Shown here: positions 1-64,000 of the stretch, piece by piece
How positions within the stretch are numbered: position 1 is the first letter of the stretch
Layout of the letters: the number at the start of each line of letters is the position of its first letter
Source of the DNA: Parcubacteria group bacterium Gr01-1014_8
GTDB taxonomy: Bacteria > Patescibacteriota > Minisyncoccia > Phycocordibacterales > UBA2100
Length of the DNA stretch: 64,000 nucleotides
Direction: 5' to 3'
Assembly: GCA_007376385.1 (NCBI GenBank)
Contig: VMGC01000005.1
Location: 32,001-96,000, forward strand
Position numbers and translations under genes: made by a program
The notes under the pieces: generated by a model
Seen by the model: only the letters and a program-made list of their open reading frames with translations
Told to the model about the DNA's origin: nothing
Databases searched by the model: none

Positions 1-91
1 GCTTTTGACTCTTTATCGGGCACATACACAAAATGCCACCCCCCATCTCCCGGATATTTCCAGAGTTTTCCTCTGAATATGCATCTTTTCA

Positions 92-388
92 TCAGTCGAG
101 TACTCGGACAAGTCTGGATCGCATAACGTTGTAATATGTATTGTCCGGGTACCGTTTATCTCTCGCCTTGACGAGTTCAGGTTTGAAGTCACGTATATCC
201 TCTTCGGACATGGTCTTGGGGCCTACCCAAGCTGTTTCGGTGTTGCCAACTTTATCGAGCTTTAAAACACGGAGTACAGTACCAGCGCGAATATTCCCAC
301 TGAAGAATCGAGCATGAGATGCATACTTAAGCATCGCAAAACATTCTTCCTCTATGGGTAAAGAAAGCCCTTCGTGCTGTTCTCCCAT
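92..388 (-). CDS. Hypothetical small protein (about 99 aa). The C-terminal part of the longer 92..826 ORF reads like a real protein; start chosen at the internal Met (MGEQHEG...).
   Basis: ORF track 92..826 (-). Plausible globular sequence only downstream of Met147. It is divergent from the operon at 595. No family recognised. Confidence 0.3.
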   Translation of the reverse strand: MGEQHEGLSLPIEEECFAMLKYASHARFFSGNIRAGTVLRVLKLDKVGNTETAWVGPKTMSEEDIRDFKPELVKARDKRYPDNTYYNVMRSRLVRVLD

Positions 389-416
389 GTAAGGCGCATT
401 GTACCGTTTGTCTAGC

Positions 417-524
417 TTATTTGCGAGCGTTGCGAGTAAAATGCAAAAGAGCACTTTTGCATTCCCGAGCCGAGGAGCAAACACAGGTTCAATACCTCGG
501 AGCAAGCTCCGAGGAACCTTTATT
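417..524 (+). ncRNA. Candidate small structured RNA, repeat copy 1. Order of parts: TTATTT box, GCGAGCGTTGCGAG, hairpin 441-462, CCGAGCCGAGGAGC, terminator-like hairpin 495-514, then UUUAUU.
   Basis: Near-identical copy at 38889-38996 and a diverged copy at 15593-15759 whose changes keep both stems paired (one as a G-U pair). Hairpin plus U-tract at the 3' end. Confidence 0.45.
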
Positions 525-594
525 TGTGAAGCGGGCAAATTCTCCCTGGACTTGAGACAGGGACAGGAGTAGAGTTGTCCGCATTTAGACTCGT

Positions 595-1110
595 ATGTTA
601 CGCCTTTTGACGCAGATGATCCGGACTGGCAAGAAGACCGAACCGGCTCCAATACTGGAGCCAATTGACGAGGTCGGGGAGAACCTCCGCAATGCCATTC
701 ATACGCTCTACGGAGGGCGTATGCTCCGTATCCGCCACGTGGATGCCGGCTCGACAAACGGAGAGGAATTCGAGATGACGGCGCTTGGCAACGCCTACTA
801 CGACATGGAGCGATTCGGACTTTCATTTGTTGCCTCTCCCCGGCACGCTGACATTTTGACCGTATCCGGGCCAGTAACGCGCAATATGGAACACGCGCTC
901 AAGACTGCGTATGAAATGACGCCGAAGCCTCGCATTGTCATCGCAGTCGGAGACGGCGCAATTGACGGAGGAATCTGGAAAGATTCGTACGCAATTGTGG
1001 GAGGGGTGAAGGATGTTATTCCGGTTGACGCCGAAATTCCCGGAGATCCACCGTCTCCGCTTGATCTGCTAAAAGGATTTCTAAATGTGTTGCAAGGCGC
1101 AAGAAAATAG
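595..1110 (+). CDS. NuoB/HycG-like hydrogenase small-subunit homolog in which all four N2 [4Fe-4S] cysteine ligands are replaced.
   Basis: GSCNGCE corresponds to GSTNGEE here, MGACALSGG to VGDGAIDGG, and PGCPP to PGDPP. The rest of the sequence aligns to NuoB/HycG (PKPRIVIAVG..., VIPVD). Confidence 0.8.
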   Translation: MLRLLTQMIRTGKKTEPAPILEPIDEVGENLRNAIHTLYGGRMLRIRHVDAGSTNGEEFEMTALGNAYYDMERFGLSFVASPRHADILTVSGPVTRNMEHALKTAYEMTPKPRIVIAVGDGAIDGGIWKDSYAIVGGVKDVIPVDAEIPGDPPSPLDLLKGFLNVLQGARK

Positions 1111-1115
1111 TTTTT

Positions 1116-3080
1116 ATGGTTGCGTCTTTTTTTGTTGCCTCGCTGATTTTGCCGCTTGTAGCAGGAGTTGCTGCGCTTCTTCTCCTGCGTACAAAAGCGG
1201 GTCACATGCTCACGCAATTGGTTTTTGCTCTCGGCGGCCTAAGCGGTGTCGTTGGCGCAACGTTGTTCTATGCGAGCGATGGAGCGAGCACCGTCGTTTT
1301 TCATACGGCACTCTTTAGTCTTGTTGTCGGGACGCTTTCAGTATTCTTTTTGGGAATTATATCCGTCGGTGTTCTTCTCACATCGTTGTATGCGCTTGAG
1401 GGTCTGCGCAGATACAAAAGCGTCTATTCACTCCCGTGGCTTGCCGTTGCGTCTGCTTTTTTCATATTCGGCATGCAGGCAACGGTCATGGCCTCCTCTG
1501 TTGCGGGTTTTCTCGTTGCGTGGGAGTTGATGTCCGTCGCCGCATATTTCCTCGTTATAGCGGATGGCACTGAAGAATCACTGCATGCAGGCTTCTCGTT
1601 TTTTATCATGGCGCACATCGGGTTCGCGAGTCTTGTCGCAGGATTTCTACTTCTTTCTGCGGGCAATCCCTTTGCAGAGTGGCCGGAAGTAGCGCTCGCC
1701 GCAAAAACCATGACGCCGGCGACGCTCTCCGTCGCGTTCTCGCTTTTATTCATCGGCTTCGGCTCAAAAGCGGGTCTTGCCCCGCTCCATCAGTGGCTGC
1801 CCATGGCGCATCCGCAAGCGCCGAGCCACGCTTCGGCGTTGCTATCCGGCGTCATGTTGAAAGTCGCGCTTTTTGGGTTCATTCAATCGCTGTTCTTGTT
1901 TCCATCGGTTCCCCTATCATGGGGCGTTGTTGTCCTTGTGGTAGGACTCGTGTCGGCTTTCTTCGGCGTTCTGCACGCAGTCGTCGAGAGCGACATGAAA
2001 CGAGTACTCGCATGGAGCAGCATCGAGAACATGGGCCTTATTTTCTCTGGCGTAGGCGCAGCAATGATATTGCGCACGTTGCCGTACGAGGCAGGACCCG
2101 TACTCGCATCATCTATCGCCATTTTCGTTGCGCTCCATATCATCAATCACTTTCTCTTCAAGAGCGGGCTCTTCATGGCTGCGGGCGTTATCGTATCGGA
2201 AGTGCATTCTCGTGACATGGATATCATGGGGGGTTTAGCGCAAAAGTGGCCCATCTTCTCCGGCGTTTTTCTAGCTCTCGCGCTCGCAGCGGCAGCGTTG
2301 CCTCCGTTCGGTACATTCTTTGGCGAGTGGATGTATCTGCAATCTCTCGCACTTGCGCTTGTCGGTCTGCCTTTGCCGCTTTCCGTCGTTGCGGGACTCG
2401 TCCTCGCAGCCGTCGCATTGGTGAGCGGCCTTGCTATCGTTGCGTTCGTAAAAATGTTCTCAAGCGTCTTTTTAGGGAGAGCTCGAAATGAACATGCGGA
2501 ACATGTGGGGATGATGCCAATGTCTCTTATGTGGCCGCCAATGGTGTGCGCGATTCTTTCGATTGTTGCCGGGGTGCTTGCATTTCCTTTTTTTTCATCG
2601 CATTTTATGGATGGCGCGAGCATCATGCAAGATGTCGTTATCGTACAAGGCGCCTCCATGAACGCTTGGATCCTGTGGGCGCTTATCGCGGGTCTTGCGA
2701 TCATAGCGCTTCTTCTCGCGCGTTTTCTTCGCGTGCCGGTTCGCATTACGGATACGTGGGATTGCGGGCAGCCGCTCACGTCGCGAATGGAATATACGGC
2801 AACTGGATTCTCGGCACCGTTCCGCTTTTTCTTCCGTGCGTTCTTAGTATCGCGAAAAGAAATGATCGTTACGCCTATCTCTTCAGAGAATCCGTGGATA
2901 GCGAACCGGCGTCTCGAGTGGAGCATTACCTCAACATGGGAGCGGCTCTTTTATCGCCCCGTCGGGCAGGCATTGCTTCGTTTTGCTGAATACGCGCGCA
3001 AGTTCCAAAGCGGCGTCGTCCAGATGTACCTTTTGTTTGTTGTTATCGCTCTTGTCGGAGCATTCATTTTTGCGCTATGA
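1116..3080 (+). CDS. HyfB/HycC-like (NuoL/MrpA family) antiporter-type membrane subunit.
   Basis: 654 aa polytopic protein with the WLPMAHPQAPSHASALLSGVMLKVALFG motif typical of HycC/HyfB. Confidence 0.8.
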   Translation: MVASFFVASLILPLVAGVAALLLLRTKAGHMLTQLVFALGGLSGVVGATLFYASDGASTVVFHTALFSLVVGTLSVFFLGIISVGVLLTSLYALEGLRRYKSVYSLPWLAVASAFFIFGMQATVMASSVAGFLVAWELMSVAAYFLVIADGTEESLHAGFSFFIMAHIGFASLVAGFLLLSAGNPFAEWPEVALAAKTMTPATLSVAFSLLFIGFGSKAGLAPLHQWLPMAHPQAPSHASALLSGVMLKVALFGFIQSLFLFPSVPLSWGVVVLVVGLVSAFFGVLHAVVESDMKRVLAWSSIENMGLIFSGVGAAMILRTLPYEAGPVLASSIAIFVALHIINHFLFKSGLFMAAGVIVSEVHSRDMDIMGGLAQKWPIFSGVFLALALAAAALPPFGTFFGEWMYLQSLALALVGLPLPLSVVAGLVLAAVALVSGLAIVAFVKMFSSVFLGRARNEHAEHVGMMPMSLMWPPMVCAILSIVAGVLAFPFFSSHFMDGASIMQDVVIVQGASMNAWILWALIAGLAIIALLLARFLRVPVRITDTWDCGQPLTSRMEYTATGFSAPFRFFFRAFLVSRKEMIVTPISSENPWIANRRLEWSITSTWERLFYRPVGQALLRFAEYARKFQSGVVQMYLLFVVIALVGAFIFAL

Positions 3081-3163
3081 CCCCATGAGAGAAACGATCT
3101 AAATTCTTATGAATCACACCAATTGTAACGAGATGCAGTGCTTCGCTCAGGATCATATCTATT

Positions 3164-3180
3164 TTTCTCACGGGGTATGA
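3164..3180 (+). promoter_or_regulatory. Conserved 17-bp intergenic motif, copy 1 (TTTCTCACGGGGTATGA); the ATG of the HycD-like gene is embedded in it.
   Basis: Matches the motif family TTATCTCAYGGGGTATA. Confidence 0.4.
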
Positions 3181-4124
3181 CCGTCACGATACTCATTTTG
3201 CAGTTCTTCTTAGTGCTCGCGGCAGCGCCCGCGACGGTGGGGATCGTGCGTAAAATAAAAGCGCGCTTTCAGAACAGGCGCGGCGCACGCATCACGCTTC
3301 CATACTGGTCGCTCCTTTCGTTGCTTCGAAAAGAAATGACCATCACGCGGCACAGTTCGTGGGTGTTTCGCATCGTTCCGTTCGTGGTCTTTGGAAGCGC
3401 ACTCGCGCTAGCAGCGCTTATTCCTTCTTTTGCTGTAGGAATTCTGGCCGCGAGCATGAGCAACATTTTTCTTGTCGGCGCCGTCGCCGCGCTCGGCTCC
3501 GCGTTCCTTGTTTTTGGCGGCATGGATACCGGAAGCACGTTCGGCAACATGGGCTCCAGCCGCGAGATGACGATAGCCTCATTGATAGAGCCTGCCGTAT
3601 ACGTATCGCTCGCTTCTCTTGCAACGCTCTCCGGTTCGTGGAGTTTGGATGGCATCGCACTATTTTTTGCCGCAAGTAAATGGGTGGAGATAATACTTCC
3701 GGCCTCACTTACGTTAGTGGCCCTCGTCTTTGTGCTGCTCGCAGAAAATGCGCGCTATCCGGTGGATAATCCTGCAACGCACCTTGAGCTCACAATGGTG
3801 CATGAGGCGATGGTCTTAGAATATTCCGGCCCATACCTCGCAATGCTCGAATACGCGTCGTGGATAAAATTGACTGCGATGCTGATGCTCGTGATGAATC
3901 TCGTAGCGCCGTGGGGTATTCTGACTTCTCCATTTGCTCTTGGGGCCACTCTCATCGCGCTCGTTGCATTTGCCATTAAGCTCGGCGTCGGTGCATTCGT
4001 CATTGCGTTCATCGAATCAACGATCGTAAAAATGCGCTTCTATCGAATGCAGGAATACATGTCTCTTGCGCTCATCGTTGCGCTCGGCGGTCTTGCTATT
4101 TCGCTTGTCTCAATTGCCGTATGA
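3177..4124 (+). CDS. HycD/HyfC (NuoH-like) membrane subunit.
   Basis: The N-terminus MTVTILILQFFLVLAAAPATVGIVRKIKARFQNRRG matches the HycD/NuoH start. Start set at the internal ATG at 3177 rather than the track start at 3138. Confidence 0.8.
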   Translation: MTVTILILQFFLVLAAAPATVGIVRKIKARFQNRRGARITLPYWSLLSLLRKEMTITRHSSWVFRIVPFVVFGSALALAALIPSFAVGILAASMSNIFLVGAVAALGSAFLVFGGMDTGSTFGNMGSSREMTIASLIEPAVYVSLASLATLSGSWSLDGIALFFAASKWVEIILPASLTLVALVFVLLAENARYPVDNPATHLELTMVHEAMVLEYSGPYLAMLEYASWIKLTAMLMLVMNLVAPWGILTSPFALGATLIALVAFAIKLGVGAFVIAFIESTIVKMRFYRMQEYMSLALIVALGGLAISLVSIAV

Positions 4125-4774
4125 GTGCGCAGCTTACATTCGACCTCCCGACATTATTTGCATGCGGCATGCTGCTTCTATCGTTGATAATGGTAAGCCG
4201 CATGCGTCTTTCGTCGCTTGTCGGTATTTTCCGTTACCAGAGCGCGCTTCTTGCCATCTATGCGGTCATCCTTGCGATCTCTCATGATGAACCAGAATTG
4301 CTCGCGGTCGCCCTTTTTATTGCACTTGTGAAAGTGGTCCTCATACCAGCGTTTCTCATTCGCGTCGCAAAGCAAAATGGCGTGTCAGAGAGGCTTGATT
4401 CGTATTTGCGTCCGACGACGTCCACATCAGTAGGTTTGGTTGCCATCCTTCTCGCGTTTGCCGGAGCAGAGGCGACATTTGCTACGAGCGCGGGGCTCAT
4501 CATAGTTGCGTGCGTTTTTGCTCTCATTCTGACGGGGCTTATTCTTCTCATTACGCGCAAAGACATGTTCGGGCAGGGAATCGGATTTCTCGTGATGGAG
4601 AACGGCATCTATGCATTCGGGCTCGCTCTTGCTGGCGGAATGCCCATCTTTGTCGAGCTTGCAGTTCTGTTTAACCTTCTTGCGCTCACCGTTCTGATGG
4701 TTCTGTTGTTCCGAGTCGCGCAAAAGGTCCACTCTTCTGTTTCAACCGAGCATTTTAAGCGACTCATCGATTGA
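4121..4774 (+). CDS. HyfE-like small membrane subunit (217 aa).
   Basis: Size, multi-helix hydrophobic profile and position between the HycD-like and HyfF-like genes. 4-nt ATGA overlap with the upstream gene. Confidence 0.6.
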   Translation: MSAQLTFDLPTLFACGMLLLSLIMVSRMRLSSLVGIFRYQSALLAIYAVILAISHDEPELLAVALFIALVKVVLIPAFLIRVAKQNGVSERLDSYLRPTTSTSVGLVAILLAFAGAEATFATSAGLIIVACVFALILTGLILLITRKDMFGQGIGFLVMENGIYAFGLALAGGMPIFVELAVLFNLLALTVLMVLLFRVAQKVHSSVSTEHFKRLID

Positions 4775-4775
4775 T

Positions 4776-6227
4776 ATGACTGTATCTCTGCTCCTCATGG
4801 TTATTCTTGTCGCTGCTGCGATGCCGTATCTCTGTGCCACAACGAAACAGGTGCGTTCGCTCGCGATGATAGGAAGTACGAGTATTTTCCTGCTTTCTCT
4901 CTTTGTCGGGATTCCGGCGCTGTTTGCTCCAGCCGCTGTTACCGGCGCGGGTTTGTGGTACATCGATGCTCTGGGCGGGTTCTTTGTTCTCTTGATCGGA
5001 TTCGTTCAGTGGACAGGGACGCTCGTAAGCATGACGTACATGAAGGAAGAAGAGGCGCACGGGACGGTAACCGCGGCTAAGGTCAAACGATACTTCGTAC
5101 TCTTGCATCTTTTCGTCCTCGCGATGATGCTTGCTGTCGTCTCGAATAACACAGGCATCGTGTGGGTTGCGCTCGAGGGCACGACGCTGGTGACGACACT
5201 CTTGGTCGGTTTTTACGAACGAAAAGAATCTCTTGAGGCTGCCTGGAAATATCTCATTCTGTGCTCATCGGGCATTGCGTTCGGATTCTTGGGAATTCTT
5301 GTCATGTTCTATGCGGCTTCGACGACGGGGGCGGAAGGCGTTATCGGCATGACGTGGTCAGGGTCGGCACTTCTTGAAGCGGCGCTTCCCGTAAGCGTCG
5401 TAAAGATAGCGTTTGTGCTCTTGCTGATAGGGTTTGGCACCAAGGTTGGTCTTGTCCCGATGCACGCCTGGCTCCCGGACGCCCATTCAAGCGCGCCATC
5501 GCCAATTTCTGGCATGCTCTCGGGGGTGCTTCTCAACGCCGCGTTATTGCCGATACTTCGTTTCAAAAATATTGTTGACGGCGTTGCCGCGCCTGGTTGG
5601 ACCGATCAGCTTCTCATCGTATTCGGGGTTCTCTCTATCGCGCTTCCTGCAGCGTTCGTACTTGTTCAGCGCGATTACAAAAGGTTGCTCGCATATTCGA
5701 GCATTGAACACATGGGGCTCATTACGCTGTCGGCAGGACTCGGCGCGATTGGTTCCGTCGCCGCGACAATTCACATTGCGGGTCACGCTCTCGCGAAATC
5801 TGCGCTCTTCTTTGCGGCGGGAAACATCCTCTTGAAATATCACAGCACTAAATTCGAGAATGTCTCGGGGGTTACACGCATATTGCCTTACACAGGAGGG
5901 CTCTTTCTCGTTGCATTTTTGGCGCTTCTCGGCGTTCCGCCTTCACCCTTGTTTGCGAGCGAATACTTTATGGCGGCTGCTGCGATAGGCACGCATCCCT
6001 ACGCCACCGGCGCCGTCTTTCTCGCCCTCACTATCGTATTTGCCGGATTTGTGCGGCTCTTGATGCCGATGTTGTTTGGGGAGAGTCCTGACAGAGGTGG
6101 GCGGGAGAGATGGAACATATCGCACACCGCTATCACGTTGAATATCGTTTTACTTATCGGACTTGGTATTGCTCTCTGGATTGCTCCTGGAGAGGCGATC
6201 ATCCAACGCATTGCAGAAATTATTTAG
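4776..6227 (+). CDS. HyfF/HyfD (NuoN/NuoM-like) antiporter-type membrane subunit.
   Basis: WLPDAHSSAPSPISGMLSGVLLNAALL motif; 483 aa polytopic protein. Confidence 0.8.
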   Translation: MTVSLLLMVILVAAAMPYLCATTKQVRSLAMIGSTSIFLLSLFVGIPALFAPAAVTGAGLWYIDALGGFFVLLIGFVQWTGTLVSMTYMKEEEAHGTVTAAKVKRYFVLLHLFVLAMMLAVVSNNTGIVWVALEGTTLVTTLLVGFYERKESLEAAWKYLILCSSGIAFGFLGILVMFYAASTTGAEGVIGMTWSGSALLEAALPVSVVKIAFVLLLIGFGTKVGLVPMHAWLPDAHSSAPSPISGMLSGVLLNAALLPILRFKNIVDGVAAPGWTDQLLIVFGVLSIALPAAFVLVQRDYKRLLAYSSIEHMGLITLSAGLGAIGSVAATIHIAGHALAKSALFFAAGNILLKYHSTKFENVSGVTRILPYTGGLFLVAFLALLGVPPSPLFASEYFMAAAAIGTHPYATGAVFLALTIVFAGFVRLLMPMLFGESPDRGGRERWNISHTAITLNIVLLIGLGIALWIAPGEAIIQRIAEII

Positions 6228-6231
6228 AAAT

Positions 6232-7752
6232 ATGACCATTCAATCACTCACACAAAGGATCGGGATCGCGGGAAAAGACTTCGTACTAGTTCCTCGTGAT
6301 GACCTGCACCGGCATGCAGAAGTTTGCGTTGAGGCAGGCGCTCCTCTCATGTTCATGTACGCAACAGAAGAGGCGAACGGATTTGTGGTACATGTAGTAT
6401 TTTCCGCAGAAGACGGCTTTCTGACATTGAAGGCGGAGCTGCCGCGCGATGATCCGACGTATCCGTCGCTCACTCGCAGTATCATGGCAGCGCATTGGTA
6501 TGAGCGATTGATGCATGACCAGTTCGGCATAGTTGCAGAGGGGCACCCCGACTGGCGACGACTCATACACCACGAGAATATCCCTGAAGGCACGCATCCG
6601 CTCCGTAAAGATTTTGCGTGGAATACGAAGCTTCCGCATGCGAATGTTCCGTACCCGATGCACGCAGTCACTGGAAAGGGAATTTATGAAGTTCCGGTCG
6701 GGCCGATACACGCAGGAATAATTGAGCCGGGCCACTTTCGTTTCAACGTTCGCGGAGAGAGAATTCTGACGCTCGAAGGAAAACTGTTCTTCAAGCATAA
6801 GGGCGTCGAGAAATTGGTTGAGGGAAAGACACCGGAGGAGGCTTTTCCCTTCATCGAAAGAATTTCTGGCGACATGGTCGCCGGGCATGCACTCGCGTTT
6901 GCGGAAGCTGTTGAAGCTGCATCTGGAGTCGCCATATCAGCGCGTGCGAAACATCTGCGTGTCCTGTGGAGCGAATTGGAGCGAGCAACGGCGCATGTTT
7001 TTGATATGGGGAATATGGGAGGCAACGGCACAGGATTTACATTCATGGCGGCACAAGGCTTTCGCATGGTCGAAGATATGCGTCGTTTGTATCAATCGCT
7101 CGTAGGGCACCGATTCTTGCGAGGCGCTATTGTGCTTGGCGGCGCGCATGATATTTCTGAGGGTGATGTTGAGAAGATCCGTGCCGTGATAGATGATATT
7201 GAGCGAGACATGAAAAAAGTTCTCGCAATTGCGTATGGAAGCGACGGGCTTATGGAGCGGTTTGAAACGACGGGAATTCTTTCACTTGAGGCCGCGAAAG
7301 CATACGGGGCGCGGGGAACGCCAGCGCGGGCGTCAGGGGTTACTCTCGATATACGAACGGGTCATCCCTATGCCGCGTACAAAGAGTTAGGAGTGAGCGT
7401 GGTGACTGAAAAAGGCGGCGATGTCGCGGCACGCTTCAAGGTCCGCGACAGGGAACTCACGGAGTCGTTCCGTCTTATCCGCGAAGTATTGAGAACTCTT
7501 CCGAAAGGCGAGGCGAAAACGAATTCCAATTTCAAACAGGGGAGTGCGCTCGGCGCAGTTGAATCATGGCGCGGCGCTATCATTGACTGGGTGAGGCTTG
7601 ATGCGGAAGGAAGAATTGACCGCTGTGCAATTTCAGACCCATCGTTCTGTAACTGGTCTCTTTTTGGCGAACTTGCGCCTGGCAACATTGTCCCGGACTT
7701 TCCTTTGTGTAATAAGAGTTTGAACCTTTCGTATTCAGGGACGGACCTCTAA
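6232..7752 (+). CDS. Fused NuoC-NuoD / HycE-like large-subunit homolog with both [NiFe] CxxC ligand motifs degenerate.
   Basis: The L1 motif RxCGxCxxxH reads RISGDMVAGH here. The L2 motif DPCxxC reads DPSFCN. Start set at ATG 6232 just after the upstream stop at 6227. Confidence 0.8.
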   Translation: MTIQSLTQRIGIAGKDFVLVPRDDLHRHAEVCVEAGAPLMFMYATEEANGFVVHVVFSAEDGFLTLKAELPRDDPTYPSLTRSIMAAHWYERLMHDQFGIVAEGHPDWRRLIHHENIPEGTHPLRKDFAWNTKLPHANVPYPMHAVTGKGIYEVPVGPIHAGIIEPGHFRFNVRGERILTLEGKLFFKHKGVEKLVEGKTPEEAFPFIERISGDMVAGHALAFAEAVEAASGVAISARAKHLRVLWSELERATAHVFDMGNMGGNGTGFTFMAAQGFRMVEDMRRLYQSLVGHRFLRGAIVLGGAHDISEGDVEKIRAVIDDIERDMKKVLAIAYGSDGLMERFETTGILSLEAAKAYGARGTPARASGVTLDIRTGHPYAAYKELGVSVVTEKGGDVAARFKVRDRELTESFRLIREVLRTLPKGEAKTNSNFKQGSALGAVESWRGAIIDWVRLDAEGRIDRCAISDPSFCNWSLFGELAPGNIVPDFPLCNKSLNLSYSGTDL

Positions 7753-7803
7753 CGATGCAACATATAGCGCACACCAAATCTTCAAAGTGTTACACTCTTT
7801 GTC

Positions 7804-8721
7804 ATGTATTGGGGAGAAGACCTGGATGAGCGCCTGTATGAGGGGATAGAGGAGACGCAGATAGAGGGTGTCGAGCCAATTCGAGCGGGACTACCCATAA
7901 CTCACTGGAGTTATTCGTCTCTCATGTGTTTTCTTAGGAATCCGCTGGCCTGGTATAAACGTTATGTCGAGAAGGTGTATGACACACCCTCGTCCCCCGC
8001 AGGTATTATCGGGCGCGCCGCGCACGTTGCGTTGCAGCATTTTTATGGTCTGCCTGTGCGTGACCGCACGCAGACAGGCGGCATCGCGAAAGGGGGAGCA
8101 ATAGATCTAGGTCTGGAATATTTGAGGAATGTGCCGGATTTTGAGGTGAATTTTGGGAAAGCGAAGACAAAAAGGGAAAAAAAGGAGAAACGAGCCAGCA
8201 TGGAGCGCGAATATCTGCAGGCGATCGGTTTTTATCTTGAAAAGCCGCCGAAGTATAATGTTGTTGCGATAGAGGAAAAATCAACGATAAAGGTAGATGG
8301 CCTCAAACTTCCCATACGCGCTATCTCTGACCTTGTGGTTCGTTCCGCCGTCGATAAAAAAGCACTCGACATCGTGGACCATAAATTCGTCGATTCGTTC
8401 AGTTCTCTTGGGGGACAAAAAACACTCTTTATCATACAAGCGATATTCAACTACTACACAGTCCAGAATACACACGGGAAGCCTGTGCGGCGTTTTATTT
8501 TGCAAGAGTGCAGAAAAAGAAGGAACGCGGATGGTAAAAGCCAGATGCGACGCTACATCATCGAATATGCCAAGTGCAAAGAAGAGTTCGCCATCTTTCA
8601 CCGTCTTATACGCGATGCGACTGCCGAAATAGCTAGAGAGCGGCTGTATCTTCCAAATCCATCCGACATGTTCGAAGGCGAGAATTCCTTCGACATCTAT
8701 AAACTTGGACTTGCTGGTTAA
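7804..8721 (+). CDS. PD-(D/E)XK-family nuclease (RecB/Cas4-like fold), standalone.
   Basis: N-terminal SYSSL..F...P..W signature, then D (AISDLVV) and a D-x-K motif (LDIVDHKF). No cas genes nearby. Confidence 0.5.
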   Translation: MYWGEDLDERLYEGIEETQIEGVEPIRAGLPITHWSYSSLMCFLRNPLAWYKRYVEKVYDTPSSPAGIIGRAAHVALQHFYGLPVRDRTQTGGIAKGGAIDLGLEYLRNVPDFEVNFGKAKTKREKKEKRASMEREYLQAIGFYLEKPPKYNVVAIEEKSTIKVDGLKLPIRAISDLVVRSAVDKKALDIVDHKFVDSFSSLGGQKTLFIIQAIFNYYTVQNTHGKPVRRFILQECRKRRNADGKSQMRRYIIEYAKCKEEFAIFHRLIRDATAEIARERLYLPNPSDMFEGENSFDIYKLGLAG

Positions 8722-9491
8722 TTGAGAAGGGTATCAATGAGCCCTTTGACGACATTGTACGGTTGCGCTCCTTCGACTGGCGTTTGTTCGCCGTCAGAGA
8801 TGAGGATCGAGTGAGGTGTACCTGCGCCGCCTGCCGCCGCTACTTCATCGTAATCTTTCTTAATGCGTGGGGCATTTTTTCCGCTGATAAGACAGTTTTC
8901 AAAGGCGGCCACATCGAGTCCGAGTCCTTTGGCTATATCGCTAAGTTGGCCCGCATCGGTGTTTGAGCGAGGCGGCTTTTGCGTATAGTACGGCTGTCCA
9001 TCCGGCCCGACAGGCGCGTCTTTTGGAGAGTTGTGGATGCCTATGTCCAGCGAGTTGTTGGAGGTCGTTGTTTCGTACACCTTGTCGGTGAATTTCCAGA
9101 ACATTTCATTTCCCCCCTGCTCCGCAGCGCATTCAAGCGCCTCCGCTTCCTTTTGAGCCTTAGGATGAAGCTGTTCTATAGGGAAGTGCCGATATACCCA
9201 CGCGACTTTGCCGCTTGAGCCGTATTCGGTCACGATTTGATGCATCGTTTCGTGGAATTGCTTGCAGAACGGGCATTCAGGGTCGGAAAATTCGACGATA
9301 ACTACTTCTGCATCCGGGTTCCCGAGAATATGGTCATCTGCTTGGACCTCTCGTATTTCAGTCAGAACTTGTCCCTGACCTTGCTGGGCTGGGCCTGCGG
9401 GCCGGCTATTAACAAAAAATAGTGCGCCTGCGATGAGGGCACCAGCGATGACAATTGATATCGGAATTGCTAATTTCTGAACTGTTTCCAT
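8718..9491 (-). CDS. Membrane-anchored DsbA-like thiol:disulfide oxidoreductase (thioredoxin fold, CPFC active site).
   Basis: N-terminal transmembrane helix, CPFC motif, DsbA-like length. Confidence 0.7.
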   Translation of the reverse strand: METVQKLAIPISIVIAGALIAGALFFVNSRPAGPAQQGQGQVLTEIREVQADDHILGNPDAEVVIVEFSDPECPFCKQFHETMHQIVTEYGSSGKVAWVYRHFPIEQLHPKAQKEAEALECAAEQGGNEMFWKFTDKVYETTTSNNSLDIGIHNSPKDAPVGPDGQPYYTQKPPRSNTDAGQLSDIAKGLGLDVAAFENCLISGKNAPRIKKDYDEVAAAGGAGTPHSILISDGEQTPVEGAQPYNVVKGLIDTLLN

Positions 9492-9553
9492 AGGAATGGT
9501 TATAAGAGTAACTGGAGGAGTATACCACGCACACCGGGGAGGAACTCAGCAAA

Positions 9554-10126
9554 CTAGAAACCGAGGGTCTGTGTCAAGGCCCTCCCTTCCCCTAGAAGCC
9601 ATTTTGTGGTGTCGAGCTTCACATCCTTGACCCTGCCCAGTTCTTTATATTTTAATGAGTTGTTTTTGAGGGCGTAATCGAAGATCTTCTTCGTTATTTC
9701 TACATCTTTCAGGCAGTATTCGCGAAGTTTCTTGATGTTGCCCTCGCGCCACCAGCGCATGGCATCGAGCCCGCTTCCGCTTTTTTTCGTGCCCAGCGTG
9801 CCCGCTGCGATAGAATCAAGCTTTACGCGTCGGCCAAGCGACGCCGAGACCTCGCTGAGGAGGTCAATCGAGCGCATCTTCGTAAGGTCGCCGGGGTAGT
9901 ATTTGTTCAAGACGGGAATATCGAAATGGTCTGAATTAAAGCCGACGAGGACATCGGTGCGCTCGAGAAGTTTCCAAAGGCGCGGCAGGTCATCCTTTAG
10001 GAATGAATCGTATTCATCGGTCGCAGAATCATGCGTGCAGCAGATCGTCATCTCAAGATCGCTTATGTTCCATACGCCGCGGGTGAATCCGCCGATGGTT
10101 TCGATATCGAATGTAACGATTCGCAT
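9554..10126 (-). CDS. DEDD-type 3'-5' exonuclease (DnaQ/RNase T-like).
   Basis: MRIVTFDIETIG... exo motif I, with later D and H motifs (FNSDHFD). Start taken at the internal Met. Confidence 0.6.
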   Translation of the reverse strand: MRIVTFDIETIGGFTRGVWNISDLEMTICCTHDSATDEYDSFLKDDLPRLWKLLERTDVLVGFNSDHFDIPVLNKYYPGDLTKMRSIDLLSEVSASLGRRVKLDSIAAGTLGTKKSGSGLDAMRWWREGNIKKLREYCLKDVEITKKIFDYALKNNSLKYKELGRVKDVKLDTTKWLLGEGRALTQTLGF

Positions 10127-10176
10127 CGGTAACGAGTATACCAAACGACAGCAGCTTCTCACTAACCTAGACTTGC

Positions 10177-11319
10177 TTAACTGCTCATTCCGCCTGCTAT
10201 TCCGTCTAGCTCTTTCTTGAGTGAGATAACGTTCGCTCTAATTTTTCTATATTCTCTCTCCGTGTTGTCGTCCCACGAGCTTTTTGTAGCGGCGTCTTGT
10301 AAATCTAGGAGCGCATTATCCTGCTGCACAATACGGTTTTCCAAATCATTAATTGCAGTCGGCGCTTCGCCTAGTTGCGCCCATTCGCGACTTCTTATTG
10401 TTGGAAAGCGCTCAAGCATCTCCTCGATATCGTCAGCGAGCGCTTTCATGAGGTCTTGAGGAGTTTTTTCCACTCTCCATTCTTTGGGTCTATCCGATTC
10501 AGCCGCTTCCGGTTCCGGTGCAGAAGCCGGTATCGCTATAACTGGTTTTTCGGCCGGCGGAGTTGGCACAATAACTTCGGGTTCGACTGCAGCCACAAAT
10601 TCCCTCGGTTCCTGATGCTCAACTACGGCTAGACCGTCCCAAGCAGGTTCTCCGGGAGTGTCTGCGTCTCCAGCGGCAGTGGGATATTTCAGGGGAGGTT
10701 CTGAATCCGGCTCGTCTGGCGGAGAGGGGGGATTCGGGACATCGGGAGGAGGAGCGGCTTTAAGCTTTGCGGCCTTCACCTCATCATATGCGGTATCGTA
10801 CGCATTTCGCTGACGAATTGTTTCCGGAAGTCGGGATGAAAATCGAAGACGCTGATAGAGTGAGTGGCCCAATTTCGCACCACCCTCTTGCTCATTACCG
10901 ATATGCTGGCAGACCGCACTCAATGTTGGTTCTATGTTATCACCCGCAAGTGCAAAAACTGCGGCGCGTATCGTTTTCTCCGTTACTGAATTAAGTCTCT
11001 CGGTGCCTTCCCTTTTTCGTCGAGAACCTTCCGTCATGGCCATAGCAGCAGATTGTTTTAAGCTTCTAGCTGGCGTATTGATGGCATTCGGGGCTACTTC
11101 CAGAAGAATTCTCATCTCATCAGCTGTCAGACCGTGTCTTGTTTTCAGATCATTCAAAAAAGATTGCTCCGTTTGCCTTTCAGGATTCTTAATAATTTGT
11201 ATTAACTGGCGAACTTCTGCGGGAGAAAGTCTCTGCTCGCCTAGAGCTTGAGAGATCTCCTGTTGCATTTGCTTTTGTTCTGATTGGGGGGCGCTGTCTT
11301 CGTTGCCGAAATCAGTCAT
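10177..11319 (-). CDS. Hypothetical protein with helical N- and C-terminal regions joined by a Pro/Glu-rich linker.
   Basis: 380 aa ORF, low-complexity PPPDVPNPPSPPDEPDSEPP linker, no recognisable family. Confidence 0.45.
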   Translation of the reverse strand: MTDFGNEDSAPQSEQKQMQQEISQALGEQRLSPAEVRQLIQIIKNPERQTEQSFLNDLKTRHGLTADEMRILLEVAPNAINTPARSLKQSAAMAMTEGSRRKREGTERLNSVTEKTIRAAVFALAGDNIEPTLSAVCQHIGNEQEGGAKLGHSLYQRLRFSSRLPETIRQRNAYDTAYDEVKAAKLKAAPPPDVPNPPSPPDEPDSEPPLKYPTAAGDADTPGEPAWDGLAVVEHQEPREFVAAVEPEVIVPTPPAEKPVIAIPASAPEPEAAESDRPKEWRVEKTPQDLMKALADDIEEMLERFPTIRSREWAQLGEAPTAINDLENRIVQQDNALLDLQDAATKSSWDDNTEREYRKIRANVISLKKELDGIAGGMSS

Positions 11320-11322
11320 AGG

Positions 11323-12585
11323 TTATCCCAATGAACTGAAGAGGTGTTCGGCAATTCTATCTGCTTGGAGCGTCATTTCGCTACCGTTTGCAAGGTTTTT
11401 AATCGTGTATTTACCGGAGTCGCGTTCTTTTTCGCCAACTGCGATAACGAATGGAACTTTCATTTTATCCGCCTGCCTCACTTGGTCGCCGATACGTTTG
11501 CCTGAGAAATTCACTGCGACCGTGACATCTTCTCGCCTGAGATCCTGAGCGAGTTTGTTGGCGTGTACCAATGCAGATGGTTCGACGACGCAGAGCATGA
11601 GCTCTGTAGCCGGAGCATATTTTGGGAGAAGATTGTGCGTTTCAAGAAAGTCGCGTGCGGTTACGTCTCCCATGGCAAAGCCAACTGCAGGAACCGATTC
11701 GCCTCCAAAAAGCGAAAGCAGATCGTCGTAGCGGCCGCCTCCGAACATGGAGCGTTTGTTCTCGCCTGATGTATCAAAGACCTCGAAAACCATGCCCGTG
11801 TAATAGTCGAATCCGCGGGTTACTGAGGTATCAACGACAGCATTGTTCACGCCGAGAGATTTGAGGGAAGCCATCAATTGCTCTAAATATGCCGTAGACG
11901 TCGTGCGAGCCAAGTGGTCTATCAGCTTCCCGCTGCGCTCTTTGCCCACTAGTTTTTGCAGCAGTTCTTTGAAATCGTCAATTTTGTCGCGGCGATCCAA
12001 GAGGCGGGTAGCCGCAGGACGGAGGTCTTTCTCGATACCGCACTCATTGAACGCGGCGTCGAGGAATCGCCGGTCTGATACGCGTATCTCAAAGTTGCGT
12101 TCGTCCGTTCCGAATGAGCGCATGATGGCATGCGCAAGGGCAATGACCTCCGCATCGGCTTCAATTCCCGCAGCTCCTACGATGTCTGCGTTGAGCTGCC
12201 AGTGTTCTCGGAGGCGTCCTTTTTGCGGACGTTCATATCGAAAGACGTTGGGGACCGAATACCACCTTGCGGGGAGGGAAAGCTCGCGCTTTTTTGCTGC
12301 AACCATGCGTGCGAACGTGGGAGTCATTTCGGGCCGCAAGGTAACTTCTCTATCGCCTCGGTCGGTGAATGTGTATGTCTGCTCATTCACAATTTCTTCC
12401 GATGTTTTGTTCCGGTAGAGCTCCGCCGGCTCTAGAACGGAGGCGTTGTACTCTTCATAGCCGAAAAGTTCGCACATGCGCTCCCAATGCTCAAAAATGT
12501 AGCGCTGGATGAACATGTCCTCGGGGTAGAAATCCCTGACCCCCTTATATGATTCCGTTGAAAGTTTCTTTTTGTCGTCGGCCAT
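11323..12585 (-). CDS. hisS: Histidine--tRNA ligase.
   Basis: Class II aaRS motifs and HisRS-specific N-terminus (GVRDFYPED...). Confidence 0.9.
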   Translation of the reverse strand: MADDKKKLSTESYKGVRDFYPEDMFIQRYIFEHWERMCELFGYEEYNASVLEPAELYRNKTSEEIVNEQTYTFTDRGDREVTLRPEMTPTFARMVAAKKRELSLPARWYSVPNVFRYERPQKGRLREHWQLNADIVGAAGIEADAEVIALAHAIMRSFGTDERNFEIRVSDRRFLDAAFNECGIEKDLRPAATRLLDRRDKIDDFKELLQKLVGKERSGKLIDHLARTTSTAYLEQLMASLKSLGVNNAVVDTSVTRGFDYYTGMVFEVFDTSGENKRSMFGGGRYDDLLSLFGGESVPAVGFAMGDVTARDFLETHNLLPKYAPATELMLCVVEPSALVHANKLAQDLRREDVTVAVNFSGKRIGDQVRQADKMKVPFVIAVGEKERDSGKYTIKNLANGSEMTLQADRIAEHLFSSLG

Positions 12586-12600
12586 ACGGGCTACTCTATC

Positions 12601-13824
12601 CTATGCAGCAGGAAGTTCAACGAAGAATTGGGCCCCCTTTCCATACCCTTCCGACGTAGCGCCAATCTTTCCGTCGTGGGCTTCAACTATCGATTTTGCC
12701 ACATAAAGACCATAACCCGTACTTTCAGGGTTCACTGATGATGAGTTTTTGCCTTTGCCGCCCTCGGTGAAAAGGATTTTCATGTCTTCTGGCGTGATAC
12801 CGACTCCCGTGTCTCTGACGGAAAAAACGATATTCGAACTGGTGTGAGTCAATAGGACGCGAATTGTGCCGCGTGCTGTGTAGTGGATCGCGTTATCGAT
12901 GAGATTGCGAAATACATGCCGGCGCAGTTTTGCCTCGTCGCCACTGCATGCGTACGAACCGCCCGCGATATCAACTTCGAATTTCAAACCTTTTTTTTCT
13001 GCAGAAGGGCGGATCTCGCTCGCTATCTCCTCGACTGACTTTCGCACGTCGAACGATTTTTTTTCAAGCTGCATCGTTCCTGTTTTGAAATTCGATGCAT
13101 CAAGAATGTCAGTGACCGTATCAACTCCCCTGCGGGTTTCCGATAGGGCAGAGTCTGCCATATTCTTGACTTTTGCCGGTACGGCGCCCAGGTCTCCTTC
13201 TGAAATAGTAGCGAGCGCTGCTTCGTTTTTCGTGAGATAGCTTTTTACCTCGTGCGTGATGACATGCAAGAGACTTTCTTGTTTCTTGTTTGTTATCTCG
13301 AGTTCTTCGGTGCGGCCGAGCTGTCTCAATATCGCATTTCGCGCTTTCTCAGGATTCGGAATTCCCTCGGCTTTTGCGTATTCGTCGGTGGGGCCCGCTG
13401 TCTGTATTTCGATGGAGCCGTAGCCGAAGAAGTGTTGGACAATGTTCTCGGTTTTTACCGTTATCTCTTGCACCTTGTCCAACCCCCACGTCGCTATCTG
13501 CCGATTGAAGAGCCCGACTTGGTCGATGTTCACGATGCGCTTATTCGTTACTATCCAAAGGTCGAGGTAGTAATCCGTCCATAAGACGAACAGAGCCATC
13601 CACACGATGAGAAACCACAACGCGCTCCCAAAACTTGCTATCGAGCCGTATCCGATGGTATCCAGATACATCGAAGGAATGGTGGCGAGGATAAGCGGGA
13701 CAACAATGACCGGGAGAAGCCCGAGGACGAGGGTGCCGGCAGTATCTCGAAGCAGGATCATCCAGTGCTTGCGAAGTTTAATGACGATGTTCTCTCCGGG
13801 CTCTATTTTGATGTTCGGGATCAT
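12601..13824 (-). CDS. Sensor histidine kinase with an N-terminal membrane-embedded bPH (YdbS/YdbT-like) domain.
   Basis: HisKA H-box (HEVKSYLT) and HATPase_c (DTGVGI, GYGLYVAKS). The N-terminus has two transmembrane helices followed by a PH-like segment (WIVTNKRIVNIDQ). Confidence 0.75.
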   Translation of the reverse strand: MIPNIKIEPGENIVIKLRKHWMILLRDTAGTLVLGLLPVIVVPLILATIPSMYLDTIGYGSIASFGSALWFLIVWMALFVLWTDYYLDLWIVTNKRIVNIDQVGLFNRQIATWGLDKVQEITVKTENIVQHFFGYGSIEIQTAGPTDEYAKAEGIPNPEKARNAILRQLGRTEELEITNKKQESLLHVITHEVKSYLTKNEAALATISEGDLGAVPAKVKNMADSALSETRRGVDTVTDILDASNFKTGTMQLEKKSFDVRKSVEEIASEIRPSAEKKGLKFEVDIAGGSYACSGDEAKLRRHVFRNLIDNAIHYTARGTIRVLLTHTSSNIVFSVRDTGVGITPEDMKILFTEGGKGKNSSSVNPESTGYGLYVAKSIVEAHDGKIGATSEGYGKGAQFFVELPAA

Positions 13825-13827
13825 GAA

Positions 13828-14050
13828 CTAGGAGAGGGCGATTATCGCGGCGAACATGGTCGAAAGAAAAAGAAAACAGCCTCCTGCGTATATCACCACA
13901 GCAAAGGTCGCTACGAAGGCATTCATCGAAAAGCGCACCCAGTGGTAGGAAAGGATGATGCCTAAGATGATTGAGAGCGCTGCGGTTGCAACAAACATGA
14001 CCCACATCAGCGTTGTGACGAACTGGCCGGAGAGTACTCCTTCAGGCATG
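13828..14050 (-). CDS. Small hydrophobic membrane protein (about 74 aa); start assumed at the internal ATG.
   Basis: Two predicted transmembrane helices. The track ORF extends upstream across the promoter-like motif, so it is trimmed to the ATG at 14050. Confidence 0.35.
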
Positions 14051-14112
14051 CCGGTATTATGCCATTTTGGAGGACTGTGCGGACCTCCTCGACGTGAATA
14101 GCGAGGGGGTGG

Positions 14113-14130
14113 TATACCCCGTGAGATAAC
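14113..14130 (-). promoter_or_regulatory. Conserved motif, copy 2 (minus orientation); divergent partner of copy 3.
   Basis: TATACCCCGTGAGATAAC on the plus strand, upstream of the minus-strand small membrane-protein gene. Confidence 0.5.
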
Positions 14131-14198
14131 TGTTTTCGAGCTACACAAGATGTTAGGACACAGTAAAATATTTAATTCGTCAACAAGCTATACACGTC

Positions 14199-14216
14199 TT
14201 ATCTCATGGGGTATAG
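14199..14216 (+). promoter_or_regulatory. Conserved motif, copy 3 (plus orientation); its TATAGT ends 11 nt before the ATG of the SET-domain gene.
   Basis: TTATCTCATGGGGTATAG. Confidence 0.5.
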
Positions 14217-14227
14217 TCTCTCCCTCT

Positions 14228-14656
14228 ATGCGTGCGCAAATACTGCAGACGCGGTTTGCTATTCGACGCTCCAAGCCGGGCCTGGGCTATGGGTTATTTG
14301 CCACGAACGCGATACCTGCAGGAGAGTTCGTGCTCGAATACAAAGGGCGTCACGTACCGACGGAAACGGCGGACAAGCTCAAAACTAAGTACCTTTTTGA
14401 GATAGACAGCTCATGGACCATCGACGGTTCAACAAGGGCGAATACTGCGCGATACGTGAATCACTCCTGCGCCCCGAATTGCGAGGCAGACGTACGAGAT
14501 GGGAAAGTGCTTATTTTTGCCAACCGGGAGATCGAGGCGGGGGAGGAGCTGACAATCGATTACGGAGAAGAATATTTCAAAGAGTTCATTGAGCCGCACG
14601 GCTGCAAGTGCGACCGCTGCAAGCACCCTCGGCTCGCATTCTGGCGCCGCTCGTGA
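14228..14656 (+). CDS. SET-domain protein (lysine methyltransferase fold) with a post-SET Cys cluster.
   Basis: GLGYGLFA, NHSCxPNC, ELTIDYG and C-terminal CKCDRC motifs. Confidence 0.7.
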   Translation: MRAQILQTRFAIRRSKPGLGYGLFATNAIPAGEFVLEYKGRHVPTETADKLKTKYLFEIDSSWTIDGSTRANTARYVNHSCAPNCEADVRDGKVLIFANREIEAGEELTIDYGEEYFKEFIEPHGCKCDRCKHPRLAFWRRS

Positions 14657-14669
14657 TAGGATTTTTGCC

Positions 14670-15044
14670 ATGAATAAAACAACAATGTTCTGGGCTATCG
14701 TTGTGCTGCTCATCATCGGCGGTCTCGGCGCATCGTGGTATATGAAAACCCTGCCGGGCCAGTACGACGCGCTCGCACAGTGTTTAAAGGACAAGGGCGC
14801 TCTTTTTTACGGCGCGTTCTGGTGCCCTCACTGCCAAGAACAAAAAAAGATGTTCGGCAATTCTGCTAAGCTTTTGCCGTACGTCGAGTGTTCGCTCGCT
14901 GACCAAAAAACACAAACTCCTATCTGTATTGAGAAAGAGATAAAGTCATATCCGACCTGGATATTTGCCGATGGAAGCAAATTGACCGGCGAACAGCAGC
15001 CGAAAGTATTGGCGGAGAAGACCGGTTGTTCAATGCCGGAATAA
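14670..15044 (+). CDS. Membrane-anchored thioredoxin-like protein (WCPHC), probable partner of the downstream DsbB-like oxidase.
   Basis: N-terminal transmembrane helix then FWCPHCQEQ. Confidence 0.7.
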   Translation: MNKTTMFWAIVVLLIIGGLGASWYMKTLPGQYDALAQCLKDKGALFYGAFWCPHCQEQKKMFGNSAKLLPYVECSLADQKTQTPICIEKEIKSYPTWIFADGSKLTGEQQPKVLAEKTGCSMPE

Positions 15045-15045
15045 C

Positions 15046-15582
15046 ATGTCGGTGGGAGATCTTAATTCACTTCTCGCCCTTGGCACGCTCGCCATTCAGA
15101 TAGCCAGTGCGGTTTTGTTGGCGGTGTATTTTTTACCGAATCTTATTCCCGGTGCGTATGAAATACGTGCGTATGTGGGAAAGTGGGGAATTGCATTGGG
15201 ACTCGTTCTCATTCTGACAACAGCAGCGGCGAATCTTTACTACGAATCGTTTGGATTTGAGCCATGCTATTGGTGTTATTGGCAGAGGATTTTTCTGTAC
15301 CCGCAAGCTGTTTTGTTCGGAGTTGCTCTTTGGAAACGTGACATGCAAATTGCCGATCATTCTATTGCGTTATCGATTTTTGGAGCGGGCGTTGCTCTCT
15401 ATCACCACGCACTTCAAATGCTTCCCGGTAGCGGTCTTCCATGCCCGTCTGTAGGTGTCTCCTGCGCCACGCGCATCCTGTTCGAATTCGGCTACATTAC
15501 GTACCCTCTGATGGCGTTTTCGCTGTTTGCGTTTCTTATCGTGTTGATGTTGTTCGTGCGGTCTTCCTATCAGGCAAAATAA
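15046..15582 (+). CDS. DsbB/BdbC-family disulfide bond formation protein.
   Basis: Four-transmembrane-helix protein with PCYWCYWQRI (compare BdbC PCVLCWYQRI) and a second Cys pair in the later periplasmic loop (CPSVGVSC). Confidence 0.65.
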   Translation: MSVGDLNSLLALGTLAIQIASAVLLAVYFLPNLIPGAYEIRAYVGKWGIALGLVLILTTAAANLYYESFGFEPCYWCYWQRIFLYPQAVLFGVALWKRDMQIADHSIALSIFGAGVALYHHALQMLPGSGLPCPSVGVSCATRILFEFGYITYPLMAFSLFAFLIVLMLFVRSSYQAK

Positions 15583-15592
15583 TCTCTGCGAA

Positions 15593-15759
15593 ATTATTGG
15601 CGAGCGTTGCGAGTGAAATGAACGTGTACTCATGTTCATTTCCGAGCCGAGGAGCCAAAATACGGTTAATACCGCGCAGCAAGCTGCGCACGTGTGCGAG
15701 CGAAGCGAGCTCATCAGCAGGTCCAGGGCTTTGCCCTGGGGTTTAATACCGTTTATTTT
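15593..15759 (+). ncRNA. Candidate small structured RNA, repeat copy 2 (diverged, with an extra 3' hairpin and U-tract).
   Basis: Same architecture as 417-524. Stem 1 ATGAACGTG/CATGTTCAT (one G-U pair) and stem 2 GCGCAG/CTGCGC with the conserved CAAG loop. Ends with CCAGGGCTTTGCCCTGG plus TTTATTTT. Confidence 0.4.
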
Positions 15760-16241
15760 CAGCAACCGATCATGAGGCTGCCTCCCGTTTGAATGCGTAT
15801 CATGCCGGGATCTTGTCGTATTGGGGGGCCGGCCTCCAGATACGCACACACTTTCCAGTTGTGGCTTGTTGCGGGGTATACGTTGCCCGTTTCTGTGAAT
15901 ACTGTGTATTCGCACGGGGCAGATGACGATGAAGTGCAGATTGCCGTCGGTCTCGTGGGGTCTTTGTATGCGCTAAGGTCGGGTCCGCTTCCAGCACATG
16001 TATAGGCTGCGTCGCCGGCCGCTGTGCAGCCTGTGAACACTATTGGGCGGCTGTTATCTTCTCTGAGAGCTACGGCATTCGCTATCTGGCGAAGGTCCTG
16101 GATCCGGCGTGAATCGCGACTCTTGATGCGAGCAGAACTCAATGCGACAAACGCGATAGATGCGAGGATCGCAATGATACTCACAACGACAAGAAGTTCG
16201 ATGAGACTGAAGCCGGATTCTTTGGGAGAAGTTCCTCTCAT
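15759..16241 (-). CDS. Type IV pilin / pseudopilin (prepilin N-terminal methylation domain).
   Basis: MRGTSPKESGFSLIELLVVVSIIAILASIA prepilin leader and cleavage motif. Confidence 0.8.
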   Translation of the reverse strand: MRGTSPKESGFSLIELLVVVSIIAILASIAFVALSSARIKSRDSRRIQDLRQIANAVALREDNSRPIVFTGCTAAGDAAYTCAGSGPDLSAYKDPTRPTAICTSSSSAPCEYTVFTETGNVYPATSHNWKVCAYLEAGPPIRQDPGMIRIQTGGSLMIGC

Positions 16242-16300
16242 GATGCATTGAGTACGATTATTGTAGCCTTGTTTAGGTTCGGTACGGCCTGTTTTGTGGA

Positions 16301-16855
16301 CTAGTGCGATTGGTTTTGCGATGCGAATTCCATGAACGTTGCCAGGAATTTCTTCAGCGACGCGATTGTTCTCTCGTCTGTAAGTTCCAAGTTCTCATCG
16401 AATTTCTCCTTTGCTGCCCCAAGATAGAATTCCGGCTGGCCCATGACCTTTGCGTCGAAATAGCCAAGGACGCGGCGTACATCGTATTGCGCAAACGATG
16501 CTCCACGAGGACCAGAGGAAGCACCGAGTATGCCGACGGGTTTTTTATCCCACGACAGCGGGTCGCTCTCCGGCCTCGAACTCCAGTCGAGGAAGTTTTT
16601 TATAGGGCCCGATGGTGTGCGATTAAATTCTGGTACGGCAAGCAAAACTCCATCTGCGGCCTTTATTTTTTCACGAAGCTCAGCAGCCAAAACAGGGAAA
16701 TTCGAGGCTTCAAGGTCTTGATCAAAGACAGGGAGTCCATCAATAGAAACAATTTCAATGTTCACGCCTTCGGGAGCGAGTTTTTTTGCTGCTCGTAGAA
16801 GTGCCGAGTTGTACGAGGCTTTTCGAAGACTGCCGGAAAATGCGACGATGTTCAT
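16301..16855 (-). CDS. NADPH-dependent FMN reductase (flavodoxin-like fold).
   Basis: MNIVAFSGSLRKASYNSALLRAA... typical of the NAD(P)H-dependent FMN reductase family. Confidence 0.75.
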   Translation of the reverse strand: MNIVAFSGSLRKASYNSALLRAAKKLAPEGVNIEIVSIDGLPVFDQDLEASNFPVLAAELREKIKAADGVLLAVPEFNRTPSGPIKNFLDWSSRPESDPLSWDKKPVGILGASSGPRGASFAQYDVRRVLGYFDAKVMGQPEFYLGAAKEKFDENLELTDERTIASLKKFLATFMEFASQNQSH

Positions 16856-16982
16856 ACTAGTGGGAGTATACACGTATCGTGGGCAGTCTGCTCAATGTTC
16901 CTGAAATATGAACATACCATCTTGTAGCCGGTCGGCACCATTAAGGTATGCTGAGTCTTTCGAAAAGTCGTGATACGAAAGG

Positions 16983-18635
16983 TTAAACACTCGTTTTCAC
17001 CATGTATTTTTCAATATCTGCTACGGTGCCTACGACTTTCTTACCGGGATTGAAAACGTTGTGAGGATCGAAGATGTGTTTCGTCTGCGAAAAGAGCTCG
17101 AGCATCTTTGGAGAGAACATTTCACTCAAAAAGGGCGTACGGATGATGCCGTCGTTATGTTCACCCGTCGTCGAGCCGTGATATTTTTTCACCAGTTCAT
17201 ACACCTTTGGGGCGAGTTCCAGGATCGTTCCGTGTACGTCTGGTTTTGAGAGATCCACGAGCGGGAATATATGAAAATTACCGTTGCCGATGTGTCCCGT
17301 GACGGCGTATATAAATTTCTCTTTATCAAGGAGGGCAAATAGTTGCGGAAGAAATTCAGGGTATGTTTGCGGAGGCACCACGAAATCATCAATAAACGCA
17401 GCAGCCGTAAGTCCGGGGAGTTTTTTTCTCAGGATAGCGAATGCTTCTCGTCTAACGACCCAGTATTTCTCCGCGGCTTTTTTATTTCTGGCGATGCGCG
17501 CTTCAACAGCGAGTCCCTCGAGGGCTCTCTCGGCTGCGAGCGCTCTGTGGAGCGCTTTTACCTGCGTATCTTCAGAAAATTCTGCCATCAATACAAGTTT
17601 TGGTATGCCGCCGCGCAATACGAGACCTACTTCCGGCAGGAAAGAGAAACCGAGGCGTATTGCTCTTGAGAGTCCCATTTGTGCTAAGAGTTGCGGAAGC
17701 AACCTTATCGCAAGTTTGAACGTATGGTCATCATAGGATTCGAATGATTCCGGATCGTTTTCAAGGATACGACGAACAACTTCCGGCAGTATCGCGAGGT
17801 CAGACAAAAATATGACAAGCATAGAACGATGCCGTCTTAACGTCACAAGTCCCAGCTTCATACGCGTCACGAGTCCCAGCGTTCCCTGCGAGCCAGTGAT
17901 GAGTTTCGTGAGGTCGAACACGTCGCTTTCCCGATCGTACACATTCCAAAGCGCATACCCAGCGGAGTTTTTTGATACGCGAGGCGTTGCAGCTCTTATT
18001 TCCTGCCAATTATTTTGGATGAGCTCATGCATGCGGCGGTAGACTTCACCCTCGAAATTCTGCTCCTCTTTTTTTGATTCGAGGTCATTTCGGGAGAGCG
18101 GGCGGATGGTTGCTTTTGAACCGTCGGAGAGAATAACGTCCAGCTCGCGAACATAGCGGTCCGTTTTGCCATAGCGAAGAGTGAGTTCGCCTGCAGAGTT
18201 ATTGGAGACAATGCCGCCGAGCGCGCATAACTCGCGCGAGGCTGGGTACGAGGGGAGCAGCATGCCCGTTTTTTCCAGTGTTTGTTTCTCGAAATCACGG
18301 TAGTACATGCCGGGCTCTGCGACGGCATAGTCCGAACCGACGTCAAACATACGGTTCATGTATTTAGTGAACGAAACGACTATCGAGTCCGTGAGAGGTC
18401 CGCCAGACATGTCGGTTCCCGCACAGCGGCCAGTTACCGAGATATGTTGGCCTTTCTTCTTCTCTTGCGCGACAAATTTCACCACGGCAGCGACATCGTC
18501 GGCGTTTTTGGGGTACACGACGAGCGAAGGCTTCCGTTCAAAAATACTGGTATCGCGGCTGAAATCGTGCAGAGTTTTTATGTCGTCAGCGACGTCTCCT
18601 TTTATGAGAGCGGCGACCTTCTCGCGAAGCATCAT
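16983..18635 (-). CDS. FAD-linked oxidase (GlcD/D-lactate dehydrogenase-like, PCMH-type FAD-binding domain).
   Basis: N-terminal FAD-binding domain motifs (VVYPKNADDVAAVVKF, TGRCAGTDMSGG), 550 aa. Confidence 0.75.
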   Translation of the reverse strand: MMLREKVAALIKGDVADDIKTLHDFSRDTSIFERKPSLVVYPKNADDVAAVVKFVAQEKKKGQHISVTGRCAGTDMSGGPLTDSIVVSFTKYMNRMFDVGSDYAVAEPGMYYRDFEKQTLEKTGMLLPSYPASRELCALGGIVSNNSAGELTLRYGKTDRYVRELDVILSDGSKATIRPLSRNDLESKKEEQNFEGEVYRRMHELIQNNWQEIRAATPRVSKNSAGYALWNVYDRESDVFDLTKLITGSQGTLGLVTRMKLGLVTLRRHRSMLVIFLSDLAILPEVVRRILENDPESFESYDDHTFKLAIRLLPQLLAQMGLSRAIRLGFSFLPEVGLVLRGGIPKLVLMAEFSEDTQVKALHRALAAERALEGLAVEARIARNKKAAEKYWVVRREAFAILRKKLPGLTAAAFIDDFVVPPQTYPEFLPQLFALLDKEKFIYAVTGHIGNGNFHIFPLVDLSKPDVHGTILELAPKVYELVKKYHGSTTGEHNDGIIRTPFLSEMFSPKMLELFSQTKHIFDPHNVFNPGKKVVGTVADIEKYMVKTSV

Positions 18636-18737
18636 CGGAAAATTATAGCCCGACGAAGCGAGTGAAGCGAGAGCTTTGTTCTCGTTTCCGAGTAAGCGCA
18701 GATCAAACGAAAACGGCGACTATCTTATGGAGAGTCT

Positions 18738-20096
18738 CTATTTTTTCTTCTCCAGGGTTTCGAGGAGTTTATCAATCAGTAATTCCGTCTCAGCAGGGTT
18801 TTGTACTTGTCGGGTATCCACGCCAGCTTCCATTACGGTATAATCGTTGCCGCCCGGGTAGATGGCGTCTCCGATAAAAAGCATTTCTTTCGGCTGCACA
18901 CCTAAATTTTTTGCTAGCCAGAGAGCGCCGTAGGCTTTATTGATGCCTTTTGGAGTGATATCGATGGTCGTTGTTCCGCCGATGCCAAGTTCAAATTCCG
19001 GCAATCGTTTGTGAAGTGCCTCTTTCAGTTTTTTGCGTTTCGTCATATCGGGGTCCCATGCTCTTTTTTCTGCTTGGGTCGCTTCGAGTCCGCATGCCGT
19101 GAATACTATCTTCGAATCTCTCTCGAGTATCTCGGGTCGATATTTCGGGTTTTCATCAATTATTTTTACCTCACCGAGCGCTTCCTTGACGGCAGCTACC
19201 ACTTTTGTCCGCTCCTCTCCGGTAAATTTCATATGGTATTGGCTTTTCCACGAGCCATCTTCGAGCATGTGTGCTTCCGCAGAGGCGTTTGAGAATACAT
19301 AGAGCCTTTTCGCATGAGGATGTTTCTCAAGGGCTGGGAGAAACGCTTTTTCAATACGGGTGAACCCCGCCGATGAAAGGATGGCGACGGGAACGTGTTC
19401 AAGAAGGCGAGAAAGTTTGTCCACCATGTCAGGCGTTGGCGGTTGCCAGCTCTCGGCGAGCGTGTCGTCTAGGTCAAAGAGCACTGCCCGCGGAGATTTG
19501 AGATGGCTGTATCGATGTTTCCAAAACTCTCGCGCTAGGGGAAGGGTAGTGACGAAAATAATAGCGAGGACGACAAATTCGATATAATCGGCGGTTTGCG
19601 GTAGTACTTCTCCGAGCGTGTAGCCGAGGTACGATATACCGCTGGCCCAGAGCGCGCCTCCAAGCATGTTGTAGAACATGAATGTGCGATAATCCATGTT
19701 CGCAACGCCTGCGAGAATGGGTGCGAACGTGCGGACAATGGGGACAAAACGTGCGAAAAAAATTGTACGCGTGCCATATTTCGCATAGAAACGTTTGGTG
19801 CGCTCCAGGTATTCTTGCTTAAAAAAACGTGAATTAGGTTTCTCGAAAAAACGAACTCCGACTTTTGCTCCGAACCAGTATCCAACGTTGTCTCCAAGTA
19901 TTGCGGCGATGGCGACCAAGGGCACGATGATACGGATATCAAGAAATCCCTGGGACGCCAAAAAGCCCGCGGTAAAGAGGAGGCTCGCACCGGGAAGAAA
20001 GAAACCTATGATAAGACCGGATTCGGCGAAAATGATGGCGAACAGGCCTGGATAGCCGATGAGCTGTATCAGCTGGCCCAAATCATAAGGGAGCAT
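18738..20096 (-). CDS. DedA-family membrane domain fused to a C-terminal HAD-superfamily hydrolase domain.
   Basis: N-terminal DedA signature (GYWFGAKVG, TIFFARFVP), then FDLDDTL HAD motif I and later GDAIYPGGND motif IV. Confidence 0.7.
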   Translation of the reverse strand: MLPYDLGQLIQLIGYPGLFAIIFAESGLIIGFFLPGASLLFTAGFLASQGFLDIRIIVPLVAIAAILGDNVGYWFGAKVGVRFFEKPNSRFFKQEYLERTKRFYAKYGTRTIFFARFVPIVRTFAPILAGVANMDYRTFMFYNMLGGALWASGISYLGYTLGEVLPQTADYIEFVVLAIIFVTTLPLAREFWKHRYSHLKSPRAVLFDLDDTLAESWQPPTPDMVDKLSRLLEHVPVAILSSAGFTRIEKAFLPALEKHPHAKRLYVFSNASAEAHMLEDGSWKSQYHMKFTGEERTKVVAAVKEALGEVKIIDENPKYRPEILERDSKIVFTACGLEATQAEKRAWDPDMTKRKKLKEALHKRLPEFELGIGGTTTIDITPKGINKAYGALWLAKNLGVQPKEMLFIGDAIYPGGNDYTVMEAGVDTRQVQNPAETELLIDKLLETLEKKK

Positions 20097-20105
20097 GGGC
20101 TGATA

Positions 20106-21380
20106 CTACACGAAAGAGTCAGGAATGGGGAATTTCTTGCACATCTTTCGGATGTCTTCGCGTACCCGTCTGTGGATTTTTTTATCACTTTTGTTTTCAA
20201 GTGTCTCTATCATGAGTTCCGCCACTTTTGCGCACTCTTTTTCTTTGAAGCCGCGCGTCGTGATGGCGGGCGTGCCAAAGCGGATACCTGACGGGTCCAT
20301 GGGGCCGCGCGTGTCGTCTGCGATCGAATTCTTGTTGAGCGTGATGCCGACTTCGTCGAGAAGCGTCTCTGCTTCTTTTCCGGGGATGCCAAGCGAACCG
20401 TAGACGTCGGCGAGAATGAGGTGGCTGTCCGTACCGCCCGTTATCATTCGAATATTACTTATCTTGAACACCTTTTCCATCGCCTTTGCGTTTTTTAAGA
20501 TTTGTTTGGCATACGTGCGGTACGCAGGTTTCAATGCTTCGCCGAAACAAACTGCCTTTGCAGCGATGGTATTCATCAGGGGTCCTCCCTGAAGTCCGGG
20601 AAAGATGGATTTATCTATCTTCTTCGCGATTGTTTCGTCTTCACGTGTGAGGATCATACCGCCGCGAGGCCCCCGCAGCGTCTTGTGCGTCGTTGTGGTC
20701 ATGATGTCGAAGCCATCGTCAAACGGATTTCTCATCGCTTTGCCCGCGATAAGTCCTGCGATGTGTGCGATGTCCATAACAGCGAGAGCGCCGACTTCCC
20801 GTGCGATCTCGACAAATTTTTTGTAGTTGAGTTCGCGCGGATATGCAGAGTAGCCGGCAAGGACTATTTTTGGCTTCTCGCGCTTTGCGACGTGCAGCAT
20901 CTCGTCGTAGTCTATCTCACCCGTATCGACATTTTTCATTTTGTAACGTACGAATTTGTATATCTTTGTGAGATATGTGACGGGGTGTCCATGCGTAAGG
21001 TGACCGCCATGCGAGAGGTCCATGCCGAGGATAGTGTCTCCCGGTTCGAGGAGCGCAAAATACATACCAACGTTTGCCGGTGCCCCGGCATGCGGCTGGA
21101 CGTTGACGAATGTGCAGTTGAAGAGTTTCTTGGCTCGGTCCCGTGCAATGTCCTCGACAATGTCGGTGTATTTCTGACCGCCATAATAGCGCCTGCCGGG
21201 GTAGCCTTCTGAATATTTATTCGTGAGGTTCGAGCTGTTTGCTTCGCGAACTGCCTGAGAGACGTAGTTTTCGGAGGGAATCAATTCGAGGCCTTCTGCT
21301 TGTCGCTCTTCCTCGCCCATAAGCGCTTTGTATACGATCGGGTCTTGTTTTTTGACGTGTGGATATAATTTCTTGTTCAT
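20106..21380 (-). CDS. glyA: Serine hydroxymethyltransferase.
   Basis: LIPSENYVS and TTTTHKTLRGPRGG motifs. Start placed at MNKKLYPH... Confidence 0.9.
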   Translation of the reverse strand: MNKKLYPHVKKQDPIVYKALMGEEERQAEGLELIPSENYVSQAVREANSSNLTNKYSEGYPGRRYYGGQKYTDIVEDIARDRAKKLFNCTFVNVQPHAGAPANVGMYFALLEPGDTILGMDLSHGGHLTHGHPVTYLTKIYKFVRYKMKNVDTGEIDYDEMLHVAKREKPKIVLAGYSAYPRELNYKKFVEIAREVGALAVMDIAHIAGLIAGKAMRNPFDDGFDIMTTTTHKTLRGPRGGMILTREDETIAKKIDKSIFPGLQGGPLMNTIAAKAVCFGEALKPAYRTYAKQILKNAKAMEKVFKISNIRMITGGTDSHLILADVYGSLGIPGKEAETLLDEVGITLNKNSIADDTRGPMDPSGIRFGTPAITTRGFKEKECAKVAELMIETLENKSDKKIHRRVREDIRKMCKKFPIPDSFV

Positions 21381-21421
21381 AAGAAAATGTTGGCGGCTAA
21401 AAGTTATGTAAGGCACCTAAA

Positions 21422-22447
21422 TCATATGCGAATTATATTTTCTTTTTTCTGTTCCTCAAAACCTCCGATCGTCGCGATATCAGCCTTGAGGGATGGATGT
21501 GATCTGTAGTTCTCGAGTGTAATGTCGGCTTGGGTAAATGTATCAATATCCTTCACGCCGGGATTCAGGCGAACCGTTGGGAAAGGGTATGGGTCGCGCT
21601 CCACTTGTTCTTTCATTTGGTCGAAGTGGTTCGAGTAGATATGTACATCGCCGAATGTATGTACAAACTCTCCCGGCGGGATGTTCGTCACTTGAGATAC
21701 TAAGAGAAGCAGCAACGAGTAGCTTGCGATATTGAACGGGACACCAAGAAAAAGATCTGCGGAGCGCTGGTACAAGCCCAAATTGAGCTTGCCGTTTGCG
21801 ACCTGGAACTGGAACATCGTGTGGCAGAACGGCGGAACATGCGATTTTTGTCCTTCCGAGGCCATTTCGTAAATGAAATCGGGATTCCAAGCGCTTACGA
21901 CGTACGATTTGCGGTCCGGCTTTGACTTCAGCCCGGAAATAACCCAACTTAATTGATCTATCTCACGCCCATCTTTTGCAGGCCAGCGGCGCCACATGCG
22001 GCCGTAAATTGTAATAAGGTCTGCCCATTTTACGACGAATGGGTCGCTCGCGGGCGTCTCTGTAAGCTTCGCAATGAATTCCTGCTGGGTCGCGTACTTC
22101 TGTTTCTCCGTATTCCACATCTGATAGTGCTTCCATGCCCACTCATCCCAGATATGAATATTCTGGTCGAGGAGCGGCTTGATGTTCGAGTTTCCTGAAA
22201 GGAACCACAGTAGTTCGACGACGATGCCGCGCCAGAACGTCTTTTTTGTCGTCAGGAGGGGAAAGTCTTTGCTGACATCGAAACGAATTTGCCGTCCAAA
22301 AACGGACCTGATGAACGGCGGCTTTTCACCCTTCTGTGTGTATCCTTCCAGAACGACGTTATTAAAGAAAAGTTCTTTGTCCGCGCCGTTCTTTAGTATA
22401 TCCCGGCAAAGATCTAGGTATTGAAATTCTGGATGGCGCACGCTCAT
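21422..22447 (-). CDS. thyA: Thymidylate synthase (long form with insertion).
   Basis: PPCHTMFQFQV..LYQRSADLFLGVPFNIASY active-site region. Confidence 0.9.
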   Translation of the reverse strand: MSVRHPEFQYLDLCRDILKNGADKELFFNNVVLEGYTQKGEKPPFIRSVFGRQIRFDVSKDFPLLTTKKTFWRGIVVELLWFLSGNSNIKPLLDQNIHIWDEWAWKHYQMWNTEKQKYATQQEFIAKLTETPASDPFVVKWADLITIYGRMWRRWPAKDGREIDQLSWVISGLKSKPDRKSYVVSAWNPDFIYEMASEGQKSHVPPFCHTMFQFQVANGKLNLGLYQRSADLFLGVPFNIASYSLLLLLVSQVTNIPPGEFVHTFGDVHIYSNHFDQMKEQVERDPYPFPTVRLNPGVKDIDTFTQADITLENYRSHPSLKADIATIGGFEEQKKENIIRI

Positions 22448-22459
22448 GTTTGGAGGATA

Positions 22460-23023
22460 TCACAATTTCTTCCGCCTGTTTTTACGTTTAGCGGGGGCAA
22501 AATGCTTCCAGTTGTCCTTGGCGAAACGACCAACCTCCTTATAGCTTTGTTCTGGCGGAGAGGTGAGTTCGGAAAAGGTCAGCTGTGCAATGTCCATGCC
22601 GGGGCGCAAGATGATGGGTACCGTGTTTTGATTAGTGAGCTCAAGGGTGATGTTGAGGAAGTGACCGGGATTTATGATGCCGGCGGTGTTGTGAACCATA
22701 AGACCGATGCGTGCAAGAGATGATTTACCGCTGAGTTGGATGAGGTAATCATTCGAACCAAAGAACTCTTTCGACGCTGCGAGCACCGATATTCCGGGGC
22801 GGAGGATGAATTCATGACCGTCTTTCACTTTAACTTCGCGGGTTTTTCCATACATTCGTTTTTGAGGGTCGATGAAGTCCGTCGCGTAGATGTCACTCAG
22901 CTGGAAAGCATTTCCAAGGCGGATGTCGTAGGTTGCTGGCTGAAGTCTTTTGCGGTCAAATGGCTTGATAGTGATCGTGCCTGCTTTCACGGCTTTCTCG
23001 ATATCGGTGTCGGAGAGATACAT
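22460..23023 (-). CDS. dcd: dCTP deaminase.
   Basis: MYLSDTDIEKAV... GISVLAASKE...; about 188 aa from the internal Met. The track ORF extends upstream but that part is non-homologous. Confidence 0.8.
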   Translation of the reverse strand: MYLSDTDIEKAVKAGTITIKPFDRKRLQPATYDIRLGNAFQLSDIYATDFIDPQKRMYGKTREVKVKDGHEFILRPGISVLAASKEFFGSNDYLIQLSGKSSLARIGLMVHNTAGIINPGHFLNITLELTNQNTVPIILRPGMDIAQLTFSELTSPPEQSYKEVGRFAKDNWKHFAPAKRKNRRKKL

Positions 23024-23034
23024 AGTCGGATGGG

Positions 23035-23709
23035 CTATTCTATAACAAAAATCTTTTCCGTGCCGTAGTATTCCGGCCAATGTTGATTGTAATAGGCGAA
23101 CATGCGGGCGAGGCGGTCTTGTTTTAATTCGTCGACATGTAGTTCCTGCATGAGGTTTCGTATCTCTCCCTCGACCTGTTTTGTCTCTGTGCCGGTGTCG
23201 ACGACACGTTCGAATTCGGCCAGCCATCCATATCCAGCATTTTTGTCGAGCGTAACGTTCGTCCCCTTGCATACATACTCTTCGCGCTCTCGTGACCACT
23301 TAGCTTCGTATTCAAAACCCGACGATATGACAAGTTTATCGAGCTCATTCAGCGTGAGCGGCACCTTCTCCTCAAACTCCTGGCGAGAAATACCGTTTGC
23401 GCTCGTTGTATCGTCCACTGATGCTTTTACAACCAAGAGTACAGTTCCGTCCTTATCGCGGGTACGTACAGAAAATTCCTTTGCGTGCTCAGCTAGGTCG
23501 TTTAGCCGCGTTTGCGCATCTTTTGATAGGAAGGGTGCTGCAGCTTCGCTGAGCTTAGCTAAGGTCCCACTCTTGAAATAGTGGTTGAGTTGTTTATTTC
23601 TTGATCGCAGTTTAACGCTTGAGTCTGCCGCCCTCATCGCTGCGCGCACCTCGTTTGCTCTCTCAGATGACCCGAGAAGCGATTTTATCTCAACTTCGAT
23701 GGAATGCAT
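23035..23709 (-). CDS. CYTH-domain protein (triphosphate tunnel metalloenzyme / CyaB-like).
   Basis: N-terminal IEVEIK motif characteristic of the CYTH tunnel; 224 aa. Confidence 0.55.
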   Translation of the reverse strand: MHSIEVEIKSLLGSSERANEVRAAMRAADSSVKLRSRNKQLNHYFKSGTLAKLSEAAAPFLSKDAQTRLNDLAEHAKEFSVRTRDKDGTVLLVVKASVDDTTSANGISRQEFEEKVPLTLNELDKLVISSGFEYEAKWSREREEYVCKGTNVTLDKNAGYGWLAEFERVVDTGTETKQVEGEIRNLMQELHVDELKQDRLARMFAYYNQHWPEYYGTEKIFVIE

Positions 23710-23721
23710 TGTCAGAGTATA

Positions 23722-24252
23722 TCAATTCGAGACCTTATACCGAAGAAGAAGGGTCCCGCTTTTGTTCAGCTTTTTGAAACCGATGAATCGCAGCTGTATT
23801 TGTTTGAATGTGCCGTCGAGTATTGGAAGTCCTGCGCCAAATGCCTTCGGCTCAACGGTAACGTGGATCTCTGAGACGAGCTTAGCCTTAAGGAACGCCG
23901 CGTTCAGCCGCGGACCTCCTGCAAGCACTGCCTGTCGGTATCCTGCTTTTTCGAGCGCAGCGATCAGGCGGACAGGCGAGAGCGAAGTGAATTCGAGTTG
24001 TCCCTTAACCTCATCTTTTTTAAGTTTCCAGGGTTGACTGGTCATCACGAGCCGGCGAATTTTTGATACAAGTTTCAATTGCCTGCGGTGCGCAAGGTAT
24101 GTATTGCGCCCAATGATAACAACGCCAAGTTTTCGGATGAGACTCCGAAAATATTTCTGGTCCTCTGCGGATGCCCAGACATGGGGCTGTTCTCCGCGCG
24201 GACCCGTGATCCTTCCATCTGCGGACGCGACGACAGCGAGGATAGTTTTCAT
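23722..24252 (-). CDS. RibD C-terminal-domain / DHFR-like reductase.
   Basis: MKTILAVVASADGRIT... AVLAGGPRLNAAFL, typical of the RibD_C/DHFR-like family. Confidence 0.6.
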   Translation of the reverse strand: MKTILAVVASADGRITGPRGEQPHVWASAEDQKYFRSLIRKLGVVIIGRNTYLAHRRQLKLVSKIRRLVMTSQPWKLKKDEVKGQLEFTSLSPVRLIAALEKAGYRQAVLAGGPRLNAAFLKAKLVSEIHVTVEPKAFGAGLPILDGTFKQIQLRFIGFKKLNKSGTLLLRYKVSN

Positions 24253-24258
24253 GGGTTT

Positions 24259-24948
24259 TTAGGCAGGATCACGCTTGAGCCAGTGAACGCCTGCGTACAC
24301 AAGCGGTGTTACAAGTGCGGACATGACGTTTTTCAACATCCAATACGGAAGGATGATGCTCCAAAGAAACGCGGCATTATCACCGAACGATGTACCGAAC
24401 GAATAGAACGCGAGAACAATGAATACGACCGTGTCGACGAATTGCGCCAGAATATTCGAGACATTGTTGCGGAGCCACAATTTTGAAGCTCCGAGCGCTT
24501 GCCGTATACGCGAGAACAGATAGACGTCGAAGAATTGCGAAATGGCGAACGCTGCAAGCGAGGCGAGGGACATGCGGATAGAGAACGTGAAGATGGTGTC
24601 ATACGCGGCTTCTGATGAAGCGAATCGTGTGGAAGGCGGAAGCGCGGTAACTAAGAGCGCATAGAGGAGAAGGAGCACTATGGCAAAAAGACCGGAGCGA
24701 ACGACGCTGCGGGCGCGTGCGGGCCCGAATACTTCCGTGATGATGTCGTTGATGGAAAATATGAGCGGGACCGTGAAAATCGCAACTGATGCGTTAAGTC
24801 GGAACGGCCACTCCAAAAGCGGAAACGTTTTCGCGCCCATTAACTCGGCTGCGGCAACGCAGAAAATGTAGACAGCGATGAGCAGGTCCATCCTTCTCAT
24901 CCCAAAGAACGTCGCTGAGGGACCTTGCACGCTTTGTGCGGGAGGCAT
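24259..24948 (-). CDS. YhhQ/DUF165-family membrane protein (queuosine-precursor transporter family).
   Basis: Polytopic membrane protein with YhhQ-like conserved segments. Start taken at MPPAQ..., 7 nt downstream of a TATACT hexamer. Confidence 0.55.
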   Translation of the reverse strand: MPPAQSVQGPSATFFGMRRMDLLIAVYIFCVAAAELMGAKTFPLLEWPFRLNASVAIFTVPLIFSINDIITEVFGPARARSVVRSGLFAIVLLLLYALLVTALPPSTRFASSEAAYDTIFTFSIRMSLASLAAFAISQFFDVYLFSRIRQALGASKLWLRNNVSNILAQFVDTVVFIVLAFYSFGTSFGDNAAFLWSIILPYWMLKNVMSALVTPLVYAGVHWLKRDPA

Positions 24949-24955
24949 GGCGGGC

Positions 24956-24975
24956 AGTATACCCCATGAGATAGG
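24956..24975 (-). promoter_or_regulatory. Conserved motif, copy 4 (minus orientation); its TATACT is 7 nt before the ATG of the YhhQ-like gene.
   Basis: AGTATACCCCATGAGATAGG on the plus strand. Confidence 0.5.
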
Positions 24976-25042
24976 CACGTTCTACCATCTCGAGTGGCGG
25001 AATGTTGCGACGCCTGTTCAGATCTTCAAATAGAGAACTCAT

Positions 25043-25061
25043 TTATCTCACGGGGTATAAC
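25043..25061 (+). promoter_or_regulatory. Conserved motif, copy 5 (plus orientation); its TATAAC is 6-8 nt before the ATG/GTG in front of DHFR.
   Basis: TTATCTCACGGGGTATAAC. Confidence 0.5.
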
Positions 25062-25102
25062 GTGCAAATGTGCGACTGCAACAAGCGGGTATACTGAGAT
25101 GC

Positions 25103-25699
25103 ATGGAGAAGGCGGAACGTTGTGCAATTCATAATCAGCGTCAGCCTTGTGGAATATGCCGGGTGCTGCGGAATCAAAGGATTGGCCCTGAAAAGGGCAC
25201 AGGAATAGTTTCCGCTATCGCGGCAATCGGAAAGAATAGAGAACTTGGAAAAGGAAATGAATTGTTGTGGCGCATACCTGATGATATGAAGCGGTTCAAG
25301 AAGCTCTCGATGGGGCATCCAATAATTCTCGGGCGAAAAACATTTGGATCCATCGTCAGGGCTATCGGGAAACCACTGCCTGGACGCACAAATATCGTGG
25401 TGACGCGTGATGCGAAGTGGTCGTACGACGAAGTAATTGTTGCAAAATCTCTTGAAGAAGCGCTAGAAAAGGCCAAAGGTGCACCTGGTTCGGAAGAGAT
25501 CATTATCGGCGGGGGCGCGCAGATATACAAACAAGCACTTCCGTACACAACCAGGCTCTATTTGACATTGATAGATGATGAGGGCGAGGCGGATTCTTTT
25601 TTTCCGGAGTATGAGGATGAGTTTACGATCAAGCTCAACGAGGAAAGGCACGAGTGGAACGGCTTGAAATACGTGTGGGTCGACCTCGAGAGAACTTGA
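25103..25699 (+). CDS. folA: Dihydrofolate reductase; start codon uncertain (ATG 25103, GTG 25070 or GTG 25163).
   Basis: IVSAIAAIGKNRELGKGNELLWRIPDDMKRFKKLSMGHPIILGRKTFGSI. The homologous core begins near 25205, so any of the upstream starts gives an N-terminal extension. Confidence 0.75.
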   Translation: MEKAERCAIHNQRQPCGICRVLRNQRIGPEKGTGIVSAIAAIGKNRELGKGNELLWRIPDDMKRFKKLSMGHPIILGRKTFGSIVRAIGKPLPGRTNIVVTRDAKWSYDEVIVAKSLEEALEKAKGAPGSEEIIIGGGAQIYKQALPYTTRLYLTLIDDEGEADSFFPEYEDEFTIKLNEERHEWNGLKYVWVDLERT

Positions 25700-25729
25700 A
25701 AACGAGGGGAAAATGGTGTACTCTCTGGC

Positions 25730-28729
25730 ATGATAACGCGGGTTACGGTACGGGCGAAGAGAGAAGATGCTCGGGCCGATGGATACCTGCGAACTCTCAA
25801 AAATAGGTTTCCCAAGGTCAAACTGAAGGGCGTGGCTGTAACGGAGGCCTATACCATTGATGCCAAACTTTTGCCGAAGGAACTTGAAAAAATCGCGAAG
25901 GGTCTCGCAAATCCGATAATAGAAGAATATGCTACAAAGGGCGTATTAGCCCCCGAAACTTTTTCTGTAGCAGTAGAGATAGGATTCTTGCCGGGTGTTA
26001 CTGATAATGTCGGACACACGGTGAGGGAAATGATAGAGGATACGACAGGACGCAAATTTAAAGACGCCGCCGCCGTCTATACTTCGAGATTTTTGTTTCT
26101 TACGGGTTCGACAGCGACTGATGAAGCCGCAAGAATGGCGCGGGAATTTTATAACCCGCTTATCCAGCGCGCGTCGGTGCTTTCGTATTCTGAGTTTAAG
26201 AAAGGTGTACCGATCATAGTACCCAAGGTTGAACTGCACAGCACAGTAAAAACGGATGAGGTGAATTTAGAAGTCGATGACGATGAGTTGATGAGAATAG
26301 GCAAGGAGGGAATTGTGAACAAGGACAACACAAGACAAGGACCGCTCGCCCTCTCTCTTCGCGCGATGCACATCATTCGCGATTATTTTCGTACGATTGG
26401 CAGGGATCCAACTGACGTTGAACTCGAGGCACTCGCGCAGACATGGTCCGAACACTGCAAACACACGATCTTCGCCGACCCCCTGGATGAGATAGAGGAG
26501 GGAATTTACCGGCGATATATCAAAGGTGCAACGCAAAAGATACGGAAAGACAAGGGTAAGAAAGATTTCTGCGTGTCGGTATTCACCGATAACTCTGGCG
26601 GGATCGCTTTCGACGATAAATATCTCGTCACACACAAAGTCGAGACGCATAATTCGCCATCAGCTCTGGATCCATTCGGCGGCGCGATAACGGATATCGT
26701 TGGTGTGAATCGCGATTGTCTTGGGTTCGGATTAGGTGCAAAACCAATTGCAAACGTGTACGGATTTTGCGTTGCTGATCCGACTGACGAGACGCCTTAT
26801 TTTCGCGACAAAGAAAAAACACAACCGCTTCTCTCCAACCGACGAATTCTTGAAGGGATCGTTCAGGGCATCAATGCAGGTGGAAACCAGAGTGGTATTC
26901 CCACTCCTCTTGGTTTTGTTGCTGTTGACCCAAGCTTTCGCTCAAAACCTCTGGTGTATGGCGGAACGGTCGGACTTATTCCAAGAAAATCTCACGGGCG
27001 AAAGCTTCACGAAAAAGAAGCGCGCGCTGGCGATTACGTAGTGATGATAGGCGGGAAGGTTGGTCTCGACGGCATACACGGTGCCACATTTTCCTCGGAG
27101 GCCTTGGCGAAGGGTTCGCCTGCGACGGCCGTGCAGATAGGCGACCCCATTACGCAAAAGAAATTCTCCGACGCTATCGTACGAGAAGCGCGGGATGCAG
27201 GTCTTTTCAACAGCATTACCGATAACGGCGCAGGCGGACTCTCGTCGTCGGTGGGTGAGATGGCGAAAGACTCCGGTGGGTTTGTCGTCGACTTGGAAAA
27301 AGTCCCACTCAAATACCCAGGACTCTCTCCGTGGCAGATATGGATATCAGAATCGCAAGAGCGCATGACGCTCTCGGTACCGAAGTCGAAATGGAATGCG
27401 CTGAAGAAAATATTTGATAGGCACGGAGTGGACGCGTGGCGAATAGGCGAGTTCACAAAATCAGGTAAAGCAATTGTGAGGTGGAGGGGGACGAAGGTGA
27501 TGGATATGGATATGAAATTCCTTCATGACGGCCGTCCCATCGAGGAGCAGAAAAGCCAGCCAGTCTTGAGGACATTCGCGGAGCCGCTTCCTGAGGAGCG
27601 GCCGAAAGATCTAGGAAAGACGCTTGTCGAAATGCTCGCTCGGCCGTCTATTGGCAGTATCTCGTTTATCTCACAACAGTACGACCACGAAGTTCTCGCG
27701 ATGGCTGTTACAAAACCATTGCAAGGACGGGGGAGAGTGAATGCGGATTCGGGAGTAATCCAGCCGTTGCCTCACTCCAATCGCGGCGTGGTGCTCGCGC
27801 ATGGATATGCACCGTGGTATTCGAACATTGATACATATGCGATGGCAGCAGCTTCCATTGATGCGGCGATTCGAAATGCGGTTGCTGCAGGCGCATCGCT
27901 CGACCATTTGGCGATACTCGACAACTTTTGCTGGTCGAGTTCGAACGAGCCGGGGCGCTTATACGAATTGAAACGTGCAGCCGAGGCTTGCTACGACATT
28001 GCGGTTGCCTACGGCACGCCATATATATCAGGCAAGGATTCAATGTTCAATGATTTTCGAGGATATACGGAGAGTGACGTGCAGATCCACATCGCGGCGC
28101 TCCCGACGCTTCTTATTTCCGCTATCGGCGTGATTCCCGACGTCCGTAAGGCCGTCACGCTCGACGCAAAACAGCCGGGCGACCTTGTCTATCTTATCGG
28201 CGATACTAATGACGAACTCGGTGCATCCGAATATTTCACAATGCTCTCTGAACGTACATCGACCTACGAAGTCGATAGGGATGACCGACATACGATGTCG
28301 AACATTGGAAGCAATGTCCCGCGCGTGGACACGACGAAAAATATGAAAACATATAAAGCTCTTGAAAAAGCGATACAGAAAGGCCTTGTCGCATCAGCAA
28401 TCTCTGTTGGGCGCGGAGGACTTGCCGTCGCGCTCGCGAAAACTGCAATAGCAGGGAAGTTGGGAATAAACGCGGACCTGACGAAGTTGCTTGGCACTGC
28501 AGGAACGGATGACTCAAGACTGTTCTCGGAAAGCCAAGGGCGTGTTCTCGTGAGCGTAAACTCAAAGCTGAAGCGGGAATTCGAGAAATCATGTCAAGGT
28601 TCAACCTTGACATTAGTGGGCGAGGTGATGAAAAGGAATTCGCTCGAAGTAGACCTTTCGGAGAAGCGGCTGAATATTCCGCTCAAAATGCTCTCGGCAG
28701 CATATCAGAAGCCGTTCAAAAATTGGTGA
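25730..28729 (+). CDS. purL: Phosphoribosylformylglycinamidine synthase, PurS-PurL fusion (FGAM synthase II).
   Basis: 999 aa. PurL AIR-synthase-like repeats (HNSPSALDPFGGA, ISGKDSM) with an N-terminal PurS-like module. Confidence 0.85.
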   Translation: MITRVTVRAKREDARADGYLRTLKNRFPKVKLKGVAVTEAYTIDAKLLPKELEKIAKGLANPIIEEYATKGVLAPETFSVAVEIGFLPGVTDNVGHTVREMIEDTTGRKFKDAAAVYTSRFLFLTGSTATDEAARMAREFYNPLIQRASVLSYSEFKKGVPIIVPKVELHSTVKTDEVNLEVDDDELMRIGKEGIVNKDNTRQGPLALSLRAMHIIRDYFRTIGRDPTDVELEALAQTWSEHCKHTIFADPLDEIEEGIYRRYIKGATQKIRKDKGKKDFCVSVFTDNSGGIAFDDKYLVTHKVETHNSPSALDPFGGAITDIVGVNRDCLGFGLGAKPIANVYGFCVADPTDETPYFRDKEKTQPLLSNRRILEGIVQGINAGGNQSGIPTPLGFVAVDPSFRSKPLVYGGTVGLIPRKSHGRKLHEKEARAGDYVVMIGGKVGLDGIHGATFSSEALAKGSPATAVQIGDPITQKKFSDAIVREARDAGLFNSITDNGAGGLSSSVGEMAKDSGGFVVDLEKVPLKYPGLSPWQIWISESQERMTLSVPKSKWNALKKIFDRHGVDAWRIGEFTKSGKAIVRWRGTKVMDMDMKFLHDGRPIEEQKSQPVLRTFAEPLPEERPKDLGKTLVEMLARPSIGSISFISQQYDHEVLAMAVTKPLQGRGRVNADSGVIQPLPHSNRGVVLAHGYAPWYSNIDTYAMAAASIDAAIRNAVAAGASLDHLAILDNFCWSSSNEPGRLYELKRAAEACYDIAVAYGTPYISGKDSMFNDFRGYTESDVQIHIAALPTLLISAIGVIPDVRKAVTLDAKQPGDLVYLIGDTNDELGASEYFTMLSERTSTYEVDRDDRHTMSNIGSNVPRVDTTKNMKTYKALEKAIQKGLVASAISVGRGGLAVALAKTAIAGKLGINADLTKLLGTAGTDDSRLFSESQGRVLVSVNSKLKREFEKSCQGSTLTLVGEVMKRNSLEVDLSEKRLNIPLKMLSAAYQKPFKNW

Positions 28730-28730
28730 T

Positions 28731-29039
28731 ATGACTGACCATCAACGCACACCTCAGGATATCGGAAAATCAATTCGCAAGGCCCGCGAGGAACTAGAAC
28801 AGGTCTTGCAAAAGGAGGGAAATGCGCACGGAGGCCTTTTCATTGACCAGAAGGTTACAAAATGGCTAGAGAATATGAGGACAAAGCACGCAAACTTTGA
28901 GAAGGTAAAAGCGTACCACATCATGGACCGTAGAGGACCACCTCCGGACGCACTAATTGATGATTTTTCCGGCGAAGATTCGGTACTTAAGTTTTTTGAC
29001 AAAATTCTGGAAGATGATCGTTCCAGCAGAAAACCATGA
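28731..29039 (+). CDS. Hypothetical small protein intercalated between purL and purQ.
   Basis: 102 aa ORF, tightly coupled (2 nt after the purL stop; its own stop is 1 nt before the purQ ATG). No family recognised. Confidence 0.4.
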   Translation: MTDHQRTPQDIGKSIRKAREELEQVLQKEGNAHGGLFIDQKVTKWLENMRTKHANFEKVKAYHIMDRRGPPPDALIDDFSGEDSVLKFFDKILEDDRSSRKP

Positions 29040-29040
29040 T

Positions 29041-29811
29041 ATGAAAAAACCTAACGTACTTGTATTTTCAGGATATGGGCTCAATTGCGAGGAGGAGACG
29101 AAAGTTGCTTTTGAGATGGCGGGGGCAAAGGCTGACATTGTTCACATCAACGACCTCATCGCGAAGCCGTCAATTCTAAAGAATTATCAGATTGCGTCGA
29201 TTCCGGGCGGATTTGCATATGGTGATGATACGGGTGCAGGGAAAGCGTACGGAAACAGAGTAAAACAGCATTTGAGCAAAGAGCTTGAGGCCTTTCTTTC
29301 CCGCGACACGTTGATGATAGCAATTTGCAACGGGTTTCAAGTTGCAACCAGTGCAGGTATTTTGCCAGGAGCTCTGATCGCGAATGATTCTGCGCGGTAT
29401 ATCTGCCGGTGGGTTGATTTAGAGGTCAAAAGTAGTAGTCCATGGCTAAAAGGGATCTCACGACTCTCCGTTCCGATCGCGCATGGGGAAGGGAAATACT
29501 TTGCAGACAAGAAAACACTTGAAAGTTTGAAGAAAAACGGCGCGCTTGCGCTTCGATATACAAAAGGAGAAATATCGAAGCATTTTGATTTGCCGGCGAA
29601 TCCAAATGGTGCACTCATGGATATAGCCGGAGTAACGGCGCGCGATGGGCGAGTTCTCGGCCTCATGCCGCATCCAGAGCGAGGAGTTAGATTTACGCAA
29701 CTTCCGCACTGGACGTACCTAAAAGAGCAATATGTTCGCGCTGGTAAGAAATTGCCCGCAGATGGTCCAGGGATTCAGATATTCAAGAATGCCGTGAAAT
29801 ATTTTAGATAA
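29041..29811 (+). CDS. purQ: FGAM synthase glutamine amidotransferase subunit.
   Basis: MKKPNVLVFSGYGLNCEEE...; class-I glutamine amidotransferase Cys (IAICNGFQ) and His. Confidence 0.85.
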   Translation: MKKPNVLVFSGYGLNCEEETKVAFEMAGAKADIVHINDLIAKPSILKNYQIASIPGGFAYGDDTGAGKAYGNRVKQHLSKELEAFLSRDTLMIAICNGFQVATSAGILPGALIANDSARYICRWVDLEVKSSSPWLKGISRLSVPIAHGEGKYFADKKTLESLKKNGALALRYTKGEISKHFDLPANPNGALMDIAGVTARDGRVLGLMPHPERGVRFTQLPHWTYLKEQYVRAGKKLPADGPGIQIFKNAVKYFR

Positions 29812-29828
29812 GTTATGATGCTATCCAT

Positions 29829-30179
29829 ATGACGGACGGTAAACAAACACCTAACGCCGATCGTCGCAGTCTATCGCAACGACTCACTTTCGGGTTCTCG
29901 GATCTAAAGTTCTCAAGAACAATGTCTCATGAAAAAATGTGTGATCTCATCCGCTCGGAGTCGGAGAAAATACATGATGAACGAGCGAAATATCTGTACA
30001 TTGTTCGTTCTCTATTTGAGATCGGAGATGAACGGGGCAGAACGTTAAGCAATGAAGAACTTGCAATACTTGATAAAAGTATTAGAGGGGAACGCTTTAC
30101 AAAAGAAGAGGAAGACGTATTGTCTAAAAATGAGGCGGAATATATGAGCGATGCATTCGCAAGAACTAATACAATATGA
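29829..30179 (+). CDS. Hypothetical small protein intercalated between purQ and purE.
   Basis: 116 aa ORF overlapping the purE start. Begins MTDGKQTP, loosely like the other intercalated ORF (MTDHQRTP). Confidence 0.4.
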   Translation: MTDGKQTPNADRRSLSQRLTFGFSDLKFSRTMSHEKMCDLIRSESEKIHDERAKYLYIVRSLFEIGDERGRTLSNEELAILDKSIRGERFTKEEEDVLSKNEAEYMSDAFARTNTI

Positions 30180-30709
30180 CTAAAATGTTTGTCGGTATTC
30201 TCATGGGTTCGGATTCGGATCTGCCGGTCATGAAAGATGCGGCGGAGGTGCTGGAACAGCTGGGTGTTGCGTCTGAAGTGCACACGCTTTCGGCCCATCG
30301 AACACCAGAATCGGTTGTTGAATATGTTCAAAAGAGCGAAGCGGCAGGGTACAAAGTATTTATATGCGGCGCCGGAGGCGCCGCTCACCTTGCCGGCGTG
30401 GTTGCGGCTCACACCGCTTTGCCGGTCATCGGTGTTCCACTTATGAGTGCAAAAATGGGCGCGGCCGGCCTCGACGCGCTGTTCGCGACCGTTCAGATGC
30501 CTCCCGGAATTCCAGTAGCCACCGTAGGCATAAATGGGGCAAAAAATGCAGGTATCCTTGCGGCGCAGATAATCGGCGCGGGGGATGAGACCATTCGAAA
30601 GAATGTCATCGCGTATAAAGAAAAAATGGCGAAGGATATTGTCGCAAAGGACGAGAAACTTCAAGAGATGGGGTTCAAAAAATATCTTGAAGATGCCGGT
30701 CTCATATGA
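30176..30709 (+). CDS. purE: N5-carboxyaminoimidazole ribonucleotide mutase.
   Basis: VGILMGSDSDLPVM...GAGGAAHLAGVVAAHTALPVIGVP. Confidence 0.85.
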   Translation: MTKMFVGILMGSDSDLPVMKDAAEVLEQLGVASEVHTLSAHRTPESVVEYVQKSEAAGYKVFICGAGGAAHLAGVVAAHTALPVIGVPLMSAKMGAAGLDALFATVQMPPGIPVATVGINGAKNAGILAAQIIGAGDETIRKNVIAYKEKMAKDIVAKDEKLQEMGFKKYLEDAGLI

Positions 30710-31749
30710 GTGATCCAAGGTCATCATACTTAAGCGCGGGCGTAAACAGAGACACAGAGAATGAGACAAAAGAGGAGATGGCTTCCGCGCTCGAGACCAG
30801 CGACAAACGAGTGCTCAATAAGATAGGCGCATTCGCGAGTCTTTACGACGGGTCGTTTCCTGAATACAAACATCCAGTTTTGGTGCTGAAAACTGAAGAA
30901 CCCGGCACGAAACAGCTGCTCGCATTCAAGCATGGCAGCGTTGAATCTATCTGTCACGATCTGGTTAATCATCTCGTCAACGATTGCATCGTGATGGGCG
31001 CAAAGCCGCTCTCAATTCAAGATTGCATAGTGTGCGGCAAGGTTGAGAAACCCATCGTTCTACGCATGGTGAACGCGTTCGCAGAAGCCGCGAAAAACAA
31101 TGAATGTACATTAACGGGAGGTGAGACATCGTGGCAGCCAAAGGTGATCCCAGAAGGCACATACATTCTGACGGCGAGCATTGTTGGCGTTGTCGAGAAA
31201 GAACGCATCATCGATGGCTCAAAAATACAAGAGGGCGATACAGTATTAGCGCTCGCATCAAGCGGAGTGCATACCAATGGAATTTCGCTTGTGCGAAAAA
31301 TTCTGGAAGATTCGCCGGATATTTTGAACGAACAAGTTAACGGCAAGCCTTTCATCGATGCGGTGCTTACTCCTCATCGAGCCTACTACACGGCTCTTAA
31401 GGGTCTATTCCCGCGAGATGAACTCGTCGGATTGGCGCACATTACGGGCGGCGGGATTCAAGAGAATTTGAACAGGATACTTCCCGATGGGCTCAGTGCT
31501 CAAATTGAGCTTCCCAACATCCGTATTCTTCCAATATTTAAGACGTTGAAGAAATTTGGCACGCTCGAAGAGAGCGATATGCTTCGCACATTCAATATGG
31601 GAGTTGGCGTTACGGCAGTAGTAAGACCGGAGTTCGTATCCGACGCAATCGCACATTTGAAACGATCAGGAATCAGCGCCTACGAGATAGGCACGATAAA
31701 GGCGGGAAATGGGCATGTCGAATTTACAGGTGCTCTCAATTGGAGTTGA
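30706..31749 (+). CDS. purM: Phosphoribosylformylglycinamidine cyclo-ligase (AIR synthetase).
   Basis: SYLSAGVNRD N-terminus and PurM family motifs. Confidence 0.85.
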   Translation: MSDPRSSYLSAGVNRDTENETKEEMASALETSDKRVLNKIGAFASLYDGSFPEYKHPVLVLKTEEPGTKQLLAFKHGSVESICHDLVNHLVNDCIVMGAKPLSIQDCIVCGKVEKPIVLRMVNAFAEAAKNNECTLTGGETSWQPKVIPEGTYILTASIVGVVEKERIIDGSKIQEGDTVLALASSGVHTNGISLVRKILEDSPDILNEQVNGKPFIDAVLTPHRAYYTALKGLFPRDELVGLAHITGGGIQENLNRILPDGLSAQIELPNIRILPIFKTLKKFGTLEESDMLRTFNMGVGVTAVVRPEFVSDAIAHLKRSGISAYEIGTIKAGNGHVEFTGALNWS

Positions 31750-31750
31750 T

Positions 31751-32707
31751 ATGGCCGACGTGCTCAAAGAGACAAATTTTACATGGCTTGGAAAGAAAAA
31801 GGCCGGAAAGGTGCGCGATATTTATGACCAAGGAGACAAACTTATTTTAATAACGACGGACAGGCATTCATCCTTTGACCGCATCATCGCGCACATACCG
31901 TGGAAGGGACAGGTATTGAATCAGATAAGTGCGTGGTGGTTCGAGAAAACGAAAGACATCATATCGAACCACGTCATCAGCATTCCAGACCCGAATGTGA
32001 CAGTCGCGACGAACATGAAGATGGTGCCTGTCGAAGGTGTTGTTCGCGGATACCTGACGGGCGTTACTGATACGGCGATATGGACGCGATACTCACGTGG
32101 CGTGAGGGATTTTGGGGACGTCGTGCTGCCGGATAGGATGAAGAAAAACCAGAAACTGCCGCAGCCTATTTTTGACCCGACAACAAAGGAAGAGACGCAC
32201 GACAGGACGCTCACACCTGCTGAGATGATCGCAGAGGGGTTTATTACCGCGGGACTTTTTGAGAAAGTAAAAGAGAAGGCACTTGCGCTTTTTGCCCGTG
32301 GGCGGGAGCTTGCTGCAAAGAGCGGGCTCATTCTCGTTGACACAAAGTATGAATTTGGAACTGACGAAAAGGGAGAATTAGTTCTCATTGACGAAATACA
32401 TACCCCGGATTCGTCCCGCTATTGGTATTTAGAGTCGTATGAACAGCGTTTTGCGGAAGGTAAAGAGCCGGAGTATTTCGACAAAGAATTCTTGAGACTA
32501 TGGTTTAAAAATAACTGCGATCCGTACAAGGATGCGGTCTTGCCCGAAGCTCCTGATGAGTTAGTGCAGGAAATGTCTCGCAGGTATATTCAGATGTACG
32601 AGCAGATAACGGGCCTGAAATTTATTCCTGGCGATGTCCCGGTGGAAGCACGATTGGAGAAGAATCTGCAGCGATACCGAATTTATATATCATATTCCGA
32701 TTCGTAA
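31751..32707 (+). CDS. purC: SAICAR synthetase.
   Basis: GKVRDIY...LILITTDRHSSFD motif. Start ATG is 2 nt after the purM stop. Confidence 0.85.
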   Translation: MADVLKETNFTWLGKKKAGKVRDIYDQGDKLILITTDRHSSFDRIIAHIPWKGQVLNQISAWWFEKTKDIISNHVISIPDPNVTVATNMKMVPVEGVVRGYLTGVTDTAIWTRYSRGVRDFGDVVLPDRMKKNQKLPQPIFDPTTKEETHDRTLTPAEMIAEGFITAGLFEKVKEKALALFARGRELAAKSGLILVDTKYEFGTDEKGELVLIDEIHTPDSSRYWYLESYEQRFAEGKEPEYFDKEFLRLWFKNNCDPYKDAVLPEAPDELVQEMSRRYIQMYEQITGLKFIPGDVPVEARLEKNLQRYRIYISYSDS

Positions 32708-33792
32708 TAGGCCTGATAGTAACCTGAAGATGTTTCCCAGTACTCATATGTATCTTGAGGATACGTTGTTTGCTCAAGTTGGACAGAAGCTGGGTCCTGG
32801 CTCCACGGCATTTGACCGCACATGCCGCTATCAGGCCCGTATTCTCCGCACCAACTGTCGTCGGGGGCTAATGGCTCCGGCACCCTCCATTCCTCGGTCG
32901 GTTCATTTGGATCAATATATCCGTACGGGGGTTGATTTGGGTCATCACCAGGCACTTGATCGTCATCACCGCACCAATAGTCCCACATGCATGGGTCATG
33001 CACGTCTCCTTCCAGCTCGACTTCGTGAGCAGTGTCATAGCCACACCAATAGTCCCACCAGGAACACCCGTCTGTGTCTATGATGTCTTCTGTGTACACG
33101 TTGTCATGAAAATCGTCATATTCATCCCATTTGTCGTCGTAGTATATGGTCTCCTCAGAATAGGAGTTCTGCGCGCTATTTGAAGAATTTCCATAAAAAG
33201 GCGAGAACAGAGTATTTGCAACGGCAGGGAAATAGCCATACGGGAAAGTTTTTGCTGATACGTTTACATGTGTGGTCTGAACACATGGCACCCCAACACC
33301 TTGCGCGGTGAGCGTGTAGCTCATTGTTCTCGTCGGATTCACGGCGCGAGTGCCGCTTGGGGGAACACTCCCGAGATTCGTGATGAAGAGTTGCGATGCG
33401 TTCGATGAACCCCACGTGATTGTGGCGCTATGACCTTGTTCGATGTTCTGCGGCCACGCAGATATAAAACAGGATGGGCTACGAGCCATCACTGTGACCT
33501 CAGTGAAGCAAATGTGGTGGTCGGCACCTTTTCTGACGGTAAGCGCGAATTTTTTTGAGGCGGTGACTTGTACTGTTCTCCGGCCTGAAATAGGGACACT
33601 GCCGATGCCCTCAAGGGACGCGCTGGTTGCTCCGAACGAGGACCACGTCAGAGTTACGTTCTGTCCTGCCGCGACACGTTCAGGCGAAACTCGAATGGAA
33701 CAGCGGATATTGTCGCTGCTTTGCGCGGAGGCTGTAACTGGGAACAGCACCGCAACGAGTACACACAAAAGGGCGCGTCCAATAAACGCCAT
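32683..33792 (-). CDS. Secreted hypothetical protein with a signal peptide, Ig-like middle region and an acidic/aromatic C-terminal tail carrying repeated W-x-Y-W-C-G motifs.
   Basis: MAFIGRALLCVLVAVLFPVTASA signal peptide. C-terminal WWDYWCGYD, WDYWCGDDD, SWCGEYG and MCGQMPW repeats. Confidence 0.55.
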   Translation of the reverse strand: MAFIGRALLCVLVAVLFPVTASAQSSDNIRCSIRVSPERVAAGQNVTLTWSSFGATSASLEGIGSVPISGRRTVQVTASKKFALTVRKGADHHICFTEVTVMARSPSCFISAWPQNIEQGHSATITWGSSNASQLFITNLGSVPPSGTRAVNPTRTMSYTLTAQGVGVPCVQTTHVNVSAKTFPYGYFPAVANTLFSPFYGNSSNSAQNSYSEETIYYDDKWDEYDDFHDNVYTEDIIDTDGCSWWDYWCGYDTAHEVELEGDVHDPCMWDYWCGDDDQVPGDDPNQPPYGYIDPNEPTEEWRVPEPLAPDDSWCGEYGPDSGMCGQMPWSQDPASVQLEQTTYPQDTYEYWETSSGYYQAYYESEYDI

Positions 33793-33798
33793 GCAGAC

Positions 33799-33820
33799 AG
33801 TATACCCCTGAGATAAATCC
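33799..33820 (-). promoter_or_regulatory. Conserved motif, copy 6 (minus orientation); its TATACT is 6 nt before the ATG of the secreted W/C-rich protein.
   Basis: AGTATACCCCTGAGATAAATCC on the plus strand. Confidence 0.5.
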
Positions 33821-33862
33821 TTTAGGGCGAAGCACCACCCCTTCACTGTGGAGAAGTTTTCC

Positions 33863-33885
33863 AGTTAGCCCCGTGAGATAAAGCG
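33863..33885 (-). promoter_or_regulatory. Conserved motif, copy 7 (minus orientation, variant TTAGCCCCGTGAGATAA); divergent partner of copy 8.
   Basis: Core CCCCGTGAGATA conserved. Confidence 0.4.
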
Positions 33886-33949
33886 ATTAAATATTGCTAG
33901 TCGTGTCGAGATTGATAATATTGTTTGGGCGATGCAAACACTCGTTTTT

Positions 33950-33970
33950 TGTTATCTCATGGGGTAAAAT
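33950..33970 (+). promoter_or_regulatory. Conserved motif, copy 8 (plus orientation, ends TAAAAT), 33 nt upstream of purB.
   Basis: TGTTATCTCATGGGGTAAAAT. Confidence 0.5.
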
Positions 33971-34003
33971 GCTACATTAGATAGGAAACACACACGTTTT
34001 TAT

Positions 34004-35404
34004 ATGCCTCTTCACACATTGCAGGCGATAACGTCACTCGATGGTCGTTACCGCATGCTTGTTGAAGACTTGGCTACACACCTCAGCGAGTTTGCACTCC
34101 ACAAAAACAGACTCCGAGTTGAGTGCGAGTATCTGATCGCGCTTTCTGAGGAAAAGAAGGTAGGCGTGCGAAAGCTAACAGAAGAAGAAAAGAAGACGCT
34201 CCGTTCGATGGCGGAGAATTTTTCTCTCGAGGATGCCGCAATTGTGCAAAAAATAGAAAAAGAAGGAAGAAATGGTATTCCCGCGACAAATCACGACGTT
34301 AAAGCTGTAGAGTATTTTCTCAAATTGAAACTCGATGAGACCTCCCTCAAAGATGTGCGCGAGTGGGTTCACTTTGCGCTTACGTCTGAAGATATTAATT
34401 CGGTCGCGTACGGTCTGATGCTCCGAGGAGCGCTCGAGGACGTCATACTGATGACGCTCGACGACGTTAGAGGCGTTCTTGAGGATCTCGCGAATGAATA
34501 TGCTTCAACGCCAATGCTTGCGCGAACACACGGACAGCCGGCGTCGCCCACAACCTTCGGCAAGGAGATGCGTGTTTTTGAAAGGCGGCTGGAGAAGCAG
34601 TTGAAGGGTGTCGGCATAAGCCCCATCCTCGTAAAATTTGGCGGTGCTACAGGAAATTGGAATGCTCACTCTGTTGCCGTGCCCGATGTTGATTGGCATG
34701 AGTTTAGCAAAAGATTCATAGAGAGTTTTAATAAAGATTCAGCGGTGCCGCTCGGGCTTAATGATGCGACAACTCAGATTGAACCTCACGATACATACGC
34801 TGAGCTTTTCGATGCGATGCGCCGTATCAATGTCATTCTTATCGATCTATCGGAGGATATGTGGCGATACATAAGCGATGGATGGGTTACGCAGAAGCCG
34901 AATGAGGGAGAGATAGGCTCTTCCGCCATGCCGCATAAAGTAAATCCGATTGATTTTGAAAATGCGGAAGGGAATTTGGGAGTGGCGAACGCGTTGTTCA
35001 ATCACTTTTCGAATAAGCTCCCGATCTCCCGTTTACAGCGCGATCTTTCCGATTCGACTGTCGAGCGCGTTTTTGGTTCGGCATTTGCGCATTCGCTCGC
35101 GGCATACAAATCCTTGTTGAAGGGACTAGGAAAAATAAGCGTGAATAAAGATGCGCTCCAACAGGCACTCGACGCGCATCCCGAAGTTTTGTCGGAAGCG
35201 ATTCAGACGGTTCTTCGAAAAGAGGGAGTTGAAGTCCCATACGAAAAACTTAAAGAACTGACAAGAGGGAAGAAAGTGACCCTCTTAGATTTTGCTAAAT
35301 TTATTGCGGAACTGGACATTTCTGATGCGGTAAAGGAAAAGTTGAAACAACTGAGACCGCACAATTACACTGGATTGGCATCGAAGATCGCAAGGCAAAA
35401 ATAA
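34004..35404 (+). CDS. purB: Adenylosuccinate lyase.
   Basis: SLDGRYR..., SSAMPHKVNP fumarase/lyase signature. Confidence 0.9.
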   Translation: MPLHTLQAITSLDGRYRMLVEDLATHLSEFALHKNRLRVECEYLIALSEEKKVGVRKLTEEEKKTLRSMAENFSLEDAAIVQKIEKEGRNGIPATNHDVKAVEYFLKLKLDETSLKDVREWVHFALTSEDINSVAYGLMLRGALEDVILMTLDDVRGVLEDLANEYASTPMLARTHGQPASPTTFGKEMRVFERRLEKQLKGVGISPILVKFGGATGNWNAHSVAVPDVDWHEFSKRFIESFNKDSAVPLGLNDATTQIEPHDTYAELFDAMRRINVILIDLSEDMWRYISDGWVTQKPNEGEIGSSAMPHKVNPIDFENAEGNLGVANALFNHFSNKLPISRLQRDLSDSTVERVFGSAFAHSLAAYKSLLKGLGKISVNKDALQQALDAHPEVLSEAIQTVLRKEGVEVPYEKLKELTRGKKVTLLDFAKFIAELDISDAVKEKLKQLRPHNYTGLASKIARQK

Positions 35405-35887
35405 CTTTTTCGGACATTTCACAGGTGTGCAGTATCCGAGAAAGCGGGGAACTTGACGTTCCCCACCTGTCGGTCATGTTGTCACGAAATACTGTCAGTT
35501 GTGAACTGGACAGTCGCGGGCGGCCGCATGACCAGTGCAGGTACACACCTTTTTAGGGGTGGGTGGAGGTTTGATCCTCGCCGGTTCCGGCCCTTCACCA
35601 AGACGATGGTTATCGTAGTGGCTTCGCGGCGGTTGTACCGGTTTCTCTCCCTGTGCCATTTTCACCTCCATGGCGGTTAGGGTTGAAGTTCGTCCTCTCG
35701 CACTGCGAGAGGCAACTGGGCGAACTTGCTGGTATAGAATCGGCTCCGCCGATACACACCAGTCTTATCGCCTCATCCGTACGTCTGTTTCGCACGGATG
35801 AGGCGATAACCCCAGATAAAGAACATCCGCTCTTACGTAAAAGTCACCCCTCACGTAAGAGGGGATCGAGTTGATACGGTTGTTGTA

Positions 35888-36202
35888 TCAGCGCGCTCCT
35901 CTCCCACGGGAGATAAGAGCGCCATGATGCAGGCGCGGAATAATGGTCTTGTAGCCACCTTTCCCTTTTTGAAGCCATTTTGAGACGCGGGCGATGGTGG
36001 TCGAGCTGAATCCCGTTGCTTTCTTTATATCTGAATAGGGGATATTTTCACTAAGCATTTCCGCAGTTTTGAGACGACCGGCAAATTCCTTGAGCTCGCT
36101 TTTAGTGAGAAGGTCGCGCAAAAAGCACCGTACTTCTTCAGTGGAGCGTAGCGCCAAAATGGCGGCTATCAATTGTTTACTTTCCAGGCTTTTCCAGTCC
36201 AT
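35888..36202 (-). CDS. TrpR-like YerC/YecD-family DNA-binding protein.
   Basis: 104 aa with helix-turn-helix (SDIKKATGFSSTTIARVSKWL). Confidence 0.6.
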   Translation of the reverse strand: MDWKSLESKQLIAAILALRSTEEVRCFLRDLLTKSELKEFAGRLKTAEMLSENIPYSDIKKATGFSSTTIARVSKWLQKGKGGYKTIIPRLHHGALISRGRGAR

Positions 36203-36240
36203 TCGACCACTTTACTAGAGTAAAGCGATGTGTCAAGACA

Positions 36241-36648
36241 TTACAGTGCCTCTATTCTGAATGACTCGAAACTCACGTCCATGAAATCGGTGCGGACGCC
36301 TGCACGACCCGCTTCAATAATAGGAGGTGTTCCGCCGAACACTCTACCGTCGTCTTTTGCTTCCAGAAGCTTTTTCCAAGTTGTCTCGCCGCTCTTTTGC
36401 ATGAAGAGATTGATCGTAATAGAGCCGTCGGCGTTGCGCACATTTTCGACTCGCAGACCTATCCACGTCTGATGGGGAAGCATGTTTATTTTCTCTCCTT
36501 GCACGTACGAACCGGCGAATATCTGCTTTTGTGCCATCGTGTAATATGTGCCTTTGTATTTTTTCTTTATGACCGCCGTACCATCGACGCGAATGCCGGC
36601 GTAGTACAGAGTGTCTTTGTCTATATAGCGGCTCATAAGCAGGATCAT
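36241..36648 (-). CDS. Hypothetical protein (start placed at the internal Met).
   Basis: ORF track 36241..36756. The upstream in-frame part looks non-coding (GC-rich hairpins). No family recognised. Confidence 0.35.
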   Translation of the reverse strand: MILLMSRYIDKDTLYYAGIRVDGTAVIKKKYKGTYYTMAQKQIFAGSYVQGEKINMLPHQTWIGLRVENVRNADGSITINLFMQKSGETTWKKLLEAKDDGRVFGGTPPIIEAGRAGVRTDFMDVSFESFRIEAL

Positions 36649-36967
36649 GATCAACGAGGGGCTTAGCCTGATAAATGAGGCGCATTCATGTACGCCGGGG
36701 AGACCGTGCCCCCTCAGGCCGCACGATCTCCCCGGCTTACACGACCAACTTCGCATCAGAGTTGGCTGATACCTCGGGCGTCACCTGTGTCATAGGCTAG
36801 TATCGTCAACTGCTAATTTTGAGGCGACAGGTGCCGCAGAGACATAGATCCCTGCGGGTCTGTGCGCTCATAAAGGAACTAGCTCTCCGAACACTGTACA
36901 GAAAAGTTATGAACCATGTATGAAGAAAGACTTAGTTGATATTTTTTGCTGAATATCAGCGCTTGTA

Positions 36968-37984
36968 TCAGAGGAGGTTGTTTGGCCTGTGGGAATAATC
37001 GACGGCTATTTCGTCACTGCCCCTGTCGCTCCGTCCTTTTTGGTCCTTATCTTCATTGCCGGCAGGGAAGAGCACTGTCACCGAAGTACCTCGTCCTTCT
37101 GCGCTCCTCACTGATATTTTTCCACCGTGCTGCTTTACAAGTTCGCTCACAATGGTAAGACCGAGCCCGCTTCCTCCTGAAACGCGATTGCGCGAGCGAT
37201 CCGCTCGATAGAACGGCTCGAAGATACGGAAGAGATCTGAGCGGGCGATGCCGGTCCCTGAATCCTGGATGGAGAGCTCTATCGTATTAGGGCCCGTGCC
37301 CTCCACTGTGATGCCGACCCGACCTTTTAGGGATGAGTACGTTATTGCGTTCTTCAAGATATTCGTGACTATCTGTTCAAGAGCGGCTGAATTTCCCCAT
37401 ACAATGCGCCAATCACTCATGCGCGTCGTGACTTCGAGGTGCTTACGTTCTGCAAGTCCACGCATCTTTTTTGTCACATTCTCTACAATGGTGCCGAGGT
37501 CTACATTGTCGAATTCAATACGTTCCGGCCGCACGGAATTAGAAAGCGTGAGCAGGTTATTGATGATATCCGAGATGCGGTCAAGCTCTTCGACGTTGCT
37601 TGTCATGATATCCCGCAGTTCTCGGTTCATATCAGCGTCGAACAATGCCACCTCAGTGTTTGTCTTTATTGTGGAGAGTGGCGTGCGAAGCTCGTGTGCG
37701 ATATTGCCGATGAATTGTTTTTGAGAATTTAGCGCATTTCGCACGGGACCCAGCGTGACGTATGCGATGACGTACGAAAATAGCATCGTGATCCCGATAA
37801 CGCTGGTGATGACGATAATGACATTACGCGTCTGCAAATACTGGAGTTCGGACACGATGTTCGCACCTATCGTGCTTGGTGCGATATTCGATGTCGCGCT
37901 TTCCACGATGCCGAGGGAAAGCACGTTGACCACGTCTTGGTACAAGAATGAGAGCGAAATGGCTGCGATAGCGAGGACGAGCAT
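36968..37984 (-). CDS. Sensor histidine kinase (HisKA plus HATPase_c); start uncertain within 37984-38140.
   Basis: NIAHELRTPLSTIK H-box, DSGTGIA, GGSGLGLTIV. The track ORF overlaps the response-regulator gene by more than 100 nt, so a later Met is used. Confidence 0.7.
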   Translation of the reverse strand: MLVLAIAAISLSFLYQDVVNVLSLGIVESATSNIAPSTIGANIVSELQYLQTRNVIIVITSVIGITMLFSYVIAYVTLGPVRNALNSQKQFIGNIAHELRTPLSTIKTNTEVALFDADMNRELRDIMTSNVEELDRISDIINNLLTLSNSVRPERIEFDNVDLGTIVENVTKKMRGLAERKHLEVTTRMSDWRIVWGNSAALEQIVTNILKNAITYSSLKGRVGITVEGTGPNTIELSIQDSGTGIARSDLFRIFEPFYRADRSRNRVSGGSGLGLTIVSELVKQHGGKISVRSAEGRGTSVTVLFPAGNEDKDQKGRSDRGSDEIAVDYSHRPNNLL

Positions 37985-38048
37985 TCCAAAGCTGCACTGC
38001 AGGGCCAGCACGTTCACTTCTGTGCGGAAGAACGGCTCGTATCTATAT

Positions 38049-38723
38049 TTATCCGCGAAGCCGATAACCAATCCCACGGACCGTTTCCAGAGGGTTTTCG
38101 CTCTCTCCACTGCCAAGCTTTTTTCGAAGATTTTTAACATGGACGTCAACGACATTACTGAATGAGGCATAATTAAAATCCCATAGATTAGTTAATAGAT
38201 CTTCCCGATTCACGACCTGATTCGGGTGCCGCATGAAATACTCCAATAATCCAAATTCTTTTAGCGTAAGCGGTATCTCTTCCCCGTCTCTTTTCACTGT
38301 CCGTTCGACCGGATTGAGTTCGATGTTGCTCACGGAAATGATCTTGGGCACTGTTTCCGTCGGGCGGCGAAGCAGAGCGTGCACTCGTGCAGCTAGTTCC
38401 TTGAAAGAAAACGGCTTGACGAGATAATCATCGGCGCCGGAAAGCAAGAGTTCCACTTTACGATCTGTTTCGTTGCGAGCGGTAAGAATAAGAATTGGCA
38501 CTGTGACGCCCCATTCCCTGACGGTTTTGCATATTTCTGCGCCGTCCATCGAAGGAAGCATCAGGTCTAGAATAACAAGGTCGTAATCGCTTCGGTGAAG
38601 GGAGATGCGGTTCAATGCCTTCTTGCCGTCATGGATCGTGTCCACGGTGTACCCCTTTAGACTTAAGCCGCGGGCCAGCGCATCAGCTAACTTTTGTTCG
38701 TCCTCAACAAGTAATATTTTCAT
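38049..38723 (-). CDS. OmpR-family response regulator.
   Basis: MKILLVEDE...DLVILDLMLP receiver domain and winged-helix C-terminus (VRGIGYRL). Confidence 0.85.
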   Translation of the reverse strand: MKILLVEDEQKLADALARGLSLKGYTVDTIHDGKKALNRISLHRSDYDLVILDLMLPSMDGAEICKTVREWGVTVPILILTARNETDRKVELLLSGADDYLVKPFSFKELAARVHALLRRPTETVPKIISVSNIELNPVERTVKRDGEEIPLTLKEFGLLEYFMRHPNQVVNREDLLTNLWDFNYASFSNVVDVHVKNLRKKLGSGESENPLETVRGIGYRLRG

Positions 38724-38888
38724 GGTCGTGCATTGTTTTCTGCTAAGCTAAAAAGAACCGCCTTCGCGAAGTATAGAGCGGAAAGATGAAGACTTCATGA
38801 GATTACAGACGAAAACAGGTCCGCATCTCTTACGTTGGGTCTCTGAAAGAGCCATGGCGTGGCTCAATGCAGGCGCAATGTGTGTGAT

Positions 38889-38996
38889 TTATTTGCGAGC
38901 GTTGCGAGTGAAACGCAAAAGAGCACTTTTGCATTTCCGAGCCGAGGAGCAAACACAGGTTCAATACCTCGGAGCAAGCTCCGAGGAACCTTTATT
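38889..38996 (+). ncRNA. Candidate small structured RNA, repeat copy 3.
   Basis: About 96% identical to 417-524 over roughly 105 nt. The 3' hairpin plus TTTATT overlaps the stop codon of the convergent permease gene. Confidence 0.45.
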
Positions 38997-39774
38997 GCTT
39001 AAGACCTAGCCCTGTGCGGATGAAGTACCAATTGGCAGCAATGAGGATAGCCACTAACACTACAAGTATCGAGACTGACATGTAGAGGGAAACGTCAGTA
39101 ATGCCGAGGAATCCGTAGCGGAAACCGTTGATGAGGTAGAAAAGGGGATTTGCGTACGTTATCGCCTGCCACCAATCGGGAAGCGAATGGACCGAGTAGA
39201 AAATACCACCGAGGTAGACGAGTGGTGTCAGGAAGAATGTGGGGACGATGTTGATGCCATCGATCGTTTTCGCATAGATGCCGTTCACGAGTCCTGCGAG
39301 AGCGAAAACGAGTGCGGTGAGGAGGGCGAATCCTAGGATGACGAGGACGCTATGAATGGTGAGCGAGAGGCCAGTGAAAAAGAGTGACACCATAAGCACT
39401 AGTGCGCCGACGAGGATGCCGCGTATCACGCCTCCGCCAACAAAGCCAGCAATAAGAAGCCATGGCGGCGTAGGGGAGACGAGAATTTCATCGATCGAGC
39501 GTGCGAAGAATTTTGACGTAAAGAACATGAATGACGTATTCGCGTATGATGTTGTGACGATAGCGAGCATCACGAGACCGGGAACGACGAATGTCATGTA
39601 ATCGACACCTTGCATGTCACCAATACGGGAGCCAAGCACGGTTCCGAACACGAGAAAGTAGAGAGTGGAAGTGATAACGCTCGGAAGAAATGTCTGGACC
39701 CAAATGCGGAACATGCGGACAATGTCCTTTCGTATCATGGTGTAGAACGCGATCCATTTTTGGTAGGGAGTCAT
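38992..39774 (-). CDS. ABC-2-type transporter permease.
   Basis: 260 aa, six predicted transmembrane helices, ABC-2 family features. Confidence 0.75.
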   Translation of the reverse strand: MTPYQKWIAFYTMIRKDIVRMFRIWVQTFLPSVITSTLYFLVFGTVLGSRIGDMQGVDYMTFVVPGLVMLAIVTTSYANTSFMFFTSKFFARSIDEILVSPTPPWLLIAGFVGGGVIRGILVGALVLMVSLFFTGLSLTIHSVLVILGFALLTALVFALAGLVNGIYAKTIDGINIVPTFFLTPLVYLGGIFYSVHSLPDWWQAITYANPLFYLINGFRYGFLGITDVSLYMSVSILVVLVAILIAANWYFIRTGLGLKQ

Positions 39775-40433
39775 ATTGCGATGAATGATGCCTTTAATTT
39801 CTCATTTTTATCCAAAAGTTCATCAGGAAGTAAACCTAAAATCGCGTTGTAGCAGTAAATAGCCCATTCGCGCCTCTTTTTGTCGTCAATTTTAAGGATC
39901 GCCTGACGTAAAAGCTTGGGGTCAAACTTGACTGTTAATTCTTTATCGTCCTTGTCACCCGCCCAAAAGGCAGGTTCAAAATCGAAGAATTTCCGCTTTC
40001 CGTCTGCATCGCGCGATGAATTGAGTGCCTCAAATTCCCCCCGAAATCCTGCTTTTTTAACTTTTGTGATAATCGATTTGTATTCTGGCGACGACTCTAT
40101 TTGCTGCCATTCGCCAGCAAGCTCACGCCATACAGGATCATCCTTTGGGGTCCCGCTCTTAATGAGTTCCTGATATTTTGCATGCGTTTCGTCGTGCGCG
40201 ACCCGATCGACGAGAACGTTAACCGTGCCGCTTTCGTCAAGTCCCGCGCCATGCGTGTCCGGAAATACCTCTGGGAAAAGAAGATGATGCAACTTTATGA
40301 AATAGTAAAACGATTTTGCCTCTGCCCCAGAAGCACCTTTTATACCCCCAACTTCAATCCGAAGAACGCCTTCCTTATATTCAAATGCCTTCTTATTTGA
40401 GCCGACCGCAATTGCTTCTCCGGTACTTTTCAT
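39771..40433 (-). CDS. Hypothetical soluble protein encoded between the ABC ATPase and permease genes.
   Basis: 220 aa, overlapping start and stop with the flanking ABC genes. No family recognised. Confidence 0.45.
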   Translation of the reverse strand: MKSTGEAIAVGSNKKAFEYKEGVLRIEVGGIKGASGAEAKSFYYFIKLHHLLFPEVFPDTHGAGLDESGTVNVLVDRVAHDETHAKYQELIKSGTPKDDPVWRELAGEWQQIESSPEYKSIITKVKKAGFRGEFEALNSSRDADGKRKFFDFEPAFWAGDKDDKELTVKFDPKLLRQAILKIDDKKRREWAIYCYNAILGLLPDELLDKNEKLKASFIAI

Positions 40434-40434
40434 A

Positions 40435-41196
40435 CTATTTTTCGCTGGTGAGTTGGAGGAACACTTCTTCTAATTTTCCGCCGCGGATGCCGCCTTGGTG
40501 TGCTTTTTCGTCGTGAAGCGCAAGAATCTCCTCTTTTGTCCCAGAAGCGACGATCTGGCCTTTGTTGATGATAGCGACATGCTTCGCCAGCTGTTCGGCT
40601 TCTTCAAGGTAGTGGGTGGTGAGAAGTATTGTAAGTCCTTCGCTTGTGAGTTTGCGGAGGTACTCCCACATGCCGCGGCGCAGCTCCACGTCCACTCCCG
40701 CTGTTGGTTCATCCAGAATGAGGAATCGCGGTTTGTGTACGAGTGCGCGGGCGATCATGAGCCTGCGCTTCATGCCGCCAGATAATTCCATTGCGCGGCC
40801 GAGCATCTTTTCGCCAAGGCCAAGATCTTTGAGGAGCTGCTCGGCGCGCGGCCGCGCAATGGAGCGAGGAATCCCATAGTAGCCACCCTGGTTCGTTACG
40901 ATGTCGAGCGGTTTTTCGAATGGATTGAAGTTCAGCTCTTGACCAACAAGTCCTATCTGCGCTTTTGCGACTTCTGTTTCTTTATCAATGTCGTGACCAA
41001 AGACGGACGCTGAGCCTGATGTTTTGTTCACGAGACCCGTCACGATACCGATAATGGTGGTTTTTCCGGCGCCGTTGGGACCAAGGAGAGCGAAAAAATC
41101 ACCTGCGGGGACAGTGAGAGAAACTCCTTTCAAGGCCTCTGTTCCAGTTTTGTAGACTTTCTTGAGGTCTTTGACAACGAGTGCTGGGGTCTCCAT
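40435..41196 (-). CDS. ABC transporter ATP-binding protein.
   Basis: Walker A GPNGAGKTT, LSGGMKRR signature, Walker B LILDEPT. Confidence 0.85.
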   Translation of the reverse strand: METPALVVKDLKKVYKTGTEALKGVSLTVPAGDFFALLGPNGAGKTTIIGIVTGLVNKTSGSASVFGHDIDKETEVAKAQIGLVGQELNFNPFEKPLDIVTNQGGYYGIPRSIARPRAEQLLKDLGLGEKMLGRAMELSGGMKRRLMIARALVHKPRFLILDEPTAGVDVELRRGMWEYLRKLTSEGLTILLTTHYLEEAEQLAKHVAIINKGQIVASGTKEEILALHDEKAHQGGIRGGKLEEVFLQLTSEK

Positions 41197-41286
41197 ACAG
41201 CACGACAGTGTAACATACGTGTCATTTTGGCTGGCAGTGGCGCGAGGCATTCTCTAATTCGCGCGAATTAGAGGATAGTTGCGGAG

Positions 41287-42684
41287 TTAATGTCCGGAGG
41301 TGTCCCATTCCTCGCCGACGCCCTTGAAGTGCGCGAGTTTTTCTCGGAAAAGCGCTTTTATTTTTTCGAGTGTATCATGGGTCTTTGCCTCGAAGCGAAG
41401 CACGAGTGTTGGTGTGTTCGAAGAGGCGCGGACAAGTCCCCAGCCGTCGTGTGCATAGACACGTGCGCCGTTTATATCAACGACCTTGTAGCCATCATGT
41501 TTGAACATCTTTACCAGCTCATCGACAATCTTGTATTTTTCCTCATCAGTCGTTTTGACTTGGATAGTCGGAGTGGCGATGTAATAGGGAGTCGTCGCGA
41601 CCAATTCCGAAAGCGTTTTCGTATGTGATGAAAGATATTCAAGCAGTTTGAGGGCGGCGAAGAACGCATCGTCAAACCCATAGAAATCATCGCCGAAGAA
41701 AATGTGTCCGCTCATTTCTCCGCCGAGCGCGGCATCCACTTCCTGTAGCTTCGCTTTGATATACGAATGTCCCGTTTTCCACATAATAGGGACGCCGCCG
41801 TGCATGGCAATATCTTCTGGAAGCGCTTGGGAGACTTTCACATCGAATACGATCTTGGATCCAGGTTTCTTTGCCAAAACCAATCGAGAAAGAAGCATAA
41901 GATAGCGATCTGGCCAAACGATATTACCTTTCTCGTCTACGACACCGAGCCTATCGCCATCACCGTCGAACGCGAGTCCGATGTCGCACGCGTTTTTCAA
42001 GACCTGCACGACGGTGTCGTTCATCATCGCTTCGCCATCCGGATTCGCTGTGTAATTCGGATAGCTTGGATCGACGTTTGTAAGATGTTCTACGATTTCG
42101 CAACCGGTTTTCCGGAATAATTCCGGCGCGAACATTCCCGCGGTGCCGTTCCCCGTATTTATCAGCACTTTTAGTTTTTTCTTGATTAATGTTCGACATA
42201 CGATGTCGGTCATATATTCCTTGGCTATGTCGTCCTTTCGAATGTTCGACATCGTATGTCGAACATAGTCCTCTTTTTCGATGATTGAATAGAGAGTTTT
42301 GATTTCGTCCGGGCCGAGGGTCTCGGAGAAATTAATTCCTAGCTTGAGGCCGTTCCACCCGGCAGGATTATGACTGGCCGTTATCATGCAGAGGCCACGC
42401 GCTTTGAAATGGTATTGCGCCCAGTAACTCATCGGGGTTGTGACCGTGCCGATGTCTATGATGTCCACGCCTGATTCCGCCAGGGCTTTTTTTGCCTGTG
42501 CTGCGAAACTTTCGGATGTCTCGCGCGCATCGTTTCCGACAACAGCGTTCGTGATATTCGCATCGCGAAGCATTTTTCCAAATCCTCTCGCGATGTGGTA
42601 TATGGAGTTCTCGTTCAGCTCGTCGTCCGATTCACGGCCGCGAATGTCGTATTCGCGGAACATTGTTTTTTTAAGAGAGGCCAT
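41287..42684 (-). CDS. Phosphoglucomutase/phosphomannomutase (alpha-D-phosphohexomutase).
   Basis: ITASHNPAGWNG active-site loop and DGDGDR metal-binding loop. Confidence 0.85.
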   Translation of the reverse strand: MASLKKTMFREYDIRGRESDDELNENSIYHIARGFGKMLRDANITNAVVGNDARETSESFAAQAKKALAESGVDIIDIGTVTTPMSYWAQYHFKARGLCMITASHNPAGWNGLKLGINFSETLGPDEIKTLYSIIEKEDYVRHTMSNIRKDDIAKEYMTDIVCRTLIKKKLKVLINTGNGTAGMFAPELFRKTGCEIVEHLTNVDPSYPNYTANPDGEAMMNDTVVQVLKNACDIGLAFDGDGDRLGVVDEKGNIVWPDRYLMLLSRLVLAKKPGSKIVFDVKVSQALPEDIAMHGGVPIMWKTGHSYIKAKLQEVDAALGGEMSGHIFFGDDFYGFDDAFFAALKLLEYLSSHTKTLSELVATTPYYIATPTIQVKTTDEEKYKIVDELVKMFKHDGYKVVDINGARVYAHDGWGLVRASSNTPTLVLRFEAKTHDTLEKIKALFREKLAHFKGVGEEWDTSGH

Positions 42685-42718
42685 TGAAAAATAGTATCAC
42701 AGCGGGGTATTTTTTAGT

Positions 42719-43495
42719 TCAGCCGCGAGCAAAACGAGAACGCCGACGTTCTCGAAGCCACGTCATAAAAAGGCGAAGCATTATGTATAAGACGAGCGCC
42801 ATCAGTCCGTAAAAAAGTATCTGGATGCGCAGGACCATGAGCGCGCCTCGGAGAATTTTGTTCCAGATATTTGATAACAGGGAACCCGATGAGCTTACTG
42901 CGGCAACTGAAGGATCCGATGCACTCAGCACTTCGCCTTCGCTAGAGACAGGGCTTTGTGCAAGCTTTTTTTCTACCGCGGCGATTGCCTCGCTCCGCAC
43001 GTGTTCTGTGAGAACGAAGGCTCTGCTCGAAATGTTGAGCACGGTCGGTTTTGCTGCACGTACGCCCTCTTGGAGTGCAGATGCGACATTGGATGCAGTG
43101 TGCGCAGCTGCGCTCGGCGGCGGGGCCGCCGCGACAGAAAATGAAAGAGGATCATATACGCACGATGTGGACGCATGTGCAGATGATGCGTGCGCGGAAA
43201 GGGAATGCACGCCGGCAGCAGCTTTCCATGTAACCGATGCGATTGCCGGCTCACCCGCGTTCATCTGCACATGTTGGTCACCAATAATGGAGCCATCAAT
43301 TTCGAATGTGACTGCTTTTGTTTGCGGCTCTCCCGAATTGTTGTGCACTATCGTATAGAACGTTACGGATTCGTTCTCAACTACGGTTTCGCGCGAGATC
43401 CACAATGCATTTGGGGCGCACGGCGCTACGTCAGCATATGCAAAGAGAGGCAGCGCGGTTGCGAGAATGAGAAGCGAGATGTGCACCGTGCTCAC
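42719..43495 (-). CDS. Hypothetical Ala/Ser-rich exported protein with a C-terminal transmembrane anchor.
   Basis: Signal-peptide-like N-terminus and a hydrophobic C-terminal helix followed by an RRRSRFARG tail. Confidence 0.45.
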   Translation of the reverse strand: MSTVHISLLILATALPLFAYADVAPCAPNALWISRETVVENESVTFYTIVHNNSGEPQTKAVTFEIDGSIIGDQHVQMNAGEPAIASVTWKAAAGVHSLSAHASSAHASTSCVYDPLSFSVAAAPPPSAAAHTASNVASALQEGVRAAKPTVLNISSRAFVLTEHVRSEAIAAVEKKLAQSPVSSEGEVLSASDPSVAAVSSSGSLLSNIWNKILRGALMVLRIQILFYGLMALVLYIMLRLFMTWLRERRRSRFARG

Positions 43496-43521
43496 CTTAC
43501 CAGTATATCGTGCTGTATCAT

Positions 43522-43801
43522 GAAAGGCGTGAAGGCGTTAAAAGCAGTTGCACACGGCAGAGTACAGATGGTGATGTATCGAGACTATGCCCAGCGGAAG
43601 GCGAGGAAGTTGGGAATTGTAGGGACAGTGCGAAATGTGCCCGATGGAACAGTTGAAGTGATAGCAGAGGGAGAAGATGCAGTGCTTCGAGACTACATTG
43701 AGCGTCTAAAACGAGGCTCCATACTTTCCAAGGTGACGGCACTTGAAGTGACGTGGCAGCTGCCGACGCGTCTCTTTCACGATTTTACGATCCTCTATTG
43801 A
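43522..43801 (+). CDS. Acylphosphatase.
   Basis: HGRVQMVMYRDY and GTVRNVPDGTVEV motifs. About 93 aa from the internal Met of ORF 43190..43801. Confidence 0.65.
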
Positions 43802-44238
43802 GCGGTCATTGCTCTGAAGTCAAAAAACAGCAGGAAATGGGCAGCTGATCTTCTTTCATCACGTCTATCGATATGTCGCCATAATATTATAAGGTTTACC
43901 CACCTCCTGTACACTTTGTGTGAGCGGAAATTATCAGTTTTCGTACACAAAGTATGTCGAGAGAAAAGGGCTTCAAGATAGTCGAGGTTCCCGTTACGTG
44001 GTAGAATGACGCGCAAACGAAACTTACATTATTCAGGACTTCTCAGATGCTTCTCGATATCATTCGGATCAGATTTCACTTGTTGTAAAAAAGGCCGTCC
44101 CGTCGATCCCTGCGCCAAGAGCCCAGGGCGTTCTCAGTGCGAACCAGTAAAGAATTCCGCGCTAACTGGTGAGAGAGGATGTCGCAGATATACACACGGG
44201 AGCCCGTCGTTCTAGGGCATTGTGTTAATCTTCACCAT

Positions 44239-45342
44239 ATGAGACCAAGCCGTGTGCTCGTGTCTTTCGTTGTCGCGCTCGTACTCATTGTTCCTGCTGC
44301 CTCGCACGCGCAGATCGCTGAAAATATTCAGAATAGTTTGTTTGCCCTTTTCAATCAGATCATCGGGCTCCAGAAACAGCTTATCCGGGACATTGACAAA
44401 CAACTCTCTGCCGTCCGGTCGGAACTTGATATGAACAAAGGCATGCTTGCGTACGCAAATGGGCAGCTTTCCGCACTCGGAAAACAAGTCTCGTCGACGC
44501 AATCGGAATTAAGCGATGTGAAGAGCCAGCTTGCTACATGCAAGAATCAACTGCCTCCGCCGAAACCCGCTTCGTGTACTTGGAGCAATGGTGTGACGTA
44601 TCCTGACGGATCGATCATTCCGTTTATGCCAACCGGAGGATATAATTTTTCGTCGTCTGCAGTTCCTGCTTCGGCCATGGCTGTGTGTATGGCGCCCTGT
44701 GGCGGGTATGTCGTGTACTATAAGTGTCAAAATGGCGATTGGGTGCAAGTTACCACCGGATATCCGAATCCGTATCCCATCGCCCTGAAGCCTGTCATAT
44801 ATCTGTATCCAACCAGCACGCAGGAAGTAACAGTGAAGTTGAAATACAGGGGCGAACTCGCATATACCTATCCAGAATACGATACGGCTCTTGGCGGGTG
44901 GAGAGTGATAGCAGAGCCGAGCGGCACGCTCACAAATCTCGCAGACAGCAGAGAGTACAGCTATCTTTTCTGGGAAGGGAAAGAGTATCCGATACACATA
45001 GATGAAGCGCGAGGATTTGTCGTGAAGGGAAGCGATACTCGCGCATTTCTCCAAGCCAAGTTGGCAGAGCTCGGTCTCCTTCCTCGCGAATACAACGAGA
45101 TGATCGTGTACTGGCTCCCAAAAATGCAGGACAACCCCTATACTTTTGTTCAGTTTGTCGGTGAAGAATATACATCGAGCGCTTCCCTTTCCATTTCTCC
45201 AAAACCTGACTCAATACTGCGCGTGTTCATGGCAATTAAACCCCTGGATAGCTACACGGAAGTCATACCGCAAAAAATAGAGCCGTTCGAACGAAAAGGA
45301 TTCACCGTTGTCGAGTGGGGAGGTATGGAGATCACAGAATAG
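44239..45342 (+). CDS. Secreted hypothetical protein with an N-terminal coiled-coil.
   Basis: MRPSRVLVSFVVALVLIVPAASHA signal peptide. No family recognised. Confidence 0.55.
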   Translation: MRPSRVLVSFVVALVLIVPAASHAQIAENIQNSLFALFNQIIGLQKQLIRDIDKQLSAVRSELDMNKGMLAYANGQLSALGKQVSSTQSELSDVKSQLATCKNQLPPPKPASCTWSNGVTYPDGSIIPFMPTGGYNFSSSAVPASAMAVCMAPCGGYVVYYKCQNGDWVQVTTGYPNPYPIALKPVIYLYPTSTQEVTVKLKYRGELAYTYPEYDTALGGWRVIAEPSGTLTNLADSREYSYLFWEGKEYPIHIDEARGFVVKGSDTRAFLQAKLAELGLLPREYNEMIVYWLPKMQDNPYTFVQFVGEEYTSSASLSISPKPDSILRVFMAIKPLDSYTEVIPQKIEPFERKGFTVVEWGGMEITE

Positions 45343-45523
45343 CAGCGGAATTACTTACTGGTTTGCATCAAGAACGCCTCGCGCTTTGAGCGCGGGGATG
45401 GATTGATGTACTTTCAAATAAGTGCGGCCGGTGGGCCGCTCCTATTCCAGCAAAGAACCCATGGTCCTGCGCCTAAAGAGCGCATCCCTAACACCTTGCG
45501 CTCTGTGGTGCAGGGTTCTTTAC

Positions 45524-46801
45524 TCATTCTGTTCGGAATATTCTATAAATGGCGCCAGCGCGGTCGTCGGAGACGAACATCGTGCCGCCGGGTTCGACGA
45601 GAATGTCGACGGGACGGCCTATAACCTCGCCGTCTTTCATGAAGCCGGTCATAAAATCAACCGGAGCAAGCGGATTTCCTCCGGAGTCGAAGGGAATTCG
45701 TACTATTTTGTATCCCGTCAGGACAGAGCGATTCCATGAACCGTGGTATGCGACTAAGAGATCGAACCAGTAATCCTCGGGCCATCCTTCTTCAGGAATG
45801 AACGCCAATCCTAGCGGAGCGGAATGTGCCTGTAGGTCAATGTACGACGGCGTTTCAAACGGCTCCATGCATGGATTACGTATATAGGTGTTTTTATCAA
45901 ATACGTTGTCGTGGATATTTTTTCCATAGCAGATAGGCCAGCCGTAATTTCCGCCCTCTTTGATGATGTTCACCTCGTCCGGCGGAACATCGTCGCCGAG
46001 GAGGTCGCGCCCCATGTCAGTGCCCCATAGCTCTCCGGTCACCGGGTGAATGGCCATAAAGACCGTGTTGCGGAGGCCGCGCGCGAATTCAGCCGGTTCA
46101 TCAAATGCGCTTCCTGGAAAATCGAGTGCAAGTATCTTTGCATTGCGCGCATCGGTTTCATTGCATGCATTGCATGAGGAACCAACTGCAATGAGCAAAC
46201 GTGTGCCGTCCGGGTGTGCTAAGAGAGTTCGCGTGACATGTCTTCCGCCCGTGGGAAAAGATGCAAGTGTTTTCGGCAGTGTTGCTGTAAACGTGTCGGG
46301 GTCGTAGGCGTACGATTGGAGCACATCTTCTTCCGCGACATACATTCTGCAGTCGTTTCCTGCCTGCGCCGAGGCTTCGGCAGGCAGGCCGAATTCGCCT
46401 GCCCCGTTAGAGGCCACAGGCTCTCTAATGGGGTCGCACCGGAACAAGATCCCGTGCGGAGCGTTCAAACCAGTCAGGATGTCTACGATGCGGTCGGCTT
46501 TTTTGTCGCCATCTTTGTCGGGCAGCGCCACGATGCGTCCTTCCGACATAAGAGACGCAACGAGGGTTCCTTTAACGTCGCGGGCCAAGACGCGAGCGCC
46601 GGGTGTATCGTCCGAATACACTGATACGGCAAACCCTTCGGGCACTTTGAATGGAAGTTCCCCATCATCCGCAGGAAGTGCAGGCGGAGATTTTGCGAGC
46701 GGGACTGCGCCTATCACGTTGCGGTACACATGTGGACCGAACCAAAGGAGGGCTATCGCTGCGAGCGAGAGCAACAGGATCGCAATAGTACGCGTTGGCA
46801 T
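45524..46801 (-). CDS. Soluble PQQ-type glucose/sorbosone dehydrogenase-like beta-propeller protein.
   Basis: N-terminal transmembrane/signal segment. GSDH family motifs (LNAPHGILF). Confidence 0.65.
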   Translation of the reverse strand: MPTRTIAILLLSLAAIALLWFGPHVYRNVIGAVPLAKSPPALPADDGELPFKVPEGFAVSVYSDDTPGARVLARDVKGTLVASLMSEGRIVALPDKDGDKKADRIVDILTGLNAPHGILFRCDPIREPVASNGAGEFGLPAEASAQAGNDCRMYVAEEDVLQSYAYDPDTFTATLPKTLASFPTGGRHVTRTLLAHPDGTRLLIAVGSSCNACNETDARNAKILALDFPGSAFDEPAEFARGLRNTVFMAIHPVTGELWGTDMGRDLLGDDVPPDEVNIIKEGGNYGWPICYGKNIHDNVFDKNTYIRNPCMEPFETPSYIDLQAHSAPLGLAFIPEEGWPEDYWFDLLVAYHGSWNRSVLTGYKIVRIPFDSGGNPLAPVDFMTGFMKDGEVIGRPVDILVEPGGTMFVSDDRAGAIYRIFRTE

Positions 46802-46805
46802 GTCA

Positions 46806-49445
46806 TTAGTGGCCGTCGAACGAGCGGAAGAGCCACTTGGTTGTCTCAACGATGGTCATATTAAGGAAGACCCACACGACAACTATCCATAAGAGTGACA
46901 GAGGCGGCACGACTTCGATGTGGAAAATATGCCGAAGAGGTGCAAATGCCACCGTAGCGATAAGAAGACCAACACCAATAACGACGCTCCAATTCAGTTC
47001 GCGATTAGAGAATATGGGGTACGTGAACAAGGGACGCCGCAGGGAGCGGAAGCAATACGCGACCGCGAGTACATACGAAGCGAAGCAGAGAAACAAAATA
47101 GAACGCGCTTCTTCAACAGGAATGCCAGCGTACAGCAAGAGCCAGTACAGCGCAAAGAGAAGAGGGGCTGTCACTGCACCAATGCCTATGGTGAGAATGC
47201 GCACTTTTGTGTCGAAAATCGCACCAGCCCCGCGCGTTCTTGAAGGCTGCTCGTTATACAAGGATTCGAACGCATACGAAAGAGCGGGGAAACTGCCAGT
47301 TATGAAATTCACCCAAATTATCTGCAAGGCGGTAAGGGGGAGCGGCAAGCCAATGAGAAGAGCGCCGCCGATGAGGACAACCTCGTCGAAACAGCTTGTC
47401 ATCAAATAGACGAACGCCTTTCGAGTGTTCGCAAGAATGCGCCGGCCTTCTTCTATCGCTGCAACAATAGTTTTGAAGTTGTCATCGAGGAGCACGATGT
47501 CAGCGACGCTTTTTGCGACATCTGTGCTGCTTCCGAGCGCGATGCCGATATCAACTGCTTTTAGCGCAGGTGCGTCGTTTACGCCGTCGCCCGTCATTGC
47601 GACTACTTCACCTTGCTTTCGATAGAGCATGCCGATGCGCAGTTTATCTTCCGGCGTAACGCGCGCGAATATCTTTATGTTCGGCAGTATTGTTGTTAGC
47701 TCTGTGTCCGTCAGTTTTCGGATCTCCTCGCCGGAGATAGCATGGCCGTCGTGAACATTCCATCCGAGTTCGTGCGCTATCGCAACCGCGGTTCCTTTCA
47801 GATCTCCCGTAACCATGACCACGCGTGCTCCGAGGTGTTCTATGCGCTGGAGCGCGCTTTTTGCTTCAGGACGTATAGGATCCCTGAACATAAGAATGCC
47901 CCGAAAGTCGAGCTTTTGTGCGTCTTTTGCGGAGAGCTCTTTTGCATTTTGAGGTCCTTTTAGTTTGGCGATGCCGAGCAATCGTTTGCCTTCGGAGCTG
48001 ATAGCGTGCACTCTTTTTTCAAGTGACAGGAATTCATCTTTCGTTATATCTGAGTGCGCGAGCAGGATCTCCGGCGCGCCTATGACATAGTGCTCTTCTC
48101 CTTTGCTTTTCACGATGGAAAATTTGTTTGTCGAGTTGAACGCGAGTAGGGGGGGATGCTTTTCTTGCATGAGTTCAGCGACATCTATTCCTTGGTGAAC
48201 GGCGGCATGCGCGATGGTTACGTCGAGCGACCTGCCGGAGAATTTTGGATGTGTTTTTGATTCTGAATCGTCGACGGTGACGTCAATGCCGAGGATTGCG
48301 GCCTCGAGTATGGCGCGCTTTTCAGGCGAGAGATTTGTGTCTCTGTCAGAAAGATGGGGGCTTTCCTGCGGCGAGGAGTTGGATAGGAGTTCGTGCTTGG
48401 TCTCGATACCGACGAGCCGCATGTTTGCTTGCGTTAGAGTACCCGTCTTATCTGTCATGATGATAGTTGCAGAACCGAGTGTTTCTGCTGCGGCAAGATT
48501 GCGAATGACGCCTTTTCTCTCTGCGAGCCTTTGGACTCCTATCGCTAGAATGACGGTGAGCGCGATGGGAAGCGCTTCGGGAACGGCGCCTACAGCGACA
48601 GCGGATGCGATGAGGAGCATTTCAATGAGGGGAATTCCTCTCGCAAGTCCGATGAAGAACATCCCCACGACGAGTACCGAAATGCCGAGAAAAATGAACC
48701 ATGCGATATTCCACAGTGCTTTTTGGAGAGGCGTTGGCTCATGGCCCGTGTGAGTGACAAGGGACGCGATTCGTCCGATCTCGGTTGCTCCGCCGACAGC
48801 GGATACGACGGCGGTTCCATGTCCATCAACAACGAGGGTGCCGGCGAATGCCATGTTGACCCTCTCCGAAACGCTTGATGCCTCCGAAACGACACGCGAT
48901 TCTTTTTGAACAGGCAGGGATTCCCCGGTCAGGATGGCTTCATCGATGAAAAGATTATTCTCGGTGAGAATGCGAGCGTCGGCCGGTACGCGGGCGCCAT
49001 ACGATAGCCGGATGATGTCGCCTATGACGAGTTGTTCTGAATCAACTTCTTGTTCGACTCGCTGTCGAATGACGCGTGCACGTTCCTTTATGTATGTTGT
49101 TAATTTTTCTAGCGTATTCTCTGCCTGATATTCTTGATAGAAGCCAAGAGCTGCGTTCACAAAAATGGCGAGCAAGATGACAGAGGAGTCTATCCATTCT
49201 TTCAGAAGAACGGTGAGCCCCGCCGCAACCAAGAGCATGAAGATAAGAGGACTCTCGAATTGACGCCACAAAATAGCAAGCGCATTCAGGCGCCCCGATC
49301 TTGGAAATGCATTCGCACCGAAGCGCGAGAGACGGATCGCTACTTCAGCGTCGCTCAATCCTTCACTTTTTGCGTGGTGCAGCAGTAAGGCCTCATCCGT
49401 CGACAGTGCCCACACGTGCTGCTGCACAAGAGGATGATCCTTCAT
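46806..49445 (-). CDS. P-type cation-transporting ATPase (type II, Ca2+/Mg2+-like).
   Basis: DKTGTLT phosphorylation motif, TGDGVNDAPAL hinge, 10 predicted transmembrane helices, 879 aa. Confidence 0.9.
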   Translation of the reverse strand: MKDHPLVQQHVWALSTDEALLLHHAKSEGLSDAEVAIRLSRFGANAFPRSGRLNALAILWRQFESPLIFMLLVAAGLTVLLKEWIDSSVILLAIFVNAALGFYQEYQAENTLEKLTTYIKERARVIRQRVEQEVDSEQLVIGDIIRLSYGARVPADARILTENNLFIDEAILTGESLPVQKESRVVSEASSVSERVNMAFAGTLVVDGHGTAVVSAVGGATEIGRIASLVTHTGHEPTPLQKALWNIAWFIFLGISVLVVGMFFIGLARGIPLIEMLLIASAVAVGAVPEALPIALTVILAIGVQRLAERKGVIRNLAAAETLGSATIIMTDKTGTLTQANMRLVGIETKHELLSNSSPQESPHLSDRDTNLSPEKRAILEAAILGIDVTVDDSESKTHPKFSGRSLDVTIAHAAVHQGIDVAELMQEKHPPLLAFNSTNKFSIVKSKGEEHYVIGAPEILLAHSDITKDEFLSLEKRVHAISSEGKRLLGIAKLKGPQNAKELSAKDAQKLDFRGILMFRDPIRPEAKSALQRIEHLGARVVMVTGDLKGTAVAIAHELGWNVHDGHAISGEEIRKLTDTELTTILPNIKIFARVTPEDKLRIGMLYRKQGEVVAMTGDGVNDAPALKAVDIGIALGSSTDVAKSVADIVLLDDNFKTIVAAIEEGRRILANTRKAFVYLMTSCFDEVVLIGGALLIGLPLPLTALQIIWVNFITGSFPALSYAFESLYNEQPSRTRGAGAIFDTKVRILTIGIGAVTAPLLFALYWLLLYAGIPVEEARSILFLCFASYVLAVAYCFRSLRRPLFTYPIFSNRELNWSVVIGVGLLIATVAFAPLRHIFHIEVVPPLSLLWIVVVWVFLNMTIVETTKWLFRSFDGH

Positions 49446-49453
49446 TGCCTACC

Positions 49454-49476
49454 AGTCTACCCCATGAGATAAGACC
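49454..49476 (-). promoter_or_regulatory. Conserved motif, copy 9 (minus orientation); its TAGACT is 8 nt before the ATG of the P-type ATPase.
   Basis: AGTCTACCCCATGAGATAAGACC on the plus strand. Confidence 0.5.
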
Positions 49477-49537
49477 AAAACCTTCCCGCCCTAATCGGTG
49501 TGAGTAAGGGAATAATTTTGTCTGAAAAGACCTATTT

Positions 49538-49558
49538 TCTTATCTCACGGGGTATAGA
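49538..49558 (+). promoter_or_regulatory. Conserved motif, copy 10 (plus orientation), about 155 nt upstream of the LTD-domain secreted protein gene.
   Basis: TTCTTATCTCACGGGGTATAG followed by ATGATGA. Confidence 0.5.
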
Positions 49559-49713
49559 TGATGAATTGTCATGTGCAGGCGAGACGCCAAGGCCGAGACG
49601 GGCGGCCGCCCCTCAGTTATGCACATCATTTTCTGCCATCATGATTTTTCGCCTGGTATTGTGTATGTATTATTCCCGCGCGGTTCATGGGCGCGCTTAG
49701 CATCACTTTCTGT

Positions 49714-51459
49714 ATGATGCATCATGCTCGCAGTGTCTCGCTCGTGTTTGTATTAGCCGCGCTCCTCACGTTTTCTGTTTTCGCGCCGACCGTTGTCATG
49801 GGCGACAGTATCACGTCTCGTCTATGTGAGAGGCAACACAGTGTCGGCATTCGTTTAGCACGCCTGCTAATTGATCCGGAAATATGCAATCCTGCGCCTC
49901 CTCCTGCCACGATTCTCGATTTTTCAGCTTCACCTCCTAGCATAGAAGCAGGGCAGAGCTCGTTGCTTTCGTGGGATTCTACAAATGCAACTTCTTGCAC
50001 TGCGTCCGATGGGTGGAGTGGCGGCAAGTCAGAGGACGGCACGCAAAGTGTTTCTCCTGCCGTTACGACCGCCTACACGCTTTCATGTACCGGTGCAGGC
50101 GGGACGGTTACAAAAAGCGCAACAGTTACGGTGACCGCTGCCCCGATCGCTCCGACGCTTACGCTTGTAAAGGATCTCCCGAACGATAGCGGAGGAAATG
50201 CCGTCGCCGCAGATTTTCAGGCAAAGATAGACGGCGTTAATGTTCCATGGAGTTCAGCACAAACGGTTTCGGCTGGCCCCCATACTGCATCTGAAGTTAC
50301 GCTTCCCGGCTATACGGCGAGCGTGTGGGGCGGAGATTGCGCGGAGGATGGAACAATAACGCTTGCAAACGGAGAAAATAAAACATGCTCCATCACCAAC
50401 GACGACCAGCAGGCGACGATGACAGTCATCAAGCATGTGATAAACGATAACGCCACTCCTGGCACGGCGACGGCCGCAGACTTCGCGATATTCGTCCAAG
50501 GAGTTTCAAAGCCGGGGAGCGAGAGCGGCACTATATACAACGTTAATCCCGGTTCATACGTTGTTGCTGAAGTTCTTGTGTCAGGCTACGAAGGAATTTC
50601 ATCGGTGGGGGATTGCGCCGGCACGATAGCGCTCGGCGAACATAAGACATGCACGATAACGAACGGCGACATCGCACCCGAACTTCCAACAGTTCTCTTT
50701 TCTGCGGATCCTTTAACAGTACACGAAGGCAGTCTCATAGATGCGACATCTACTCTGACGTGGGATTCAACGAATGCTGATTCCTGTGTTGCATCGAATG
50801 GTTGGAGCGGAGCGAAGGTGGCTGACGGCGCGGAGGTCGTTCAGCCCACCGCTACGACATCAATAACGTATGTCATTACTTGTTCGGGGCCTGGCGGCAC
50901 GGTCGCAGGTTCTGCAACGCTCGCCGTTGTTCCACCTGCGGCTGTCGGAAAGCTTCTTATTACAGAAGTGTTGTATGACGTAGACACGGCGACGCAGGGA
51001 GCAGAGACTGCAGACGAGTGGGTAGAACTGTTCAACGGCACTGACGCAGAAATAGATCTCACTGGATATGCTCTCAAAGATAACAACGGGACAATAGGCG
51101 ATGCATTTCCGCAAGGCACGATCATTCCGGCTAATGGCTTTCTAGTTGTACTTGCGAGCGATACGACAGCAGGGTTCTGGAGTATCCCGCAAGGCACACA
51201 AACGCTGGTAGTAGATGGAGACATCGGAGGAAACGGGCTCGCGAATGGCGGTGACCGCATCGTTCTACACGATGCCCAGGACGCTGTTCTCGACAGCGTG
51301 AGCTGGGGAACAGATGAAACAGCGTTCGCTCCGTCGGTGCATCCAGACCCGACATCAGATGATTTTGAAGGAAGCTCAATAGGACGAACGAACAATACGA
51401 CCGACACAGGCGCTGCTGCTGACTGGGAAGAGAAGACAACGCCGACACCGGGGGCGTAG
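49714..51459 (+). CDS. Large secreted protein with repeated Ig-like/beta-sandwich modules and a C-terminal lamin-tail-like (LTD) domain.
   Basis: Signal peptide. C-terminus LLITEVLYD...EWVELFN...GYALKDNNG...GDRIVLHDAQDAVLDSVSWG is typical of LTD. Confidence 0.55.
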   Translation: MMHHARSVSLVFVLAALLTFSVFAPTVVMGDSITSRLCERQHSVGIRLARLLIDPEICNPAPPPATILDFSASPPSIEAGQSSLLSWDSTNATSCTASDGWSGGKSEDGTQSVSPAVTTAYTLSCTGAGGTVTKSATVTVTAAPIAPTLTLVKDLPNDSGGNAVAADFQAKIDGVNVPWSSAQTVSAGPHTASEVTLPGYTASVWGGDCAEDGTITLANGENKTCSITNDDQQATMTVIKHVINDNATPGTATAADFAIFVQGVSKPGSESGTIYNVNPGSYVVAEVLVSGYEGISSVGDCAGTIALGEHKTCTITNGDIAPELPTVLFSADPLTVHEGSLIDATSTLTWDSTNADSCVASNGWSGAKVADGAEVVQPTATTSITYVITCSGPGGTVAGSATLAVVPPAAVGKLLITEVLYDVDTATQGAETADEWVELFNGTDAEIDLTGYALKDNNGTIGDAFPQGTIIPANGFLVVLASDTTAGFWSIPQGTQTLVVDGDIGGNGLANGGDRIVLHDAQDAVLDSVSWGTDETAFAPSVHPDPTSDDFEGSSIGRTNNTTDTGAAADWEEKTTPTPGA

Positions 51460-51471
51460 TATACTGAACGC

Positions 51472-52602
51472 ATGCAAAAGAAGTTCTTAGCTGCCGGGGC
51501 TGTCGCCCTGGTGCTCATTCCGGTCGCTGTGTTTGCTGCGACGTTTAGAACAGGAGAGCAGCCCACCATCCCTTCTGGTACGACGATCAATGACGACCTG
51601 TATATTGCGGGCGGGAACGTTACGCATGCAGGCGTCGTCACAGGAGATCTTATCGCGGCTGGCGGCTCTGTTCTTGTCAGCGGAGATGTTCGAGGCGATG
51701 CGCTTGTGTCGGGAGGAAACGTAACGATACTCGGCGCAGTTTCTGACGACGTTCGAGCGGCGGGAGGCAATGTGGTCATCAATGGAGCTGTCTCGAGCGA
51801 CGTCGTTGCTGTCGGTGGGCAGCTTACTATCGCGGGTCCGGGGATTGGCGGAGATGTACTTGCCGCGGGCGGCACCGTCCGAATAGATGCGCCGGTTGTG
51901 GGCGATGTTCTCATTACAGGAGGAGACGTTTTTATCAACGCGCCGATCAAAGGAAAAGTAGACATCGAAGCCGATAAAGTCACGATTGGAAGCGCTGCGG
52001 TCATTGCGGGCGATCTAACGTACCGTGCGGGCAAGGAAGCTACAATAGAAGAAGGAGCACAGGTAAAAGGAACGACCACTCACACACTGAGGGCCGACAT
52101 AGGAAGAGCCGCTAAGAAGGGTATCGCAGCATTCGTATCGGCGTGGCTCGTCATGAAGCTTCTGATGCTTCTCGCGGGAGCATATGCGTTCTTCTATCTT
52201 TTCAAGAAGTATACGGAGACTATCGTGAGGGATTCCCTAAGCGATCCAATGTCGCAGCTCGGAAGAGGCCTTGTCTCATTCATCGTGTGGCCAGTTGCCG
52301 GCGTCATTCTGCTCGCGACTGTGGTAGGGATGCCTCTTGGCATCATGGCGCTTCTCGGGTACGGGATACTTCTGATATTTGCTCACATCATGGCGCCGAT
52401 CGCGATAGGAAGCTTGCTCTATGCGTGGGCGACAAAAAGCGCCTACCAGGTTACATGGCAGACCATACTGCTTGGAGTAGTCGCGTATTTTGTTCTCGGC
52501 TTCGTTCCAATAGTGGGTTGGATAATACGATTTGCATTCATGTTGCTGGTCTTAGGAGCGGGCCTCAGTCTCAAGTGGAATCTTGCCAAAGAGTGGAGGT
52601 AA
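51472..52602 (+). CDS. Bactofilin-like polymer-forming (beta-helical repeat) domain fused to a C-terminal polytopic membrane domain.
   Basis: Signal/transmembrane N-terminus. About 150 aa of VxGDxxxxGG beta-helix repeats, then four to five transmembrane helices. Confidence 0.5.
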   Translation: MQKKFLAAGAVALVLIPVAVFAATFRTGEQPTIPSGTTINDDLYIAGGNVTHAGVVTGDLIAAGGSVLVSGDVRGDALVSGGNVTILGAVSDDVRAAGGNVVINGAVSSDVVAVGGQLTIAGPGIGGDVLAAGGTVRIDAPVVGDVLITGGDVFINAPIKGKVDIEADKVTIGSAAVIAGDLTYRAGKEATIEEGAQVKGTTTHTLRADIGRAAKKGIAAFVSAWLVMKLLMLLAGAYAFFYLFKKYTETIVRDSLSDPMSQLGRGLVSFIVWPVAGVILLATVVGMPLGIMALLGYGILLIFAHIMAPIAIGSLLYAWATKSAYQVTWQTILLGVVAYFVLGFVPIVGWIIRFAFMLLVLGAGLSLKWNLAKEWR

Positions 52603-52603
52603 A

Positions 52604-53749
52604 TCAAATAACTATCTCCTTTGGTTTAGGTCGCAGGTTGTAATTCGAACTCATGGCGTACCCGTACGCGCCGGCGTCGGCGAAAAGGAGAAGATCGCCA
52701 AGGCGAGGCGCGGGGATAGGACGGTCTTTGCAGAACACGTCTCCTGATTCACAGATGTATCCCGCAACGGTGATAGGCTGGACTTTTCCTCGTGGATTTG
52801 TGAGGTTGAAAATGTGATGGTATGAATCGTACATTGCGGTGCGGATGAGATGATTGAAACCGGAATTTATGCCGACGAAGGTGTGCGCCGGTGTTTTCTT
52901 AATATCCACTACTTCCGCAAGTAGTGCGCCTGCCGCCGCGACAATATAACGGCCAGGCTCGACCGAGAATTCCAGTTTCCTTCCGTAGCTTCTTGAGAAA
53001 TCTGTAAAGAGAGATGTCATGTCTTTCCCGAGTACGCGGAGGTCCAGCGGTTTCTCCTTCGGATGATAGGGGATGCCGAAACCTCCGCCGAAATCGAGGA
53101 ATTCCAAGTCAGAAAATTCTCGAGCCGATTGGAGGAGTAATTTCATTGCTCTGATGAATGCTTTGGGGTTCAGGATGTTAGAGCCAATATGCTGATGAAG
53201 CCCGACGATGGTTAGTTTGTAATGAACAGCGATCTTCTTTGCCTCTGCAAGTTGAGAAAAATGAATGCCAAATTTGCTTCCCACCCCGCCGGTGATCACG
53301 TGTGAATGATGCCCTGCGCCGAATCCACGATTCACGCGGATTGAGATACGAGAGCCCGGTTTTGCTTCGCCCCACCACTTAATTTGATTGATAGAGTCGA
53401 GGTGGACTCGAACGCCAGTTCGCATTACCGCGAGCAGTTCTTCACGAGGGATATTGCTGCATGTGTATGAGATGCGGTGAGGCGGGAATCCGCCCGCAAG
53501 CGCCGCGTGTACTTCGCCGATGCTCACTGCTTCGCAGCTCGCGCCCTCTTTTCTTAGAAGTTTTAAGATGTCTTTGTTCGCGTTCGCTTTGCTCGCGTAA
53601 AATATCGTTGTGTTGGGATAGGGAATTGCATCCCGTAATGAGCGATAGGCATGCGCGACGAGATCTTCTCGATACACGTACAGAGGAGAGCCATATTTTC
53701 TTACAAGCTTTTTCGCAACAGCAGAGGAAATTATTGGCAGCTTTCTCAT
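52604..53749 (-). CDS. lysA: PLP-dependent Orn/DAP/Arg decarboxylase family 2 (diaminopimelate decarboxylase-like).
   Basis: YASKANAN PLP-lysine motif, GGGFGIPY and CESGD motifs. Confidence 0.75.
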   Translation of the reverse strand: MRKLPIISSAVAKKLVRKYGSPLYVYREDLVAHAYRSLRDAIPYPNTTIFYASKANANKDILKLLRKEGASCEAVSIGEVHAALAGGFPPHRISYTCSNIPREELLAVMRTGVRVHLDSINQIKWWGEAKPGSRISIRVNRGFGAGHHSHVITGGVGSKFGIHFSQLAEAKKIAVHYKLTIVGLHQHIGSNILNPKAFIRAMKLLLQSAREFSDLEFLDFGGGFGIPYHPKEKPLDLRVLGKDMTSLFTDFSRSYGRKLEFSVEPGRYIVAAAGALLAEVVDIKKTPAHTFVGINSGFNHLIRTAMYDSYHHIFNLTNPRGKVQPITVAGYICESGDVFCKDRPIPAPRLGDLLLFADAGAYGYAMSSNYNLRPKPKEIVI

Positions 53750-53775
53750 TTCTCCAGTATAGCCAAATTAACAAA

Positions 53776-54456
53776 TTAAGCAGGAGGCGCAGTTTCTTCT
53801 TGTTTTGGCGGCTGCATATCGGCGAGCCGAAGAAAAAAGAACATCGAGATGGCACCTATGATGCTCATGGCAAAGAAAATTAGCCCGACATTGAGAAAAC
53901 TCATGTCCTCAAGAAGGAGTGAGCCTGATGCGGTGAGAAGAATGGTTGGAACGAGACTGACGCCTATGTGGATGACTATATAGGGAAGGAATGAAAGGCG
54001 GGTGAGCCCTGCGGCATACGCGACAATGTCTTGCGCGGTTATGAGGAGTACGCGCGTGATGAGGAATCCTTTTACCGTACCCATCATTGAAAGAATCCGT
54101 CCCAGTAAACCAGAATCACCGACCATGCGTTCAACGAACGCCCGGCCAAGTCGTCTGCTGATATAGAACGCGACGGTGCCGCCGATAGCGTCCCCAATAA
54201 CGAGATAGACGAGCGCCTTCCAAAATCCGAAGAGCGCGCCTCCAAGGGGATAGAGGAGCGCCCCAGAGAGCGGCGCAAAGATGATGGTAGAAGCTTTTGC
54301 CGCAATGAGTATGACGGGGCCCAAGACGCCAGCGCCCTCGATCCACGTGCGAAGCGAGTCGTTGCCGTAGGTCTGTATGGCGAAATACAAACCCGCGATG
54401 GTCACGACGAACAGCGCAGTATTTAGAAATAGATCCTTGCGAAAGAAATCAGGCAT
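53776..54456 (-). CDS. DedA/TVP38-family membrane protein.
   Basis: LYPLGGALFGFW...GDAIGGTVAFYISRRLGR signature. Start at MPDFFRK. Confidence 0.7.
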   Translation of the reverse strand: MPDFFRKDLFLNTALFVVTIAGLYFAIQTYGNDSLRTWIEGAGVLGPVILIAAKASTIIFAPLSGALLYPLGGALFGFWKALVYLVIGDAIGGTVAFYISRRLGRAFVERMVGDSGLLGRILSMMGTVKGFLITRVLLITAQDIVAYAAGLTRLSFLPYIVIHIGVSLVPTILLTASGSLLLEDMSFLNVGLIFFAMSIIGAISMFFFLRLADMQPPKQEETAPPA

Positions 54457-54474
54457 ACGTATTAAGAAGCGAGC

Positions 54475-54497
54475 AGTATACCCCGTGAGATAATAAA
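54475..54497 (-). promoter_or_regulatory. Conserved motif, copy 11 (minus orientation); its TATACT is 18 nt before the DedA ATG.
   Basis: AGTATACCCCGTGAGATAATAAA on the plus strand. Confidence 0.5.
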
Positions 54498-54600
54498 ATC
54501 TAAGCAGCGCCGTTAGGCAAACCATAAGCGTCTCATCTTTGCGCGGAGCACTTTCCACCCTGCTCCCTTTCCTTAGGTGAAGAATTTCGAGCACGATCAA

Positions 54601-54636
54601 ATACCTTAAGTGTGCCGACCGGCACACTTAAGGTAT
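54601..54636. repeat. Perfect 36-bp palindrome (16-bp arms, 4-nt centre GACC).
   Basis: ATACCTTAAGTGTGCC GACC GGCACACTTAAGGTAT, read directly from the sequence. Intergenic between divergent genes. Confidence 0.9.
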
Positions 54637-54893
54637 TTATGTGGGTATACTCTCGGGAAAACAATCTATCTATTCTATTTTCAAGTATTGCAGTATCTTT
54701 TGAAGTTTTTCGTCTTCGATGCGGGCAAGACGCATTTGCAGCTCTTGTATTTCTTTTTTTTCTGCCAGGTTGCAGGCCTCCATTGTATAGGGGCATTATA
54801 GGCCTGTCGCTGCAAGGGGGGATAGTCACAGGGGTTCATATCCACGCGCGCATGGATTTTTTTGAAACAAAGCCAGGTATACTGGAGGATACT

Positions 54894-55484
54894 ATGGCGA
54901 AAGAACATTTGGCAACGCGACTCCACGAAAAAATGAAAGAGGTATTGTTGCATCCCGACCTGCCCGGACCCTCTGAACACTACTATATGATCCGCGGGGG
55001 GAGCGACATGCGGAACGTAACGGTGTGGGAGTCGGGAAAAGTCGGCGATGAATATATAAAGACGTATGGACACTATCATATAGGAGAGCTTGATGAGACC
55101 TATTGGATACTTCTCGGCGAAGGGGTCGCGCTCCTCCAAAAGTTGGTGGAGATAGATGGGAAGCCGCAGCCCGATAGAGTGGAAGAATTTAAAGCCGTGA
55201 AAGTGAAGACGGGGGACTCGGTTTATATGCCGTCCGGATACGGGCACCTTGTTGCAAATACTGGAAGCACGTATTTTGTGACCGCAGACAACAGCCCAGT
55301 TGATTTAGGAGACAAGGACCCAATTTCGATGCCAGGCCACGCTGATTACGAAATGGTTCGCCTCATGCGCGGATTTGCATACTATGTCGTCGAACGAAAC
55401 GGCGCGCCGGCACTTTTGAAAAATCCGTTATATAAAGAAGTGCAGAAAACAGATTTTGGAGGTGTTCCTATCGTAGAACAATAG
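54894..55484 (+). CDS. Cupin-type (archaeal-like) glucose-6-phosphate isomerase.
   Basis: TYGHYH...GE...MPSGYGHLVANTG cupin metal motifs. Preceded by TATACT then GGAGG. Confidence 0.55.
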   Translation: MAKEHLATRLHEKMKEVLLHPDLPGPSEHYYMIRGGSDMRNVTVWESGKVGDEYIKTYGHYHIGELDETYWILLGEGVALLQKLVEIDGKPQPDRVEEFKAVKVKTGDSVYMPSGYGHLVANTGSTYFVTADNSPVDLGDKDPISMPGHADYEMVRLMRGFAYYVVERNGAPALLKNPLYKEVQKTDFGGVPIVEQ

Positions 55485-55489
55485 AATAC

Positions 55490-56728
55490 ATGTCTGAAAA
55501 GAAATTTCCTGAAGGATTTTTATGGGGCGCAGCGACTGCTTCGTACCAAGTTGAAGGCGGTATCGAGAATTGCGACTGGGCGAAAGCTGCTCGAGAAGGG
55601 AGGGTGCCAGAGTGCGGGCGAGCGTGCGACCACTACAATCGCTATGAAGCCGACTACGATATTGCAAAATCACTCGGGCACAACTGTCATCGGATCTCTA
55701 TCGAGTGGGCGCGTCTAGAGCCGGAGGAGGGGAAATTCGATGAGAAAGAAATTGAACACTACCTGGCTGTTCTTGCTGCACTCCGCGAGCGCCGCTTGAA
55801 GCCGTTCATCACGCTTTGGCACTTTACACTTCCGCAGTGGTTCGCCGACAAGGGCGGATTTGAACACCCTGATGCTCCGGAAATATTCGCACGGTACTGC
55901 GGATATGTCGCGCGAAAATTGGGGAATGATTGCCGTCATTTCGCGACCATCAACGAGCCCATCCCCTATGCTTCCAACGGTTGGCGGCGCGGGATATGGC
56001 TTCCATTTAAGAAGTGGCCGGGAATTGACACCATAGCGATCGCAACCTCAGGTCGCGAATTAGACCCGAGGCCAGAGACGAGCATAGCGAATATCTTCAA
56101 GTATTTTTCAGTCATAAATACGCTCATTCGCTCGCACAACGCGGCGTATGATGCGATAAAGAAATCGGCGTTCGGAGCAGAAGTGGGCATCGTACACCAA
56201 GTCCTTCTATTCCACTCGAATGGAAATCCATGGAATGTACTCCTGGCGCGCTTAATGAATTGGCACTTCACGCATTATTTTATAAAGCGTGTTTATAAAA
56301 AGTGTGACTCGATTGGCGTTAATTATTACTTGCACAAGAAATTCGGCGATACCGTCGTCTATGACAAGACGGATATGGGTTGGGACGTATATCCGGAGGG
56401 AATCCGCGAGGCGCTGCTTATGGTCAAGCGCTACGGACTGCCGCTGTGGGTCAGCGAGGCGGGTGTCGCGGACGCGAAAGACACAATTCGTGCCGAATAC
56501 ATCAAGGGGCTCGTTCGCGGCACGTATGACGCGATGCAGGAGGGCGCCGATGTGCGCGGTTTTATGTACTGGTCGCTTCTCGACAACTATGAATGGGCGT
56601 CCGGATTCGGGAAACGGTTCGGACTTGTGGAGATAGATTACGATACGCTCGAAAGGAGAGTCCGTCCGTCGGCGTACGTGTATAAACAAATCATCGAACA
56701 GAATGGCTTGGTAGACTCCGTGAGATAA
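55490..56728 (+). CDS. Glycoside hydrolase family 1 (beta-glucosidase-like).
   Basis: FLWGAATASYQVEGG N-terminal signature, TINEP acid/base and VSEAG nucleophile regions. Confidence 0.85.
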   Translation: MSEKKFPEGFLWGAATASYQVEGGIENCDWAKAAREGRVPECGRACDHYNRYEADYDIAKSLGHNCHRISIEWARLEPEEGKFDEKEIEHYLAVLAALRERRLKPFITLWHFTLPQWFADKGGFEHPDAPEIFARYCGYVARKLGNDCRHFATINEPIPYASNGWRRGIWLPFKKWPGIDTIAIATSGRELDPRPETSIANIFKYFSVINTLIRSHNAAYDAIKKSAFGAEVGIVHQVLLFHSNGNPWNVLLARLMNWHFTHYFIKRVYKKCDSIGVNYYLHKKFGDTVVYDKTDMGWDVYPEGIREALLMVKRYGLPLWVSEAGVADAKDTIRAEYIKGLVRGTYDAMQEGADVRGFMYWSLLDNYEWASGFGKRFGLVEIDYDTLERRVRPSAYVYKQIIEQNGLVDSVR

Positions 56729-56797
56729 ATTCGTTGCGCTTGGCGGGGAGGCTTCTCGCATATTGCCAACATTCGACTGTGAAAAAGTCCGCGCGCA

Positions 56798-56816
56798 TTA
56801 TCTCATGGGGTAGAAT
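56798..56816 (+). promoter_or_regulatory. Conserved motif, copy 12 (plus orientation); its TAGAAT is 6 nt before the ATG of the DMT-like gene.
   Basis: ATTATCTCATGGGGTAGAAT. Confidence 0.5.
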
Positions 56817-56822
56817 AGGTCA

Positions 56823-57731
56823 ATGTCAACCTGGCTTGGGCTTGCTGTATTTGCCCAGTTTTTGTTTGCTGTATCCGTGCTTGTCGACAAGCACATTGTG
56901 CTTCACAAAGAGCACATCGGGAAACCCGTTGTTTATGCCTTTTATGTTTCCTTGCTCTCAGGATTCGTTATAGTGCTTGCGCCTTTTGGGTTTGTATCAT
57001 TGCCAAGCTTGCTGGTTCTTGCGTACTCGCTCGTCTCGGCGATAACATTTCTTGTAGCCATCTATTTTCTTTACTCCGCGCTCAGTATTGCTTTCGCGTC
57101 CGACGTGGCGCCTGTTGTTGGCGCCGTCTCAGCGATCTCGACGCTTGTCCTTGCGGCTATTTGGATAGATGGAGATGTTACTGGTTTTCTTGTTTTACCG
57201 GTAGCGCTCCTCATTTCAGGGACCGCACTCATATCGCATTTTCACTTTACGAGACGCGCGCTTCTCTTTGTTGTCTCGTCCGGCGCTATGTTCGGCGTGA
57301 CGGTCTTTTTGAGCAAGCTTATTTTCATAGAAACTAACTTCATTGATGGCGTGTTCTGGACCCGCATGATGAATGTTGTTGTCGCGCTTTTCTTGCTTTT
57401 AATTCCTTCGATACAGCTCGCGATATTCACGGGTGGTCGGCACTCTTCTCACGGAGCAAAATTTCTTGTTATTGGCAATAAGATAGTCGCGGGGAGTGCG
57501 AGCGTGTTGACGGCGTTTGCAGTGAGTCTTGGCAGTGTGTCTGTCGTGAACTCGCTCGCGGGGCTTCAGTTCGTATTTTTATTTGCACTTACGTACCTCC
57601 TTTCCAAGTCGATGCCGGGGCCAAGTAAAAATACTTCGCACATCCATGTCGGATTTTTGCACACAGCGATCGGAGTTGTTCTCATCGTTCTCGGTCTTGC
57701 ACTGCTGTACGCCGGTCACATCAATGCATGA
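56823..57731 (+). CDS. Polytopic membrane protein (DMT/EamA-like).
   Basis: 302 aa, about 10 transmembrane helices. The start sits 6 nt after a TAGAAT hexamer. Confidence 0.5.
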   Translation: MSTWLGLAVFAQFLFAVSVLVDKHIVLHKEHIGKPVVYAFYVSLLSGFVIVLAPFGFVSLPSLLVLAYSLVSAITFLVAIYFLYSALSIAFASDVAPVVGAVSAISTLVLAAIWIDGDVTGFLVLPVALLISGTALISHFHFTRRALLFVVSSGAMFGVTVFLSKLIFIETNFIDGVFWTRMMNVVVALFLLLIPSIQLAIFTGGRHSSHGAKFLVIGNKIVAGSASVLTAFAVSLGSVSVVNSLAGLQFVFLFALTYLLSKSMPGPSKNTSHIHVGFLHTAIGVVLIVLGLALLYAGHINA

Positions 57732-58720
57732 TGCGTTTTTTTAAATGGGTTTTGTTGTTCCTCGCTGCCCTTGCGGCGGCAGTAGCCCTGCTATCGATAC
57801 GACCAGCGCCCGAGCGCATCATCTACGGAATGTCGTTCACTAAGTTGCATGCCGATGAGCTGAAGCTGGATTGGAAAGTAGTCTACAAAGCAATACTTGA
57901 TGATATGGGAGTGCGCAAATTAAGGCTTGCAGCGCACTGGCCAATGACAGAACCGCAGCGTGACCGATATGATTTTGCAGCCATGGACTATCAAATACGG
58001 GAAGCGTCAAAGAGAGACGCAGAAGTAGTACTTGCAGTCGGGCGCCGGCTTCCTAGGTGGCCGGAATGCCATATACCTTCGTGGGTAGGGAATATGTCCT
58101 GGGAAGAGCAAAAGATGGAGCTGCGTCAGTACATCACGGCAGTTGTTGAGCGATACAAGGGCGAAAAAGCAATAACGCATTGGCAAGTCGAGAACGAACC
58201 GTATTTAAGTTTGTTTGCGACTGAAATATGCGGAGAACTGGACGAAGACTTTTTGAAGGAGGAAGTAGCGCTCGTAAGATCACTAGACTCGTCGCGACCC
58301 ATTCTTGTGACGGATAGTGGAAATCTCGGAACATGGTTTCGACCATATCGGCTTGGCGATGTCTTTGGAACCAGTGTGTATGTGCATTTTTGGACACCGG
58401 AGCTTGGTCAATTCAGGACGGTTCAGCCTCCTGCACTCTATCGAGCGAAAACAAACCTGATGCGGCTTTTATTCGGAAAGAAAGAGGTGTTTCTCATTGA
58501 GCTCTCAGGAGAGCCGTGGCTTGTTGAGCCGGTCCGGGATGTACCCATAGAAACGCAACTTAGTCGCATGGATATTGATAAATTCAACGATATTGTAGAG
58601 TACGCAGAGAAGACGCACTATGAGGAGCAGTATCTGTGGGGGGCAGAGTGGTGGTACTACATGAAATTACACGGTCATCAAGAGTTCTGGGAGCGCGCTA
58701 AAGAGTTGTTTGATGAGTGA
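57728..58720 (+). CDS. Secreted TIM-barrel glycoside hydrolase (GH5-like clan, ENEP motif).
   Basis: Signal peptide. WQVENEP acid/base motif and a later ELSGEPW candidate nucleophile. Confidence 0.55.
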   Translation: MMRFFKWVLLFLAALAAAVALLSIRPAPERIIYGMSFTKLHADELKLDWKVVYKAILDDMGVRKLRLAAHWPMTEPQRDRYDFAAMDYQIREASKRDAEVVLAVGRRLPRWPECHIPSWVGNMSWEEQKMELRQYITAVVERYKGEKAITHWQVENEPYLSLFATEICGELDEDFLKEEVALVRSLDSSRPILVTDSGNLGTWFRPYRLGDVFGTSVYVHFWTPELGQFRTVQPPALYRAKTNLMRLLFGKKEVFLIELSGEPWLVEPVRDVPIETQLSRMDIDKFNDIVEYAEKTHYEEQYLWGAEWWYYMKLHGHQEFWERAKELFDE

Positions 58721-58778
58721 CCCGCGGGAGTGTGAGTAGTTGGGGAGAGCGACAGTATTTGTGTGGCACAATAGACGA

Positions 58779-59591
58779 ATGTCCTTTGTGATATTCGATT
58801 TGGGCGGTACCAACTTGCGCATAGGTGTCTCGCGCGATGGCAGCAAAGTAGACGACATGAAGTCTGTGCCGACGCCGCCGAAATTTGAAGACGGCGTTAA
58901 TACTATTGATAGCGTCGGCAAAGAGTTGCTTGGAGGAAATACGGCGACCGCTGTTGCAGGCGGTATCGGATGGTCACTTGATCAGAGCCGCTCCTCAATT
59001 TTCAATTCAACGAAGAAAAATCTTATGGATTGGAGCGGAAAGCCGCTTAGAGATGAGCTTGCAGCCAGGTTCAAAGCGCCGGCAACTCTCTATAATGACG
59101 TTGCCCTTGTCGGTCTTGGGGAAGCACACAGCGGGGCAGGGAAGGGTTCATCTATTCTTGCGTACGTTACAGTTTCGACTGGAGTCAACGGCGTTCGCAT
59201 CGTAGATGGGAAAATAGACAGAGCGACATACGGGTTTGAAACAGGAAAGCAGATAATTTCTGCAGGAAAATTAGAAGATCTCGTATCAGGTACTGCGGTG
59301 ACAAAAAAATTTGGCATCCACCCGAAGGACCTGGATTCGCTCGATGAGAGAAATAAACTCGGCGACTTGCTTGCAGAAGGCTTATTCAACACCATTCTGC
59401 ACTGGTCGCCGGATACGATCGTTCTCGGAGGTTCGATGATAATTGGCAAGAATCCGATTCCGATCCCGCGGGTGATGGAGTCTCTGGCGAGAATCCAAAC
59501 AATTTATCCGACAACGCCGCGCATCGTCATGGCGGCGCTTGGTGACAATGGCGGACTGGAAGGCGCCCGCGTTCTCGCAACAATGAGGTAA
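58779..59591 (+). CDS. ROK-family sugar kinase-like protein.
   Basis: MSFVIFDLGGTNLRIG N-terminal ATP-binding motif and ROK-like glycine motifs. Confidence 0.65.
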   Translation: MSFVIFDLGGTNLRIGVSRDGSKVDDMKSVPTPPKFEDGVNTIDSVGKELLGGNTATAVAGGIGWSLDQSRSSIFNSTKKNLMDWSGKPLRDELAARFKAPATLYNDVALVGLGEAHSGAGKGSSILAYVTVSTGVNGVRIVDGKIDRATYGFETGKQIISAGKLEDLVSGTAVTKKFGIHPKDLDSLDERNKLGDLLAEGLFNTILHWSPDTIVLGGSMIIGKNPIPIPRVMESLARIQTIYPTTPRIVMAALGDNGGLEGARVLATMR

Positions 59592-59608
59592 ACCCCGTGA
59601 GATAGGAC
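59588..59608 (-). promoter_or_regulatory. Conserved motif, copy 13 (minus orientation, variant); overlaps the stop codon of the ROK gene. Divergent partner of copy 14.
   Basis: GTAAACCCCGTGAGATAGGAC on the plus strand. Confidence 0.35.
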
Positions 59609-59672
59609 ATAGTCCATCGCTCACACGACGTCGTTATGCTACCAACATTGGATGCTTAGCGGGGGTCAGATT

Positions 59673-59693
59673 GCATATCTCATGGGGTAAACT
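59673..59693 (+). promoter_or_regulatory. Conserved motif, copy 14 (plus orientation); its TAAACT is 7 nt before the ATG of the 33-aa micro-ORF.
   Basis: GCATATCTCATGGGGTAAACT. Confidence 0.5.
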
Positions 59694-59700
59694 GATAGAG

Positions 59701-59802
59701 ATGCTACGCATGAAAAAAGCGTATCTCTATATCGGAGCGTTGTTATTTCTCGCGGGTGCCACCGCGCAGTTTGTTCACGCACAGTATGGTGCTCTCGAAT
59801 AA
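59701..59802 (+). CDS. Candidate 33-aa hydrophobic micro-protein (MLRMKKAYLYIGALLFLAGATAQFVHAQYGALE).
   Basis: ATG lies 7 nt after the TAAACT hexamer of the conserved motif. Below the ORF-track size cutoff; speculative. Confidence 0.3.
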   Translation: MLRMKKAYLYIGALLFLAGATAQFVHAQYGALE

Positions 59803-59847
59803 TGGGCGTACAATGAAGATACGTTATCCATAAGACCATTCGTGCGT

Positions 59848-60006
59848 ATGGCGGAAATAGCATATTGCGTAAAGTGCAAGCAAAAGAGGGAGATGAAGGA
59901 TGCGAAGGAGGTATCGTTTGCCGGGAAAGGAGGCAATCAACGCCGAGCGATGCAAGGCATATGTCCGGTGTGCGGAACAAAGATGTTTAAGATACTGGGG
60001 AAATAA
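59848..60006 (+). CDS. Small zinc-ribbon protein (52 aa, CxxC...CxxC).
   Basis: MAEIAYCVKCKQK...GICPVCGTKMFKILGK, followed by a strong terminator. Confidence 0.45.
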   Translation: MAEIAYCVKCKQKREMKDAKEVSFAGKGGNQRRAMQGICPVCGTKMFKILGK

Positions 60007-60023
60007 AGGTTCCTCAAAAAAAT

Positions 60024-60048
60024 CGCCCCACGTGGGGGCGGTTTTTTG
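60024..60048. terminator. Bidirectional rho-independent terminator.
   Basis: CGCCCCCACGTGGGGGCG hairpin flanked by an A-run upstream and a T-run downstream. It sits between convergent small genes. Confidence 0.65.
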
Positions 60049-60062
60049 TCATTCAGTCCTTC

Positions 60063-60266
60063 TCACGCGGCGACTGTTCTTTCTTCTATCATCTGGTGAT
60101 AGTCCGCCACAGGAATAAGCGGTTCACCAGGATGTTTTTTCTCCATGTGCATTTGAATTCCGGTTGTGAACATCATGCCTTTTAGCATCGCGATAGCGCC
60201 GTCGCGATTTGTTGCGTCAACGGTCATGATCTCACCGCAGTCGCACTTCATGTTAAATATCGCCAT
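60063..60266 (-). CDS. DUF1059-like small metal-binding protein.
   Basis: MAIFNMKCDCGEIMTVDATNRDGAIAMLKGMM...HMEKKHPG pattern. Confidence 0.5.
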   Translation of the reverse strand: MAIFNMKCDCGEIMTVDATNRDGAIAMLKGMMFTTGIQMHMEKKHPGEPLIPVADYHQMIEERTVAA

Positions 60267-60366
60267 ATATGTCTTGTTAGCGAGTAGTGGATGTAACTCT
60301 ACCCTTAGCTTTATTGCGGTGCAACAACCAGAATTTCATAACAAACAGATCTTGGGGGGCAGATTC

Positions 60367-60484
60367 ACCACACGGGTACTTCCATTTCACTAACATCGGG
60401 GTACCGATGAAGTGAAATTGGTCGCACCACACGGGTACTTCCATTTCACTAACATCGGGGTACCGATGAAGTGAAATTGGTCGC
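60367..60484 (+). repeat. Exact tandem duplication of a 59-nt hairpin-forming unit, 95-210 nt upstream of glnA.
   Basis: Unit 60367-60425 repeats exactly at 60426-60484. Each unit contains ATTTCACT...AGTGAAAT around the inner palindrome CATCGGGGTACCGATG. Confidence 0.85.
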
Positions 60485-60577
60485 AGCACGTATGCACCGC
60501 TTTGTCTATCTAGACGAGTTCACGCTCTGTTCTATAGTTCCTACTATAAATTATCAATACATTATACTAATTCCGGC

Positions 60578-62017
60578 ATGAATAATACTAAGAACTCCCT
60601 CAAGGATTTTCTTGAGATCCCGTACCAGAAGCTTGAACAGATGAATGTGAAAGCAAAGGAGCGAGCGGAGAAAGCGACAGATAAAGAATTGGAAAAAGAA
60701 TATACGGCATGGCTAAAAAGGGAAAAAGGCATCAAAGCAGTAACGCTTTGTTTCTCCGACATCGAAGGCAGGCTTCACATGCTGGACTATGACAAAAAGT
60801 TCCTCTTGGATTCTCTCTCGAACCTGACGTTCGACGGCTCGTCGATCCGCGGATTTACTCCCCAGCATGAGTCCGACTTGCGGCTTGAAGTAGATTGGTC
60901 AAGCATACGCTACTTTCCCTCAGACGTGTTCGGACCCGGTAAAGTCATCTTCTTTGCGTCAGTCTTGAACAGAGATAGGACACCCTACTTCTCTGACTTC
61001 AGGGGCCGATTGAAAGCATACACAGCCTCCCTCAAGAAAAAGGATGGGCTCACCGCATATGCTGCTCCCGAGATCGAAGGATTTCTCGTAGATGAAACAA
61101 ACAGCGAACAAAATTACCGTATTCACGGCGGCTTTAAATTGGTATCGACTGGAGGCTACTTTCACTCACTGCCGATGGACCCCCTGCGTGTTTTTATAGA
61201 CAACGCTGCGGAAGCGCAAAGAGCAATGGGCTTTAAGAATGAGAAAGACCACCCCGAAGTCGCACCCTCACAGTTTGAAATGAACTTCTCCTACGCGGAA
61301 GTCGTGCGCGCGGCAGACAACATCCAGCTCTACAAACTCGTCTGTAGGCAAGTGGCGCGCAACATGGGACTCACTGCTTCGTTCTTGCCCAAACCCTTTA
61401 CCGGCATCAATGGCTCCGGTATGCACACGAACTTTTCGCTTGCAAAAAATGGAAGGAACATCTTCTACGACCCGAAGGGCCAGGACGGTCTTTCCAAGAT
61501 CGCGTGGGACATGATAGCGCGCCTCCTCAATCACGCGCCGGAAATATGCCTCATCCTGAACTCCTCGGTGAACAGCTATCGCCGGCTTGACCCGCACTTC
61601 GAGGCGCCGAACCAGATCAAAGTCTCGCCTATTGATCGCGGTTCGATGATACGTATCCCGATAGGAAACGAGAGAACCGCACGCATCGAGCTTAGGTCCG
61701 TCGCGCCGGATGCGAACCCGTACCTCGTCTTGTTCACGATGTTGAAGGTGGGGCTGGAAGGAAAAAAGCTCGAAAGGGACGCAAACAAACGCGACCGCAT
61801 CCGTTTTCTTCCCGACAATGCCTACGACGCGATTTCCCTCTTCAAGGCGAGTAAATTCCTGACAGAGGCGCTCGGCGAGGAAAGCAAGGACAAATTCGCC
61901 GCTTACAAACAAAACGCCGCTGACCGTTCTCCGAAAGCTCTCGGCGCAATTATCAAGGATTCGGAAATAATTTATCACCACGAGGTAACCAACCAATATC
62001 TATGGAACAACTTTTAG
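60578..62017 (+). CDS. glnA: Glutamine synthetase type I.
   Basis: FDGSSIRGF...; GS catalytic-domain motifs (NGSGMHTNFS). Confidence 0.9.
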   Translation: MNNTKNSLKDFLEIPYQKLEQMNVKAKERAEKATDKELEKEYTAWLKREKGIKAVTLCFSDIEGRLHMLDYDKKFLLDSLSNLTFDGSSIRGFTPQHESDLRLEVDWSSIRYFPSDVFGPGKVIFFASVLNRDRTPYFSDFRGRLKAYTASLKKKDGLTAYAAPEIEGFLVDETNSEQNYRIHGGFKLVSTGGYFHSLPMDPLRVFIDNAAEAQRAMGFKNEKDHPEVAPSQFEMNFSYAEVVRAADNIQLYKLVCRQVARNMGLTASFLPKPFTGINGSGMHTNFSLAKNGRNIFYDPKGQDGLSKIAWDMIARLLNHAPEICLILNSSVNSYRRLDPHFEAPNQIKVSPIDRGSMIRIPIGNERTARIELRSVAPDANPYLVLFTMLKVGLEGKKLERDANKRDRIRFLPDNAYDAISLFKASKFLTEALGEESKDKFAAYKQNAADRSPKALGAIIKDSEIIYHHEVTNQYLWNNF

Positions 62018-62031
62018 CACTGAAAAACAAA

Positions 62032-63360
62032 ATGGGTTTGCTGCAGAACGCCTTTCTTCTCTTCCTCGTCGGGTGCGCAGTCGGATACATCGCCATGTCG
62101 TTCGCGGGTGCTTCGGCGGGCGCGTTCGACCCAGCATCGATAGATACCGGCGACACGGCGTGGATGCTCGCATCAAGCGCGCTTGTGATGATAATGACGC
62201 CAGCGCTCGGTTTCTTTTACGGCGGCATGGTGTCGTCCAAGAATGTCGTCTCGGTCATCAAACAAACAGTCGTTATTCTTGCCCTGGTCAGCGTTCAGTG
62301 GGTGGTCATCGGCTACACGCTGGCATTCGGAACAGACGTGAGCGGCCTCATAGGAGGCCTGAACTATTTGGGATTACGCGACGTGGGGTTTGCGCCGAAC
62401 GTCGACTATGCGGCAACGATCCCGCATCTTGTGTTCATGATCTTCCAGGCGATGTTTGCCATCATCACGCCAGCTCTTATCATCGGGGCGTTCGTGGGCC
62501 GAATGCGATTCAGTACGCTCATCGTGTTTACTTTGTTATGGGTGACGCTCGTGTATGACCCGATCGCGCACTGGGTGTGGGGGGTCGGCGGTTGGATACG
62601 CACTATAGGCGCGCTGGATTTTGCGGGAGGCACGGTCGTTCACATGAGCGCTGGCTTTTCCGCGCTCGCGGCCGCAATTCTTGTTGGAAAGCGTCTGGAG
62701 CAGACAAACGGCGAGAGCGCCAACAACGTGCCGTTCGTTATTCTTGGCGCGGTCTTACTGTGGTTCGGCTGGTTCGGATTTAATGCGGGTTCTGCACTCG
62801 CGTCGTCCGCTCTCGCCGCAAGCGCATTCGTTGTCACCAACACTGCGGCTGCGGCTGCCGCTCTCACATGGGTTGCGCTTTCGTGGATAGAGAAAAAGAA
62901 GCCCTCGGCCATGGCTGCCGCAATCGGTGCAGTCTGCGGCCTTGTCGCGATAACGCCAGCGTCCGGCTACGTCGGTCCCATTGCGTCCATATCTATCGGC
63001 ATCATTGCCGGCGTCATCACCTATGTCGCGGTTTATATTCGGAGCAGGAAAATGAAAATAGATGACACGCTCGATGTGTGGGCAGCTCACGGAGTCGGAG
63101 GTCTCGCAGGCGCGGTCCTGACCGGATTCTTTGCCGAAAAAGCGATCAACGCAGCGGGGAATAATGGTGCGCTCTTCGGGAATCCGGAGCAATTGGCAAT
63201 TCAGTTGATCGCCGTTCTTGCGGTGGGCCTCTACGCTTTTGTGGTGACATACATTCTTCTGAAGCTCATTTCTTTCGTGATGCCGCTGCGCGTCACGTCC
63301 GCAGACGAGCACGAAGGCCTCGATAAGTCATCGCACGGCGAGGAGGGGTACCGCTTCTAA
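62032..63360 (+). CDS. amt: Ammonium transporter.
   Basis: DFAGGTVVHMSAGFSALAAAILVGKR signature. Confidence 0.9.
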   Translation: MGLLQNAFLLFLVGCAVGYIAMSFAGASAGAFDPASIDTGDTAWMLASSALVMIMTPALGFFYGGMVSSKNVVSVIKQTVVILALVSVQWVVIGYTLAFGTDVSGLIGGLNYLGLRDVGFAPNVDYAATIPHLVFMIFQAMFAIITPALIIGAFVGRMRFSTLIVFTLLWVTLVYDPIAHWVWGVGGWIRTIGALDFAGGTVVHMSAGFSALAAAILVGKRLEQTNGESANNVPFVILGAVLLWFGWFGFNAGSALASSALAASAFVVTNTAAAAAALTWVALSWIEKKKPSAMAAAIGAVCGLVAITPASGYVGPIASISIGIIAGVITYVAVYIRSRKMKIDDTLDVWAAHGVGGLAGAVLTGFFAEKAINAAGNNGALFGNPEQLAIQLIAVLAVGLYAFVVTYILLKLISFVMPLRVTSADEHEGLDKSSHGEEGYRF

Positions 63361-63391
63361 GATCGTGAGAGCACTTTGCAATGAACACAAA

Positions 63392-63421
63392 CAGCCCCGA
63401 CATTTTGTCGGGGCTGTTTTT
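63392..63421 (+). terminator. Rho-independent terminator after amt.
   Basis: CAGCCCCGACA TTTT GTCGGGGCTG followed by TTTTT. Confidence 0.65.
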
Positions 63422-63426
63422 GCCCT

Positions 63427-64000
63427 ATAAACCTCCGGCGTTAGCCGGAGTGTACGTTTGAAGGCGAAGCCGTATGCTAAAGCCGTCCGGCAGGACGGCT
63501 TTAGCAATAACCATACGCATGTCATCACACAAACGTACAATACGCACATTATCACACTGCTTTTACGACCTGAAATACCATCTGGTATGGACACCAAAGT
63601 ACCGAGGAAAGGTACTGACAGCACAGAAGGTGAAAGATGAGTTGCGGAGAATCTTCGAGACAATCTGCAAGTGGAAACACTGGGAAGTCATCGAACTGAA
63701 CATTCAAGACGATCACGTACACTTCTGCATCCTCACGACACCGAGAGACTCCATCTCATATACCATGCAAATACTGAAGGGGAAGTCGTCTGCTTGGCTC
63801 AAGAAGAAGATCAAACGGGCACACGGTCTGTACGAAAAAGAATCTCTGTGGGCGAGGGGTTACTTTGTCTCTACGATCGGCATCGACGAGCACCTCATAC
63901 GTCGGTACATCAAGCATCAACACCATCACAATCAAACAGACCAACCAAGTCTGTTTGACAAGCTGCTCTCTTAACAACCGCGGCCGCCCTGCCGGCGTAG
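63427..64000 (+). mobile_element. IS200/IS605-family element (left end with subterminal hairpins plus tnpA); the right end is beyond the window.
   Basis: Hairpins CTCCGGCGTTAGCCGGAG (63433-63450) and AAGCCGTCCGGCAGGACGGCTT (63479-63500) upstream of a Y1 HUH transposase gene. Confidence 0.7.
63519..63974 (+). CDS. tnpA: IS200/IS605 TnpA (Y1 HUH transposase).
   Basis: LKYHLVWTPKYR, DDHVHFCILTTP (HuH motif) and catalytic-Tyr region (RGYFVSTIG). Confidence 0.85.
   Translation: MSSHKRTIRTLSHCFYDLKYHLVWTPKYRGKVLTAQKVKDELRRIFETICKWKHWEVIELNIQDDHVHFCILTTPRDSISYTMQILKGKSSAWLKKKIKRAHGLYEKESLWARGYFVSTIGIDEHLIRRYIKHQHHHNQTDQPSLFDKLLS

What the first reader, a model, noticed from the sequence alone, without database searches (positions are those of the whole stretch)
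417..524. Three-copy small structured RNA-like element with compensatory (including G-U) substitutions and an intrinsic terminator
About 105 nt at 417-524 and 38889-38996 are near-identical. A third copy at 15593-15759 is substantially diverged yet preserves both hairpins through paired changes. Stem 1 changes from ATGCAAAAG/CTTTTGCAT to ATGAACGTG/CATGTTCAT, with one position becoming a G-U pair. Stem 2 changes from CCTCGGAG/CTCCGAGG to GCGCAG/CTGCGC, and the CAAG loop is invariant. The G-U pair is only valid if the plus strand is the RNA. Every copy begins after a TTATT(T/G) box. Copies 1 and 3 end with hairpin 2 immediately followed by TTTATT; copy 2 carries an extra hairpin then TTTATTTT. 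Together these look like promoter, sRNA and rho-independent terminator. Genomic contexts differ (divergent, convergent and tandem intergenic), which argues for an independent sRNA gene family, or a structured REP-like element, rather than a cis-leader. I do not recognise it as any Rfam family.
Basis: seen in the sequence. Interest (0 to 1): 0.7.

Follow-up and report, generated by a model that had tools for sequence, protein, structure and literature searches.

The report
Structured mini mobile element in CPR
The look-alike hairpin-forming stretches are copies of a small (about 80-160 base) piece of selfish DNA that inserts next to the letters TTAT or TTAC in several candidate-phyla-radiation bacteria; they are most likely not genes for a regulatory RNA.

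Summary
The window holds three clear copies (421-523, 15598-15756, 38893-38995) and a fourth decayed one (18647-18728). A further copy lies 3 kb beyond the window. All are on the + strand. Relatives occur in Parcubacteria/Kaiserbacteria and Saccharibacteria MAGs. Three helices (P1, P2, P3) covary strongly around two near-invariant purine-rich loops. Rfam 15 has no match.

The sRNA reading does not hold:
- Similarity starts and stops exactly at a TTAT/TTAC tetranucleotide present at both ends.
- No promoter is conserved, and the terminator is not conserved.
- G-T and A-C mispairs are equally frequent (6 v 6), so neither strand is favoured.
- Private mutations within a subfamily break stems without compensation.

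In a Saccharibacteria MAG a 79-nt copy interrupts a vapC gene. An intact homologue shows the empty site. Ten of 11 copies are intergenic.

Best reading: a previously undescribed non-autonomous mobile element. Its TTAY target, lack of terminal inverted repeats, subterminal hairpins and uniform orientation on the G-rich strand resemble IS200/IS605 "peel-and-paste" mini-elements. An IS200-type tnpA sits at 63519-63974, but its ends differ, and no autonomous partner was found.

The parts
417..420 (+). TTAT immediately 5' of copy 1 (inferred target / left cleavage site)
   Evidence: Similarity among the three short copies begins here and the flanks are unrelated. Every copy in every genome has TTAT or TTAC at this position.
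421..523 (+). Copy 1, short form, 103 nt. P1 420-424/477-481. 5' loop GAGCGTTGCGAGT 425-437. P2 438-449/454-465. 3' loop CGAGCCGAGGA 466-476. P3 485-489/515-519, enclosing hairpin 495-514. Terminal TTAT 520-523.
   Evidence: CM 83.9 bits, E 4e-27. Fold z -4.7 as RNA and -4.4 as DNA, and the minus strand folds equally well. Two private A-C mispairs at the base of P2. Lies between divergent genes 92-388(-) and the NuoB-like gene at 595(+).
15598..15756 (+). Copy 2, long form, 159 nt, preceded by TTAT 15594-15597. Same P1/P2 core with a fully compensated P2. P3 (ACGGT 15660-15664 / ACCGT about 15748-15752) encloses an 83-nt insert: two hairpins and a second box GCGAGCGAAGCGAG. Ends in TTAT.
   Evidence: CM 96.2 bits. 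Sequence. P3 covariation. Lies between convergent genes: DsbB-like 15046-15582(+) and pilin-like 15759-16241(-).
18647..18728 (+). Copy 4, decayed copy, preceded by TTAT 18643-18646. P2 is retained with a different sequence (GAAGCGAGAGC/GTTCTCGTTTC). The loops are degenerate. The right boundary is approximate.
   Evidence: CM 21.5 bits, E 6.5e-5 over the whole window. Sequence. Lies between two minus-strand genes.
38836..38856 (+). Possible relic of an older copy (tentative). GGGTCTCTGAAAGAGCC follows an unoccupied CTCTTAC site at 38827-38833. That site is orthologous to the occupied site in Kaiserbacteria locus L021.
   Evidence: The window and L021 flanks align up to and including CTCTTAC. 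L021 then carries a 150-nt element and the window does not. The 16-nt match to the 3' part of the L021 element is not significant on its own (E 0.3).
38889..38892 (+). TTAT immediately 5' of copy 3
38893..38995 (+). Copy 3, short form, 103 nt, ending in TTAT. The stop codon of the ABC-2 permease gene (38992-38994, minus strand) lies in the terminal TTTAT.
   Evidence: CM 89.3 bits. One private C-A mispair in P2. Lies between the response-regulator gene 38049-38723(-) and the permease gene 38992-39774(-). Removing the element leaves ...CAA TAA intact, because the left-flank TTAT supplies the same bases (read).
63433..64000 (+). IS200-type insertion sequence, cut by the window end (it runs to window-equivalent 64044). 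tnpA (Y1 HUH transposase) is at 63519-63974. A candidate but unproven trans-acting mobiliser.
   Evidence: Pfam Y1_Tnp E 2e-34. More than 600 close relatives, many on short contigs. Ends defined from alignment A4 and L027: left flank TATAAAC|, right end ...GGTGGTCGTTTAC|. Its left end lacks the element's conserved blocks.

Best explanation
These are copies of a previously undescribed family of small (79-159 nt), non-autonomous, highly structured mobile DNA elements of Patescibacteria (CPR).

Shown:
- Each copy lies immediately 3' of a TTAT or TTAC tetranucleotide and itself ends in the same tetranucleotide.
- It has no terminal inverted repeats.
- It folds into three helices. P1 encloses two near-invariant purine-rich strands (GAGCGTTGCGAG and CGAGCCGAGGA) and a 12-13 bp hairpin, P2. 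P3 closes right at the 3' end and tolerates inserts of 2 to about 85 nt.
- At least one copy is a true insertion.

Inferred mechanism: the element is excised and inserted as single-stranded DNA by a trans-acting HUH (Y1, IS200/IS605-type) transposase, in the 'peel-and-paste' manner.
- The folded top strand would be the substrate.
- The conserved loops would be the protein-recognition surface.
- The last base of the TTAY site would be read by base pairing with an internal base (P1's outermost pair).

Selection for the fold would then act on transposition-competent master copies. Inserted copies decay neutrally. Any effects on neighbouring genes (hairpins between convergent genes, a disrupted toxin gene) would be by-products.

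My probabilities: mobile or selfish repeat of some kind, about 0.8. Specifically HUH single-strand transposition, about 0.4.
For: 1. True insertion. In L002, removing exactly 79 nt (916-994, preceded by TTAC and ending in TTAC) restores a 122-aa PIN/VapC protein (Pfam PIN 2-118/120, E 6e-18). An intact 122-aa homologue (83% identical, with the same YYLQKDEAV junction) exists. Its DNA aligns with one clean 79-nt gap.
2. Sharp boundaries. Three short copies in the source contig align only from TTAT to TTTAT, and the flanks are unrelated.
3. Decay pattern. Six private substitutions, all transitions. Five are in stems and all are uncompensated. One is in a conserved loop. Compensatory changes are seen only between subfamilies: P1/P2 have 12 of 17 pairs with double changes and 95.6% paired, with 0/500 shuffles reaching this. 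P3 has 4 of 5 pairs with double changes and 97% paired.
4. No RNA-strand signature. G-T v A-C mispairs are 6 v 6. Both strands fold equally well.
5. Intergenic bias. Ten of 11 copies are intergenic, although only about 18% of + strand TTAY sites in the window are intergenic. The one genic copy is in a toxin gene.
6. Independent insertions in one intergenic region. The window, L021 (response regulator 87% identical) and L001 (71%) carry different subtypes, at different TTAY sites, upstream of the orthologous regulator. Two other relatives lack it.
7. Patchy cross-phylum distribution, Parcubacteria/Kaiserbacteria and Saccharibacteria, with near-identical loops.
8. IS200/IS605-like traits:
   - TTAY at the left flank of all copies. 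IS608 inserts 3' of TTAC (PMC5027513). IS606 inserts 3' of TTAT, and mini-IS605/606 exist (PMC2993954).
   - No terminal inverted repeats.
   - Hairpins near both ends.
   - All 5 copies in 73 kb of the source contig are on the + strand, which has positive GC skew throughout. That fits the top strand lying on the lagging-strand template (PMC5027513).
   - The Y of TTAY covaries with internal column 72: U-A x4, C-G x3, and L021 and the extra copy fit too.
   - A Y1 transposase gene is in the window. Its IS ends in ...CGTTTAC|, like the ...CGTTTAT| / ...GGTTTAC| ends of the element.
Against: - No autonomous copy with these ends was found. Exact two-block pattern scans of GTDB species representatives, JGI metagenomes and IMG/VR returned only short copies.
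- The only IS200-type element on the contig has a different left end and left flank (TATAAAC|). A cognate relationship is therefore not shown.
- In IS608-like elements the left- and right-end hairpins resemble each other. Here P2 and P3 do not.
- Within one genome P2 differs completely between subfamilies while the unpaired loops are invariant. That is unusual for known HUH substrates.
- Identity of the flanking and terminal tetranucleotides fits a 4-bp target-site duplication equally well.
- Orientation bias rests on 5 copies (two-sided p about 0.06). GC skew of the short foreign loci is uninformative.
- Recurrence upstream of the same regulator in three genomes could instead mean a selected function.
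- No expression or excision data are available.
Confidence: 0.55

Rival explanations
1. An independent family of trans-acting small RNA genes transcribed from the + strand, each with its own promoter (TTATT box) and intrinsic terminator.
For: - Strongly covarying helices around conserved unpaired sequences, as in many functional RNAs.
- Copies 1 and 3 pass a lenient terminator scan on the + strand.
- The core is about 95% identical next to orthologous response-regulator genes that are only 71% identical in protein, while the flanks are unalignable.
- The element is present upstream of that regulator in three genomes.
Against: - No promoter-like site lies upstream of any copy. No conservation extends upstream of TTAT.
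- The genome's own recurrent promoter-like motif (TTATCTCAYGGGGTAnAAT) is absent near the copies.
- The terminator is not conserved in copy 2's last hairpin or in the 79-nt forms.
- G-T and A-C mispairs are 6 v 6.
- Private mutations break stems and hit a conserved loop.
- One copy interrupts vapC.
- The regulator-linked copies are different subtypes at different sites.
Confidence: 0.1
2. A REP-like, host-retained structural repeat acting at the DNA or mRNA level: bidirectional terminator, mRNA 3'-end stabiliser or nucleoid-protein site. It would be spread by a domesticated RAYT-type Y1 enzyme or by recombination, and would no longer be a transposon in the strict sense.
For: - Extragenic, repeated, hairpin-forming, uniform orientation.
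- Several copies sit between convergent genes or right after a gene or tRNA end: copy 2, the extra copy, L005 after tRNA-Gly.
- RAYT-like genes exist in related Patescibacteria (L021, L025).
Against: - The RAYT-like genes found are flanked by their own unrelated palindromes, not by this element.
- No RAYT-like gene is present in 73 kb of the source contig.
- The element is much longer and more composite than a REP, and it lacks the 5' GTAG-type head.
- Individual copies decay.
- Orientation relative to flanking transcription is inconsistent.
Confidence: 0.15
3. A conventional MITE mobilised by a DDE transposase that makes a 4-bp TTAY target-site duplication.
For: The same tetranucleotide is present on both sides in 9 of 10 distinct copies. 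Removing one repeat plus the element restores vapC.
Against: - There are no terminal inverted repeats. The first and last 20 nt are unrelated (read).
- The duplicated base Y covaries with an internal base. A passive duplication does not explain this.
- All copies are in one orientation.
Confidence: 0.08
4. An RNA-level element: a very small intron or self-processing RNA removed from transcripts, or spread by reverse splicing or retro-mobility.
For: - It sits in-frame-restoring inside vapC, and both gene halves are intact.
- It has a compact three-helix fold, a conserved core and a variable peripheral domain, as in ribozymes.
Against: - Ten of 11 copies avoid genes, although 88% of the DNA is coding. 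Genic insertions therefore appear to be deleterious.
- There is no strand bias in wobble pairs.
- There is no match to any intron or ribozyme family, even at permissive thresholds.
- The vapC copy is nearly identical to a second copy in the same MAG, which fits a recent disruptive insertion.
- No reverse transcriptase or splicing enzyme lies nearby.
Confidence: 0.04

Closest known systems
Mini-IS / PATE derivatives of IS200/IS605-family elements (e.g. mini-IS606 and mini-IS605 of Helicobacter pylori; IS608 as the mechanistic model)
   Same: - Short gene-less elements with no terminal inverted repeats.
- The left end always lies next to a specific tetranucleotide. TTAT is the IS606 target and TTAC the IS608 target (PMC2993954, PMC5027513).
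- Hairpins near both ends.
- One orientation on the strand expected to be the lagging-strand template.
- A base of the target appears to pair with an internal base, as IS608 guide sequences do.
- A Y1 transposase gene is present in the same contig.
   Different: - The ends are not those of any full-length IS found here, and no autonomous parent was found.
- The left and right hairpins are unlike each other.
- Hairpin sequences vary freely, while two unpaired purine-rich strands are near-invariant across phyla.
- The right end carries the same tetranucleotide as the target, whereas IS608 has TTAC on the left and a different site on the right (the latter from my own knowledge).
- P3 accepts large inserts.
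REP / REPIN elements with RAYT transposases
   Same: Extragenic, multi-copy, hairpin-forming, orientation-biased, and thought to be handled as single-stranded DNA by a Y1 HUH enzyme.
   Different: - REPs are 20-40 nt palindromes with a conserved 5' tetranucleotide head, often paired as BIMEs/REPINs, and they flank their RAYT gene.
- This element is an 80-160 nt three-helix unit.
- The RAYT-like genes seen in relatives are flanked by other palindromes.
Bacterial MITEs such as Correia (Neisseria), RUP (Streptococcus) and ERIC
   Same: About 100-150 nt non-coding repeats, mostly intergenic, able to fold. They occasionally disrupt genes or provide terminator-like hairpins.
   Different: Those have terminal inverted repeats and TA or similar duplications made by DDE transposases, and both orientations occur. 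Here there are no terminal inverted repeats, and orientation is uniform.
Multi-copy bacterial sRNA families and Rfam structured-RNA motifs
   Same: Covarying helices and conserved single-stranded segments. Some copies have a hairpin plus T-run at the 3' end.
   Different: No conserved promoter, no strand-specific wobble pattern, copies decay, and there is no Rfam 15 match at gathering or permissive thresholds.

Membership tests
IS200/IS605-family non-autonomous element (mini-IS / PATE) | No terminal inverted repeats | tested here: met
   The first and last 20 nt of each copy are unrelated in reverse complement (read).
IS200/IS605-family non-autonomous element (mini-IS / PATE) | Left end always 3' of an element-specific tetra/pentanucleotide | tested here: met
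   TTAT (window copies 1-4, the extra copy, L007) or TTAC (L001, L002, L003, L005, L021) immediately 5' of every copy.
IS200/IS605-family non-autonomous element (mini-IS / PATE) | No target-site duplication (the target is not copied) | tested here: inconclusive
   The right end carries the same tetranucleotide. A 4-bp duplication and an element-borne right cleavage site cannot be told apart. L005 (TTAC/TTAG) and L001 (TTAC/GTAC) hint at an element-borne end.
IS200/IS605-family non-autonomous element (mini-IS / PATE) | Subterminal hairpins at both ends | tested here: met
   P2 starts 17 nt from the left boundary. P3 abuts the right TTAY. Both are supported by covariation.
IS200/IS605-family non-autonomous element (mini-IS / PATE) | Ends are those of a full-length IS carrying tnpA (and/or tnpB) | tested here: not met
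   The IS200-type element in the same contig has a different left end and flank. The covariance model finds nothing significant at the ends of related IS copies. Pattern scans found only short copies.
IS200/IS605-family non-autonomous element (mini-IS / PATE) | Strand-specific orientation (active strand on the lagging-strand template) | tested here: inconclusive
   Five of 5 copies are on the + strand, which has positive GC skew across the window. The sample is small, the origin is not located, and the foreign loci are too short.
IS200/IS605-family non-autonomous element (mini-IS / PATE) | Y1 HUH transposase available in the genome and active on the ends | tested here: inconclusive
   The gene is present at 63519-63974 (Pfam Y1_Tnp E 2e-34). 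Activity on this element cannot be tested with these tools.
REP / RAYT system | Short palindromic unit with a conserved 5' tetranucleotide, flanking a RAYT gene | tested here: not met
   No RAYT-like ORF in the window or L027. RAYT-like genes in L021 and L025 are flanked by unrelated palindromes. That palindrome is absent from the window.
Trans-acting sRNA gene | Own promoter conserved upstream | tested here: not met
   No sigma-70-like sites upstream of the three copies. Alignments lose all similarity 5' of TTAT.
Trans-acting sRNA gene | Conserved intrinsic terminator | tested here: not met
   Only copies 1 and 3 pass a lenient scan. Copy 2's terminal hairpin and the 79-nt forms do not.
Trans-acting sRNA gene | Strand-specific structural conservation (G-U tolerated, A-C avoided) and purifying selection on each copy | tested here: not met
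   G-T 6 v A-C 6 on the + strand. Five of 5 private stem substitutions are uncompensated.
Trans-acting sRNA gene | Discrete transcript | not testable with these tools
   No expression data are available.
Any Rfam 15 family (riboswitches, ribozymes, introns, leaders, sRNAs) | Score at or above the family gathering threshold | tested here: not met
   No hits in the whole window at gathering thresholds. Only chance-level hits at E up to 10 around copy 1. None at E up to 1 around copy 2.
DDE-type MITE | Terminal inverted repeats matching a transposase-bearing IS | tested here: not met
   No terminal inverted repeats.

The most novel reading that the evidence does not exclude
The element may be an orphan mobile unit whose near-invariant purine-rich internal loops are read by a still unknown, cross-phylum CPR factor (protein or RNA). 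Its target, TTAY, would be chosen by base pairing with an internal 'guide' base. That would make it either a new, minimal, guide-using single-strand transposition system distinct from IS200/IS605, or even a self-processing nucleic acid that excises and inserts itself.
Probability: 0.1. Interest if true: 0.8.

Novelty: new variant of a known kind. Interest (0 to 1): 0.42.

Why it matters
- It removes a false lead. What looks like a covarying sRNA family with a promoter and terminator is a selfish repeat. Covariation between subfamilies can arise from selection for transposition competence rather than host function. That caution applies to RNA-motif discovery in metagenomes generally.
- It adds an undescribed repeat family to Patescibacteria, whose tiny genomes are usually thought poor in such elements. 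The family is shared between Saccharibacteria and Parcubacteria, which implies horizontal movement.
- If the HUH link holds, the element offers a very small (79 nt) natural substrate with an apparent guide-target base pair and a module (P3) that tolerates inserts. That would interest people engineering single-strand DNA insertion tools.
- The copies also mark insertion polymorphisms useful for strain tracking.

Tried and rejected
- Rfam 15 at gathering and permissive thresholds gave no family, including group II intron, ribozymes and leaders.
- No tRNA or tmRNA genes in the window.
- A literature search by sequence returned only unrelated hits.
- Plasmid and phage BLAST, and an IMG/VR pattern scan, found nothing.
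- Five of the 8 metagenome pattern hits (L004, L008-L011) were chance matches inside coding DNA with no hairpin.
- A coding reading of the element (ASVAS...PSRG) was rejected. The frames differ between copies, and stems vary by compensation.
- A response-regulator operator reading was rejected. The copies lie at convergent gene ends and inside a gene, and the repeat spacing does not fit OmpR-type boxes.
- An integron attC reading was rejected. The R'/R'' boxes are absent, and P1 is not terminal.
- The group II domain V resemblance (GAGCC...GGUUC) is not supported by Rfam or by the other copies.
- RAYT link: RAYT-like genes in L021 and L025 have their own palindromes.
- I tried to use L021 as an empty site for window copy 3. 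Only the right flank aligns, so no claim is made.
- Exact look-ups of the NuoB-like protein and of TnpA returned 'not on record'.
- The contig for one relative (P0126) had no DNA available.
- The weak model hit in L013 (17 bits) is left as uncertain.
Full report
**1. The observation**

The three stretches are there as described.
- The repeat finder groups them as one family: 417-531, 15594-15708 and 38889-39003.
- A covariance model of the core scores them at 84-96 bits, E 1e-27 to 1e-31.
- The same model finds a fourth, decayed copy at 18638-18711 (21.5 bits, E 6.5e-5).
- It also finds one more copy 3 kb beyond the right end of the window on the same contig (L027 15131-15206, 85 bits).
- All five copies are on the + strand.

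Pfam on the flanking ORFs gives these contexts:
- Copy 1 lies between a 98-aa ORF (92-388, -) and a NuoB-like gene (595, +).
- Copy 2 lies between a DsbB-like gene (+) and a pilin-like gene (-).
- Copy 4 lies between two minus-strand genes.
- Copy 3 lies between an OmpR-type response-regulator gene (38049-38723, -) and the 3' end of an ABC-2 permease gene (-).

**2. Relatives elsewhere**

An exact two-block pattern (GAGCGTTGCGAG ... CCGAGCCGAGGAG) found several relatives.
- In GTDB species representatives: a Parcubacteria MAG (L001) and two sites in a Saccharibacteria MAG (L002, L003).
- In JGI/ENA metagenomes: a groundwater contig (L005) and L006/L007. The other five hits were chance matches in coding DNA.
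- IMG/VR, PLSDB and phage genomes gave nothing.
- A response-regulator homologue search identified the source contig (189.8 kb). Its closest named relatives are Candidatus Kaiserbacteria.
- A Kaiserbacteria genome (L021, regulator 87% identical) carries a 150-nt copy.

**3. Anatomy**

Aligning all copies gives one plan.
- A TTAT or TTAC tetranucleotide comes first.
- P1 follows (5 bp, e.g. TTTGC/GCAAA, TTGGC/GCCAA, CTGGC/GTCAG, CGGAC/GTTCG).
- Next is a 12-13 nt 5' strand, GAGCGTTGCGAG(N).
- P2 is a 12-13 bp hairpin whose sequence changes almost completely between subfamilies.
- Next is an 11-nt 3' strand, CGAGCCGAGGA, then the return strand of P1 and a 2-3 nt linker.
- P3 is a 5-8 bp helix (ACCGG/CCGGT, AGGTT/AACCT, ACGGT/ACCGT, ATCGGC/GCCGAT) that closes immediately before a terminal TTAT/TTAC.

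The inside of P3 is variable.
- It is 2-5 nt in the 79-85 nt forms (L001, L002, L003, L005).
- It is two hairpins in the 150-159 nt forms, with a second CGAGCGNNGCGAG box in copy 2 and L007 (L021 lacks the box).

Covariation is strong.
- In P1+P2, 95.6% of cells are paired and 12 of 17 pairs show changes on both sides. None of 500 shuffles reaches this, and slid controls collapse to 28-50% paired.
- In P3, on an alignment with the inserts replaced by GAAA, 97% of cells are paired and 4 of 5 pairs show double changes.

The helices are real. The two purine-rich strands are near-invariant from Saccharibacteria to Kaiserbacteria.

**4. It is an insertion**

*The vapC case.*
- In L002 the element lies inside a vapC gene.
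- The N-terminal 13 codons (MYTLDTNTVIYYL) precede it. The rest of the PIN domain follows in another frame.
- Deleting exactly 79 nt (916-994, preceded by TTAC and ending in TTAC) gives a 122-aa protein.
- That protein matches Pfam PIN over 2-118 of 120 positions (E 6e-18). It aligns to solved VapC structures across the junction.
- The database holds an uninterrupted 122-aa homologue (83% identical) with the same junction, YYLQKDEAV.
- Its DNA aligns to L002 with a single clean 79-nt gap.

*The three 103-nt copies of the source contig.*
- They are alignable only from TTAT to TTTAT. Their flanks are unrelated.
- They differ by six private substitutions, all transitions.
- Five of these fall in stems and every one breaks a pair. 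One falls in the conserved 3' strand. One hairpin loop is flipped, from CAAG to CTTG.

Compensation is therefore seen between subfamilies but not within them. That is what selection on transposition-competent master copies followed by neutral decay would produce. It is not what selection on each locus would produce.

*Intergenic bias.* Ten of 11 copies are intergenic, although the window is about 88% coding and only about 18% of its + strand TTAY sites are intergenic. The single genic copy is in a toxin gene, a tolerable loss.

*Copy 3 and the permease.* Copy 3 overlaps the permease stop codon. Because the left-flank TTAT supplies the same bases, the pre-insertion gene ended identically (read).

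**5. The response-regulator neighbourhood**

The regulators next to copy 3 and next to the L001 copy are 71% identical. The DNA between regulator and element does not align, while the element core is about 95% identical.
- In L021 the flank aligns with the window up to and including CTCTTAC. L021 then has a long TTAC-type element, whereas the window does not.
- The window copy sits 55 nt further on, at a TTTAT.
- A 16-nt stretch after the window's empty TTAC resembles the 3' part of the L021 element. It may be a relic, but the match is not significant alone.
- Two other relatives (regulator 81% identical) have no copy.

So this intergenic region was hit independently at least twice. Whether that is a hot spot, a permissive space or a selected association is unexplained.

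**6. Tests of the sRNA idea**

- No sigma-70-like promoter is found upstream of any of the three copies, and conservation stops at TTAT.
- The genome has its own recurrent promoter-like motif (TTATCTCAYGGGGTAnAAT) just upstream of many start codons. It is not near any copy.
- The hairpin-plus-T-run passes a lenient scan only for copies 1 and 3. Copy 2's last hairpin and the 79-nt forms have no T-run.
- Orientation relative to neighbours is inconsistent. Four copies are antisense to tandem genes (w3, w4, L001, L003) and two are sense (L002, L007). The others are convergent or divergent.
- All non-Watson-Crick pairs in P1/P2 of ten good copies are transition-type. They split 6 G-T to 6 A-C on the + strand. 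Neither strand is favoured.
- Both strands fold equally well as RNA or as DNA, with z from -4.0 to -4.8 for the short forms.
- Rfam 15 has no match at gathering or permissive thresholds.

**7. Likely mechanism**

*Shown:*
- a specific TTAY at the left flank of every copy;
- the same tetranucleotide at the right end in 9 of 10 distinct copies;
- no terminal inverted repeats;
- hairpins near both ends;
- uniform orientation on a strand with positive GC skew along the whole window.

*Known biology of IS200/IS605.*
- These elements insert their left end 3' of an element-specific tetra- or pentanucleotide, which is TTAC for IS608.
- They move as single-stranded circles.
- They prefer the lagging-strand template.
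- They recognise the target by pairing with a guide sequence next to a hairpin (PMC5027513).
- IS606 uses TTAT, and gene-less mini-IS605/606 exist (PMC2993954).

*What fits here.*
- The Y of TTAY covaries with an internal base. T pairs with A in the TTAT forms and C pairs with G in the TTAC forms (pair 10-72, extended). A passive duplication would not explain that.
- The window itself encodes a Y1 transposase at 63519-63974 (Pfam Y1_Tnp E 2e-34). It belongs to an IS200-type element with hundreds of close relatives in Patescibacteria and other metagenomes.
- The right end of that IS is a hairpin followed by TCGTTTAC|. This resembles the ...CGTTTAT| and ...GGTTTAC| ends of the element.

*Inference.* Single-strand 'peel-and-paste' movement by a trans-acting HUH enzyme, with the conserved loops as the recognition surface.

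**8. What does not fit**

- The left end and left flank (TATAAAC|) of that IS are unlike the element.
- No full-length parent was found.
- P2 and P3 do not resemble each other, unlike IS608 ends.
- Invariant loops combined with freely varying stems are unusual for known HUH substrates.
- RAYT-like genes in L021 and L025 carry their own palindromes, and that palindrome is absent from the window.
- The orientation evidence rests on five copies. GC skew of the short foreign loci is uninformative.

The mobile nature is well supported. The enzyme and the strandedness are hypotheses.

**9. Comparison and novelty**

The element works most like a mini-IS/PATE of the IS200/IS605 family. It fails the membership criterion of sharing ends with a transposase-bearing IS. 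It is not a REP, not a DDE-type MITE, and not any Rfam family. I class it as a new variant of a known kind: a small structured non-autonomous mobile repeat, newly seen in Patescibacteria.

Interest is moderate.
- It corrects an attractive but wrong sRNA reading.
- It documents a cross-phylum CPR repeat with an apparent guide-target pair.
- It leaves an open question about what reads its conserved loops.

Noticed in passing
window 3156, 14110, 24955/25036, 33862/33953, 49453/49533, 54474, 56709/56799, 59586/59676: A recurrent roughly 20-nt motif, TTATCTCA(C/T)GGGGTAnAAT, and its reverse complement. It often occurs as inverted pairs 80-91 nt apart in divergent intergenic regions, and 8-50 nt upstream of start codons. 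The spacers are not conserved. It looks like this organism's promoter consensus (an extended -10-like TAnAAT preceded by GGGG), or a shared operator.
   Followed up: partly
window 63433-64000 (continues to window-equivalent 64044; L027 11433-12043): An IS200-type insertion sequence with tnpA (Y1_Tnp). It has more than 600 close homologues, many on sub-2-kb contigs, which suggests an active and widespread IS in Patescibacteria. Its ends are left flank TA(T/C)AAAC| and right end ...TCGTTTAC|.
   Followed up: yes
L021 4850-5575 and L025 1877-2608: RAYT-like (weak Y1_Tnp) genes flanked by perfect palindromes: ACTTAGAGGTG(A/T)CACCTCTAAGT in L021 and ATGTGGGACTTCGTAAGTCCCACAT in L025. These are classic REP/RAYT arrangements in Kaiserbacteria/Minisyncoccia relatives. 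They are unrelated to the element studied.
   Followed up: partly
window 60366-60483: A perfect tandem duplication of a 59-nt unit, itself containing an inverted repeat (CATTTCACT...AGTGAAATTG), about 95 nt upstream of the glutamine synthetase gene (60578) and amtB. It could be a duplicated regulator site or leader. There is no Rfam hit.
   Followed up: no
window 28280-28306, 42188-42214, 42241-42267: Three copies of a 27-nt palindrome-containing motif (AATGTTCGACATACGATGTCGGTCATA), two of them 53 nt apart. Possibly an operator.
   Followed up: no
window 38749-38860 v L021 (reverse complement) about 9983-9899: A conserved palindrome, GATGAAGACTTCATGA, lies upstream of the orthologous response-regulator genes and is a likely autoregulatory site. 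Forty nt further on, the window has an unoccupied CTCTTAC site, which in L021 carries a 150-nt element. It is followed by a possible 20-nt relic.
   Followed up: partly
L013 12087-12160 (also L014): A weak covariance-model hit (17 bits, E 0.002) with a P1/P2-like layout (…GCGAG-hairpin-…GCCGCGAAGG) between a tRNA synthetase gene and dnaE in another Patescibacteria contig. It may be a very distant family member or chance.
   Followed up: no
window 595-3080 and 14150-14656: A NuoB-like (Oxidored_q6) gene is followed by a 654-aa Mrp/NuoL-type antiporter-like subunit. Separately there is a SET-domain protein. Both are somewhat unexpected gene content for a small CPR genome.
   Followed up: no
L005 860-1010: Here the element is inserted within 5 nt of the 3' end of a tRNA-Gly(CCC) gene, in the same orientation.
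   Followed up: partly

Follow-up and report, generated by a model that had tools for sequence, protein, structure and literature searches.

A conserved Ehr-type complex of a CPR bacterium that lacks recognisable redox cofactor sites and may act as an ion translocator

A densely packed six-gene operon with all frames intact, at positions 595–7752 (+) of the window (the whole stretch of DNA analysed, 64 kb), encodes a complex that, by its sequence, is of the Ehr type and in which all eight metal-ligand positions are occupied by residues other than Cys. Since the NiFe site and the small-subunit cluster are gone and no ferredoxin-like subunit is encoded, the complex has no recognisable Ni–Fe or Fe–S site, and a redox role of the encoded subunits is therefore very unlikely, which supports a sequence-only reading that had called the complex redox-dead. 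The operon seems, tentatively, to be best explained as a non-redox secondary ion translocator that would work alongside the F-type ATPase. The features are the following:

506–594, divergent intergenic region 5' of the operon, presumed promoter region
595–1110 (+), small subunit, NuoB/HycG/MbhJ-like, 171 aa (PF01058, 3.5e-25)
754–765 (+), codons of T54 and E57, cluster Cys1/Cys2 positions (group-4 CxxC)
952–957 (+), codons of D120-G121, G121 being the cluster Cys3 position
1045–1047 (+), codon of D151, cluster Cys4 position (PGCPP to PGDPP)
1116–3080 (+), HyfB/HycC-like antiporter-type subunit, 654 aa (PF00361; hydrogenase-4 subunit B NF005086, 2.8e-130)
3177–4124 (+), NuoH/HycD-like subunit, 315 aa (PF00146; alternative GTG start at 3138)
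4121–4774 (+), HyfE-like small membrane subunit, 217 aa (HyfE family NF008556, 3.7e-12)
4776–6227 (+), HyfF-like antiporter-type subunit, 483 aa (PF00361; HyfF NF005044, 7e-119)
6232–7752 (+), fused NuoC and NuoD/HycE-like large subunit, 506 aa (PF00329, PF00346 and a weak PF00374)
6865–6876 (+), codons of S212-G-D214-M215, former L1 motif RxCGxC, by alignment
7729–7752 (+), codons of S500-Y-S-G503-T-D-L-stop, former L2 motif DPCxxC, by alignment

Gene families were called with Pfam and NCBIfam profiles, whose matches confirm the six identities first proposed from the letters, in the order NuoB/HycG-like, HyfB-like, HycD/NuoH-like, HyfE-like, HyfF-like and fused NuoC-NuoD/HycE-like. Genes are spaced by −4 to +5 nt, except for 58–97 nt 5' of the NuoH-like gene; the nearest upstream neighbour, at 92–505, is on the minus strand, and the operon has no preceding gene on its own strand. 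The host of the operon is a tiny-genome (CPR/Parcubacteria) bacterium, Parcubacteria bacterium Gr01-1014_8, with a database protein of which the large subunit is 100% identical.

The small subunit contains no Cys in the whole protein and, consequently, no [4Fe–4S] site. HMMER alignment to MbhJ (6cfw_J, 4e-27) and HycG (7z0s_G, 3e-26) places T54, E57, G121 and D151 in the cluster Cys columns, bearing out the earlier claim that all four cysteines are substituted, and these columns are validated by a MAFFT alignment in which all four are Cys in 58/58 Ehr and 28/28 hydrogenase relatives. Among the 120 closest small subunits, which belong to the CPR clade, none keeps a ligand-column Cys: the Cys1 column is T, N or S, E57 is found in all 120, the Cys3 column holds G (116) or A (four) next to an invariant D120, and the Cys4 column is D in 118. 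The start at 595, upstream of the one called in the database (616), is supported by an N-terminal "MLxLLxxIxxTGxxTEP" conserved in the same 120 homologues. The AF2 model of the subunit (pLDDT 85) superposes onto MbhJ at 1.6 Å over 133 columns.

In the large subunit, alignment to HycE (7z0s_E, 1.8e-60) and MbhL assigns the NiFe ligand positions to S212, M215, S500 and G503, which are constant throughout the CPR clade. The sequence-only reading had correctly seen RxCGxC replaced by RISGDM (R-I-S212-G-D-M215), the "SGD" part being common to all Ehr, but it had taken "DPSFCN" (residues 469–474) for the DPCxxC motif, a misalignment, as the true counterpart is the "NLSYSG" of the extreme C-terminus (N-L-S500-Y-S-G503-T-D-L-stop). 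Its claim of ligand loss thus stands and becomes stronger, with 4/4 NiFe ligands gone. The stray Cys473 and Cys493 were rejected as metal ligands, given that these positions are exchanged for I, V or L in relatives. The protein stops three residues past the L2 motif and therefore has no maturation peptide. Moreover, Gly and Ile stand where NuoD has its quinone-binding Tyr87 and His38.

Partner functions are equally missing. All six reading frames of the window (64 kb) are free of the ferredoxin-type motif CxxCxxCxxxC, and no hyp or formate dehydrogenase family was found among the genes called over approximately 1–59.4 kb of it, so that the reported absence of a HycF/NuoI-type subunit and of hyp genes from the window holds. 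Nor does a nuoI/hycF-like gene with a donor module lie just upstream, the 3.8 kb that precede the window carrying minus-strand genes only, from unrelated or unknown families. No conserved partner gene stands beside the operon in 26 clade loci and three further genomes, and the operon holds no recognisable equivalents of MrpB, MrpE and MrpG, the Mrp-specific small subunits.

Membership of the Ehr class, as first suggested, is supported by the large-subunit signature (VGPxHAGIIEPGHFRF, R-x-S-G-D and NIVPDFPLxNKS-NLSYSG-xDL) and by the Ehr-conserved columns of this subunit, 92% of which are kept here vs 63% in true hydrogenases. The six-gene Ehr operons of Geobacter sulfurreducens (GSU0739-45), Nitrospira, Rokubacteria and actinomycetes have the same subunit set, share R-x-S-G-D and NLSYSG and usually lack HycF/NuoI; the order small, B, H, E, F, large is that of Rokubacteria and actinomycetes. 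However, the earlier implication that all of these features are usual for Ehr holds for the absence of HycF/NuoI and not for the loss of the cluster, since all 57 non-CPR Ehr operons sampled keep the four small-subunit cysteines and the CPR clade keeps none. Compared with other Ehr, the CPR clade is also altered in the TM1-2 loop of the NuoH-like subunit (Q41L, D45T/S and K48T/S) and at W117, R184, L207, A208, N254 and D266 of the large subunit. The ligand quartet is T-E-G-D in the CPR clade, T-C-D-D and D-C-G-D in a second CPR-rich clade, D-P/T-D-N in Methanosarcinales and D-V-D-D or D-E-D-S in others, so that replacement of Cys by Asp or Glu appears to have occurred repeatedly across independent lineages. 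Since three nucleotides must change to turn a Cys codon into one for Glu, an acidic pocket seems to have been selected for.

Assignment to this class has a precedent, as a CPR-specific monophyletic Ehr group without NiFe-binding cysteines, judged incapable of interacting with H2, has already been described (Jaffe et al. 2020, BMC Biol 18:69, PMC7304191), and as far as the large subunit is concerned it is the same as the complex in the window. In their main text, Jaffe et al. do not take up the small subunit of Ehr, its Fe–S loss, the membrane subunits or atp synteny. Three observations appear to be additional here: the loss of the small-subunit cluster in the CPR clade (0/120 with a ligand Cys vs 57/57 non-CPR Ehr with all four), the highest conservation in cofactor-less peripheral subunits together with retention of all conserved channel charges, and the position of the operon directly after atpG-atpD-atpC in 7/12 related CPR loci. 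Biochemical characterisation has been reported for no Ehr complex of any kind (PMC7894505, PMC10284858).

The charged residues conserved across Ehr and hydrogenase membrane subunits are all retained, among them the TM5 Glu, TM7 Lys, TM8 Lys, TM11 His/Lys and TM12 Glu of the antiporter-like subunits and the conserved acidic and basic residues of the NuoH-like subunit. The HyfB-like subunit, which aligns with HycC (2e-47) and also with MbhH, NuoM, MrpA and MrpD, has a complete set (E137, K218, K249, H345, K349 and E404), each present in 18/18 members of the CPR clade except K249 (17/18). In the HyfF-like subunit (MbhH match, 3e-35), E134, K223, H337, K341 and E396 are conserved; Asn at its TM8 position was considered as a defect and rejected, being a family-wide trait. 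The NuoH-like subunit aligns with HycD from residue 2 onwards (9.6e-33); its clade-wide invariant residues include R34, K52, R129, E130, E138, E190, R193, D197, H202, E204, H209, E210, E215, E280, K285 and R287. The HyfE-like subunit, with about seven predicted helices, is of the NuoK/NuoJ/MbhD type, keeps two conserved Glu and gives a predicted model resembling MbhD of the Pyrococcus furiosus membrane-bound hydrogenase (MBH).

Mrp antiporters need no redox module to operate with the same antiporter-like subunits, and a Na+/H+ antiporter activity has been reported for mitochondrial complex I in its deactive state. The solved Mrp antiporters (7QRU, 6Z16) are devoid of redox cofactors and show the same Glu/Lys pattern in these subunits; unlike the operon in the window, they have no NuoB-, NuoD- or NuoH-like subunits, although the proposed function is similar. 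E. coli Hyf/FHL-1 (7Z0S) is the best solved-structure match for four subunits (HycE, HycG, HycC and HycD), and the core gene order B-C-E-F-G of E. coli hydrogenase-4/formate hydrogenlyase is preserved, whereas the NiFe site, the three Fe–S clusters (HycG and HycF), the formate dehydrogenase module, the hyp/HycI maturation and the C-terminal peptide of formate hydrogenlyase are all absent. P. furiosus MBH (6CFW) and MBS/MBX (6U8Y) are likewise modular, with a NuoB/D/H-like module and antiporter-like subunits, but contain three Fe–S clusters, a catalytic site and a full Mrp-type Na+ module (MbhA-G), the last of which is absent here. Complex I (NDH-1) has a homologous core (NuoB, C, D, H, K/J-like and L/M/N-like) with conserved channel residues; in contrast to it, the operon lacks the N2 cluster, NuoI, NuoEFG and NuoA.

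The six proteins are evidently under strong purifying selection, with all six genes intact and the large subunit 56–79% identical across 120 database clusters. The mean top-residue frequency in the CPR clade is 0.77 and 0.70 for the two peripheral subunits and 0.56–0.66 for the membrane subunits; thus, the small and large subunits, though cofactor-less, are the best conserved of the six and must be regarded as functional parts rather than relics, contradicting the notion that only the antiporter-like and NuoH-like scaffold has been retained. In gene order, moreover, the operon is tied to ion-motive machinery: of 12 clade loci with sufficient upstream sequence, seven carry Pfam-confirmed atpG-atpD-atpC immediately 5' on the same strand, 29–1325 nt away, whereas 0/38 Fe–S-containing Ehr loci and 0/20 hydrogenase loci do. 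This adjacency is confined to more distant clade members and is absent in the genome of the window and its closest relatives.

If the complex is a secondary ion translocator, a mechanism that we infer, protons would pass through the HyfB-like and HyfF-like subunits and the NuoH-like/HyfE-like channel, and their flow would be coupled to counter-movement of a second cation, most likely Na+. Alternatively, it could be coupled to an ion or ligand that is bound and released within the cavity between the small, large and NuoH-like subunits, the former site of NiFe/N2 chemistry, now putatively lined with conserved carboxylates (E57, D120 and D151 of the small and D214 and E165 of the large subunit). 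The complex could in this way interconvert or use the ion gradient made by the F-type ATPase of a fermentative CPR cell, which would make it Mrp-like in function, though it retains coupling loops of the complex I type. Against this reading count the missing equivalents of MrpB, MrpE and MrpG and the lack of atp adjacency in the genome of the window and its closest relatives. A pump powered by other, non-specified chemistry would account for the preserved channel residues just as well, and so highly conserved a pair of peripheral subunits would suit a catalytic site no less than an ion chamber.

Ion pumping could also be driven by redox chemistry in trans, through a separate oxidoreductase (a flavoprotein or formate dehydrogenase, for instance) or an organic cofactor bound non-covalently in the small/large-subunit cavity. 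Quinones and electron transport chains are generally missing from CPR bacteria, which counts against this, as do the Gly and Ile at the quinone-binding positions; an electron would have to traverse a cluster-less small subunit with no ligand Cys in either peripheral subunit, no NuoI/HycF relay and no conserved adjacent partner gene. The conserved peripheral arm and the fully kept large-subunit signature speak for it, a formate dehydrogenase partner has been proposed for other Ehr complexes (PMC6349859) and Geobacter Ehr subunits increase on formate (PMC7894505), yet it seems unlikely. More doubtful still is a non-redox enzyme, in which a site formed by S212-G-D214, E165, H160, H168 and S500-Y-S-G503 would bind or convert a cytoplasmic substrate, driven by proton flow through the membrane arm, by analogy with PMF-driven CO2 hydration by DAB or NDH-1/Cup. 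The invariance of "SGD", "NLSYSG" and the β1-β2 loop "HAGIIEPGHFRF" in Ehr with and without the Fe–S cluster suggests a shared, cluster-independent function, the conservation of the peripheral subunits also speaks for it and the atp adjacency would suit a PMF-consuming machine; nevertheless, this purely inferential chemistry has no precedent in a NuoD-type subunit and lacks a candidate substrate, a recognisable catalytic metal site and a conserved accessory gene.

A gated conduit for protons or other ions, or a structural component associated with the ATP synthase, is improbable; here the peripheral arm would serve as a lid that regulates in response to pH or a ligand and would have no part in a transport cycle. 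The operon adjoins the atp operon in 7/12 loci, and the acidic residues clustered where N2 used to be could titrate with pH, but a six-gene machine of 7.2 kb with two complete antiporter-like modules is excessive for a channel, and there is no sign of physical association with the ATPase. Finally, a decaying, functionless hydrogenase relic, to which the loss of all catalytic metal ligands might point, is effectively refuted by the conservation data, as the frames are intact and tightly coupled, the replacement residues are themselves invariant, both peripheral subunits are found in more than 120 database clusters at 56–100% identity with many invariant columns, and the operon is also kept on GenBank record CP066682.1 (Ca. 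Kaiserbacteria), whose 859,170 bp are consistent with a complete chromosome.

The interval 595-7752 is filled by six plus-strand open reading frames, which encode, in this order:

595 onwards (+), small subunit, NuoB/HycG-like (PF01058)
Second gene (+), HyfB-like membrane subunit (PF00361; NCBIfam hydrogenase-4 subunit B, 2.8e-130)
Third gene (+), start most likely at 3177, NuoH/HycD-like membrane subunit (PF00146)
Fourth gene (+), HyfE-like membrane subunit (NF008556, 3.7e-12)
Fifth gene (+), HyfF-like membrane subunit (PF00361; 7e-119)
6232-7752 (+), large subunit, fused NuoC and NuoD/HycE-like (PF00329, PF00346 and weak PF00374)

Since the gene junctions measure -4 to +5 nt, with the exception of 58-97 nt ahead of the NuoH-like gene, the six frames are regarded as an operon, in which NuoH-like and antiporter-like membrane subunits occur together as in group 4 [NiFe]-hydrogenases. 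The small-subunit start at 595 is backed by an N-terminus conserved in 120 homologues; the database gene call begins at 616. All named proteins among the 120 best database relatives of the large subunit are from Patescibacteria/CPR (Kaiserbacteria, Uhrbacteria, Minisyncoccota, and others). In the divergent region ahead of the operon, an 8-bp GC-rich hairpin (CCTCGGAGcaagCTCCGAGG) at 495-514 (+), followed by a T-rich tract, overlaps the upstream minus-strand gene at its 5' end.

Alignment of the small subunit to solved structures with HMMER places 'GSTNGEEFE' opposite MbhJ 'GSCNGCDIE', 'VGDGAIDGG' opposite MbhJ 'IGACPTGG' and HycG 'YGACGNSGG', and 'PGDPP' opposite 'PGCPP', and the cluster-ligand positions are therefore T54, E57, G121, and D151. 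These four columns are 100% Cys in 58 Ehr (energy-converting hydrogenase-related) and 28 true-hydrogenase sequences aligned with MAFFT, which indicates that they are correctly identified. The sequence-only reading, according to which all cluster cysteines of this subunit are substituted, is thus borne out, and the protein contains no cysteine at all. In the large subunit, 'RISGDM' lies opposite HycE 'RVCGIC', as that reading had it for the first NiFe-binding motif (L1, RxCGxC), while its assignment of the second motif (L2, DPCxxC) to 'DPSFCN' (residues 469-474) has to be abandoned, because in the alignments with HycE and MbhL the L2 position falls on the C-terminal 'NLSYSG': HycE 'SLDPCYSCTD' is found opposite the extreme C-terminus, 'SLNLSYSGTDL' and stop. 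'DPSFCN' is a separate conserved motif upstream of the L2 position, and C473 and C493 were discarded as stray ligands, since among relatives Cys alternates with I, V, or L at these positions. By HMMER alignment to HycE and MbhL, all four NiFe-ligand positions are replaced (S212, M215, S500, and G503), with the same residues in 42 clade members, and the protein stops three residues past the L2 position and lacks a C-terminal maturation peptide. The profile alignment that had been named as a possible refutation therefore recovered no Cys ligands in either subunit. Moreover, alignment to A. aeolicus NuoCD places Gly213 and an Ile at the quinone-binding Tyr and His positions of complex I, which we take to be Tyr87 and His38 in T. 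thermophilus Nqo4 numbering.

A one-genome-per-species scan, together with metagenome contigs, yielded 146 loci, which were classed by what the two subunits carry at the ligand columns:

Class C, true hydrogenases: large CCCC, small CCCC, ferredoxin domain mostly fused or adjacent; 28 loci
Class B, Ehr with Fe-S cluster: large [S/A]xSG, small CCCC; 57 loci
Class A, the clade of the window: large SMSG or SASG, small [T/S/N]-E-[G/A]-[D/N]; 26 loci
Class A2, other losses, including a second CPR-rich clade (TCDD, DCGD, SEGD) and Methanosarcinales (D-P/T-D-N); 7 loci

Class B stems from Nitrospirota, Rokubacteria, Streptomyces, Nonomuraea, Acidobacteria, Methylococcales, Methanomassiliicoccales, and others, and usually lacks a ferredoxin-like gene. 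All Ehr classes share the motifs 'VGP[IV]HAGIIEPGHFRF', 'R-x-S-G-D', and 'NIVPDFPLxNKS[LF]NLSYSGxDL', and the 'SGD' and 'NLSYSG' of the window's large subunit recur in 57 Ehr operons from other phyla. Every class A locus has the gene order small, HyfB-, NuoH-, HyfE-, HyfF-like, large. The small-subunit ligand columns read CCCC in 57/57 non-CPR Ehr operons, whereas ligand Cys occurs in 0/120 of the closest CPR-clade sequences, in which E57 and D120 never vary and D151 is kept in 118; the cluster cysteines have been replaced by conserved carboxylates and not by arbitrary residues. In neighbour-joining trees, class A and the second CPR-rich clade are each recovered in 100/100 bootstraps, but their sister relationship in 33/100 and whole-Ehr monophyly in 23/100, and because this support is weak neither a single loss event nor a specific donor lineage is claimed. 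In a full HMM search across 1.84 billion representatives, the clade shrinks to a single 50%-identity cluster, and about 25 more representatives without the Fe-S cluster appear, likewise Asp/Glu-rich at the ligand positions, some of them from Chloroflexota and Dehalococcoidia.

Cluster cysteines have also been lost independently in the comparison loci L063 and L080 (Methanosarcinales) and in the database proteins P0296 and P0324 (Chloroflexota/Dehalococcoidia), with mainly Asp, Asn, or Glu as replacements (D-P/T-D-N, D-A-A-D, S-A-E-S). A Chloroflexota locus (L028, 8603-12283 of MAG contig JALYXG010000207) encodes a large subunit with four NiFe cysteines (RICGAC ... ELCYAC) and a small subunit with E-C-E-D / PGDPP at the cluster positions plus an N-terminal ferredoxin-like motif, an odd pairing in which the NiFe site looks intact yet there is no proximal cluster; P0318, a 50%-identity representative, has the same small-subunit pattern. 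Two Nitrospirota operons, L022 and L032, lie in tandem on one contig and differ in their large-subunit motifs (SGTS/NLSYSG versus SGDT/NQSYSG), both small subunits being CCCC.

Compared with named systems, the operon differs from group 4 [NiFe]-hydrogenases (Hyc/Hyf/Ech/Mbh) in lacking both the L1/L2 NiFe cysteines and the four-Cys proximal [4Fe-4S] small subunit. Respiratory complex I carries quinone-binding Tyr/His and N2 ligands, neither of which is present here, as well as NuoI, NuoA/J/K, and NuoEFG or another input module, to which the HyfE-like (NuoK/J-type) subunit is the sole counterpart. MrpA/MrpD-type subunits with the conserved TM5 Glu, TM7/TM8 Lys, and TM12 Lys/Glu are shared with Mrp, but Mrp has the small subunits MrpB, C, E, F, and G and no peripheral arm, unlike the operon. 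With Ehr, by contrast, it shares a group-4-type large subunit devoid of NiFe cysteines and a NuoB-like, NuoH-like, HyfE-like, and NuoL/M/N-like set, a composition as in Geobacter EhrA/C/L/S (PMC7894505). Jaffe et al. (2020) placed CPR sequences within Ehr and already noted the missing NiFe cysteines (PMC7304191). Together with the shared 'SGD' and 'NLSYSG' and the Ehr-conserved columns described below, this upholds the earlier assignment to an Ehr-type complex, and the operon belongs securely to the CPR clade of Ehr. The Ehr class and this clade are already known; the clade stands apart from other Ehr in having also lost the one Fe-S cluster that was left, which is of N2 type and whose retention is the usual Ehr state and not a formal criterion. 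With the NiFe cysteines and the last cluster both lost, a complex-I-type machine is left with no recognisable cofactor site.

Conservation is not that of a decaying complex. The mean top-residue frequency in class A is 0.77 for the small subunit, 0.70 for the large, 0.66 for the NuoH-like, and 0.56-0.59 for the other three membrane subunits, and class A leaves unchanged 92% of the columns that are conserved in the large subunits of Fe-S-containing Ehr, compared with 63% in true hydrogenases. Charged residues conserved in Ehr and hydrogenase membrane subunits are all retained:

HyfB-like: E137, K218, K249, H345, K349, E404
HyfF-like: E134, K223, H337, K341, E396
NuoH-like: R34, K52, R129, E130, E138, E190, R193, D197, H202, E204, H209, E210, E215, E280, K285, R287
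HyfE-like: K71, R146, E160, E179

The HyfB-like channel residues align to NuoM E144, K234, K265, and E407 and to the equivalent positions of MbhH. Within the complex, constraint is strongest on the peripheral arm, and no channel residue of the membrane arm has been lost. Clade-specific changes concentrate around the lost cluster:

NuoH-like TM1-2 loop: Q41L, D45T/S, K48T/S
Small subunit: P60A, F121W
Large subunit: W117I, R184K, L207F, A208I, N254M, D266G

A Lys-to-Asn exchange in TM8 of the HyfF-like subunit was rejected as a sign of decay, Asn being the commonest residue there in every Ehr class and present in half of the sampled true hydrogenases.

The cassette of six genes is self-contained, with neighbourhoods that vary; it is also present on record CP066682.1 (859,170 bp, Ca. 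Kaiserbacteria). Of the 12 class A loci for which 1.5 kb or more of upstream sequence is available, 7 carry atpG-atpD-atpC directly upstream on the same strand, with Pfam-confirmed genes and gaps of 29-1325 nt, and so does L018, a locus of the second CPR-rich clade. In the atp-adjacent loci as a whole (L097, L098, L103, L104, L105, L114, L007, and L018) these genes lie ~30-3600 nt ahead of the small-subunit gene, and the ATP synthase c-subunit gene is outside the 10 kb flanks. Such adjacency was found in 0/38 class B and 0/20 class C loci, and is absent from the window and its nearest relatives.

The favoured, though tentative, reading is that the complex could act as a secondary ion translocator, by H+-coupled cation antiport or by gradient conversion, with an ion or ligand binding in what was once the catalytic cavity. 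It is preferred because the channel residues are kept, the peripheral arm is constrained, the carboxylates are conserved, and the tie to atp genes is recurrent. A more specific and more speculative version is that the former N2/NiFe cavity has turned into a putative carboxylate-lined ion or ligand chamber and that the complex would act together with the F-type ATPase.

A redox drive supplied in trans is rather unlikely. A ferredoxin-type CxxCxxCxxxC is absent from the 64 kb window in all six frames and from the 3.8 kb upstream, and a 2x[4Fe-4S] subunit of the HycF/HyfH/EchF/MbhN type was not found in either; most true-hydrogenase loci in the comparison set have a ferredoxin-like subunit, fused or adjacent. 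Neither hyp, formate dehydrogenase, nor Fe-S proteins are present among the called genes of the window, in agreement with the sequence-only reading on HycF/NuoI and hyp, and no nuo families besides those of the operon occur there, the HyfE-like subunit being the sole one of NuoK/J type. A nuoI/hycF-like gene directly upstream of the window start, which would have spoken against that reading, is not there: over these 3.8 kb the contig continues with minus-strand genes only (a 137-aa protein without family, DUF1905, DUF2238, and others). A non-redox enzyme coupled to the PMF seems somewhat less probable still, and a gated conduit or ATPase partner appears improbable. Finally, that the operon is a relic can be set aside as most implausible, because the subunits are conserved (0.77 and 0.70), 92% of the Ehr large-subunit columns are kept, and every conserved membrane-subunit charge is retained.

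To our knowledge, every relative characterised so far (complex I, NDH-1, Fpo, Ech, FHL, MBH, and MBS) uses redox energy to build ion gradients. The conformational changes that drive these gradients begin at the NuoB/NuoD/NuoH cavity, and Mrp performs ion work without it. A strongly conserved complex that has cavity and loops yet lacks a cofactor amounts to a natural 'redox knock-out', which could reveal the coupling module's own role and offer a handle on the function of the widespread Ehr family. Since the cofactor-less clade keeps 92% of the Ehr large-subunit signature, the core activity of Ehr at large may not be that of an oxidoreductase at all. In CPR biology, the complex is among the very few membrane bioenergetic machines of minimal, fermentative, probably symbiotic cells, and its frequent place behind the atp operon suggests a role in shaping the maintenance of CPR ion gradients. 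No Ehr complex has been characterised to date (PMC7894505, PMC10284858). The fully cofactor-free state, the conservation pattern, and the atp synteny of CPR Ehr were not found in the literature searched, and an earlier mention in other papers is possible.

Directly downstream, 52 nt past the operon, a PD-(D/E)XK nuclease gene is located at 7804-8721 (+); in 10 related loci the cassette is followed, on its own strand, by such a nuclease, a UvrD-like helicase-nuclease (1051 aa in locus L085), or both, probably as conserved synteny with no functional link. A DsbA-like thioredoxin gene (PF13462/PF01323) at 8718-9491 (-), 1 kb downstream, also has a counterpart after the cassette in the Kaiserbacteria record CP066682.1, and a DsbB homologue (PF02600) lies at 15046-15582 (+), 7 kb downstream. 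Quinones are the normal electron acceptors of DsbB, and quinone synthesis is not expected in CPR bacteria. At 16301-18635 (-), an FMN reductase-like gene (PF03358) adjoins a 550-aa FAD-linked oxidase (PF01565/PF02913; D-lactate dehydrogenase type), both soluble flavoenzymes unlinked to the Ehr operon.

The remainder of the window is ordinary housekeeping (purine and thymidylate synthesis, HisRS, a P-type ATPase, sugar enzymes, and two-component systems). At 45524-49445 (-), the P-type cation ATPase (46806-49445; 879 aa; PF00690/PF00122/PF00689), a further ion-transport component of the genome, comes just before a PQQ-type glucose/sorbosone dehydrogenase-like gene (45524-46801, -). At 20106-35404, a de novo purine block that is nearly complete adjoins a thymidylate/folate block, which also includes a dCTP deaminase-like gene:

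20106-21380, SHMT
21422-22447, thyA
25103-25699, folA
25730-28729, purL
29014-29811, purQ
30176-30709, purE
30706-31749, purM
31715-32707, purC
34004-35404, purB

CPR bacteria are usually credited with less biosynthetic capacity than these blocks represent.

Follow-up and report, generated by a model that had tools for sequence, protein, structure and literature searches.

The 64-kb stretch of DNA analysed in the current work (referred to as the window) carries housekeeping genes, including those for nuo subunits, purL, purB, DHFR, glnA, a P-type ATPase and proteins of the GH1 and ROK families, and is syntenic with a metagenome-assembled genome (MAG) of a Candidatus Kaiserbacteria at 65-72% nucleotide identity. 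Dispersed among these genes is a short repeated sequence, for which an earlier note on this DNA had claimed at least 14 copies, all of them intergenic and some of them arranged as five divergent pairs. The copy number was confirmed, the 17-mer TTATCTCAYGGGGTATA having 14 matches with three or fewer mismatches in the 64-kb window where 0.15 are expected, a count that was reached in none of 100 shuffles. When the 13-nt core of this sequence (TTATCTCAYGGGG) was used for the search, 16-17 copies were obtained in the window, the two additional ones being located on the minus strand at 3081-3093 and 33804-33816. The copies that had been located previously are real, although some of them had been positioned wrongly by about 2 nt, that at 33804-33816 had been given as 33799 and that at 3081-3093 had been omitted. 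The intergenic location likewise holds for nearly all copies, except that at 3081, 56716 and 59593 the left end touches or overlaps the stop codon of the gene preceding it.

Fourteen of the 16 good copies constitute seven pairs (rather than five) with outward-facing members, and the remaining two are solo ends (Table 1). The 64-kb window contains, in other words, seven complete copies of a small element without an ORF, and at each of these, as at more than 200 pairs elsewhere, the element terminates in inverted repeats of 13 bp which differ from the consensus at no more than two positions. The sequence between paired copies had been described as unconserved, and indeed no mutual similarity was found between the interiors of the window pairs, which are also unstructured (their folding, with z-scores near 0 on either strand, does not surpass that of shuffled sequence). 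No match at the gathering score was obtained in the window with the Rfam 15 covariance models, an Rfam search at relaxed E-value returned only chance matches to miRNA hairpins, and the window contains no tRNA.

Table 1. Paired elements and solo ends in the window. Flanks are the bases immediately outside the 13-bp ends; the interior is the gap between the two 13-mers of a pair.
Feature	Span	Strand	Left flank	Left end	Interior (bp)	Right end	Right flank	Remarks
Element 1	3076..3180	.	TATGA (3076-3080)	3081-3093 (CCCCATGAGAGAA)	69	3163-3175 (TTTTCTCACGGGG)	TATGA (3176-3180)	
Element 2	14113..14215	.	TATA	14117-14129	69	14199-14211	TATA	
Element 3	24958..25059	.	TATA	24962-24974	68	25043-25055	TATA	
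Solo end	33804..33816	-						1-nt deletion, TTATCTCA-GGGG; then TATACT, 6 nt and the ATG of a 369-aa gene
Element 4	33865..33968	.	TTAG	33869-33881	70	33952-33964	TAAA	no intact duplication
Element 5	49456..49556	.	TCTA	49460-49472	67	49540-49552	TATA	flanks differ at one base
Solo end	54481..54493	-						TTATCTCACGGGG followed by TATACT; upstream of a VTT/DedA-like gene
Element 6	56712..56814	.	TAGA (56712-56715)	56716-56728	69	56798-56810	TAGA (56811-56814)	
Element 7	59589..59691	.	TAAA (59589-59592)	59593-59605	69	59675-59687	TAAA (59688-59691)	

Element 1 occupies the operon junction between two NADH-dehydrogenase subunit genes (Proton_antipo_M and NADHdh), where it is flanked by ctatga and tatgac. 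Its duplication retains both the TGA stop of the upstream gene and the ATG of the downstream gene from their ATGA overlap, such that both nuo genes are intact, and the same gene ends were given by an independent gene call in another assembly. Element 2 is located between divergent genes, with a small ORF and a histidine kinase gene to its left and a SET-domain gene (ATG at 14228) to its right, and element 3 between the divergent genes for Vut_1 (yhhQ-like) and DHFR. Removal of element 3 together with one TATA leaves CAT-ggcgggc-AGTATAAC-gtgcaa-ATG, which reads as a symmetric -10 with a start codon on either side, the two being separated by 21 nt, the DHFR start being uncertain because a second TATACT followed by 7 nt and an ATG is present at 25090-25105. 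Element 4 lies upstream of purB (ATG at 34004), while at element 5 the ATG of the P-type ATPase gene (49445) is found 8 nt past a TAGACT. Element 6 interrupts the GH1 gene in its final codons, the gene now ending in ..DSVR with the TAA of the repeat as its stop codon; the reconstructed pre-insertion sequence, GTA GAA TAG gtca ATG, represents an ordinary operon junction. This insertion has been kept at the orthologous site of a Kaiserbacteria MAG (locus L002), where the ends are intact and the interior has diverged completely. Element 7 is placed directly on the TAA stop of the ROK-family gene. As regards the solo end at 54481-54493, its sequence context is compatible with a possible decayed partner, with TCTCAT about 36 nt away.

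The comparison with related genomes that the earlier note had proposed was performed by scanning one genome per species for an exact pair, with gaps of 55-85 bp being allowed, and showed that the paired arrangement recurs. The 72 loci retrieved in this manner are mostly from CPR/Patescibacteria MAGs, with some being located on long contigs labelled Phycisphaerae, Bacteroidota, Ignavibacteria, KSB1 or Verrucomicrobiota; their GC content ranges from 0.32 to 0.57, and their gaps follow a unimodal distribution with a mode of 69-70 bp. A scan of metagenomes, in which gaps of 30-90 bp were allowed, provided at least 120 loci, and among the matches listed the interior lengths are bimodal, one group spanning 30-36 bp with a mode of 33 and the other 64-73 bp with a mode of 69-70, and hardly any fall in between; these groups correspond to whole elements of 59 bp and 95 bp. 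The spacing of 81-84 bp, which had been taken for a nucleoprotein architecture, is instead the length of the element in one of its two size classes (interiors of 33 or 69-70 bp). Similarity between the interiors of different copies is restricted to local duplicates (e.g., at L015, L009 and L057), and since unrelated interiors are unusual for a family of miniature inverted-repeat elements (MITEs), which counts against such a family here, the ends would have to be maintained by something besides recent common descent. Nested elements and tandem arrays of elements were also observed. A phage origin was rejected, as no match was found among 2.9 million viral contigs.

When duplication of the target was assessed for all pairs pooled, the signal was obscured by palindromic TATA, and non-palindromic repeats were counted separately. 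Perfect non-palindromic direct repeats of 4 bp are present directly outside the 13-mers in 25 of 211 pairs, as compared to 1.5 expected and a maximum of six in 1000 shuffles, while a further 23 of the 211 pairs possess palindromic TATA flanks. The duplicated target, of 4-5 bp, has the form TNNA. Five of the seven copies in the window bear such a duplication, namely TATA (elements 2 and 3), TAGA (element 6), TAAA (element 7) and the 5-bp TATGA (element 1), and in three window pairs the supposed -10 is the duplicated target itself (TAGA+AT, TAAA+CT and TATGA). The 'degenerate -10' sequences at ends without a promoter (TCTACC, TTTACC and TCATAG) can be understood in the same manner, because they are the reverse complements of the duplicated target. 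Insertion is further argued for by conserved RNAs that occur with and without the element (V2 of 16S rRNA in L065 versus L024; RNase P sites in L182 versus L035). Three observations count against this reading: the subtype with 17-bp repeats (TTYA-..-TRAA), including the GIY-YIG cassettes described below, shows no target duplication beyond the repeat; no empty-site alleles for the window copies were recovered by exact-protein look-ups, other assemblies of the same organism carrying the same insertions; and no GIY-YIG gene is present in the 64-kb window.

Clustering of the neighbouring ORFs at 192 loci revealed no transposase, and small GIY-YIG genes were found to abut the pairs at 10 of these 192 loci, in at least 3-4 lineages. 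At L182, in the P3 hairpin of an RNase P RNA, CCACGTGAGATAT is followed by a GIY-YIG ORF of 81 aa and then by CTATCTCACGTGG/AGGAAAGTCC. A protein search returned 1477 homologs. The proteins measure 81-96 aa and comprise the catalytic domain only, the canonical members being 87 aa long and ending in ...YLTG. Homologs for DNA retrieval were picked by protein similarity alone, and ORFs bracketed by the repeats were encountered in L195, L197-199, L200, L202 and L203. The cassette thus delineated is approximately 280 bp long, and its sole gene encodes an 87-aa stand-alone GIY-YIG nuclease (UPF0213/YhbQ-like), which contains the domain PF01541 (E-values of 1e-16 to 1e-18) and resembles the UPF0213 structures PDB 1zg2 and 1ywl (E 5e-8). 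The left repeat is positioned 1-6 nt before the ATG, whereas the right repeat constitutes the last four codons and the stop codon of the gene (TAT CTC ACG GGG TGA/TAA, encoding YLTG and stop). Because the right repeat is the end of the nuclease ORF, the outer TGA/TAA/TAG of the 17-mer corresponds to a stop codon. The GIY-YIG gene at L021 (CPR) is associated with a co-varying repeat dialect of its own, AGCCCGTTAGAGAT. We know of no prokaryotic GIY-YIG transposase, and the 87-aa nuclease, which is without an obvious DNA-binding module, may be carried along by the element instead of driving it.

The motif is not confined to promoter positions, since copies reside in RNase P RNA, in 16S rRNA, in ORFs and on the ATGA gene overlap. 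In structured RNAs the pair makes up the base of long hairpins, as seen at P3 of RNase P RNA (L032, L035, L051 and L054, with a compensated variant in L065), at P15-17 of RNase P RNA, in the V2 hairpin of a 16S rRNA, in the leaders and trailers of 16S rRNA and directly after an AdoCbl riboswitch aptamer. The interiors of these RNA-embedded copies are strongly structured. The RNase P RNAs of CPR bacteria have been reported to contain large helix extensions and to score below Rfam thresholds (PMC8172020), with which the element copies in RNase P RNA are in agreement. The cassette, in turn, splits tyrosine-recombinase genes at one conserved site and is also present in Ser/Thr kinase genes, within the region that codes for the glycine loop; the two parts of the split recombinase and kinase genes still look conserved.

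The earlier note had further described the motif as ending in a -10-like hexamer that in seven to eight cases is followed by an ATG, as expected of a leaderless transcript. A TAnnnT hexamer is indeed found directly after 7 of the 17 window ends, with an ATG 6-10 nt further on for about six genes. Across the window and the 72 related loci, TAnnnT adjoins 39 of 218 ends and is missing from the other 82%, so that the description is accurate for ends with a TATA flank and does not extend to the motif as a whole. The four bases outside the 13-mer, as determined for 369 distinct ends, are TAAA (60), TGAA (56) or TATA (53) and are otherwise unconstrained. At TATA-type ends only, the flank continues as a TATAcT hexamer (T at position 6 in 69%) with an ATG at +13..15, a start codon is located 10-14 nt past the repeat in 15 of 29 cases (p = 3e-15), and a weak TTGGAA is discernible 17 bp upstream of the hexamer. 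In related MAGs, ends of the TATA type precede rpsP/KH, rpsL, a tRNA, hisS, gyrB, dnaJ and ftsI. Non-TATA ends exhibit no start-codon peak and face gene starts, gene ends or nothing, and no ECF-type or other downstream promoter motif was detected after ends with a TRAA flank. An interior motif, CAACATT, was also considered and proved not to be general; all that remained was a weak TYGGAA together with a T at position -10 relative to the end.

The -10/leaderless arrangement is best explained by insertion into the TNNA cores of existing -10 boxes and into gene or operon junctions. In a compact CPR (Kaiserbacteria-like) genome, the insertions that survive would be those in the TATA/TAnA core of the -10 boxes of leaderless genes and those at gene junctions. 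The duplication would then regenerate the -10 hexamer at the edge of the element, and the TTGGAA located sub-terminally, at 17 bp, may serve as a -35, as a consequence of which the promoter would survive or the element would provide one. It is conceivable, if short of probable, that copies of transposon origin have since been domesticated, being kept because each end gives a -35 and an optimal spacer to the -10 and hence acts as part of a portable bidirectional promoter. Such domestication would fit the distance of exactly 17 bp between the -35-like TTGGAA and the duplicated TAnA, the preservation of the ends at orthologous sites at which the interiors are saturated with change, the density of copies in the window and their location at housekeeping operon starts. 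However, non-promoter ends are conserved equally well, element 1 lies within the nuo operon on an ATGA overlap, and the weak sub-terminal signal may be a mere consensus of the family.

A different type of constraint is apparent from the comparison of the two arms, which almost always carry exactly one transition difference. Pairs with a duplication comprise 37 heterotypic cases (one CAC arm and one CAT arm), 11 C/C and no T/T (p = 3e-5), an excess of heterotypic pairs that is left without explanation by the element reading and is counted against it. Where the CAC/CAT position is Watson-Crick paired, the mismatch is usually located at flank position +2 instead (odds ratio 0.16, Fisher p = 8e-7), and the base pair that would extend the 13-bp stem is anti-complementary, being Watson-Crick in 18 of 182 cases (p = 5e-7). 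Variants within the two arms mirror each other (GGG/CCC, GTGG/CCAC and GGGC/GCCC), and in a hand tally of 22 informative cases about 18 had the G.U on the sense/RNA strand (p = 0.004), while the G.T orientation in the window shows no replication-strand bias (4 versus 3). Taken together, the single transition, the anti-complementary next pair, the symmetric variants and the strand bias of G.U suggest that what is recognised is a folded stem, with the mobility machinery or a process acting on the RNA as the possible reader.

These same properties, in addition to the invariably inverted orientation of the ends and the structured interiors of RNA-embedded copies, may be taken to indicate a functional hairpin of RNA or single-stranded DNA, in which the 13-mers pair into a stem of 13-17 bp which, placed between transcription units, would act as a module for processing, termination or protein binding. 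We regard this as unlikely: z-scores below -2.5 were obtained for 5% of the short and 9% of the long interiors, most being unstructured; four of the seven window pairs are located between divergent promoters, where no spanning transcript is expected; neither a U-tract nor an Rfam family is associated with the pairs; and the folded form may serve mobility and not a host function.

Rather improbable, in our assessment, is the interpretation towards which the earlier note had leaned, i.e., a lineage-specific extended promoter of which the 13-mer forms the spacer (-25 to -13), with the housekeeping or an alternative sigma factor or a general transcription factor as its reader and with the pairs as bidirectional units. 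According to our own gene map, a copy is located at approximately 11-12 of about 14 transcription-unit starts in the window, and the TATA-flank ends, with their TATAcT, ATG at +13..15, start-codon peak at 10-14 nt, TTGGAA at -35 and positions upstream of rpsP/KH, rpsL, a tRNA, hisS, gyrB and dnaJ in related MAGs, have the appearance of promoters. There is also a resemblance to sigma-70 leaderless and bidirectional promoters in the TAnnnT 6-8 nt before an ATG and in the reconstructed pre-insertion site of element 3, where divergent starts at a distance of 21 nt surround AGTATAAC; the concept of bidirectional promoters whose -10 element is symmetric was reportedly described by Warman et al. in 2021. 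In contrast to such promoters, the 13-mer does not belong to a known promoter consensus, and its conservation is just as high at places without a promoter. Moreover, target duplications flank the copies, the hexamer being the target plus 2 nt in three window pairs; the pair on the ATGA stop/start overlap leaves no room for a promoter; left ends beside upstream stop codons drive no gene; TAnnnT is lacking at the 82% of ends mentioned above; the end at L046 abuts a canonical TTGACT-N16-TATACT rather than a -10, and the promoter position is therefore not fixed; and copies are found within RNase P RNA, 16S rRNA and ORFs. Recognition of the ends by a special sigma or transcription factor, as had been proposed, is not supported; they behave as terminal inverted repeats that come with target duplications and bracket a GIY-YIG gene, and the identical sequence is present in several phyla with different promoter types.

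A REPIN/RAYT-type system, to which inverted doublets, conserved spacing, variable spacers and persistence at orthologous sites could point, or a DNA uptake sequence, which might be envisaged for the naturally competent CPR bacteria, is highly implausible, as the arms are non-palindromic, target duplications are present, the associated gene is of the GIY-YIG type with no RAYT-like gene recurring among the neighbours, and neither fixed pairing nor duplications nor an internal nuclease gene would be expected of a DNA uptake sequence. DnaA boxes, parS, SlmA, CRP and Xer/dif sites, integron attC sites, CRISPR-like arrays, sigma-54 and T7-type promoters and tRNA-like structures offered no fit in sequence or architecture.

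With high probability, the motif marks the ends of a family of miniature transposable elements without an ORF, as their terminal inverted repeat of 13 bp (CCCCRTGAGATAA ... TTATCTCAYGGGG); the window holds seven copies of the 95-bp class and two solo ends. This identification is founded on the inverted ends at fixed separation, the TNNA duplications, the occurrence of the same ends around the GIY-YIG cassette and the insertion of copies into RNA genes, protein genes and intergenic DNA in many uncultivated bacteria. The miniature copies would be non-autonomous derivatives that depend for mobilisation in trans on the machinery of the GIY-YIG cassette, and their inverted ends may be recognised in folded (stem) form; recognition of this kind would explain why a single G.T/A.C mismatch is conserved and why the position just beyond the stem is unpaired. 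As a more tentative proposal, which we put forward as possible without holding it to be the probable outcome, the 87-aa GIY-YIG protein might itself be the mobilising enzyme that recognises the folded 13-17 bp stem with its wobble. The cassette would in that case represent the smallest known autonomous transposable element and the first prokaryotic DNA transposon driven by a GIY-YIG enzyme, and the 59- and 95-bp derivatives would have spread in CPR bacteria into -10 boxes, rRNA and RNase P RNA, to act there as portable promoters.

Among known systems, MITEs (Correia-like) and REPIN-RAYT come closest; the present family is set apart from both by its GIY-YIG partner, its cross-phylum ends, its two sizes and its unrelated interiors. 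The Correia elements of Neisseria are short and ORF-less, possess terminal inverted repeats, duplicate a TA target, occur in two size classes, lie beside genes, have ends that can generate or adjoin promoter hexamers and form hairpins when transcribed. With these and other MITEs the elements described here share their small size and inverted repeats without an ORF, an AT-rich target duplication, two sizes, a location adjacent to genes and ends that create or abut -10/-35 hexamers. In contrast, the interiors of Correia elements are conserved and those of the present copies are unrelated, the duplication is a 4-bp TNNA instead of TA, the partner is a 280-bp GIY-YIG cassette instead of a DDE insertion sequence, and the ends cross phyla. 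In REPIN doublets the spacing is conserved and the spacers are variable. REPINs are inverted arm doublets which are present in many copies, persist for long periods at orthologous sites and are accompanied by a dedicated nuclease gene (PMC3116915, PMC3337134, 10.1101/2022.05.22.493013), and the likeness consists of inverted arms, a preferred spacing, a poorly conserved spacer, many copies, long persistence and a small nuclease gene flanked by repeats. Differences are that REP arms are palindromes with GTAG, whereas the 13-17-mer is without an internal dyad, that RAYT is an HUH Y1 transposase and the candidate here a GIY-YIG protein, and that the present family has target duplications and a right arm that belongs to the nuclease ORF. 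With GIY-YIG homing endonuclease genes (of the T4 seg/mob type) and UPF0213/YhbQ the cassette has in common the PF01541 domain and insertion in or between conserved genes, leaving genes in pieces. Unlike the homing endonucleases, the protein has only 87 aa and no DNA-binding domain, its gene is bounded by inverted repeats of 13-17 bp, which overlap the stop codon, and the cassette has abundant ORF-less miniature derivatives and inserts at many unrelated sites rather than a single homing site.

No description of this element family was found by literal sequence or by concept in open-access papers and bioRxiv, and the family is apparently undescribed. Its recognition as mobile DNA would remove a false lead, namely that of a 'super-conserved promoter' in a CPR genome, and would add a family whose ends are conserved across phyla, which occurs in two sharp sizes and whose full-length form consists of little beyond a GIY-YIG nuclease gene. 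It also offers a testable function for the widespread stand-alone GIY-YIG proteins of the UPF0213/YhbQ type, and it helps to explain the large helix extensions and sub-gathering Rfam scores of the RNase P RNA and rRNA genes of CPR bacteria. Finally, these elements may constitute a natural case in which promoter function in streamlined genomes is retained, or is donated, when a transposon inserts into a -10 box.

When element 3, the miniature transposable element lying between the divergent Vut_1 (yhhQ-like) and DHFR genes, is taken out of the sequence of window 24948-25105, the two start codons are read as lying 21 nt apart with the symmetric sequence AGTATAAC between them. Judged from this sequence, the site without the element looks like a bidirectional leaderless promoter. 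Considering that, in the long ORF, the Pfam DHFR domain starts only with residue 47, the in-frame ATG that follows a second TATACT may be the true DHFR start. Elsewhere in the window, NADH:quinone oxidoreductase subunit genes are located at 1116-7752, and the same genome also carries purL/purB and glnA, a metabolic content above the usual for Patescibacteria. The host genome of these nuo genes appears to be CPR (Kaiserbacteria-like).

Among loci from other MAGs and contigs, L013 harbors at least 13 element ends nested in about 600 bp (2700-3300) with divergent genes on either side, and hisS in L058 is preceded by a tandem array (300-680) of 63-bp units, each reading end, 33 bp, end and TATA, the sequence of this nest and array being partly N-masked in the collection. 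In L004 (1473-1636) a structured element copy directly follows an AdoCbl-II riboswitch aptamer, of which it may constitute the expression platform or its replacement. ORFs with HNH and AP2 domains, which look like homing endonucleases, adjoin the GIY-YIG gene and outward-facing pairs of ends in Phycisphaerae-like contigs (L015, 6815-7971; L052, 6837-7784), and a group II intron domain (RF01998) adjoins a CPR 16S rRNA gene in L024 (1278-1370).

Taxon labels of short loci are to be read with caution, since the sequences around the element are mutual reverse complements in L014 (Alphaproteobacteria) and L017 (Saccharibacteria), and identical in L019 (Bacteroidetes) and L065 (Paceibacterota), such matches between MAGs labeled as different phyla indicating that short contigs among these loci have been mis-binned.

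Coordinates of genes and signals at or near the element or the cassette
Feature	Location	Detail
SET-domain protein gene	window 14228-14656	PF00856, E 2e-26; immediately downstream of element 2 (miniature element)
Second TATACT + 7 nt + in-frame ATG	window 25090-25105	DHFR gene
RNase P RNA, element hairpins	L182 330-1250	three
RNase P RNA, element hairpins	L035 830-1290	two
RNase P RNA	L065 1284-1354	only shorter P3 variant of pair seen, 45-nt interior
Cassettes splitting tyrosine-recombinase / Ser/Thr kinase genes	L197-L199, L202 about 680-965 or 380-665; L203 374-664	

RNase P RNA genes of the L182, L035 and L054 MAGs each contain one to three element hairpins of ~95 nt; together with that of L065, they reach just 45-83 bits against RF00010 (gathering score 100), and one of these genes carries a GIY-YIG ORF within helix P3. 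Protein-coding genes are split by the ~280-bp GIY-YIG cassette: tyrosine-recombinase genes at ..LRLRV|KDVDF.., a position identical in diverged paralogs, and likewise a Ser/Thr kinase gene at its GxGxxG-VYKA coding motif, which hosts miniature pairs in L018, L029 and L127. Both parts of the cassette-split genes still appear conserved, which suggests that they represent genes in pieces, or that the cassette is removed at the RNA level.
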